This document shows, piece by piece, positions 1 through 28,765 of a stretch of 28,765 nt of DNA. The notes beneath the pieces were generated by a model. That model ran no database searches. It saw only the letters and a list, made by a program, of their open reading frames with translations, and was not told where the DNA came from. The position numbers were made by a program, and so were the translations under genes. Within the stretch, counting starts at the first letter, position 1; every line of letters begins with the position of its first letter. The stretch covers positions 1-28,765 of IMG/VR virus record IMGVR_UViG_3300048886_000466; one strand, written 5' to 3'. The stretch is from a virus. Lineage: Duplodnaviria > Caudoviricetes.

Positions 1-324
1 TGGGTAACCAGCAGCGGGGCAAGGACTTCACAGGCAGAGCTGGTCCTGGGGCTCGTAATAGAGCGTCAGGGTCTGACCAGCGGACAGTATGCAGACCTGT
101 CATGGCTCTCGCAGCACCAGGTAACCCGGCGAATTGCAGACCTGCATAACGCTGGCAAGGTATACCCGGACGGTGTCGCTAAGTATGAGGGTCACAGCCA
201 GCAGCGATGGTGGCTTGGAACAGACCCGAAAGGCGTGACGTTCAGACCGCACTGTAAGAGCTGCACCTGTGAACCCACGACAATGATCGAGGCAAGCCCC
301 GGCCAGATGAAAATGACATTCTAA
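1..324 (+). CDS. Winged helix-turn-helix DNA-binding protein, 5'-truncated by the window edge (not in ORF track)
   Basis: Frame +1 is open from base 1 to TAA at 322-324: WVTSSGARTSQAELVLGLVIERQGLTSGQYADLSWLSQHQVTRRIADLHNAGKVYPDGVAKYEGHSQQRWW...CKSCTC...MTF*. The GLT..Y/LA.....QVTRRIADL...GKV pattern is a typical wHTH helix-recognition helix-wing. Confidence 0.7.
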   Translation, partial: WVTSSGARTSQAELVLGLVIERQGLTSGQYADLSWLSQHQVTRRIADLHNAGKVYPDGVAKYEGHSQQRWWLGTDPKGVTFRPHCKSCTCEPTTMIEASPGQMKMTF

Positions 325-354
325 ATCGTACATTGGGAAACAGTCTCCACAGTT

Positions 355-390
355 TAGAATGTATTCCAAAGAGGGAAAGAGTTTGGAATG
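355..390 (+). promoter_or_regulatory. Candidate -10 box (TAGAAT, 355-360) followed by a hairpin covering the rusA ribosome-binding region
   Basis: TATTCCAAA (362-370) can pair with TTTGGAATG (382-390). The loop GAGGGAAAGAG holds the SD-like sequence and the 3' arm contains the ATG. Confidence 0.35.
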
Positions 391-798
391 CCTAAAATAA
401 AGATCGTGGTTCCTGGGCTTGCTGCACCTAAGTCACTACGTGTGACAAGGTACGGAGCCTACAATAACAAGCGTGTTCGTTCGTGGATGGACATTGTCAG
501 GGACACAGCGTCCACGGAGAGACCGCCGAAGGCTCCCAAAGGTGTCCCACTATCACTTATGCTCGACGTGTGGCTCCCATGGCCTAAGAAAACTGCGAAG
601 AAGGTGATTTCAGCAGACCCTTACGCCCTGCACACGAAAAAGCCTGATGCAGACAACCTGCTCAAGCCTGTCGTGGACGGGCTGACGGAAGCAGGGCTCT
701 GGGAAGATGACAACCAGATCGCCCAGATGTTTGTTGAAAAAAAATACTGCCCCCGTGGAGAAGAGCGGATCGAAGTCGTCGTTAACTGGCTGAATTAA
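388..798 (+). CDS. rusA: RusA-family Holliday junction resolvase
   Basis: Hallmark motifs KKPDADNLLKPVVDGL and GLWEDDNQI; 136 aa; N-terminal 'VPG..APK..R' element. Confidence 0.92.
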   Translation: MPKIKIVVPGLAAPKSLRVTRYGAYNNKRVRSWMDIVRDTASTERPPKAPKGVPLSLMLDVWLPWPKKTAKKVISADPYALHTKKPDADNLLKPVVDGLTEAGLWEDDNQIAQMFVEKKYCPRGEERIEVVVNWLN

Positions 799-803
799 TA
801 TCC

Positions 804-920
804 ATGTCTCATCGTAAACGGGTAACACGACACAAATGCGTATACCTGAAATACATGCTGCACCAAACTATCAAGTCACTGTCCGCACTGTTTCGCGAGT
901 TTCCTCGCAAATGGGAGTAG
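804..920 (+). CDS. Possible 38-aa small basic protein (MSHRKRVTRHKCVYLKYMLHQTIKSLSALFREFPRKWE)
   Basis: Fills the gap between the rusA stop (798) and the dedA start (925) almost exactly. No clear SD and no recognisable motif. Confidence 0.3.
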   Translation: MSHRKRVTRHKCVYLKYMLHQTIKSLSALFREFPRKWE

Positions 921-924
921 TAGA

Positions 925-1470
925 TTGGACTGGTTAGTTCAGCACCAGAAATTCTTAACACGCGTTACTCCACTACTTATCAGCATAGCTTTCATTGCAA
1001 CAGGGCTTGTGCTATGGGCTACCGGAACATTCAACATCGAGACGGTTGGTTACGCCAGCATCTGGCTCCTCTCATTCATCGCTGCTGCCCTGATTTTCCT
1101 GCCCGTCAGTGCATTAGCAGCCGTCTGTGTGGCAGTTGCAGTTGACCTGAACCCCTTTGTGGTTGCTGTCGTTGCTGCGTCTGCCGAATCCATAGGTGAA
1201 CTGACAGGCTATCTTGCTGGCATGGGTGGTAAGTCCTTCTTTGAACATAAGCGTTTCTACCTACGGTTCAAGAACCTGTTCGAGAAATACTCATTCCTCT
1301 GCTTGCTCATTGGCAGTGCCATCCCGAACCCACTCTTCGATGTCCTTGGCGTGGCGGCTGGCAGCATACTCTACCCTGTCCGTAAATTTTTATTGCTGGT
1401 CTTCATCGGCAAAACCTTAAAATTTACATGGGTAGGATTAAGTTGCTACTACGGGGCAACATGGTTCTAG
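925..1470 (+). CDS. DedA/VTT (SNARE-associated Golgi protein-like) family membrane protein
   Basis: Multi-TM, 181 aa. Motifs 'IFLPV', 'NPFVVAVVAASAESIGELTGYLAG', 'IPNPLFDVLGVAAG...YPVRKFLLLVFIGKTLK'. TTG start with GGGAG 7 nt upstream. Confidence 0.88.
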   Translation: MDWLVQHQKFLTRVTPLLISIAFIATGLVLWATGTFNIETVGYASIWLLSFIAAALIFLPVSALAAVCVAVAVDLNPFVVAVVAASAESIGELTGYLAGMGGKSFFEHKRFYLRFKNLFEKYSFLCLLIGSAIPNPLFDVLGVAAGSILYPVRKFLLLVFIGKTLKFTWVGLSCYYGATWF

Positions 1471-1556
1471 GCACGTTCCATCTGGCTTACATATAGTTTT
1501 CTTGCTGCGTAAGCTGCGGCAATGGCGACCAATGTAAAAGCAAATAACCGTTTCAT
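1467..1556 (-). CDS. 29-aa single-pass membrane peptide MKRLFAFTLVAIAAAYAARKLYVSQMERA (not in ORF track)
   Basis: ATGA overlap with the tatC stop; GAGGA SD just upstream. It exactly fills the tatC-dedA gap, and its TAG overlaps the dedA TAG in a CTAG palindrome. Basic-hydrophobic-basic layout. Confidence 0.7.
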   Translation of the reverse strand: MKRLFAFTLVAIAAAYAARKLYVSQMERA

Positions 1557-2431
1557 TCTTTCCTCATAACTTTTCTGTATGCCCAGCGAGCCTTCACTAC
1601 AGGGTAGCCTATAACAAACCGTATCTTTCGCAAGAGCCACCCTATTCCAGCCCTGATCTTCTTGACGAACAGATAGTCTCCCTGCTCAGGCCATGCCACC
1701 CAGCTTAAGAATAAACCCACCTCGTAAAGCACGATGATCGGGACAGCAAGTAATGTCTGGTTGAATACATCAAACGTGGGGGTGATGATGGCACTAAGCA
1801 CAAATGCTGCCACCGGAACATACTTCCGTAATCCACGTAAGCGCAGGTAGGAAACGATCTGCATCTTGGCGAGCAGGTACATGGTGATAGGTAGTTCAAA
1901 GACTACGCCCAGCCAGAACACCATCGCTGTTAATAACGAAATGTATTCATCAAGGACTATGACAGGGACGGCAACGCCTGTACCGAAGTTAAGAAGGAAG
2001 GCTAGACCAGTAGGAAGCAGGACGAAGTATGCGAACGCAGCACCGAATAAAAAACAGACGACGGTAGCTGGTAGGAATACAACCAGAAACCGCCGTTGCT
2101 GAGGAGGAACCAGCGAACTAAATAAAGTGTAGACACTGATTACTAAAACAGGGAGAGATGCAATGACTCCCCCTCTAATAGCAAGCTGTATGGTTGCCCC
2201 CATCATCGACGTAGGCGAAGTGAATATAGGAAGGTTGCCCTCGAAGGGAGAAAGATTCCCCCCTGCAGGAGCAAGCAGTAAACCAAAGACTGCTTCCCTG
2301 TAATACCACGTACCGCCAGCACCAGCCCCGAATGTAAAAAGAATCCAGAACAGTCGTATTCTTATGCGTCGCCCTAATATGCGCGAAGCAGTACGACCGA
2401 CTTCACCTATGCCCCTGTACGGGGCAAGCAT
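1553..2431 (-). CDS. tatC: TatC-family (twin-arginine translocase) membrane protein, divergent in the signal-binding half
   Basis: About six TM segments. Motifs R.RL, LLAP, 'GAAFAYFVLLP', 'GVVFELP', 'RKYVPVAAFVLSAIITPTFDVFNQTLLAVPIIVLYEVG' (cf. E. coli TPPDVFSQTLLAIP..LFEIG). AAGGA SD; TAATG coupling to the upstream ORF. Confidence 0.92.
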   Translation of the reverse strand: MLAPYRGIGEVGRTASRILGRRIRIRLFWILFTFGAGAGGTWYYREAVFGLLLAPAGGNLSPFEGNLPIFTSPTSMMGATIQLAIRGGVIASLPVLVISVYTLFSSLVPPQQRRFLVVFLPATVVCFLFGAAFAYFVLLPTGLAFLLNFGTGVAVPVIVLDEYISLLTAMVFWLGVVFELPITMYLLAKMQIVSYLRLRGLRKYVPVAAFVLSAIITPTFDVFNQTLLAVPIIVLYEVGLFLSWVAWPEQGDYLFVKKIRAGIGWLLRKIRFVIGYPVVKARWAYRKVMRKE

Positions 2432-2556
2432 TAAGTGTCCTTCTTAGGCTTTGCTTTAGAGTTGCCTCTTCGTAACCAAGTTGCCATCCAGCCACCGCCA
2501 CCCAAAAGGACGACAGTAGAGGCAGCGACGATGCCTACTAAAACCCATTCATTCAT
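2431..2556 (-). CDS. 41-aa single-pass membrane protein MNEWVLVGIVAASTVVLLGGGGWMATWLRRGNSKAKPKKDT, TatA/TatB-like architecture (not in ORF track)
   Basis: AAGGA SD upstream; its TAA overlaps the tatC ATG (TAATG). Glu, short TM, Gly hinge, then a basic amphipathic tail. The ORF is well supported; the TatA/B assignment is inference. Confidence 0.7.
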   Translation of the reverse strand: MNEWVLVGIVAASTVVLLGGGGWMATWLRRGNSKAKPKKDT

Positions 2557-2571
2557 AGGAGTATTCCTTGT

Positions 2572-2829
2572 TTATTGTTGCTCTTCTTCAGTGAGAGCAT
2601 CTATCTTGTTTTTTGCAACTAAGTTACTCAGTCGCAATCGTCTAACTTGCTTTGTAAAATCACGCATCCCAGCTTTTGCTGTAACTGCTGCCCAAGTATT
2701 TACAAACACAATCCCCCGTGCAGCACTGGTGGCTGAATCAACTGCACCTCCAACCAAGAAGTCAAAGGCGCGAACAACTATAAACGAGGCCGCAATCGAC
2801 CCTAGTGTATAGCCCAGCAACCAGCCCAT
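2572..2829 (-). CDS. 85-aa membrane protein; N-terminal TM plus basic amphipathic helix and acidic tail (TatA-like candidate)
   Basis: TAATG coupling at 2829. Hydrophobic N-terminus; segment AKAGMRDFTKQV resembles the TatA amphipathic-helix pattern G-I-R-E-F-K-K; ends TEEEQQ. Confidence 0.7.
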   Translation of the reverse strand: MGWLLGYTLGSIAASFIVVRAFDFLVGGAVDSATSAARGIVFVNTWAAVTAKAGMRDFTKQVRRLRLSNLVAKNKIDALTEEEQQ

Positions 2830-3170
2830 TACTTATCCTTCTTCTTCTTACCTTCAAGAGACTCTAACAATCCATCGACCATCGAAAGTCCTTGAGATAT
2901 GTACGATGTTACCATGTTCTGAATTGGTCGTAACCCTGCGGCTTTTGCTCGATCTTTAAGTTCGGCAAGAGACTCGACAAGTTCACTGGGGCTTATCCCA
3001 TCCCGTCCCTCGACAGTCAGCAGAGGCTTCTCTTCAACGATCACCTCTTCTACTACCGGAGCCTCTTCTACTACGGCTTCTTTTACAGCAGTAGGACTCT
3101 CAACGGTAGGGTGTACCCTACCTTCAGGGGTATCTGTTGGGGGCTTTGGTTTGAAGTCATTGATTTCCAT
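2829..3170 (-). CDS. Hypothetical protein; acidic Pro/Glu/Val-rich N-terminal half, amphipathic C-terminal helix
   Basis: 113 aa; TAATG coupled at both ends; VVEE repeats; C-terminal KKKKDK. Confidence 0.75.
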   Translation of the reverse strand: MEINDFKPKPPTDTPEGRVHPTVESPTAVKEAVVEEAPVVEEVIVEEKPLLTVEGRDGISPSELVESLAELKDRAKAAGLRPIQNMVTSYISQGLSMVDGLLESLEGKKKKDK

Positions 3171-3250
3171 TACTTCCCCTTACCCTTCTTCGTACCCTTC
3201 TTTGGCGGACGGCCTTTCTTACTTCCGTAAGTACCTTTACCTTTTGGCAT
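3170..3250 (-). CDS. 26-aa Lys/Gly-rich basic peptide MPKGKGTYGSKKGRPPKKGTKKGKGK (not in ORF track)
   Basis: AGGAGG SD shortly upstream of the ATG; TAATG overlap with the next gene. Contains an AT-hook-like KGRPPKK. I recall similar 'MPxGKGTYG..xGRP' peptides from marine phages (not verified). Confidence 0.8.
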   Translation of the reverse strand: MPKGKGTYGSKKGRPPKKGTKKGKGK

Positions 3251-3259
3251 AATATCCTC

Positions 3260-3559
3260 CTAGATGGTTATTGCCAGATAGTTAATCACATCCCCGTTAG
3301 TTCCAGCGTCTGCATAGAAATCGGAGAGGTCACCGGGAGCCTCTTCAGCATCATGTCTGAAAGTAAAATCTCTGGTAGTTCCCTTTGTTATGGAAGGAGT
3401 GTTGTTGCTGGCTACAGTGGAGTCACCAACGTAGAGACTGCCCGTGTTGGCAGACGGTACGTCCAGCAGCAGGTACTTGATAGGGGTTGGAACCGTGGTG
3501 AACCGGACTGCAGTTCCTGCAGATGCTACGGTCACCCTACCATGGATAATCCCTGCCAT
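3260..3559 (-). CDS. Small beta-rich virion-associated protein
   Basis: 99 aa; 'G..TV..AGTAV', 'NTGSLYVGDSTV', 'DFYADA.TNGD.I.Y' pattern typical of small phage beta-sandwich structural proteins; TAATG coupling. Confidence 0.7.
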   Translation of the reverse strand: MAGIIHGRVTVASAGTAVRFTTVPTPIKYLLLDVPSANTGSLYVGDSTVASNNTPSITKGTTRDFTFRHDAEEAPGDLSDFYADAGTNGDVINYLAITI

Positions 3560-3723
3560 TACTTCTTAGCCTTCTTCGTTGCTTCCTGCTCAATGTTCTG
3601 AGTCATCTCAGCCCTCATCCTAGAAGCAGCAGCTATAAGTAACTCCTTATTGAAAATAGGGTCTACAGTCCGAACTACGTCTACGTCCTGCATTGTTATC
3701 GTTATGTTGTTCTCTGTGGTCAT
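3559..3723 (-). CDS. Small hypothetical protein (54 aa; start re-assigned from 3753 to 3723)
   Basis: The ATG at 3723 overlaps the upstream TGA (ATGA); the stop overlaps the next ATG (TAATG). Confidence 0.65.
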   Translation of the reverse strand: MTTENNITITMQDVDVVRTVDPIFNKELLIAAASRMRAEMTQNIEQEATKKAKK

Positions 3724-4106
3724 GGTAAATCTAATACCGTCCTGTTCGTCCATGATGTTGTATCTTCATCCCAAGTATAAGCCACATAAAAAGTTGGCGG
3801 GTCTGCATCCTCAAGTCCAGCGTCGCTAGGCACAGGTATCGGGGCTTCCCATCTCCATGTAGAAGTATTCAAAACCCATGAAGGGTATTCCCCGGACGGA
3901 TAATAAAAAGCATCGTTGGTCGAATCGTACTTCATGGTTTTAACAGCGTGGTCAAATTTTCCAGTGGACTGAACCCAGTTGGTGTCCTCTCCAACTAGTT
4001 TCTTGCAAAAGGCTATGCCTGTTGCTTCATCAGGGGCATCGCTGTCATCAACTACTATTACGTTAATAACAATGTTGTTGTCGTCAAGACGTGCAAAATC
4101 TACCAT
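3720..4106 (-). CDS. Phage tail-fibre-associated protein ('M..FA.LD.NN.V..VIVV' type)
   Basis: 128 aa; motifs FARLDDNNIVINVIVV, YD...DAFY.P, YPSWVLN..TW.WEAPIP.P, Y.WDE....W. Directly follows a Gly-rich gene, the pairing I recall from aquatic phages. Confidence 0.75.
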   Translation of the reverse strand: MVDFARLDDNNIVINVIVVDDSDAPDEATGIAFCKKLVGEDTNWVQSTGKFDHAVKTMKYDSTNDAFYYPSGEYPSWVLNTSTWRWEAPIPVPSDAGLEDADPPTFYVAYTWDEDTTSWTNRTVLDLP

Positions 4107-4948
4107 TATTGATACTGATACTTTATTATCACTAAACCAGAGCCACCAGAGCCACCACCGCCACCAAATTGCGATCCACCTCCGCCTCCTCCGCCTAAGC
4201 CATTAGTTCCAGAGGAACCGTCACTACCACTGCTGGTTCCGTGGGGAGTAGTCCCGCCAGTACCACCACCTCCAGCACCACCCGATCTCCCGCCGATGCC
4301 CAACCAAGCCTGATAACCACCAGCACCGCCCCCACCGCCATAAGTTACTGAACTGCCTGAAAGACTATTAGCAGCACCATCCGCACCGTTGCTATGAGCA
4401 TCAGCAGCATCAGTACCGGAACCACCGCCTCCAGCACCTAGCGTGTAAACAGCAGGTTGTCCATCGCCGCCATCTCCACCAGTACCATCTCCTGAACCCC
4501 CGGTATTAGTCCCAGAACCTCCATTACCGCCTCCACCACTTCCATTGGTGGCATTACCATTTTCACCACCACCGCCACCAGCACCCCCAGCACCAGAAGT
4601 AAGCCCAAGGGCTTCTGTGTCGCCATTACTTCCACCAACAGTGATTGTGTGATCTCCGAAGGTAGCTACTGCAAGACCTGAAGCGGTGAGTAATCCTCCG
4701 CCACCACCGCCACCGCCACAGCCGGGATAACCACGAGAGCCACCACTGCCGCCACCACCGATCATCAGGTATTCCACAGTGTTATTAACCCCCGGATTGG
4801 TAACAGTAAACGTCCCTGAACTTGTAAAGGTATGAATTTTGTAGTCACCAGAGGTTGAGACAGAACCGCCAGTAGCAACCTTGTAAGCCGTTAGTGATAC
4901 GCCACCACCTGAGCCAAATCCTAGTACCTGATATCCAAATCTACTCAT
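4106..4948 (-). CDS. Glycine-rich-domain tail/fibre protein
   Basis: 280 aa; ATGG...GDYKIHTFTSSGTF, VEYLMIGGGGSGG, GGGGGGG, YGGGGGAG, GGSGLVIIKY; N-terminal FGYQVLGFG. Confidence 0.85.
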   Translation of the reverse strand: MSRFGYQVLGFGSGGGVSLTAYKVATGGSVSTSGDYKIHTFTSSGTFTVTNPGVNNTVEYLMIGGGGSGGSRGYPGCGGGGGGGGLLTASGLAVATFGDHTITVGGSNGDTEALGLTSGAGGAGGGGGENGNATNGSGGGGNGGSGTNTGGSGDGTGGDGGDGQPAVYTLGAGGGGSGTDAADAHSNGADGAANSLSGSSVTYGGGGGAGGYQAWLGIGGRSGGAGGGGTGGTTPHGTSSGSDGSSGTNGLGGGGGGGSQFGGGGGSGGSGLVIIKYQYQ

Positions 4949-7888
4949 TTAAGCATCCGTTGAAGCCTCCGTTGTGTAGTGAAGTTTGATCCCTATAAGC
5001 CGGGCATCTGCATTGTAGTCATCGGAGCCAGTCTGTCGAGACAATTCAAAGAATACTAATTCATTATCGGCTGCTGCTGTAATGGTTACGTTTCCACTTG
5101 TCGCACTAATGTTCAAATCTTCTACCGTGCCACTATGCGCTTTAGCTGTGGCATTGGTTGGGGTAGGGAAAGCTGTATCAATTAAATCCCCATCTCCCAT
5201 AGAAATACCCGCTAACCCCCAACATACAGTACCAGTGTTAGTGCTTGATGCTGTCCAATATGCCGTAAAGGTGACAGTTCCTGCATCCCATGACTTAGGA
5301 AATACTACTTGGAATTGTGCTTTTTCTACGCTAGACGTATCAAAATCTAAAACTCGTAGATCGGGACGATCAGCCGTTGTTTCAACAGACTCAATATCAG
5401 CACAACCACCTGACTCAGTTGGAGTCATGGCAGCAGCAGGAATCCACATATCTTCTAAGCCAACCTTTTTGACTACGCTTCCTTCAACTGAAAGTTCACC
5501 ACTGCTACCACTCAACGTAGTGGCTGTTGCGTGTCCTAGTTCAATCGTTGAGCCTGTTGTTAGCACACCAGATACATTCAAGGTTCCGTTCAGGTCTACC
5601 GCTGTGGCGGTAAGGTCAATCTCATCTGTTGCTGCGATTGATAAGACTGTTCCTGAAGTACCTTGAATAAACTGGGTGGCATCATTGAACATAAGTTTGT
5701 TTGTACTGTTCAACGTGATACCAACATCATCAGTGTGAGTCAGGGTAGCGTCACCATCTGCACCAAAAGCAAGTACAGCAGAGTCTGATGTAAGTTTCAG
5801 ATCATCGGCAACGGTTACAGCACCTGTGCCGTTAGGGGCTATTGCTATGTCCCCATTCGACCCGTCAGTTATTGTGATCGTTCCGGTGGTAGTGTTCCCG
5901 GTTGCAAGAGTTAAATCAAAGTTTCCGCTGGACTTGAGAGTACCCGCAGCAGCCCCGGTTCCCACTACAACCGTACCGTTTATGGCGACTTCACCATTCG
6001 TGGAGTTAGTTATAGTCTCGTCATTCTCTAAGATAATTCCTGTAGAGCCAGTGATATCTATACTTGTAGAAAATACCCCGGCAGTCCCTGTAATAGCAGC
6101 AGCTACAAAGGGAGCAGCGGTAAAGTTAGCTAAGTTCCCTGTTGAAGTTGCCGTTGAAGTAGTCGTTCCGACTGTAAAACCAGTAGCACTTTCGTCCCAC
6201 ATAAAGATTGCATTATTACCTGTGGAACCACGCTCAATAAGAAGCCCTGAGTCATTCGAGTTACTACCATCAGCCACCCCATTATTTAACTCAATCAGAG
6301 AATCTTTAACCGTTGTGTTTGTTGTATCAACAGTTGTTGTAGTTCCATTGACGGTTAGGTTTCCAGCAACAGTTACAGCACCAGCAAAAGCAGCCGAAAG
6401 ATCATCACTAAGAGTCAGGGCAGTCGCTAGGGAGTTTAGTGAACTACCCGACCCTGCTGCATTAGCAGTTTGGAATACGATGTCCCCGCCTGCTCCAGAG
6501 CCTTTACCCTGACCGCCTTGGAACGTTAATGCCCCACCAGCTATATTGTTAGTCGTTCCAGCCGTTGTAGCACCTGCCGACATAGTTAATGCTGTACCAG
6601 CAGCATCATGGGCAGAAGCGGTTGGAATTAGTTTATTGCTGCTGAATAAAAGAGTGCTTTCTGCTTGGATATTTCCAGTTCCATTACCCGTGAGTACAGC
6701 ATTTGTTAGGAGAGTTGAAACACCAGTTCCGCCATGTTCGACACCTACATCTGTACCTTCCCAAACACCAGTTGCAATAGTTCCCAACACGGTAATCGAA
6801 CCCCATGCAATATCAGTACCGTCAGATTTCAAAACGGTATTCGCGCTACCCGCAGCTAAAGCAGTAGTGGCAGCAGAGGCGTTACCATAAATTACGCTCC
6901 CTCTTGCTAGTCCATCCAGAACATTTAGTTCTGCTGCGGTAGAGGAAACTGGCGTACTTGCCAGAACAAGCTGTCCGTCTGGAACAACTATTCTGGCTGC
7001 ACCGTTCAGGATCAGATCGTCTTCAGAGGCATCCCATGTCATATTTGCAGAAGCTGCATCCCCATAGAAAATTACGTCATGGCCTGCGTCATCCACTCCA
7101 ACAGTCAGTGTCCCTCTTTGGACAACACCGTCAGCAGACGTATCCCATAGCCAGTACCTACTGGCTGTATCCCCGAATAACTTTACATCGTAGCCAGTAT
7201 CATCTACTCCGACACTCAACGTACCTTTTACAACCGTAGTCGTTATATCTGTACCGTCACCAATACCGATGTTCAGCGTTCTTGTTCCTGCTGTAGCGAT
7301 ATTGATTGTCTGGTCTACGTTGTCGTTACCAATACTCAGCGCACCACCGCTGGAATTAAGTTCTATTACTCCACTTGCATCAAGGGCAATGGAAGCCGTG
7401 TTTGCTGTTGTTATTGCACGAGCATCACTGATGCTGATAATAGGATTGCCGCCCTCTTGTAGGGCTACTCCACCTGTGCCGTTGAGGGTTAAAGCCCCTG
7501 CACTGGTTGACCATGTAGCAGCAGCGGCAGATGTGATAGTAAGTGCGCCAGCAGATGTTGCAAGGGTTCCTGCATCTGTAAGGGTAATGTCACCCTCAAG
7601 GAACAAGTCCTGCCACGCTGCTGAAGCAGAGCCTAAGTCATATGAATCGTCACTGGCAGGTATAAGGTGACCTGTCGGAGTCCACGTAGTGTCCCAAGCA
7701 GGAATTCCACCAGTTACGGTAAGAACTGCTCCCGTTGAACCAATGCCTAGTCGAGAAAGCTGCGTACTGTTCGTAGCGTAAAGAATGTCTCCCGTAGCTT
7801 GGGAGTCAAATACGTGACCAGCCGTACTCTCATACTCAGTTTGAGATAATTCAGAACCTACCACTTTATGTTTGAATTCGTTAGCCAT
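4949..7888 (-). CDS. Tail fibre / receptor-binding protein
   Basis: 979 aa, G/A/S/T-rich and modular. 'GDILYA....LSRLGIG' and 'V.HGGTG' fibre motifs; 'GNLTVNGTTTTVDT....VKD.LIEL' segment; internal 37-aa repeat; globular C-terminal domain. Confidence 0.85.
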   Translation of the reverse strand: MANEFKHKVVGSELSQTEYESTAGHVFDSQATGDILYATNSTQLSRLGIGSTGAVLTVTGGIPAWDTTWTPTGHLIPASDDSYDLGSASAAWQDLFLEGDITLTDAGTLATSAGALTITSAAAATWSTSAGALTLNGTGGVALQEGGNPIISISDARAITTANTASIALDASGVIELNSSGGALSIGNDNVDQTINIATAGTRTLNIGIGDGTDITTTVVKGTLSVGVDDTGYDVKLFGDTASRYWLWDTSADGVVQRGTLTVGVDDAGHDVIFYGDAASANMTWDASEDDLILNGAARIVVPDGQLVLASTPVSSTAAELNVLDGLARGSVIYGNASAATTALAAGSANTVLKSDGTDIAWGSITVLGTIATGVWEGTDVGVEHGGTGVSTLLTNAVLTGNGTGNIQAESTLLFSSNKLIPTASAHDAAGTALTMSAGATTAGTTNNIAGGALTFQGGQGKGSGAGGDIVFQTANAAGSGSSLNSLATALTLSDDLSAAFAGAVTVAGNLTVNGTTTTVDTTNTTVKDSLIELNNGVADGSNSNDSGLLIERGSTGNNAIFMWDESATGFTVGTTTSTATSTGNLANFTAAPFVAAAITGTAGVFSTSIDITGSTGIILENDETITNSTNGEVAINGTVVVGTGAAAGTLKSSGNFDLTLATGNTTTGTITITDGSNGDIAIAPNGTGAVTVADDLKLTSDSAVLAFGADGDATLTHTDDVGITLNSTNKLMFNDATQFIQGTSGTVLSIAATDEIDLTATAVDLNGTLNVSGVLTTGSTIELGHATATTLSGSSGELSVEGSVVKKVGLEDMWIPAAAMTPTESGGCADIESVETTADRPDLRVLDFDTSSVEKAQFQVVFPKSWDAGTVTFTAYWTASSTNTGTVCWGLAGISMGDGDLIDTAFPTPTNATAKAHSGTVEDLNISATSGNVTITAAADNELVFFELSRQTGSDDYNADARLIGIKLHYTTEASTDA
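7020..7225 (-). repeat. Two tandem 37-aa (111-nt period) repeats in the tail fibre
   Basis: GTLSVGVDDTGYDVKLFGDTASRYWLWDTSAD versus GTLTVGVDDAGHDVIFYGDAASANMTWDASED. Confidence 0.85.
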
Positions 7889-7897
7889 ACCGCTTCC

Positions 7898-10369
7898 TTA
7901 GCTGGTTAAAACCTCTGTGAACTCTAAGTCAAATACCCTGACTTGGTCAATCGGAGTACCCCTCAAAGGGTCTACTCTTCCCGATATAGTCCGGTCTAAA
8001 TATTTTAGCGTAGCGTTCAAACTTTCCCCATCAGGCGTGACAAGCTGAACGAACGGTTGCTGCCTCAAAGTCGTCAGCTTACTGATATCCGCAGACCTGA
8101 GGGTAGTCTGTGGAACACGTCTCAATTGTAATGTCCGCTTGTCTCCCAGACGAACCGATGCCTTGAACCTTCGTACATCTGTCTGGTTCCAGACCGTATT
8201 CAACACTATCGAAGTGACTGTTGGCGGTTCGTCACTGGTGGAATCCGAAGCAAAACTAAGCCTGAACCTGATTCTCTTGAAGGTCACAGGCGTAGATGTG
8301 ACAGAGGCTTTTACTTCCTGTGGAGAGGTATCAAAGACACCGTCATCACCCCAGACTGTCCATCCACCTGCATCATTATCTGTCGCGTCATCCTTCTTGT
8401 AATAGACGGTGACATACTTCTCTCCAGAAGCAAAGTTTCGAGACCCTAGAGTCAGCTTACTTGCAGCCTTTTCAACATCGGGATAGTTGAAGTCAATCCA
8501 CGGGGTGTAAAACTCTCCTGTCTTCCTGACAGCAATAGTCGCAGAGCGTCGCGGATTCTCATTGTCCCTTGGAATCTTCAGTCTAAAAATTCTAGGCGCA
8601 TCTTCATCTGATGCGTCAATGGTGTTATCTGTAAATGATCCCATTGCAAACAGGGACGAATTAGTTCCGTCATCGTATCTACCTATCTGGTCAATCTGAG
8701 ACAGGGTAAACGAACTGATCGTATGCACAATAACGTCCCTGTCAAAGTCAGCAGCATCCTCAGGCTTCTGGCTCTTGATAGTGAGCAACCTGACCGAAGT
8801 AGAAATACCAGCCGTACTGAAGTTGAAAGGGAAGGTATACGGAAACGAACTCAATGTATTTGCAGCGTTGTCAGCAAGTGCAATGAATACGTTAGACCTG
8901 TCCTGCGCTATTGCAGAGACCTCACCACCAAATCCCTTGAATGCCGACGCTGTAAAGATATGCGTCAACTCGCTCCAGTCATGTATCGGTGGCTGACCTG
9001 TTGGAGATATACGCCAGAAAGTCTGCTGACCACCTGATGCCCATATAGCACCACCACGTCCTATCGCCCGACGGAAGTTATTGGCTGAAGGGAAGAAGTT
9101 GGAGTCAGGCTCTATATCCCTGAACCTGTTGATGCGCCTGTCGTAAACATATAAGCCATCTTCCCTGCCGACGTAGGCTGTTCCAGCACCGGAGATCAGG
9201 CTGGTAGTAGTTCTGTCAATATCTCCTACCTGTATCTCAGCACCCCAGTTAGCAGTGTCAGATGGGTCTACGGTAAGTGATGCCTGATTAAGACGGGTCT
9301 TCATTAAAGCCCAGTCACCACGAGCATTCAGGACACGCGCTAACTTATTTGCAATGCGTGAGTTCCCTGAGTTGGTCGAAGGGTTAGAGAAGGTAGCCCC
9401 GTCAGCACTGAGAAGATAGTTGTTGTTATCTCCCCTGCCTACAATTAGATTGCCTTCATAATTCTCAAGTCCAGTAATTTCATCACTGCCATCAAGATAT
9501 ACAGGGAGCCATGCGTCATTGCTCTCGTCCCACTTGATTACAGAACGCCCCATCGAAGCGTAATAATTGCCCTCAAACTCTATTGGTCTTGATTTAAAGG
9601 CACTGCCGCCTGCAAGAATTACAGCAATATCGTCAACCCTGAACACGTCATCATCTACAGAGAGCGTGAAAGTAAACTGTACTGCCGACGTACTGGCGTG
9701 AAGTGTCCTGACAGCTTTCAAGAGAGTCCAGTCTGAAGATGTAGACGTGGAACTGTCATCGCTTCCTACCCCGTCTGCAATCGTAGCCTTGATATTGCCT
9801 GAGCCAGATACACGTTTAGCATAAGCAATAAGAGTTATTTGCCTGCTGGCGAGAACCGAATCTGTTCCAAGGTAATTCTGGGTACAGGTTCCACCTGCAG
9901 AAGTGGCGGCTATATTGAGAGAGTAAGAACCTGATCGAGCATCAGAGTTCACAGTAACAGTGGTATTGGAACCGTTAGTCCACCCAGTTGTCGCGCCTGT
10001 CTCTAATCTTCCGTTCTGAACGATAGCGTCTACTTCGTTTTCCTCATACCCCAGAACTAACTCATCATCGAACATGGCAAGCACACCGTCCGTGTAGCCA
10101 TACTTCGGAAAGTTAACAAGGTCTGTAAAGCGTGACGCACCAAACCCAAGATGCCAATCGTTTTGAGAAACAACACGACCGAACTCAGGAGACTGGGCCG
10201 CATAGTTTACGTCTCCCTGTGGCTGCGGAGGCGGCGTTGGAGAGATGATTTCCTCCTCCCATCCACCGGGACGGTTTGGAGCGTCTCTCCAGAGCGACAG
10301 TCGCACCTTATTAGTGCTGCCATCAGCATTAGCTACGGTTATATCTGCGTTTTTACCTGCGGTAGCCAT
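7898..10369 (-). CDS. Putative tail nozzle / tubular-protein-B-like beta-propeller protein with an inserted CBM4/9-like domain
   Basis: 823 aa; lies between the adaptor-like gene and the fibre. 'QNDWHLGFG' N-terminal motif; propeller-like strands; 'GEFYTPWIDF.YPDVEK' and 'KRIRFRL......PPTV.SIVL' C-terminal domain; NGRLE..W...ARSGSYSL..W....VDDI insert. Confidence 0.6.
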   Translation of the reverse strand: MATAGKNADITVANADGSTNKVRLSLWRDAPNRPGGWEEEIISPTPPPQPQGDVNYAAQSPEFGRVVSQNDWHLGFGASRFTDLVNFPKYGYTDGVLAMFDDELVLGYEENEVDAIVQNGRLETGATTGWTNGSNTTVTVNSDARSGSYSLNIAATSAGGTCTQNYLGTDSVLASRQITLIAYAKRVSGSGNIKATIADGVGSDDSSTSTSSDWTLLKAVRTLHASTSAVQFTFTLSVDDDVFRVDDIAVILAGGSAFKSRPIEFEGNYYASMGRSVIKWDESNDAWLPVYLDGSDEITGLENYEGNLIVGRGDNNNYLLSADGATFSNPSTNSGNSRIANKLARVLNARGDWALMKTRLNQASLTVDPSDTANWGAEIQVGDIDRTTTSLISGAGTAYVGREDGLYVYDRRINRFRDIEPDSNFFPSANNFRRAIGRGGAIWASGGQQTFWRISPTGQPPIHDWSELTHIFTASAFKGFGGEVSAIAQDRSNVFIALADNAANTLSSFPYTFPFNFSTAGISTSVRLLTIKSQKPEDAADFDRDVIVHTISSFTLSQIDQIGRYDDGTNSSLFAMGSFTDNTIDASDEDAPRIFRLKIPRDNENPRRSATIAVRKTGEFYTPWIDFNYPDVEKAASKLTLGSRNFASGEKYVTVYYKKDDATDNDAGGWTVWGDDGVFDTSPQEVKASVTSTPVTFKRIRFRLSFASDSTSDEPPTVTSIVLNTVWNQTDVRRFKASVRLGDKRTLQLRRVPQTTLRSADISKLTTLRQQPFVQLVTPDGESLNATLKYLDRTISGRVDPLRGTPIDQVRVFDLEFTEVLTS

Positions 10370-11664
10370 TAATACGCTGGAACCTTATACATAGACATGG
10401 CTGACATTGCGCCAGCACCTTCGTCAACACGATTCTTGTAATGCCTCCACCTGCGCTGTGCAGCGTTGAGACCTTCTTCAGTGAACTGGTCGATATCACC
10501 CTGCAAGAAACTGGTTGCAGCATAGGCATACAACCTCTGTAATTGCTGACCGTCAATCTCCATGGTGTCACTGCCTGAAGAGAGACTCGACAGCAATCCC
10601 ATCCCAACGATCACAAGCTGCTTGGATTCTGGAATGGTGTAAGGAATGATGATGTCGTCACCTTCCTCGCGCCAGTTAGAGATAGGCTGGGCATGTAATC
10701 TTGGAGATTCAGATGGGCCTGATACTGCTATAAGTTCATCTGCATATATAACTAGGGCAGTGCCTGATGTCGCGTGTACTCCAACCCGGACAGAAGACGA
10801 TACGTCCCCCAAGTTAGTAGATACGGTCAGACGTTCCCAACCACTTCCGCTGTGGGTAGAACCCGTAGTCGCACTCCCGCTGTCTACGCTTATTGCAGCA
10901 GATACACGGGAAGCAGTCTTACAGTAAACCCAGACCGATACGTTCAGTTCCTCACCGTCATATGCAGTAGGGCTGGCAAATGTCATGTAGGCAGTTCCCA
11001 GACTGGATGCGCCAACAACCATCTTGCCTGACTGATCTCCTGCAAAGACCATGTAGTTGTCAGGGGAAGTAGTCTCTTCCTCTGCTGTAAGCGTGATATT
11101 GCTGGTAGTCCAGTCAGTCGTTACCGTGCTGTTCTCGAAGTCACAGTTCAGGCTTCCGACTATATTGTCTCCATACCCTGAGGCATCTATTCGTTCCTCA
11201 ACATATATCTTTCTGACAAAGCCCTGCTGGATACTTGTTGGGCGAGCGTAGTTACGCTGCTCCGGGTGTCCGGTGTGAGTCCTGTCGTGAACCTTTTTAT
11301 AAAGGGAAGGGAATGCTTCCTGACGAGCATCATTCAGATGATCGGTAAGGATTGCAGGGTCGTACCTGTACAACTCAAAGTTCTTGGAGCCAGACTCTGC
11401 GGCAAGGCTTACTCCCCTGAGGTCTAATGCACCTGAAGAACCAGTGTGGTCTAAGACGCTGCGAGTAGTGCCATCATTCTCTGTGCCAAGAATTCGGGCA
11501 AAGGTATCGTTCAGGGTGTCATCGTCTTCAAAGTATGCGGTGAGACCCGTGGATATCAGAGCCGTACTCGTTGTGATATTCGTGGTGGTAGCAAAACTAC
11601 CTATGTACGCTCCCATGTAACGAGCAAACTGAGGAAGCATTGTATTCAGCGTAGTTGTGGTCAT
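10369..11664 (-). CDS. Putative head-tail adaptor (tubular-protein-A-like) with an inserted CBM4/9-like domain
   Basis: 431 aa; 'L.DHLNDA....FPSLYK' helix and a C-terminal helical 'LYAYAA..L' segment typical of adaptors; NCDFE..W...FAGDQS...VSVWV...GWERLTV...YADEL insert. Confidence 0.55.
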   Translation of the reverse strand: MTTTTLNTMLPQFARYMGAYIGSFATTTNITTSTALISTGLTAYFEDDDTLNDTFARILGTENDGTTRSVLDHTGSSGALDLRGVSLAAESGSKNFELYRYDPAILTDHLNDARQEAFPSLYKKVHDRTHTGHPEQRNYARPTSIQQGFVRKIYVEERIDASGYGDNIVGSLNCDFENSTVTTDWTTSNITLTAEEETTSPDNYMVFAGDQSGKMVVGASSLGTAYMTFASPTAYDGEELNVSVWVYCKTASRVSAAISVDSGSATTGSTHSGSGWERLTVSTNLGDVSSSVRVGVHATSGTALVIYADELIAVSGPSESPRLHAQPISNWREEGDDIIIPYTIPESKQLVIVGMGLLSSLSSGSDTMEIDGQQLQRLYAYAATSFLQGDIDQFTEEGLNAAQRRWRHYKNRVDEGAGAMSAMSMYKVPAY

Positions 11665-12143
11665 TACTCATCTTTCTGACGCTGTCTATCTTGATAACGC
11701 TCAAACAGATGACCGACTTCAGTGTCAGTCATTATTTTATTGTGTGTCGAAAGTAACCCTGTATCATCGTCTTCCTTCAGGTAACTCAAATCCCACAATC
11801 CGGTAGCCGGGTTATAAGACATGTTGGCAGCAGGGATATTCGACATGATCTTTTGGTTACGAACCTTCGCCCTGCGAACATCCTGATCTTGGTCAGCCTG
11901 CTCACGGGCAGCTTCATAAGCCCTGTCACCAGCCTTCGTGTCAGTGGACACTCTGGCAACCGTATCTGCTGTCATAAGGGCAAGAGATTCCTGATCTCCA
12001 TACCCCAACATGCCATCAGGCACGACTACAGTTCCATCAATACGCCTACCGTCCTTGGTAACAATACTGCTGGGGGCTTCAACCTCTGCCCAGCTAAGTT
12101 CAGGGGTAGTCTTATTGATGATCTTGTCGTTTGCCTTAGCCAA
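11664..12143 (-). CDS. Hypothetical protein in the morphogenesis region
   Basis: 159 aa; TTG start overlapping the upstream stop; TAATG coupled downstream. Confidence 0.7.
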   Translation of the reverse strand: MAKANDKIINKTTPELSWAEVEAPSSIVTKDGRRIDGTVVVPDGMLGYGDQESLALMTADTVARVSTDTKAGDRAYEAAREQADQDQDVRRAKVRNQKIMSNIPAANMSYNPATGLWDLSYLKEDDDTGLLSTHNKIMTDTEVGHLFERYQDRQRQKDE

Positions 12144-12966
12144 CGGTATTCAATCCTGTTCCTGCGTTTGCAACCAGATCAGCAGTACCTGTGTCGGTAA
12201 CAAACTCAATCGAACCAAATCCACCGAATCCTCTTCGAGCCATCTGCTTCCAAGGTTGTCCGCCTACTACTACCGCACCGTATCTGATCGAACGGTTTAG
12301 TGGGTGAATTGAATTCAAGGTTGTAGAAGAGTCGAGGGCAGCACTTACTTTGAGGCGAACCCAGTACAGTGGGGTATTGAATACCTGACCCGTACCTGCA
12401 AATGTACCGTCCCAACTTTTCTCTGTTTCGATAATAGTCCTGAGGGTATTTGACTCCCAGTCAGAAGGCTCTGTCCACGTTACGCTCGCGTCCTGAGCAA
12501 GGGCTGCACCGCCTGAAGCAGTACCATCCGTCTCTGCAATATCGCTCCACGCAGAGCCGTCCCAGTAATCGCCTGTCATCAACGACGCTGTTCCATTTAC
12601 ATCATCTACATCAACAGCCAACCCACGAATAGGAACAGCACACCCAACAAATAAAGCATCACCATTAGCGAGCGTACCCTGAGAGGACATCGTCACATCT
12701 GTAGAAGCGTCATCGTCTTGAGCGTTCTCTGAATAGTCAGTCCAACTAGCACCTGCATCCTGTGTCTTAAGGACACTGACCCAAGGGTTTATTGCAAACT
12801 GGACTACAGTAGCACTGGAACCTGCATTGTGTGCTTCCAGACTTACGAACTGTGTGTTAGTAGGTAAGCCTACCGTCTTTGCGGAGTTTGTTGCGGCAAG
12901 TCCGCCAGCGGTATAACCAGCACCACGAACTTCATAGTTGACTGCTGGATTCGTTTGAGTAGGCAT
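12136..12966 (-). CDS. Virion structural protein, beta-sandwich type
   Basis: 276 aa; GAGG SD; 'YWDGSAW....DGT', 'VTWTEPSDW', 'LYWVRL' motifs seen in phage structural/surface proteins. Confidence 0.7.
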   Translation of the reverse strand: MPTQTNPAVNYEVRGAGYTAGGLAATNSAKTVGLPTNTQFVSLEAHNAGSSATVVQFAINPWVSVLKTQDAGASWTDYSENAQDDDASTDVTMSSQGTLANGDALFVGCAVPIRGLAVDVDDVNGTASLMTGDYWDGSAWSDIAETDGTASGGAALAQDASVTWTEPSDWESNTLRTIIETEKSWDGTFAGTGQVFNTPLYWVRLKVSAALDSSTTLNSIHPLNRSIRYGAVVVGGQPWKQMARRGFGGFGSIEFVTDTGTADLVANAGTGLNTVG

Positions 12967-12993
12967 CTATGACCTCTTTCTCTTGATTTATGC

Positions 12994-13012
12994 CGGGGGG
13001 ACAAGCCCCCCG
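12994..13012 (-). other. Intergenic G/C hairpin (CGGGGGG-5 nt-CCCCCCG), possible mRNA pausing, processing or stabilising element
   Basis: Perfect 7-bp stem just after the stop at 13022; no U-tract follows on the coding strand. Confidence 0.5.
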
Positions 13013-13021
13013 ACCTTATTA

Positions 13022-13435
13022 CTAACTGCTAACAATATACAACGTAACTGCTGTGGAGGATGTGCGCCTCCAAACCAATACTGCTGCTTCATTAGTTAGA
13101 ACAGTATTTCCTGTGTCAGCCACAGTTACCCCTGTTCCCCCAGCGAAGGTAGCCGTCTGGTCGCCGTCGTTGATGTAATAACTGGTAATGGACTCGTTGT
13201 CCTTACCCAGAGGTACGTTAGCGATGATGTTCGCTGCGGTATCTGTCGTAACTGTTCCACCGCCAGTAGCGGATGTGTGAACGTTGATCCCAGCAAGAAT
13301 ATCTGCTGCTGCCAGCGTCATGTGCCGTGAGTCATCGTCTACGGCTGTAAGAATTTCTGTGTTTCGACCTGAGCGAGTCGTTACGGCGGCATCGCCTACA
13401 AACTCGATTGGGTCTATTGCATTCATCTTAGGCAT
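13022..13435 (-). CDS. Putative capsid decoration / minor head protein
   Basis: 137 aa; AGGAGG SD; 'TLAAADILAGI', 'TTDTAANII', 'T.AGGTGVT', 'RRTSSTAVTLY' pattern of small beta-rich head proteins; close to the MCP. Confidence 0.6.
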   Translation of the reverse strand: MPKMNAIDPIEFVGDAAVTTRSGRNTEILTAVDDDSRHMTLAAADILAGINVHTSATGGGTVTTDTAANIIANVPLGKDNESITSYYINDGDQTATFAGGTGVTVADTGNTVLTNEAAVLVWRRTSSTAVTLYIVSS

Positions 13436-13479
13436 AATTGCCTCCTGTGGCGTACCGCTTGTTTGAAACGCCTGCGCCT

Positions 13480-13517
13480 AGTAAAAGTAAGTTGGGGTGG
13501 AGCCGAAGCCCCACCCC
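13480..13517 (-). terminator. Probable intrinsic (likely leaky) terminator after the capsid gene cluster
   Basis: Minus strand GGGGTGGGGC-TTCG-GCTCCACCCC (10-bp stem with one G-U, cUUCGg tetraloop) followed by AACTTACTTTTACT. Confidence 0.6.
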
Positions 13518-13528
13518 TGAGAATCTGA

Positions 13529-13852
13529 TTACGCTTCTGTAATACCAACAACTTGCCAGCCAGCAGCGGCTGAAACGCCGTTGCAGACTAGAAGAGCAGA
13601 TTGGTTCTGGTCAATCACAACGACCGTCGTAGACGAGTCGCTCTGCTTAACCGTGATTGCTTCCGCAGCATCTGCTGCATTAGTAATCATACATTCGCCA
13701 CCCTGAGTGCCAGTACCTGATGGCATATCAACCTCACGCGCAGACCCACCGGGGTCAAGGTTCTGATGATATGCCGATGCGGCAGTCAGTGTCGCGTTAT
13801 CCGCCAGAGTCTCGGTGTTCGCATCTTTAATGCGAGGAATCCCGATGCTCAT
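13529..13852 (-). CDS. Putative capsid decoration / head fibre-like protein
   Basis: 107 aa; 'LDPGGSAR.V.MP', 'I.NAADAAEAITVK', 'IDQNQSALLVCNG...W'; TAATG coupling. Confidence 0.6.
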   Translation of the reverse strand: MSIGIPRIKDANTETLADNATLTAASAYHQNLDPGGSAREVDMPSGTGTQGGECMITNAADAAEAITVKQSDSSTTVVVIDQNQSALLVCNGVSAAAGWQVVGITEA

Positions 13853-14274
13853 TACGAGCCTCCGATGTCTAAACTAGTTTGTTTGGTATTAGCTTTTTTA
13901 GGCTGAGTCTTGCGCGACCCTGCCTGCTTACCCCTCTTACCAAGGTTCTTGCGTTCTTCAGAGGCTTCAATCGCAGACTCATAGTCTTTGAGAGCCAACG
14001 GAAGGAAACCGCGCTCTAGTGCGGTAGCGAGTTGACCGGGGCGCACGTTGTGGATAACAGGTAAGTAAGTTCCATCTTTTTGGGGATGGAGGAGATATGC
14101 GGAATCCGCAGAGACAAAGTCCAAACTCTTAAGGGCTTCCTTAATGTCGCCAAAACGACCCTCGAACTTATCCAGCACCTCTGCAAAATTTGCATTGGAG
14201 CGCGCACGTTGGCGGGTTTCAATCGCCCATGCTTCTAAAATAAGATCGGGTGGACGGTCTAATTGAGTTACCAC
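13852..14274 (-). CDS. Hypothetical protein with Lys/Arg-rich C-terminus
   Basis: 140 aa; GTG start immediately after the upstream stop; tail RKNLGKRGKQAGSRKTQPKK. Confidence 0.7.
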   Translation of the reverse strand: MVTQLDRPPDLILEAWAIETRQRARSNANFAEVLDKFEGRFGDIKEALKSLDFVSADSAYLLHPQKDGTYLPVIHNVRPGQLATALERGFLPLALKDYESAIEASEERKNLGKRGKQAGSRKTQPKKANTKQTSLDIGGS

Positions 14275-14679
14275 TTATCTACCCCTTCTCTTTCCTCGTT
14301 TACCACGTTTGCGCCCGCGGCTACTTTTAACGCCGGGAGTCGCAGCTAACGACTCCGTTTTGTCGGGTAATTCCGCAGGCAAGGTCTCTGAATACGCAGG
14401 TGTTGAACCTCCGGGGGCATGATGGATAAGACCCTGTTGTCCCGGTATCTGTACCCATACAGCCCTTTCACCTTCTTTAACAGGACGAACTTTAGCCAGC
14501 ATGTACTGCTTGTCAGCAAGCGGAACACGAATCTGGTGTCCGTCCAGCGTGTCATACAGGAAGCAATAGTCGTCTTGTTTGTCGTCTACTGCGATCCCGT
14601 AATCTTCGCTCTGGCTCACGACGTTATTTCCTCGAAAGGATTGTGCGTCTCGCCATTGTTGCATAGGTGAAGTTGTCAT
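14275..14679 (-). CDS. Hypothetical protein with Arg-rich C-terminus
   Basis: 134 aa; TAATG coupled to the MCP; ends SSRGRKRGKRGKRRGR. Confidence 0.75.
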   Translation of the reverse strand: MTTSPMQQWRDAQSFRGNNVVSQSEDYGIAVDDKQDDYCFLYDTLDGHQIRVPLADKQYMLAKVRPVKEGERAVWVQIPGQQGLIHHAPGGSTPAYSETLPAELPDKTESLAATPGVKSSRGRKRGKRGKRRGR

Positions 14680-15587
14680 TAGCTAATAGCATCTGTCGCT
14701 GAATAGACCTCAACAGCCCACTCATCAACAATTTCAGTTTCGCCCCAAGTACCGACAGTAACAATGTCAGTACCACGAGAACGAATGTCACGGTCGTCTT
14801 CAGCGTCGATCTCTTTTGCCATACAAAGTGCAAAAGCCTGAGGAGCAAAGACACAGCCCTTGGAGTCACCAGACCCATCACGGGAGATAACACCAGAGGA
14901 GTAAATCTGTACTCCGAATCGAGTTTCCTGACCACGCCAGTAGTTGTTGATGACATCGTCGGATGGGCCACTTGGGCGCGCACCAGCAGCCATAGTGGTA
15001 GAACCACCTGCCTGCAAACCAGAGTCATCTTCTACCAGACGACGTATCTGTTCCGGGTGTAATACAGCATTCACTCGACCACCCGGAGATGGGCCAAATG
15101 ATGCGTTGTTGTCGGTCTGCATATATGAAACTGCGCCAGCAAGTTGCCTAAAACCGAAGTTAGAGCCAGCACCCGGCATTGAAAGCCCGGTAACTGAGTC
15201 AAAGAGGGTGACGAGGTCAGACTCACGGAGACGACCAAGTGCAAGACCCTGCATCATTCCAACTTCAGCGAGAACATCTTCACTGTTTTCACGCTGTAAT
15301 ACATCAGACACGAAAGTCAGAACACCATGCTCAGAAGCGGTGACGTTACGAACAGTCACTGAAACTTGTTGAGCGTTCTGAATAGTTACACCCTCAGTAA
15401 GGGCAGCAGCAGTGAGACGACCCCACAATGGGATGTTCTTCTGCTTCTCGCCTTTAGCAAGGTCGTATCGTGATACCAAGCTGGCGGTTGGGCCAGCAGG
15501 TTCCACGTTAGCAATCGCGTCTGCAATAACAGTTGCAGCCATACTCGACAGACTCGACGAACTGGATAGTGTCAGACCTTCAGCCAT
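14679..15587 (-). CDS. Major capsid protein (HK97-fold inferred)
   Basis: 302 aa; follows the scaffold; GAGGA SD. 'NIP.WG.L.AAALTEG' E-loop-like segment, 'VSD.L', long backbone helix, 'VLHPEQ...L', 'FGVQIY.S', 'E.DRD...RGT.IV....WG'. Confidence 0.85.
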   Translation of the reverse strand: MAEGLTLSSSSSLSSMAATVIADAIANVEPAGPTASLVSRYDLAKGEKQKNIPLWGRLTAAALTEGVTIQNAQQVSVTVRNVTASEHGVLTFVSDVLQRENSEDVLAEVGMMQGLALGRLRESDLVTLFDSVTGLSMPGAGSNFGFRQLAGAVSYMQTDNNASFGPSPGGRVNAVLHPEQIRRLVEDDSGLQAGGSTTMAAGARPSGPSDDVINNYWRGQETRFGVQIYSSGVISRDGSGDSKGCVFAPQAFALCMAKEIDAEDDRDIRSRGTDIVTVGTWGETEIVDEWAVEVYSATDAIS

Positions 15588-15602
15588 GACTTTCCTCTTT
15601 CA

Positions 15603-16370
15603 TTATCGTCGCAACCACCCTTTCTCAGAGCCGATGCTTCGATACTCGTCGATGTTTATGTCGCCACGCTGAAATGCTTCCACGGCTTCTGACTTTGTCT
15701 CTATAGGAGATGTAGTCTGCGAAGGAGCCTCTTGCGTGGTTGGTGGCGGAGTCGCGGGTGCAGGAGTTGCTGCTGGAGCAGGAGCGGGAGCAGTTTTCAG
15801 GCGACTGATGTTGTTCTGCGCGAGAGTGTAATACTGCTCTGCAGTCATACCAGTCATTGCGCCTTCCCAAATACGGTTGTCCAGATGTGTCATCTGAAGC
15901 CCGTTCTGGGTAATTAACTGTGTCACGTTGTTGGCAAGGTTCAGTTTTTCATCTACAGAAAGTTCCTGTTGCTGCTGTTGCTGCTGTTGGGGAGCATCTG
16001 CTGGTGTCTGAGCCTTATTTCTCCAATATTCAACCTGTTCCTCTGGTTCCAACTGCTCAATTTGTGCCTGTTCCATTTTTGAGGTCAAATCCCTGAAGGG
16101 TTTTAATGCATCATCAACTCTGGAGTTCAGGTTGTCCTCAATCTGTTTCATTCGGTTCGCATTCCAATTGTTCTGCGTACCCTGATATTTATTGAAGACG
16201 TTTTCTATGTCACTAAGCGTTGGCCCTGAAGAAGCAGGAGCCTGTTCCGGTACTTTTTCCTGTACCTGTTCTTCTGCCTGAGCGGATTCATCCTGAGCAG
16301 CCAAAACTGTACTCGCTATTTCTTCCGCTGAATCTTGTGAAGCCGAAACTTCTTGTTTTTCGGTTGTCAT
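15603..16370 (-). CDS. Capsid scaffolding protein
   Basis: 255 aa; acidic and helical with poly-Q and PAPA linkers; short C-terminal helix pair (EAVEAFQRGDINIDEYR); directly upstream of the MCP. Confidence 0.7.
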   Translation of the reverse strand: MTTEKQEVSASQDSAEEIASTVLAAQDESAQAEEQVQEKVPEQAPASSGPTLSDIENVFNKYQGTQNNWNANRMKQIEDNLNSRVDDALKPFRDLTSKMEQAQIEQLEPEEQVEYWRNKAQTPADAPQQQQQQQQELSVDEKLNLANNVTQLITQNGLQMTHLDNRIWEGAMTGMTAEQYYTLAQNNISRLKTAPAPAPAATPAPATPPPTTQEAPSQTTSPIETKSEAVEAFQRGDINIDEYRSIGSEKGWLRR

Positions 16371-16436
16371 GGCCTAGACCTTACCCCTAGAGGTTGTTTA
16401 TATTCCCGATAAATTTACTAACTCCCGAAATAATAA

Positions 16437-19400
16437 TCAATATATTCCGGGTTTAATCCCAAATCGTTCAAGTGGTAGTGGGCCGTTATACCTTATATCT
16501 CTTCCAGCATTTTCGTAATCGTTTGCTGGGTGTCGAAGCGTTGAGGTAAAGCCCCACCTATATAACCAAGCGTCAAGATTTTGATCTCTAGCCCTCATTT
16601 CTTTTCTGACATCACTAATATTATTCCTAAATGTTTTAAGAATTGGATTGTCTTCTTCTAACTTATCACGCACATCTTGATTTGTTTCTTCTAACCACTG
16701 ATCCCAAAGTGCAGTAAGAACATCCCCGTTTTTACTACGCTCTAACACGGTCTCTTCTACATCTTTCCAGTAATGCTCGAATTGTCGTCTGCCTTGGTAA
16801 TACTCGTAAACCATGGCAGGGAGTTGACGACCCTCAGCAAATAACTGCTGAACATAGCTATAGACTTCATCGCCCCATGTTTGTCTGAACTTTTCTATTT
16901 CTTTATCTCTTTTCCTGAAATTAAACCCATCCGCTTCTTCAAAGTTTTCATGTCCAGAAATAATATTCGTTATGTACTCAACATAAGCCACATCTTCAGG
17001 GGTGTCCGGGCCAAACCGTGTTGCATTCTTTGCAAAATGTTCATTGACAAGAGCAAACTCCCCTTGCTCGTTATATAACTCATTTTCGACACGGCTTCTA
17101 CGTTGAGCATTTGCCCCCTTGAGCCAGATATTGCGGAACTGTGCAGGGTTAATTTGGTTTGCATCGAGATACGCTTGACCTTCAGCTAGTGCATCAGCCC
17201 ATTGGTCATTTATATCTGAGTTTCTATCCCAGAAAGCATCAATAGCTATATTTAATTCGTCTCCAATATCACCCCGTTCCGCCTTCATAATTATTTCTAA
17301 CTTATCAAGGGCGGCGGCATCTACTTCACTGATCTTCAAATCTTTATTGTAATTCCTGATCTTTGATTTCTGCAGCTTGTTCAGGTCTCCCCATTTTTTT
17401 CCGAAATTATCAAAGGCAATATCATCACGCATACTTCTTCGACGATCTGCTGCACTGGCAGGTCTGATGCGACCACCAAATACTTCAGCGACGGCTCCAA
17501 CAGGGCCGACCCTGTAAGGAGAGTCCAGTATCGTTGCCTCAACCCAAATAGGTGCAAGCTGGCGCGACAGGTGTTCTGTCCAGTCTCCGCCTTCATTAAG
17601 CTGTTTGCCCATGAAGTCATGTCCGGTCGCTAAGTCCCAGCCCAACCCTCCAACAGGGGCTGATCTGCCACGAAGGAACCTGACTATCGGGCTGTCATCT
17701 TTGTCCCACAATTTGGCCCGTGCTTCTTCATCCCATGCTGTGTTGGAAAGTTTGCCTGTAAGACGAGCCATCTGTGTCCAGAAAGAGCCAACCCCAATCA
17801 AGTCATCTCCAACCTTAAATGTCATAAAGTCAGATTTAGACGGGTTTAACTTCGGCTCTTCCCCATGGGCTTTCGCTAATGCCCAATATGTCAGTAATCC
17901 TGCACCAGCCATGCCCGTGATTGCGCGCCTTGCAAACTCTCCTTCAAGCCCACCATCAAAGAAGTTCTTCATCAATCCCATAGATGAACGGGTATAACGC
18001 TGCGAGAAGAATAATATGTTTCGTTCAATAGCACTCTGGTTAGGAGAAATCCCTGCATCAAGAGGATTCAATGCTCCAGTCATCTTATTTACAAATGACC
18101 CTAAAGCACTAAGTCCCTGATCTCCGCTATGCTGCAAAGCGGTTTCGCGCATTACCCTGTAATACTCAATCCTTAGAAAGTCCCCCGGAGCAACATAAGC
18201 ACGTTCAAATGGCTTCGCTATAGTCTTTACAATTTCATCAAATTCTCTTCCCGGTCTCCCAAGCCCCGCAAAAGCAGTCTGGTTTTGAACAGCTATGAAT
18301 ATATCCGTTGCATTTCTTGAAAGCTGAATACGCCCTTTACTTATGGCTTCTGAAAGAATTTCTCTATTTTGAATCAGGTTTCGCGTAAGAACTTCTGCGT
18401 TAGCCGTTGATTCAAATCCTTTCCCTACAGCCTTACCCCAGATAGTAAATAACTCCAACCCTTTTTTCGGGTTCTGTAGGAAGGTAGAAGCTGCGAACCC
18501 AAGTGCGGGAAGACCCTGAATCAGTGGGAACCCGAAGTCAAATCCTGTCTTACCAACCCTGATCGTGTCTCCAATCTCAGCGAGTTTGTCCATAGTATCT
18601 CCGCCGATACGTTTGGTTGCGCCAAGACTTTTCAGTATGTTCCCAAGTTCATCTTTATCTTTAAACAACAACCCGGCATAAGCTGGCATATCGACATTGA
18701 AATCTTTTTTAGGGTTGAAAGTAGTTTTATTTAAGTCCTTCATATCTGTACTGAAGGCTTCTTTTAAACTCTTAATTTCTGCCTTTCGGCTCTCAAGGCT
18801 AGTTAACTTATTTATCGCTTTGGCTTTTTGAGCAAAATGGGTCATCCCATTATTTTCAAGCCATTGGATGCTTTCTTCCTTGACTTTAGCCCATTCTCCC
18901 ATTCCGCCTTCTGGATTCTTCTTGGTTTTTTTAAGTTTGCGACGTTTCCTCCCAAAAGTAGCAAGCACACCTTTTCGTACTTTGTTAAGGCGGTTTGTAT
19001 CTATAACTTGAGCCTGATTGCCTTCCGCAAGTCTTCTTGCAGTTCTTGTTAATTGTTCATCACGAGCAGCACGGTATGCTCCACGGAGAAGGTTTTCCAT
19101 TGACTGGAATGGATCATTAAGGGACAAGTTCTCATTATCGACAGCATCTTGTAATTTCTTGCGGGTTAGCTTTCTTGTCTGCAGGTTCATAGGCGTTGAA
19201 CCAATAGCGGTTACACCTTCTCCTGACTTAGCCATGTTGAACAACCAGCTATCATCCATCTCAAGAAATCTTGGTGCATACATCATCCCGCGAACCGCAT
19301 CGTCTGACTTGGTTATCCAATCAACCTTTACCCCTGCTTCCGACAGCATTATGCCTACATCAGCAGAATAGTTCTGATATGTCCAAACAAAGTTCGCAAT

Positions 19401-20933
19401 GTCAGAATGCTTTCCGCCCTCAAAGCCGTCCCTGATAAGGTCTTCATTCTTATTGAGCATCCTGAAGCTGTTTTCACCCTTAGTTGCTCCTGTTGCTAGA
19501 ACTGTTTTTCCCGTCTTTTTATTTTTGAACCTAGCGTTTCCAAGGTCTACATCTTTATAGCGAGATATAGTTCGGTTATCATTTTTGAATAATAATTCCA
19601 CAGCATTAACCCATGCCATGCCGTCAAGTTTTGTGCCAGTGCCAGTTATTTGTCCGTATTCGCCAAGACCAAACCCTGACGCTTGTTTAAAGTTCCTGCC
19701 TTCACTTCCTTTGCGTATCTTTCCAAAGACTTTCCTTATTTTTCCTGCCACCCACCCATCTCCATAATCTAATACTTCCTCTCCTGTGCGCTCTGGAAAA
19801 CTTTTTAACTTAAGGTCATCAAAGAGTCGAGCCATCGTATGAGCAATAGTAGCTTCAGAAATGGCAAGGTTTCTCATATGCCCTGCTGCACTTGTTCTCA
19901 TCTCATTTGAAGTATCAAGCAATATATTCGGGCTAATAAGATTCAGGAATCCAGTTATGGTTCCCTTTATAACAGGAATATCAGGAATAGCAGATATGAA
20001 CTGTCTAAGAGTGCTGGATTGCTGTTCATTAATAATGTCACCAGTCTCTCCAACTTGTTCAATAGGAAGGACGTTCCTGTTTTCAGTTACCTCTGGAACT
20101 TTCGCCTCTATATCTATATTTCTAAACTTACGAGTCAGACCCTTTGAAGCACCTACAGCTATATCAAGCCCGGTTGCTCCCATCACTCCTCGACCAAGCC
20201 CTCGCCCGACAGACCCAACTCCTGCCCTCAAACCTGTTCGTGCTGCAGTACCAACGGCAGAAGTTCCACCTGTAAGTATTGCGAGGATGGCATCAGGAAG
20301 TAATTCGATACCTCCCTTTACTCCAACAGAAATCTGATGTAATTTTCTATCTCCGCCAAGACCTATCTCAAAAGGCAATGTAACTTGAGTTGAAGGCATG
20401 TCTGTCTGGCGGAATGCTTCAGCAAGGTTTTGTGCCTGACCAGCTAAATTCCATGGCTGTGGATCGCCTTTCTCTTCTTCTATGCGATTTAAGTTAGCCT
20501 GAAAGCCAAATAAATCTCCGGGCGTAACTGCTCCTGCCAGACCGACGGCAGCACCACCAAAGGTTTCAATACCTTTTTGAAGATTCTCAAGAACGCCAAG
20601 ACCTATTCCTGCCCCGGTTTCTAAGACACCAGAACCAAAGAACGAACCAAATTCTGGCTTTCCTCTTTTATCTACAGCAGCCGTGGGTGCATAAACATCT
20701 GCCTGCTGCACCCCGAAAGGAAGCCTTGATGGTCGTTGAGCAGTTTGTTGAGCCGTAAATGCTGCCTGCTGTCCTTGAGGAATAGTAGGGATAACTGGTT
20801 CGGCTAATGCAGTTCGAGGTGGCTGGTCGAGAATCCCTTGAGCCGCTTGACTTGCTCGCGCATATTTAGCCCTTCTGGTTAATTCACGTAAACGCCTCTG
20901 ACGTTCTTCACGTTTTTCTCTCAGAGTCGCCAA
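16437..20933 (-). CDS. Large putative internal virion / DNA-ejection protein (large polyvalent-protein-like C-terminal region)
   Basis: 1498 aa; TTG start adjacent to the upstream stop. Hydrophobic Gly-rich segments near the N-terminus; 'FFSQRYTRS', 'NPSKSDFMTFKVG', 'FLRGRSAPV.GL.WDL.TG.DFMG' patterns of podovirus-type ejection proteins. Confidence 0.6.
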   Translation of the reverse strand: MATLREKREERQRRLRELTRRAKYARASQAAQGILDQPPRTALAEPVIPTIPQGQQAAFTAQQTAQRPSRLPFGVQQADVYAPTAAVDKRGKPEFGSFFGSGVLETGAGIGLGVLENLQKGIETFGGAAVGLAGAVTPGDLFGFQANLNRIEEEKGDPQPWNLAGQAQNLAEAFRQTDMPSTQVTLPFEIGLGGDRKLHQISVGVKGGIELLPDAILAILTGGTSAVGTAARTGLRAGVGSVGRGLGRGVMGATGLDIAVGASKGLTRKFRNIDIEAKVPEVTENRNVLPIEQVGETGDIINEQQSSTLRQFISAIPDIPVIKGTITGFLNLISPNILLDTSNEMRTSAAGHMRNLAISEATIAHTMARLFDDLKLKSFPERTGEEVLDYGDGWVAGKIRKVFGKIRKGSEGRNFKQASGFGLGEYGQITGTGTKLDGMAWVNAVELLFKNDNRTISRYKDVDLGNARFKNKKTGKTVLATGATKGENSFRMLNKNEDLIRDGFEGGKHSDIANFVWTYQNYSADVGIMLSEAGVKVDWITKSDDAVRGMMYAPRFLEMDDSWLFNMAKSGEGVTAIGSTPMNLQTRKLTRKKLQDAVDNENLSLNDPFQSMENLLRGAYRAARDEQLTRTARRLAEGNQAQVIDTNRLNKVRKGVLATFGRKRRKLKKTKKNPEGGMGEWAKVKEESIQWLENNGMTHFAQKAKAINKLTSLESRKAEIKSLKEAFSTDMKDLNKTTFNPKKDFNVDMPAYAGLLFKDKDELGNILKSLGATKRIGGDTMDKLAEIGDTIRVGKTGFDFGFPLIQGLPALGFAASTFLQNPKKGLELFTIWGKAVGKGFESTANAEVLTRNLIQNREILSEAISKGRIQLSRNATDIFIAVQNQTAFAGLGRPGREFDEIVKTIAKPFERAYVAPGDFLRIEYYRVMRETALQHSGDQGLSALGSFVNKMTGALNPLDAGISPNQSAIERNILFFSQRYTRSSMGLMKNFFDGGLEGEFARRAITGMAGAGLLTYWALAKAHGEEPKLNPSKSDFMTFKVGDDLIGVGSFWTQMARLTGKLSNTAWDEEARAKLWDKDDSPIVRFLRGRSAPVGGLGWDLATGHDFMGKQLNEGGDWTEHLSRQLAPIWVEATILDSPYRVGPVGAVAEVFGGRIRPASAADRRRSMRDDIAFDNFGKKWGDLNKLQKSKIRNYNKDLKISEVDAAALDKLEIIMKAERGDIGDELNIAIDAFWDRNSDINDQWADALAEGQAYLDANQINPAQFRNIWLKGANAQRRSRVENELYNEQGEFALVNEHFAKNATRFGPDTPEDVAYVEYITNIISGHENFEEADGFNFRKRDKEIEKFRQTWGDEVYSYVQQLFAEGRQLPAMVYEYYQGRRQFEHYWKDVEETVLERSKNGDVLTALWDQWLEETNQDVRDKLEEDNPILKTFRNNISDVRKEMRARDQNLDAWLYRWGFTSTLRHPANDYENAGRDIRYNGPLPLERFGIKPGIY

Positions 20934-23696
20934 TTAAACCCCCTGAGGCGTAACCGTCTGCGCCTGTTGGAATATCTGGCTGGGAGTCTGGTAATTCTGA
21001 GCAGCCTGTTGTCCCTGATAGAAGCCAAGTTGCTCGTCAGTTAAGCCTGAGAGGTCTGCCATCGTGGGATTTGTTGGAACAGTAGGGGAACTCTGCGGGA
21101 CATTCAGTCCGAATAGCGATGCAGGAATATTACCTTCAGGGCTGTCAGCTATGTTTTGCAGGAATCCACTCTGTCCAGCGAATCCTACGGCTGCGGGATT
21201 GCCTATGAAATTCAGGTAGTTCGCCATATTCTGCGGAGCAGCACCAGCCTGTACTTCGGCAAGTCTCTGTGTCGGAGTAAGTCCACCTCTCGCAAGAGAG
21301 TTCTGGAGAGCCATTGCCTCATTTGCGGTAAATCCAAACGGATTGCCCGGAGCCTGTGCAAGTGCAAGTTGCTGTTCTGGAGTAAGTCCACCACGAAGAA
21401 TCGTGCTGATATCACCCATTCCCTGACCAAGCTGTGCTGCTTGGAATGGGCCTGCTGCAGCCTGAGCCTGTTGAACTCCAAGTATGTCCTGATATCTGGC
21501 ATCAGGTGCTGTACTCAGCGCGCCAAATGGAGTTGCACCTGCCTGTGCTGCAACATTTTGCATACCTGTAAATTGTTCATTAGACAGACCATAAGGATTA
21601 TATTGCTGACCAAGAATGGCTTCGGCATCTGTCAGCCTTTGCGCCCTGTCTGCTGCATCTTCACCTGCCCCAACATATCCAAACGGACTTGCGGCTTCTG
21701 CCTGAAGTGCCGCTGCTCCTGTAACCGCACCTGCCTGAGTAGTTGCTGCGGTAGTAGTAGCAGTTGCCTGCAACCCTGTAATAATTTCTGTTTTGTCCAG
21801 TTCAGTTAATGCTTGATTTGCCTGTAATTCGGCAATAGCTATATTCGTAGCCTGTCTTGTATCTTCTTGAATCTGTGCAATGGCTTCAGCTTTTTCAAGT
21901 TCACTTAATGCTTGGTTGTTTTGAAGTCCAGCCATCGCCGTCTGAGCGGTTATCTGCATTTCCTGCTGAAGTTCAGCGATTGCCTTTGCTTTATCCAGTT
22001 CACCAAGAATGGTGGTTTCTCTAAGTTGCTGTTGAGCAAGCTGTCCTGCTGTCTGAGCATCAGACTGTATCGTGGCAATAGCTTCGGCTTTATCCAACTC
22101 ATTTATAGCCGCGCTGTTCTGAAGAGCCTGAATTGCAAGCTGTGCTTCTTTTTGCATCTCAGCCTGAGTAGTGGCAATGTCTTTTTGCGCCTCAGTACCA
22201 GCAAGTGTTGCCTGAAGCTGCTGCGCTCCCGTTCCTAGGATGGTTGCCTGTTCGAGTCTGGCTAACTCTTCTGCTTCCTCAGATCGACGTTCGGCTATTT
22301 GCTTATCTATGCCTGCTACATCACCTGCCGACAATCTTTGGATTTCAGCAATTTTTTGGTTTGTCTCAGCAGTGATCCTGTCCCGCTCCATCTGGCGGTC
22401 GATATCTTCTGATCTCAGGTTAACTTCTGCTTCGCGGGCTTCCCGCTCTAACGCAGCAAGCAACTCGCCACTCGCCAGTTGATTTTCAAACTGCTGCATA
22501 GCTTCAGTATGATGAAGTTGTTGCTGCTGTTGCTGAGTCTCCCACTGCCCTTTCTGAATCTCAAACTGCTTCATAGTTTCAGCATGTTGTCGATCAGATG
22601 CCTTATCAGACTTTTCTCCCTGATGTATCAACAGGTTGTATTCGTTCGTTGCCGCCTGTTGCTGGAGTCGGAATTGAAGGTCTTCTTTTTGATTTAAGTA
22701 ATTAAATTCCTGTTGCCTGTTAAATTCAGAAATCTCAGCAATTTCTACATCGGCATCAGCCCTTATCTGTGCAACATCTTTTGCAGAAAGCCCCTCTTCC
22801 TTGGCATAGGCAAGCTGACTATCCTTGTTCATCTTGGCTATTTGAAATGCTCCCGCATTATCAAGAAGGGCAAGTTGCTGCTTGTTAACATATCCAGATT
22901 GTTCGGTAGCAATATCCATAGCCATCGCAACCCATGGATTAAGCGACTGGATTCCTGTGGACTCATCTGTATAAATTAACTTGGCATCTTCGCCTTGAAG
23001 TGTTTGCAGAAACTGTTGGGGGTTATCAATAAGGTCTTCGATTTTTATAGCTTCGCCAGACTCAGCAAGACTATCTCCCAGAACAGTCCAGAAATTACCT
23101 CCATCTCCAGCCGCACTTCCTCCCAGCATCCACGCATTTGCGTTCTTGTTATATTCTGCTATTGCATCATCAATCCACTTAGTGCCTTTTCCGGTTTCTC
23201 CGCTGATCTTTTCTTTAGTGTCGTCTATTGAGGCTTCTCTATTATTTTCTATATTTTGTTTTGCCGTGTTCTTGTAGCCGCTATCAGTAAGATCGAACGA
23301 GGCAAGTCCTTGGTCAATATTGGCTATCGTAGGGTTAAAAGAACTTTGAGGAGGCGAACGTCTAAAAGCTGTCGTATCCATATCTGGATAGTTTTCGCTG
23401 ACATCTCCAGTTCGACCCGTAGTTCGATAAAAGTCAATAGTATCTGCGTCTTTTGTTATGACAGCGTTCATTAGAGGAACACCGAGGAATAAGTTGTCAT
23501 CCTGCGGCCCACCAGCAAAGGTGAAAACTATATTGCTGTCTAGTCCAGTAACGTGCATTATCAACCGACGTGCCTGATCGTCGTTAACAATGGGAGAACC
23601 CGGCCCACCTATATATATTTTATTTTGGTCAGGATTTACAAACCCCTGAAAAGAACTCCGGTATTCTTCTGGAATTTCGTATGTAAAGTTAGCCAT
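20934..23696 (-). CDS. Gln/Ala-rich coiled-coil protein, putative DNA pilot / ejection protein
   Basis: 920 aa; long Q/A/E-rich helical centre with exact 33-aa repeats; Pro/Gly/Gln-rich C-terminus with PFG repeats. Confidence 0.6.
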   Translation of the reverse strand: MANFTYEIPEEYRSSFQGFVNPDQNKIYIGGPGSPIVNDDQARRLIMHVTGLDSNIVFTFAGGPQDDNLFLGVPLMNAVITKDADTIDFYRTTGRTGDVSENYPDMDTTAFRRSPPQSSFNPTIANIDQGLASFDLTDSGYKNTAKQNIENNREASIDDTKEKISGETGKGTKWIDDAIAEYNKNANAWMLGGSAAGDGGNFWTVLGDSLAESGEAIKIEDLIDNPQQFLQTLQGEDAKLIYTDESTGIQSLNPWVAMAMDIATEQSGYVNKQQLALLDNAGAFQIAKMNKDSQLAYAKEEGLSAKDVAQIRADADVEIAEISEFNRQQEFNYLNQKEDLQFRLQQQAATNEYNLLIHQGEKSDKASDRQHAETMKQFEIQKGQWETQQQQQQLHHTEAMQQFENQLASGELLAALEREAREAEVNLRSEDIDRQMERDRITAETNQKIAEIQRLSAGDVAGIDKQIAERRSEEAEELARLEQATILGTGAQQLQATLAGTEAQKDIATTQAEMQKEAQLAIQALQNSAAINELDKAEAIATIQSDAQTAGQLAQQQLRETTILGELDKAKAIAELQQEMQITAQTAMAGLQNNQALSELEKAEAIAQIQEDTRQATNIAIAELQANQALTELDKTEIITGLQATATTTAATTQAGAVTGAAALQAEAASPFGYVGAGEDAADRAQRLTDAEAILGQQYNPYGLSNEQFTGMQNVAAQAGATPFGALSTAPDARYQDILGVQQAQAAAGPFQAAQLGQGMGDISTILRGGLTPEQQLALAQAPGNPFGFTANEAMALQNSLARGGLTPTQRLAEVQAGAAPQNMANYLNFIGNPAAVGFAGQSGFLQNIADSPEGNIPASLFGLNVPQSSPTVPTNPTMADLSGLTDEQLGFYQGQQAAQNYQTPSQIFQQAQTVTPQGV
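21770..22100 (-). repeat. 33-aa (99-nt) tandem repeat, at least 3.3 units
   Basis: ELDKAEAIATIQ / ELDKAKAIAELQ / ELEKAEAIAQIQ / ELDKTEIITGLQ start exactly 33 residues apart (22100, 22001, 21902, 21803). Confidence 0.9.
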
Positions 23697-23873
23697 TTAT
23701 ATACTCCCAAACGGGTTCATCGGACGACGTTGTTGCTTCTGCTTACCGCCCGGAGGGTCAATCTCTGCATCCTGAATCTGCTTCGGGATGGTCTCAAGGT
23801 ATCGTTTCGCGATCTCGTCAAATTGCTCAACAGCCTGTGTTATGACATTAGTTGGCTTGTTTTTCTTTGCCAC
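23697..23873 (-). CDS. 58-aa protein after the portal, MAKKNKPTNVITQAVEQFDEIAKRYLETIPKQIQDAEIDPPGGKQKQQRRPMNPFGSI (not in ORF track)
   Basis: GTG start overlaps the portal TAG (TAGTG); its TAA abuts the next ATG; fills the gap exactly. Confidence 0.75.
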   Translation of the reverse strand: MAKKNKPTNVITQAVEQFDEIAKRYLETIPKQIQDAEIDPPGGKQKQQRRPMNPFGSI

Positions 23874-25816
23874 TATCTTCCAAGTCCTGCTGGTAGTTGT
23901 GAGGTCGGTACTCGTCTGCTGCCGTCACGGGCAGGACTACTTATCTGCCTTGCCGTCAAATCTGCCTCGCCAATAGACCCCGGCATTACTGGTCTCGTCG
24001 TAGTGGGTGCGCCTGTCCCCGGAGTCTGAGGTCTGGTTCCAGCCTGATTACCCTGCTGGAAGTTACCTGCGTTAGGAAGTTGTGTCGCTCCCTGCGTGTC
24101 AAGGATACTGGTTGCGATATCTGCTGCCTCGTTATTAGTTGCACCTGCCGCCTCAACTATATTCTGGATAAGCGGTACTCTGGCTGCTGCCATACCTTCG
24201 AGGAGTCCCTGAATCTGTTCTGACTGCATGAACTTCTCAGCCAGTAACTTTGCCTGAACTTCGTGAGCGTTCGACACCCCGGCTTCACGCAGGGCAGTGT
24301 CGTGGTCTACAAATCCTTCTCGCCATTTTGTTGCCCAGAGGTTGAGGGTTCTTTCCCTTTCCTCAGGAGCAGTTGGATTAAGCTGAACGAAGTTAACGAC
24401 ATGGCCCTTAATGTCCTTCGGTGATATTGTGGCATCAATAGAGCCAGACTCTGTTTGACCCCAGACCGTAATCCTGTCCCTAATGACGTACTGAACAATA
24501 TTAAGGATAATCTCATTTCTGTGCTGGAGTCCTCTCTGTGATCCGTCCACGTAAGCAGCAAAATTGAGACGGCTGATACCGGACAGAACCGCCGTCTCGT
24601 AACCAGAGGCTGAACCTGACGGACGCTGACCACGCGTTACCGACGGTGCTGTATTGGATTCCAACGCTTCATCCAGTACACCCTTGGCTATAAGAATTGA
24701 CTGTGGCGGCTCAGGAACTTTCTGAACTTCAACCTGCACTTGAGGCGGAAGGTTGTTCCGTGAGCCGGGAGCCTGATCGTATTCTGCCTGAACTTCTTCC
24801 GTCATGCCCGGTGGGCCTTGGAAGTTGGTGACAGGCCACGCTGACTTGTTCACAATATCGAGATAGTGAGATGCGAGTTGTGATTCTGCCCGTATCATGT
24901 CGAAGTTGCCATCGAGTATTCCTCGATACAAATCTTCGGGCTTGTTACCCAGAGTGACCAGTCCTGTCTGAGGCCAGTACATTGTCCACGGCAGTGTCAT
25001 GTAGCCATGTTTTCGCGGCTTCATAACCCATGCCTGCTCTGCGATATATGCGACCTGCGACTGCGTCCATATCTCTATGAACTGCACGTTGCCGTCGTTC
25101 GGGCCTTCCCATCCGGGGAAGTGGGCATGTATCCATGTTGCTTCGACATCCCAGAAGTGCATTACCCATCTTGGGTTGAACTGGTTGTTGGTATCCCAGA
25201 CACACTGCTGTGGATTCACGGCTTTCGCGACGATAGGCCACGATATTGCCCGTTTCTCCATTACAGCGTCGAGGTCTTCTTTGTACCTGTTTACGTCACC
25301 GGAATCGTCCGGTGGCTCAGGAAATTCCGCCCATCTGTTTCCAGCAAACTCTGTCTTCTCCCATGCGACTCCATAGGAAGCCATATGGAAGTTAATGATC
25401 CGTCGGGTAGGGGTGTCCTGTTCGAGCCTATGATTTGCTCCCCTCAGGAATTTTTCTATTCGTTCTGCCCGTGCCTGACCTCTTGGGCCGGGTGGCGGAA
25501 CAGTAACGTCGATAAATGGCGGGGTTATATGGTCGGTGAGTGTCTTTACGGTGGAGTGTGCCGTACCCAGTCTAATCTGTGTTCCGTCTTCCGTGATCGG
25601 AAAGTCGAATTCACCCTTTATGAACTCATCGGATGTCTGGCATTTTCTCCAGAACTTGGAGAACTTCATGCGTCCCCGGCTGAGTTCTGACTCTATCCAT
25701 GACAGCGAGAGCGTCGGCTCTGACTGTGATGGGGCTTTCTCCAATGCGATGCTCTCGTCAGACACCGTCTGCTTCATGGAGTTGACAGTAGTTCCATTCA
25801 AATATGAGGAGACCAT
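23873..25816 (-). CDS. Portal protein (podovirus/P22-like, with long low-complexity C-terminus)
   Basis: 647 aa; directly after TerL. 'RAERIEKFL', 'YGVAWEK', 'VNPQQCVWD', 'VTRGQRPSG.ASGY....L' stem motif. Confidence 0.85.
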   Translation of the reverse strand: MVSSYLNGTTVNSMKQTVSDESIALEKAPSQSEPTLSLSWIESELSRGRMKFSKFWRKCQTSDEFIKGEFDFPITEDGTQIRLGTAHSTVKTLTDHITPPFIDVTVPPPGPRGQARAERIEKFLRGANHRLEQDTPTRRIINFHMASYGVAWEKTEFAGNRWAEFPEPPDDSGDVNRYKEDLDAVMEKRAISWPIVAKAVNPQQCVWDTNNQFNPRWVMHFWDVEATWIHAHFPGWEGPNDGNVQFIEIWTQSQVAYIAEQAWVMKPRKHGYMTLPWTMYWPQTGLVTLGNKPEDLYRGILDGNFDMIRAESQLASHYLDIVNKSAWPVTNFQGPPGMTEEVQAEYDQAPGSRNNLPPQVQVEVQKVPEPPQSILIAKGVLDEALESNTAPSVTRGQRPSGSASGYETAVLSGISRLNFAAYVDGSQRGLQHRNEIILNIVQYVIRDRITVWGQTESGSIDATISPKDIKGHVVNFVQLNPTAPEERERTLNLWATKWREGFVDHDTALREAGVSNAHEVQAKLLAEKFMQSEQIQGLLEGMAAARVPLIQNIVEAAGATNNEAADIATSILDTQGATQLPNAGNFQQGNQAGTRPQTPGTGAPTTTRPVMPGSIGEADLTARQISSPARDGSRRVPTSQLPAGLGR

Positions 25817-25825
25817 AAACCGTTC

Positions 25826-27385
25826 TTACATTTTTACGGGTTCACCGTTTATAACCACGTCTACCTCGTCGAGTACCTCTGCGTAACGCTCTTCCCTGAC
25901 ACCTTTGAAGAAAGAGCCTTTCCTGCGTCTACGCATGGTATTGAGAGGTCTTAGTGGTTCAGCACCCTTGAAAGACTTCTTTGTGCGCGCTTTCTGAGCA
26001 TACTCTACTGGGTCGCATCCATGCAAGGCTAAAACTTCTGCATCTACCCAGTCGTCGTGTTTTCCTGAAATAGTCGTGAATACGTGTCCACGATTGGCAG
26101 TTTCCTTGTGTGAAATGTCCATTAACTGGGTTGACAGCTTTGTCCAGTCAACTGGGAAAGTGACCTGTTCGTGTTCGAGTGCAACTCGATATGGTAGAAA
26201 TAGGTCATGGTACTTAGATACTGGAGTGAAATTAAACGCTATTACTGGGATTCCTTCCGCGAGCATCTCGTTGTACATGATGTCCCTTGCGAATTGCCCA
26301 CCAAGTCCGGTGGAGTCCATGACGATCTGTTTGAGGTTCCATCTTCTTGCCTCGGTACGAACTACCTCCATCTGGATAGTCCAGTCTGTCTTGAGAAGTT
26401 CTGTTGCGTAGACGGATTCTCTTGTTCGTCGGTTCTTTATAATCAGGACTGTTGCGTCATTTGAGCGTCCAAGGTCGAGTCCAGCGACGTATTCGTCATT
26501 TGGCTTGGGCCTGAGCAACTGCGTGGCGATTGCTGCCTTATCGACTTTCCTGAAGAACGCCCCGACACCTTCGGGTTGTATTGCCATGTAGAGACGATTC
26601 CAGTCGTCTTCCATCATGGTTTCCTTGTCATCCCTGATTTCTTCTTTTTGGTCTTCGGTGAGGAGCGGGTTGTCAAATGCAGTCCAAGAGAACGCTTCTC
26701 TCCTTGAGGAAGGTTTTTCCTTGGCGCGCTTAAAGTTCCTTGCGAACCAGTGTCCGGGTGATACCGGGGGTATTCCCTCGACGAGCGCACGTCCTGCTCT
26801 TCCGGGGCTTGAAAGTGTGGGTCTTAGCTTGTTCCAGCCGATTTCGGCAATTTCCTGTGCTTCGGTTATATGCAGGAAGTCGAGTCCTACTGACTGCAGC
26901 GACTCCGGGTTATCTGCGGATTTGAGTTCCCAGAAAACTACAGGTCTTGGTCTTGGCTTTCCGTCTTTTCCACGTAGCCATCTGCCGTTATTGTCTTTGA
27001 ATACGAGCCATACATGCAGCGCGTCTTCCTTGAATCCTGATCCTCTGCCACCGCCAAGTTTATTTTCTCTGTAGGGGTTTGTCTTTGAGACGAGATGTTC
27101 GGGAATAAATGCCTGCATCTCGTTCCAGACCTGATACATCTGTGCCTTGGTAGGGGCTACTGTCCAGACATGGATAGCAGGAACGAGTCTTGCTTCCTCT
27201 GCGTTCATCTGGTTGTCGGGATCATTTGGAAATACGACGTATTCCTGTGAGAGTTCCTCTATGACAGCGAGGTCTTCCTCAAGTGCAGACCGGGTCTTTC
27301 CGCCACGCCGCCCCGTCTGATTCCATTTCACCTTCGCCTTTGACTGGTGAAGTTTTAGCTGGTGTTCATGGGGCTTATAGGGCAT
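25826..27385 (-). CDS. terL: Terminase large subunit
   Basis: YKPHEHQ Q-motif, Walker A GRRGGKT, 'WTVAPTKAQ', 'KSADNPESLQSVGLDFLHITEA'; nuclease motifs GLDLGRSND, MDSTGLG, HDDWVDA. Confidence 0.95.
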   Translation of the reverse strand: MPYKPHEHQLKLHQSKAKVKWNQTGRRGGKTRSALEEDLAVIEELSQEYVVFPNDPDNQMNAEEARLVPAIHVWTVAPTKAQMYQVWNEMQAFIPEHLVSKTNPYRENKLGGGRGSGFKEDALHVWLVFKDNNGRWLRGKDGKPRPRPVVFWELKSADNPESLQSVGLDFLHITEAQEIAEIGWNKLRPTLSSPGRAGRALVEGIPPVSPGHWFARNFKRAKEKPSSRREAFSWTAFDNPLLTEDQKEEIRDDKETMMEDDWNRLYMAIQPEGVGAFFRKVDKAAIATQLLRPKPNDEYVAGLDLGRSNDATVLIIKNRRTRESVYATELLKTDWTIQMEVVRTEARRWNLKQIVMDSTGLGGQFARDIMYNEMLAEGIPVIAFNFTPVSKYHDLFLPYRVALEHEQVTFPVDWTKLSTQLMDISHKETANRGHVFTTISGKHDDWVDAEVLALHGCDPVEYAQKARTKKSFKGAEPLRPLNTMRRRRKGSFFKGVREERYAEVLDEVDVVINGEPVKM

Positions 27386-27903
27386 TAACTAGCCTTGAAT
27401 GATGCAAGTCCTGAATCGTCGGATATGGGGTTTTCCACCTGCTCGGTATCCTCAGCCCATTTTGCGTGTGCTTCGATATCTCTTCGTTCCTGAAAGGGTT
27501 CTGCCATATCGAGCATTCCGTTTTTCTCAATGACATCCCTGTGGAAGTTTATGGCTTTAGGGTCTGCTTCCAGCATGGCATATGCTGCAAGTTCACCTTC
27601 CCTCATGTAGACGGTCTTCAACTGCGAGGTTGTCACTGCATGTTTCCAGCCTCTTTTTGCAGGATAGCCTTCATCGTCCCTGTAGGCTTCGAGTGCCTGC
27701 TCGAAAGTAGGGGTGGCCTTGATAAGTTGCTTTATGGATTCCCACTTCCATCCCCACACTTCAACCATGTCCTCGATGGCTACCTCAGACGATCCCCAAT
27801 CTTCAAGGCTGGCATATACCCGACGAAGTCTCCTAGGCCATTCCTTCCAGCAGGGAACAGAGCCAGTTACACGGGACGCAATTTTGTCATATCCATTTGC
27901 CAT
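27385..27903 (-). CDS. Putative terminase small subunit
   Basis: 172 aa; helical with an HTH-like N-terminal half; TAATG coupled to terL. The assignment rests on position. Confidence 0.55.
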   Translation of the reverse strand: MANGYDKIASRVTGSVPCWKEWPRRLRRVYASLEDWGSSEVAIEDMVEVWGWKWESIKQLIKATPTFEQALEAYRDDEGYPAKRGWKHAVTTSQLKTVYMREGELAAYAMLEADPKAINFHRDVIEKNGMLDMAEPFQERRDIEAHAKWAEDTEQVENPISDDSGLASFKAS

Positions 27904-27939
27904 ACAGGAAATCTAACACAAATTTTTTATTTTGCACAA
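27904..27939 (-). promoter_or_regulatory. Candidate sigma70-type promoter giving a leaderless terS mRNA
   Basis: Minus strand TTGTGC-18 nt-TAGATT with an extended -10 TG; the ATG is 6 nt after the -10 box; no SD. Confidence 0.5.
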
Positions 27940-28024
27940 CCGTTAAACCGTTAACTGAAATACACCGTAGCCGTTAAGAGCGAAGGTGTATTTCTACCGT
28001 TAACCGTTAACCGTTAACCGTTAA
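27940..28024. repeat. CCGTTAA heptamer, 7 copies (4 in perfect tandem at 27997-28024)
   Basis: Copies start at 27940, 27948, 27971, 27997, 28004, 28011 and 28018. Confidence 0.92.
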
Positions 28025-28152
28025 GGGAAATCACATACGAAATACACTCCTTGTTCCGAGAACACCGTGTATTTCTTACTCGAAACCCCCAAGTAGAACG
28101 GGTAAAACCGTAATACACCGATAGTGTATTTGCAGTGTATTTAAGTGTATTT
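27957..28152. repeat. AATACAC/GTGTATT motif, 8 copies as three inverted pairs plus phased direct repeats
   Basis: GAAATACAC 27957 / GTGTATTTC 27986; GAAATACAC 28039 / GTGTATTTC 28067; AATACAC 28112 / GTGTATT 28124; AGTGTATTT at 28123, 28134 and 28144. Confidence 0.9.
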
Positions 28153-28693
28153 GCATTTTCAGCACTGTGAGGGGTACACAAGGAAAATGCTCTGGCACGG
28201 GCGGGTATCGGCGACCCCATCAGGGCAGATATCGCCGTTTGGGGGGGCTGCCCCCCCCGGTCAACTGCTCAAAACGGGGGCTGCCTGACCACATCCCTAT
28301 TGACCCGCGGGGGCATACGCTCGCGGTCTACTAATTGCCCCCGTGTCCCCCGTGCGTGCGACCCTTAGCGGGGGTCTTATCGCCCATATTGCCCATAATC
28401 GCTACAAACTCCGTAATTACTAGTCAATACCCCTATAGACAGCCCCCAGAATCCGTTTATACGATTACGAAGTAATCGACAACAGAATAAATCAAACAAC
28501 CCCGCTACGGGGGGCGACCCAAACAGGAATGCCCAGATGCTGCCAAGTGAGCAGCCATTCCGACCCCAGTCCCATCGTAGTAACGAGAACCCCGGCTAGA
28601 ACCCGGCTCTCACACATAGCAGCACCAACGTCGATCACGATTGAGTACAACCTTTTATTGCGGGGGGTCTGCCCCCCGTGGAGTAAATTAGTA

Positions 28694-28765
28694 ATGGCAC
28701 CAAAGTCACAAACTAAATCACGAAGACGCTCTACACCTAAGCCATCAGGGCAAACAGTCCCCAAG
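28694..28765 (+). CDS. Start of a divergent basic protein (MAPKSQTKSRRRSTPKPSGQTVPK...), truncated by the window edge
   Basis: GGAG at 28680-28683, ATG at 28694, open to the end of the window. Confidence 0.5.
   Translation, partial: MAPKSQTKSRRRSTPKPSGQTVPK

Follow-up and report, generated by a model that had tools for sequence, protein, structure and literature searches.

A coupled membrane cassette built on a signal-blind TatC at the end of the virion genes of marine tailed phages: a candidate exit module for hosts that are probably peptidoglycan-free

According to passages of PMC13323110, the Tat core complex reduces membrane thickness from 38 to 26 Å in molecular dynamics (MD), and the same passages define the residues of TatC for the signal peptide (H12, E15, F94, Y100, and E103) and for docking (T208/Q215). 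Archaeal virus-associated pyramids, as described in part of PMC10791045, allow viruses to leave an S-layer host without an enzyme, by means of ~10-kDa helical proteins (PVAP) with an N-terminal transmembrane (TM) segment. No account of the exit of tailed phages from peptidoglycan-free bacteria was found in the literature searched (text matches to "tatc" in PMC9327680 were primer letters, and were dropped); the cassette described below is a compact, clonable candidate for such an exit.

The DNA analyzed (the window) is a 28,765-nt fragment of a virus of the Caudoviricetes: IMG/VR record IMGVR_UViG_3300048886_000466. Profile searches revealed a minus-strand virion run from the terminase through the capsid and tail-fibre-like genes to the end of the cassette. 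The open reading frames (ORFs) all lay where a sequence-only reading of this DNA had placed them, with tatC as the penultimate gene of the run:

388..798, plus strand: RusA resolvase (PF05866, phrog_140), at the end of a convergent replication module
925..1470, plus strand: DedA/VTT membrane protein (PF09335, E 3e-10), convergent with the cassette; accessory
1467..1556, minus strand: D, basic/hydrophobic peptide of 29 aa; accessory
1553..2431, minus strand: degenerate TatC of 292 aa (PF00902); cargo site replaced, TM5/6 docking residues kept, basic C-terminal tail added
2431..2556, minus strand: C, single-TM peptide of 41 aa; invariant E3, TM, Gly hinge, short basic tail
2572..2829, minus strand: B, 85 aa; N-terminal hydrophobic helix and strongly amphipathic basic C-terminal helix; family unknown
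2829..3170, minus strand: A, 113 aa; acidic N-terminus that varies, amphipathic helices conserved at the C-terminus, no TM
3170..3250, minus strand: Lys-rich peptide of 26 aa, its ORF overlapping (coupled to) A
14679-15587, minus strand: capsid (weak matches)
25826..27385, minus strand: terminase large subunit (phrog_2, E 1e-31), near the start of the virion run

The cassette order at the end of the run was A, B, C, tatC, and D, with the convergent DedA gene next. The tight coupling described earlier was confirmed: neighbouring ORFs overlapped by TAATG at 3170, 2829, and 2431 and by ATGA at 1553-1556, and 15 nt separated B from C. In relatives, different basic peptides took the place of the 26-aa peptide. 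From gene position, the cassette would be expressed late; a promoter scan gave a chance-level result (4 vs 4.2). Two RNA runs (X15 and X16) contained pieces of the region; these contigs carry neither strand nor level and may stem from DNA carry-over, and were not counted as expression. The DedA gene, immediately beyond the cassette, had been omitted from the sequence-only reading. Of the two phage-type genes which that reading had placed on this side, rusA was borne out and the wHTH was not: the ORF at 1-324 matched phrog_1123 (unknown function) alone. Phage genes were nonetheless present on both sides of the cassette, in agreement with the earlier view that this is not simply host DNA at a prophage edge. 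A terminase search returned distant phage records only.

Near-identical contig pieces from two runs covered the region, none spanning the whole; one of these runs (X1) is possibly the source sample. A chimeric assembly was ruled out by the same gene order in 80 metagenome and several viral loci. Among related loci with enough flank, A was found upstream of tatC in 75/75, B in 77/77, and C in 83/83. In complete genomes whose capsids belong to different families, the cassette likewise closed the virion run at its 3' end, and cassettes differed by swapping between L177 and L180, phages whose tail genes are identical. Besides A, B, and C, no conserved cargo gene travelling with tatC was found in the related loci. 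The marine phage group carrying the cassette is widespread, and one relative was binned in a Planctomycetaceae MAG. In short, it is phages that carry the cassette, which is conserved and evolves under purifying selection.

The TatC matched its profile over the full length (PF00902 positions 6-208, 147 bits, E 8e-43), and its score with TIGR00945 (131.5 bits) was just below the cut-off of 132.7. Residues were tallied over 176 distinct phage TatC sequences, with equivalence taken from alignments to the Aquifex and canonical TatCs; the E. coli numbers are those that we take to apply from a familiar motif. All five signal-peptide residues of canonical TatC, the loss of which the sequence-only reading had overlooked, were replaced: H12 by L/F, E15 by R (168/168), F94 by L (174/174), Y100 by P/A, and E103 by Q (E kept in 2/175). 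The docking residues were conserved (T208 and D211 in 176/176, Q215 in 155/176), together with E170 and P48. The T208/Q215 cluster was eroded in divergent members, and the signal-pocket region varied freely across the wider phage clade. The last 47 aa contained 12 K/R vs 3 D/E. Relaxed selection, raised earlier as an objection, was not seen: the dN/dS of tatC was 0.145. In a TatC tree (a quick version with SH-aLRT only and a midpoint root, from which 17/150 representatives were left out for low coverage), the phage TatCs formed one clade apart from canonical TatC. The nearest canonical relative was a SAR202 TatC (P0281; MBM3946417.1; 44% identity over 241 aa), located on a 3.5-kb contig. TatC-like proteins were already present in viral collections (phrog_36238 and viral clusters of the ESM Atlas), annotated as of unknown function or merely as TatC. 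GenBank phage records gave 14 TatC matches, all of ≤34% identity, and several of these records were bacterial contigs, judging by title or size.

The sequence-only reading had spoken of TatA/B-like proteins in the plural; only C had support, and A and B had no significant TatA match. E3, the polar residue at the start of the TM, and G20 were invariant among 30 C sequences, D occupying the former position in the L177/L194 type. The C family matched TatA by HHalign with P 45% (E 2e-4; shuffles ≤5%). A gene in the C slot of L164 did so with P 92.8% (E 4e-7; 100 shuffles ≤43%), and was linked to the C family at P 29%. HMMER scores of C against TatA were no better than those of shuffles, and searches of Pfam, NCBIfam, and PDB gave no TatA/B assignment. 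C contained a Gly run and a short helix in place of the FG hinge and long amphipathic helix, and its TM exceeded that of the TatA set by three residues. From these profile comparisons, C (dN/dS 0.09) is likely TatA-derived. A holin family was matched by 1/30 C sequences (E 0.046) and by 0/26 B sequences.

B (dN/dS 0.12) had a hydrophobic moment of 0.95 at residues 55-65, and matched nothing in Pfam, PHROG, or the ESM Atlas; its HHalign probability with TatA was 1.7%, within the shuffle range. In the window, B was uninterrupted; in two subclades of relatives it was split, each time at a different shifty motif, which suggests dosage control. No consistent stimulatory hairpin was found behind the -1 sites (z -2.2 to +1.7). 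A (dN/dS 0.31), with a net charge of -7 and no hydrophobic segment, is likely a soluble or peripheral accessory; it had an HHalign probability of 0.2% with TatA. Neither A nor B was assigned to TatA/B by Pfam, NCBIfam, PDB, or HMMER. D, previously counted as a part of the cassette, was a subclade accessory rather than core: it was present in 45/77 loci (by a crude filter), missing from deep-branching members, and fused to TatC in L033. DedA (dN/dS 0.12) was found in 45/66 loci with flank and was absent from 21/66, including all deep-branching ones; it also adjoined the divergent cassette of L194, and no plasmid match was found for it.

No endolysin, holin, or spanin family was recognized among the 32 ORFs of the window with Pfam and PHROG, as had been claimed. 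Nor was a lysis family found in five near-complete cassette genomes (91-100% completeness), the ORFs covered being 88 that were selected from G001 (with terminal repeats) and G003 (100%) and 106 mostly from G349, G350, and G351 (91, 93, and 99%, respectively). The same was true of 146 flank representatives. Since most ORFs of the cassette phages are unannotated, a novel lysin could hide among them. In 9/80 tail-gene relatives, the slot of the cassette was occupied by a different membrane module consisting of an anchored protein of 290-460 aa, with no PDB sequence match, and small 2-TM proteins. One of the latter matched the holin phrog_785 (E 6e-4) and, below the cut-off, PF16083 (E 0.006); this holin match is weak and concerned 1/3 tested members of its family. 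The two modules were mutually exclusive: tatC was found on 0/9 loci with the alternative module, and the alternative module on 0/19 long tatC loci.

TatC ancestry, on which host assignment rests, points to a putative host among the peptidoglycan-free SAR202/marine Dehalococcoidia, with the caveat that a gene donor is not a host. A search of 301 genomes, intended as a Chloroflexota sample, yielded no phage-type TatC (best 141 bits); the top TatCs appear to be planctomycete-type by architecture, and the search was not used for the host. SAR202 lacks peptidoglycan, and its lineages dominate dark-ocean bacterial communities, according to parts of PMC11994032. The earlier statement that cultured Dehalococcoidia lack peptidoglycan was too broad: Tepidiforma has it, as stated in part of PMC10284905.

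We consider it about an even chance (roughly 0.5) that the signal-blind TatC, C, and the accessories constitute a cargo-independent, membrane-thinning lysis module for a host that is probably peptidoglycan-free. This reading is supported by the position at the end of the virion run, the absent lysis families, and slot exchange with a weakly holin-like membrane module, and also by loss of the cargo site with docking residues kept, thinning in MD, SAR202 without peptidoglycan, and the splitting of B at two shifty motifs. In this mechanism, the cassette would be translated late, together with the virion genes, and E3 of C would dock on T217/Q225 of the phage TatC, as E8 of TatB does on T208/Q215. 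The resulting TatC-C cup may thin the bilayer without cargo and nucleate further C and B, and perhaps TatA of the host as well, to the point where the membrane depolarizes and fails, after which a cell bounded only by an S-layer would burst. The amphipathic helix of B, putatively frameshift-dosed in some clades, may set the timing or extent, with A, D, and DedA as putative modulators. Against the lysis reading, C of the window matched TatA weakly (P 45%) and is without most of the TatA amphipathic helix, and nothing found accounts for breach of the S-layer; erosion of T208/Q215 in divergent members, the weak holin match, and the Planctomycetaceae-binned relative also count against it. A broader claim is more tentative and falls somewhat short of even odds: phages of peptidoglycan-free marine Chloroflexota may have domesticated host TatC/TatA for cargo-independent rupture, frameshift-timed in some lineages and swapped with the second membrane module in the slot, as a third class of prokaryotic virus exit.

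Alternatively, the signal-blind TatC and a truncated TatA might act as a dominant-negative decoy, entering or titrating host Tat and stopping the export of folded proteins (a receptor, surface glycoproteins, or redox enzymes) as a means of taking over the host or excluding superinfection. Loss of the cargo site with docking retained is what a poison subunit would look like, the E103A variant is inactive in transport according to passages of PMC13323110, and the fast radiation and L177/L180 swapping fit an arms race. We nevertheless regard this as unlikely, because it leaves the genomes without another lysis candidate, an unrelated membrane module can take the place of the cassette in the slot, four coupled genes exceed the needs of a decoy, and the cassette sits at the end of the virion run. 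It is quite unlikely that the cassette is a private exporter with a re-specified pocket, which would read a phage-specific, perhaps acidic, signal (e.g. on A/B) and move a folded phage protein. The long amphipathic helix with which TatB clamps cargo is missing from C, no conserved cargo gene was found besides A, B, and C, and the pocket varies freely in the wider clade, although the uniform E15>R and F94>L replacements look like the product of selection and not of decay, E170, P48, and D211 are conserved, and A is acidic.

DedA proteins have a role in membrane homeostasis. Together with the adjacency of DedA to the cassette in 45/66 loci under purifying selection, this speaks for non-lytic remodelling, in which the cassette and DedA would adjust lipids or the proton motive force, or aid vesicle-type release; the absence of DedA from the other 21 loci, including every deep-branching one, and its opposite strand make this rather improbable. 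An ordinary auxiliary gene boosting host Tat export, for which the full-length PF00902 match and purifying selection could be cited, is hardly credible with all five cargo-binding residues replaced, nor is host DNA or a chimera, given phage genes on both sides, an order recurring in >80 loci, and one clade apart from canonical TatC.

Should the broader domestication claim be correct, the rupture machine would be a natural test of whether a TatC-TatA core is sufficient to breach a membrane. A signal-blind TatC that is under selection and paired with a minimal TatA-like protein would uncouple membrane thinning from the recognition of cargo, the contested step in Tat transport; a Tat jammer would instead be a phage inhibitor of Tat made of Tat parts. 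The slot comparison also reveals a second uncharacterized candidate exit module.

Among known systems, B resembles the PVAPs (STIV C92, SIRV2 P98, and SIFV GP43) in size and layout; PVAP differs in being a single protein without TatC, and the likeness is one of layout, B having no library matches. Holins and antiholins are a familiar case of two products. The Tat cassette sits in the genomic slot of the holin-endolysin(-spanin) cassette and, like it, has small membrane proteins that are tightly coupled and carry charged C-termini, as well as, in some clades, probable two-product expression; it differs in having no endolysin, holin, or spanin match and, as its core, a multi-spanning TatC derivative. 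With canonical TatAC/TatABC (PF00902 and PF02416), it shares full-length TatC homology, equivalents of P48, E170, T208, D211, and Q215, and, immediately upstream of tatC, a gene for a small protein with one TM and a polar residue. In contrast to canonical Tat, H12, E15, F94, Y100, and E103 are replaced and a basic C-terminal tail is added in the phage TatC, the partner C has no FG hinge and little of the amphipathic helix, and the cassette is viral, contains the extra genes A and B, and lies at the end of a virion run.

The Tat cassette that occupies the 3' end of the minus-strand virion-gene run (the slot) is real, widespread and selected; its function is putative. In the 28,765-nt virus record that forms the window, terminase (phrog_2) is followed along the run by a capsid gene (weak match) and tail-fibre-like genes, and these by the cassette:

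3170..3250 (-): basic peptide, 26 aa, before A
2829..3170 (-): A, 113 aa, without a TM segment
2572..2829 (-): B, 85 aa, uninterrupted in the window
2431..2556 (-): C, 41 aa, directly before tatC
1553..2431 (-): tatC, 292 aa, PF00902 match across the whole length
1467..1556 (-): D, 29 aa, after tatC
925-1470: DedA/VTT gene, convergent with the cassette
rusA: convergent with the cassette

The junctions (TAATG or ATGA overlaps, plus a single 15-nt gap) and the full-length PF00902 match confirmed the sequence-only reading of a coupled tatC cassette closing the virion-gene run; its description of the flank was correct for rusA on the far side, but left the DedA/VTT gene unmentioned. A 38-aa basic ORF (804-920, +) between rusA and DedA was conserved in sequence in a related locus (L001, 11885-12001), and a repeated 7-mer (CCGTTAA) tract at about 27940-28025, upstream of the gene in the small-terminase position, is a possible origin or packaging element.

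A protein search with tatC returned 894 proteins at E <= 1e-10, canonical TatCs included, with identities of 70-94% to the window tatC among the 120 matches listed. Locus scans yielded viral loci (5 at first, 7 later), the best 80 of 248 loci from metagenomes, and 3 genome loci, 1 of them phage-type. Synteny was compared in 86 phage-type loci, many near-copies of each other. Where the flank sufficed, tatC was preceded by C (83/83), B (77/77) and A (75/75); DedA followed it in 45/66 and D in 45/77 (crude filter); from these counts, A-B-C-tatC was taken as the core, and the synteny with small ORFs was indeed conserved. Median dN/dS against the window was 0.145 for tatC (48 pairs), 0.09 for C (15), 0.12 for B (33), 0.31 for A (26) and 0.12 for DedA (14); tatC is under purifying selection and recurs beyond this genome. 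A chimeric assembly was ruled out because the same arrangement recurred across loci; contigs of two sequencing runs also covered the region in pieces. The cassette-bearing runs were marine and vent metagenomes, and two capsid families co-occurred with the cassette (genomes G001 and G003). Identical tail genes with highly divergent cassette alleles in loci L177 (13797-15469) and L180 (16946-17673) suggest modular exchange of the cassette between phages.

A larger cassette-bearing phage (L095/L096, genome G004) carried transketolase, cytidylyltransferase, radical SAM and methyltransferase genes, and an HNH gene between B and C; in L033 (1746-2702), D was fused in frame to TatC. One cassette-bearing contig (L086, G006:C52) was binned in a Planctomycetaceae MAG with its own canonical tatC, possibly by mis-binning or as a second host. 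A third, degenerate TatC without the N-terminal HLxELR motif was found in an unrelated context in a bacterial MAG (L100, 10340-11050).

Phage TatC was aligned with canonical TatCs, that of Aquifex among them, to locate its residues, with E. coli numbers assigned by presumed motif equivalence; the residues were tallied over 176 distinct sequences, gaps excluded. According to PMC13323110, H12, E15, F94, Y100 and E103 are the signal-peptide residues, E103A is transport-inactive, and T208/Q215 are the partners of TatB E8. The phage proteins had R for E15 (168/168), L for F94 (174/174), P or A for Y100 (170/174), and L, F, V or I for H12; only L003 and L086, both deep-branching, retained E103 (2/175). 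T208 and D211 were kept in 176/176, Q215 in 155/176 and E170 in 172/176, the TM5/6 cluster also being eroded in more distant clade members. By this residue pattern, the cargo site of phage TatC is lost.

In a quick tree placing 133 of 150 representatives and 12 loci, viral copies formed a clade: 44 phage-type rows (10 loci, and 34 representatives with their genomic context unseen) lay on one side of a branch (SH-aLRT 100). Adjoining it was the best-scoring canonical sequence, 'TatC [SAR202 cluster bacterium]' (252 bits, the next canonical 196; 44% identity to the window TatC), and among ten top canonical clusters, organism names were attached to three, one SAR202 and two Dehalococcoidia. Since the nearest canonical TatC is from SAR202, the host may, from gene ancestry only, be SAR202-related. 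SAR202 has an S-layer and no peptidoglycan (PMC11994032), and peptidoglycan loss is placed at the base of Dehalococcoidales and the marine radiation (PMC10284905); the earlier statement that cultured Dehalococcoidia lack peptidoglycan is too broad, since Tepidiforma keeps it.

C had an invariant E3 and a TM segment, together with a run of glycines and a tail that was short and basic. Profile alignment of the C family with a TatA set gave P 45% (at most 5% in 40 column shuffles). The C-slot gene of genome G350 had a TatA-type N-terminus and gave P 92.8% against TatA (at most 43% in 100 shuffles), with a weaker link to the window C family (P 29%); by eye, C of locus L004 was intermediate between the two. 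Curated TatA models gave no match to C; on the alignments, C is likely a truncated TatA. In B, a hydrophobic helix at the N-terminus was combined with a basic, highly amphipathic one, and no protein family was detected; the proposal of TatA/B-like flanking proteins stands as likely for C, but not for B or the TM-less A.

Programmed frameshifting is predicted in B, with two different motifs in the same gene. In the -1 type, B stopped after 49 codons and continued in the -1 frame, open and conserved in each case, in 7/7 aligned loci of one subclade (L072, L075, L076, L078, L081, L082, L084) and in L163, with an X_XXY_YYZ heptamer at nt 81-90. In the +1 type (L068, L177, L178, L194), it continued in the +1 frame after UUU_CGU, a motif that PMC3498833 and PMC5052127 report to act in the +1 shifts of influenza PA-X and of amalgaviruses. 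No stimulatory hairpin common to the -1 sites was detected. L177-type B was weakly alignable (P 29% and 5%), and L177-type A clearly so (P 92%).

As the sequence-only reading had stated, no endolysin, holin or spanin family was recognisable in the window: 0/32 ORFs matched lysis families. Nor did a lysis family appear elsewhere, whether among 88 ORFs selected from G001, which has terminal repeats, and from G003 (100% complete), or among 106 ORFs mostly of genomes G349, G350 and G351 (91, 93, 99% complete; PHROG only; G351 ends inside the cassette); 146 flank representatives (Pfam only) likewise gave no lysis family. With a shared tail gene as anchor, 80 of 285 viral relatives were compared; the downstream DNA reached 4 kb or more in 26 of them. 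The slot held Tat-cassette genes in 6, a different module in 9 (L201:10146-11513, L225:12614-13769, L245:15627-17081, L221, L226, L232, L238, L246, L250), just a 2-TM gene of that module in L203 and L205, and neither module in 9, within the available DNA. In the alternative module, membrane-anchored proteins of 290-460 aa, all from a single family, were combined with small 2-TM proteins, which measured 50-58 aa (in 6 loci) and/or 85-110 aa; one of three tested 50-58 aa proteins matched holin phrog_785 (E 6e-4; PF16083 below cut-off), and no endolysin was seen with the module. The two modules never shared a locus (0/9; 0/19 long tatC loci). A 61-95 aa helical accessory family accompanied both (25 loci, including L089:11905-12192 and L225:13798-14055) and was not detected in the window. 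This mutual exclusion of the two modules is the best, though indirect, support for a lysis slot. The alternative module is a candidate second exit system.

The most likely reading (probability about 0.5) is a late-translated TatC-C membrane-thinning module, its steps beyond gene content being inferred. The cassette would be translated late and C would dock on TatC TM5/6; the resulting cup may thin the bilayer like the canonical core (38 to 26 A in MD, PMC13323110), though free of cargo gating. Further C and B, and perhaps host TatA, would then accumulate until the membrane fails and the S-layer-only cell bursts. That the cassette instead jams the host Tat is unlikely. A re-specified exporter is somewhat less likely still, and non-lytic membrane remodelling equally so; an ordinary auxiliary gene is very unlikely.

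No phage-encoded Tat system was found in searches of the open-licence literature, and no described counterpart of the Tat cassette in the literature searched; in a 2026 Tat review (PMC13673990), the words 'virus' and 'holin' were absent, and the available phage passages concerned PhiX174 lysis and the phage shock protein. The cassette differed from canonical Tat in the replaced cargo residues of TatC, and from holin-endolysin cassettes in having no enzyme and no holin match; archaeal pyramids, as described in PMC10791045, resembled it in concept alone.

Follow-up and report, generated by a model that had tools for sequence, protein, structure and literature searches.

Why would a tailed virus keep a TatC protein that has given up its twin-arginine recognition residues, and what could such a protein do at the end of a virion operon? 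The window in which this question arises is the whole stretch of DNA that was analysed, 28,765 bases making up a linear virus record (IMGVR_UViG_3300048886_000466) that is 68% complete and has terminase, capsid and RusA matches in Pfam/PHROG. An initial annotation, made from the letters alone, described the TatC as signal-blind, with the recognition residues replaced and the TatA/B-binding half conserved, and took this asymmetric loss to mean a new function rather than decay, either a substrate-independent TatA activator or a decoy that titrates host TatA/B. The relevant parts of the protein are as follows.

1553..2431, minus strand: TatC-family protein of 292 aa (PF00902), twin-arginine pocket replaced, TM4-TM6 core kept
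2351..2386, minus strand: start of TM1, remodelled and basic, with S16, L19, G20 and R22 for L9, H12, L13 and E15; L27 (E. coli L20) kept
2090..2125, minus strand: TM2-TM3 loop, with L103, S106, V108, P109 and Q112 for F94, P97, L99, Y100 and E103
1721..1897, minus strand: kept core with E179, T217, D221, Q225 and E237, the putative polar-cluster site for a TatA/B helix (site according to the available part of PMC13323110)
1556..1696, minus strand: basic (+9) amphipathic C-terminal extension, residues 246-292, dN/dS 0.275

The gene provides the only PF00902 match in the whole record, scoring 147.2 bits (cut-off 25.1) over profile positions 6-208 of 208, and its product finds Aquifex TatC structures with a phmmer E value of 4.5e-30. 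Against TIGR00945 it scores 131.5 bits, the cut-off being 132.7, and a basal pocket-dead relative, P0178, reaches 158.8. Alignment with MAFFT L-INS-i, using the E. coli TatC from locus L087 as the reference for residue pairs, reproduced every pair that had been drawn by eye: H12 to L19 (codon at 2375-2377), E15 to R22 (2366-2368), F94 to L103, P97 to S106, L99 to V108 and E103 to Q112 (2096-2098), with P48 matched by P55. It also revealed the replacement of L9 by S16, L13 by G20, Y100 by P109 and G182 by Q191. Residues kept include, in E. coli numbering with window positions in brackets, R17, R19, L20, Y126, Y154, G166, E170 (E179), P172, T208 (T217), P209, D211 (D221), Q215 (Q225), P221 and E227 (E237). 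A cryo-EM study from 2026 (PMC13323110; this and the other papers cited by accession or DOI are drawn on for the parts of their text that were available) assigns the central part in recognition to H12, E15, F94, Y100 and E103, and all five are replaced in the window TatC; the same study places the binding site for TatB E8 at T208/Q215.

These replacements do not come from a misregistered alignment, as aspartate or glutamate occurs at E. coli positions 11-20 in 2 of 163 clade rows and at positions 102-104 in 2 of 237, and no shift of register gives back E15 or E103. The protein's own GRRIRIRL was considered as a Tat signal and rejected, since it has no consensus phenylalanine and aligns to TM1. 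The C-terminal tail, basic and amphipathic here, is short or acidic in the aligned cellular TatCs, and in some members an extra hydrophobic segment lengthens this end of the protein (L107:53-556, L117:4971-5939). An AlphaFold model of the window TatC built from 28 rows was too poor for use or for a fold search (mean pLDDT 55.9, pTM 0.36).

Loss of the pocket extends across a clade. The best 120 of 919 matches to the window TatC are 70-94% identical to it, and a search with the C-terminal part of the protein added 120 listed rows. Four of these (P0228, P0234, P0235 and P0237, two of them on 1.4-Mb contigs) retain the pocket and were separated from the rest post hoc, once this had been noticed. 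Among the remaining 247 rows, many of which are near-copies or fragments, E15 is found in 0 of 164 that cover the position, E103 in 0/237, F94 in 24/237 and H12 in 16/163; on the other side of the protein T208 and D211 are each present in 244/244, E170 in 242/247 and Q215 in 185/244. An IQ-TREE analysis of 61 rows placed 48 on one branch (support 100/100, stem length 0.85), adjoining the four canonical, pocket-keeping proteins.

A deeper set was obtained by an index-free search of 50%-cluster representatives, and FastTree was run on 154 of its 162 rows after eight fragments were dropped. The pocket-dead clade holds 47 of the 154 (support 0.989) and keeps H12 in 1/30, E15 in 1/30, F94 in 3/44 and E103 in 2/47, against 95/100, 91/100, 97/106 and 91/107 outside it. 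Exceptions are three clade rows that keep one acid and six rows outside that have neither acid where covered; the representatives P0416, P0454, P0468 and P0478, which lie outside the viral clade, also have neither E15 nor E103. The TatA/B-side residues are relaxed in the deep clade (T208 35/47, E170 24/47, D211 43/47, E227 42/47), mostly through serine at T208 and glutamine at E170. The asymmetry first described for this protein thus stands for the window, where the pocket is replaced and the TatA/B half kept, but retention of that half is weaker in deep members.

The substitutions are not a trait of the nearest cellular TatCs, which by the tree keep the pocket, and the double TatCs of Chloroflexota and Bacillota keep it as well (PMC13673990, section 11). 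GTDB genomes yielded 26 TatC loci at 26-42% identity and no close relative. Plasmid matches found with P0228 (35-38% identity) were of no value, INPHARED matches (14 records, at most 34% identity) looked like host DNA and were dropped, and a viral scan with the basal member P0221 gave no match. Of the TatC clusters listed in the Atlas, two are mainly viral and one is mostly archaeal.

Selection on the gene was estimated as pooled dN/dS over 39 distinct genes, using only pairs whose synonymous divergence lay between 0.05 and 0.55 (372 of 741); the pairs are not independent. Values were 0.130 for the whole of tatC, 0.069 for residues 16-27, 0.118 for residues 101-114 and 0.097 for residues 191-245, and the seven pocket positions gave 0.020. 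The replaced pocket residues are under strong purifying selection: the pocket was rebuilt and then held, and a value of 0.02 therefore does not describe decay. The N-terminal half is remodelled, but it is not under less constraint than the rest (0.07 and 0.12 for its two segments, against 0.10 for residues 191-245). The two pocket segments carry a mean net charge of +8.3 in the clade, compared with +3.75 in the nearest canonical proteins and +0.6 in other cellular rows.

The initial annotation overlooked that tatC is the last of four genes on the same strand, in the order c2, c3, a 41-aa gene and tatC. The cassette and its surroundings are these.

2431..2556, minus strand: 41-aa single-helix membrane protein with E3, a glycine hinge and a short basic helix; its stop overlaps the tatC start (TAATG)
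2572..2829, minus strand: c3, 85-aa membrane protein with an N-terminal hydrophobic helix, a weak second hydrophobic segment and a basic tail; in frame
2829..3170, minus strand: c2, 113 aa, with a charged low-complexity N-terminus, C-terminal amphipathic helices and no transmembrane segment; its stop overlaps the c3 start
3260..27903, minus strand: virion operon (terminase, capsid, likely portal and tail genes), upstream of the cassette, which forms its end
925..1470, plus strand: VTT/DedA-family membrane gene (PF09335), convergent with tatC

Fifty-two of the 67 clade loci have at least 650 bases upstream of tatC, and among these, with HMMs trained on some of the loci themselves, c2 was detected in 51 and c3 in 49, while the 41-aa gene was present in 51 and the full set of three in 48; the full set was found in 0 of 32 cellular tatC loci. 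The gene order is the same even in virus records with a TatC of only about 40% identity. Where loci have a long flank, large virion genes on the minus strand precede the cassette, and opposite-strand or unrelated genes lie on its far side. The claim of a new function rather than decay therefore gains support from three sides, namely purifying selection, clade-wide fixation and a conserved cassette. Variations on the arrangement include an HNH-like ORF, recognised by eye, between c3 and the small gene at L102:3998-4570, with c2 and c3 further upstream, and a 64.6-kb record (G012; L193, L194) that carries two distinct TatC cassettes separated by about 41 kb and may represent two joined phages.

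The 41-aa protein resembles TatA and TatB weakly. E3 is present in at least 90% of rows (18 or 20 rows), as is G20 (20 rows), and one family member begins MFGMGPQELL, which is TatA-like. When its profile was compared by hhalign with TatA/B profiles taken from cellular loci, the probability was 56% for TatB (0 of 100 shuffles as high), 11% for TatA (1/100) and 49% for the two combined (0/100). PF02416 matched none of the 11 mini proteins scanned, the E. coli controls giving 55 bits for TatA and only 17.7 for TatB; the NCBIfam TatA/B models did not match the 41-aa protein, and it fell in no named Atlas cluster. With a local TatA/B profile the best family member ranked third of 1991 short ORFs (E 0.68), and the window copy lay outside the top 25. 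Taken together the protein is a probable, if unproven, derivative of TatA/B. Its helix is about four residues longer between the glutamate and the hinge than the short helix of TatA, which would argue against a TatA-type pore, and its amphipathic part is very short. In the TatBC complex the long helix of TatB clamps the body of the signal peptide (PMC13323110), so that, if the 41-aa protein is a TatA/B derivative, both halves of the signal clamp would be gone.

The other two genes were ruled out as TatA/B homologues, with 37/100 shuffles as high for c2 and 8/100 for c3. In 45 of 54 loci, among them the window, c3 is in frame. In seven loci whose DNA is 61-97% identical, a CCCTTTT/C heptamer is followed by a -1 frame of 55-62 codons with a conserved C-terminus, and in L090 a TTTTTTA lies at roughly that position; conserved slippery heptamers of this -1 type occur in L066, L068-L070, L072, L073, L088 and L090, and two products are predicted from them, a long one and a short one with a single helix. 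Three divergent loci (L065:784, L192 and L193:1060) instead have TTT CGT at c3 codons 40-41 and a C-terminus in the +1 frame, a site which we take to resemble the shift site of influenza PA-X. The simplest reading of these arrangements is that programmed frameshifts would yield a short and a long c3 product. The c2 protein is net acidic in 12 of 16 members and basic or neutral in the other four.

Holin/antiholin cassettes consist of small membrane genes that end the late operon, with two products per gene and a basic C-terminus. The phage cassette would be alike in those features and differs in having no holin or endolysin family match and in being built around TatC. No endolysin or holin was found in the window (Pfam/PHROG, 23 and 26 ORFs), nor, by Pfam, among 58 ORFs of the complete relative G001 (the last 0.5 kb lying outside the scan), 65 of the complete G007, 46 of G002 and 43 of G008; this negative is weak, since Pfam matches are lacking for the majority of ORFs in these phages and a lysin may go unrecognised. 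No twin-arginine signal motif occurs among the ORFs of the window, G001, G002 or G007. Among records reached through the tail and likely portal genes, most of them fragments, TatC is present in 2 of 16, and in 2 of the 4 among them that are at least 90% complete; of the other two, G010 ends just before the slot. In the complete, TatC-less G023 the same slot is occupied by a hydrophobic protein of 49 aa, two further small membrane proteins and a membrane protein of 444 aa, and no lysin was found among the 30 ORFs scanned. This membrane-gene cluster (L195:4446-6287), whose 444-aa member shows several hydrophobic segments and weakly matches pectate lyases (E 0.016), is a second candidate exit module. 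With two of four near-complete relatives lacking TatC and other genes occupying the slot in G023, exchangeable membrane modules occupy the slot.

The explanation preferred here, with confidence just short of even, is that the cassette is a self-contained, cargo-independent membrane-breaching module built around a pocket-dead TatC and aiding virion release. The late position and the absence of a recognisable lysis cassette favour this reading; that the module is exchangeable counts against it, as does the lack of genomic context for most protein rows. The cassette would be expressed late, to judge from its strand and position. The E3 of the 41-aa protein may dock at T217/Q225, as TatB E8 does at T208/Q215, and its very short amphipathic helix would be unable to grip a signal peptide, in keeping with a TatC whose pocket is gone. 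In simulations, Tat cores reduce the thickness of the bilayer from 38 to 26 Å (PMC13323110), and a complex that keeps this property would breach the host membrane. The c3 protein, its frameshift isoforms and c2 could then serve as trigger, timer or pore-forming partner, like holin/antiholin pairs. A more specific version, held only tentatively and with rather less confidence, is that a tatA-tatC pair was captured, cargo recognition was erased on both proteins and two regulators were added, one of them recoded by frameshifts that are -1 or +1 depending on the lineage, so that an always-on Tat complex ruptures the membrane of a host that has no peptidoglycan.

Against the membrane-breaching explanation stands the finding that losing the pocket is by itself enough to turn off Tat in E. 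coli (PMC5577447, PMC10092561), and the proposal of a substrate-independent activator likewise does not follow from pocket loss by itself (PMC10092561). In E. coli the F94A/E103A change blocks assembly of TatA, and a TatB change such as F13Y restores substrate-independent assembly (PMC10092561); a partner altered and supplied by the phage could hold a constitutive assembled state on a pocket-dead TatC in the same way. Both mechanisms first suggested, activator and decoy, took host TatA/B to be the partner, but the phage encodes candidate partners of its own next door. The term signal-blind holds for twin arginines but may overstate the case, as hydrophobic signals can use a pocket-dead TatC (10.1101/135103).

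That last result also bears on an unlikely but substantial competitor, a private translocase or insertase in which the basic pocket would recognise a hydrophobic or acidic signal instead of an arginine one, carried by a phage protein such as c3, c2 or an envelope-degrading enzyme that escaped recognition, and would move that protein through or into the membrane. The replacement residues are the most constrained sites of the gene (dN/dS 0.02), as a new binding site would be; the rise in pocket charge from +3.75 in the nearest canonical proteins to +8.3, the acidity of c2 in 12/16 members, the bypass of the pocket by hydrophobic signals (10.1101/135103) and the retention, for the most part, of E170 and D211, which transport requires, all point the same way. 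Yet no cargo was found, c2 is basic or neutral in 4/16, and the partner lacks the long signal-clamping helix of TatBC (PMC13323110). Such a translocase could also be the lysis step, and to that extent it overlaps with the membrane-breaching explanation. An inhibitor or modulator of host Tat, which would join host TatC trimers or sequester host TatA/B and so block or rewire export, is decidedly improbable. TatC is an obligate oligomer (PMC5102672), the polar-cluster site and L20 are kept, and for a haloarchaeal TatCt without F94 and E103 a partnership with an intact TatC has been proposed (PMC13673990, section 11); but a decoy has no need of three co-conserved partners, the virion-operon position suggests late rather than early action, and single dominant-negative changes in TatC sit almost only in the periplasmic cap, with no titration of TatB (PMC5102672), which also weakens the suggestion of a decoy titrating TatA/B.

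A membrane scaffold or some other late or lysogenic role, such as superinfection exclusion, virion assembly at the membrane or lipid handling with the DedA gene, is given little weight. A VTT/DedA gene adjoins tatC in 33 clustered loci and the slot in G023 holds other membrane proteins, but the gene is a neighbour in the close lineage only, being absent from the ORFs listed for the distant cassettes L101, L102, L104, L106 and L117, and direct support was not found. Barely credible is an ordinary working auxiliary TatC or a decaying host gene: the Pfam match is full-length, and E103 survives in two deep clade rows and E15 in one, but H12, E15, F94 and E103 have almost disappeared from the clade (Y100 is missing as well, though this position varies in cells), and a dN/dS of 0.13 rules out decay.

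Comparison with known systems helps to place the membrane-breaching cassette. With canonical TatC and TatABC it shares the six-helix family match, E170, T208, D211, Q215 and E227, and a small single-helix gene directly upstream; it departs from them in the replacement of H12, E15, F94, Y100, E103 and G182, in the basic amphipathic tail, in a partner without a full amphipathic helix, in c2 and c3, which bear no TatA/B likeness, and in its viral location at the end of a virion operon. Pocket-dead TatCs are already known from haloarchaea (PMC13673990) and from Naegleria mitochondria (PMC6251230). The 14-helix haloarchaeal TatCt is likewise retained in the absence of F94 and E103 (PMC13673990, section 11), but it is a chromosomal fused double TatC beside an intact TatC, whereas the phage protein is a single 292-aa copy with partners of its own and no intact TatC in the window. 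The TatC-only system of Naegleria mitochondria also has F94 replaced, and its protein does not complement E. coli; according to the available text (PMC6251230) it has lost E170 and has no TatA, whereas E170 is kept in the near clade of the phage protein and a candidate partner is present. The E. coli combination of TatB F13Y with TatC F94A/E103A resembles the phage case in its pocket-dead TatC, but it is a laboratory mutant (PMC10092561), and no equivalent change was found in the phage partner.

A bacterial host is indicated by a sigma-70 region-4 gene in G002 and by D211, which is at the bacterial position (PMC13673990). Members of SAR202/Dehalococcoidia, suggested as hosts in the initial annotation, mostly have no peptidoglycan genes (10.1101/2021.08.23.457424) and would fit, a wall-less host being an assumption. 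The only viral TatC found in print is a single figure label in the available part of PMC10564846, on one of two circular marine viruses; the 39.7-kb virus there is tied by k-mers to Porticoccus, which would not fit. The literature covered, which leaves out most subscription papers, describes neither this cassette nor any pocket-dead TatC from a virus.

It is debated how Tat can breach a membrane when it has no fixed channel, and how phages exit without a recognisable endolysin is an open question. The phage TatC cassette touches on both, as it separates recognition from membrane breaching, with the assembly and voltage-linked residues kept and small partners of its own. If the more specific version given above is true, the cassette would be a natural always-on Tat complex and a direct test of the membrane-thinning model. 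The case is also a caution against treating viral tatC annotations from marine viromes as functional auxiliary export genes.

Several further observations concern the surroundings of the cassette. Contigs from RNA libraries cover parts of it at low depth in 4/4 runs, with shares of at most 0.12; contigs do not equate to transcription, and they were not counted. The window's VTT/DedA gene (925-1470, plus strand) has at least 120 relatives at 78-98% identity. A small unnamed protein, its likeness judged by eye, recurs near the slot with or without TatC (L001:7580-7867, L088:7589-7813, L195:4213-4446). In G007, a sugar-modification cluster with a methyltransferase, an epimerase, a cytidylyltransferase and NeuB lies among the virion genes (L108:3269-8954).
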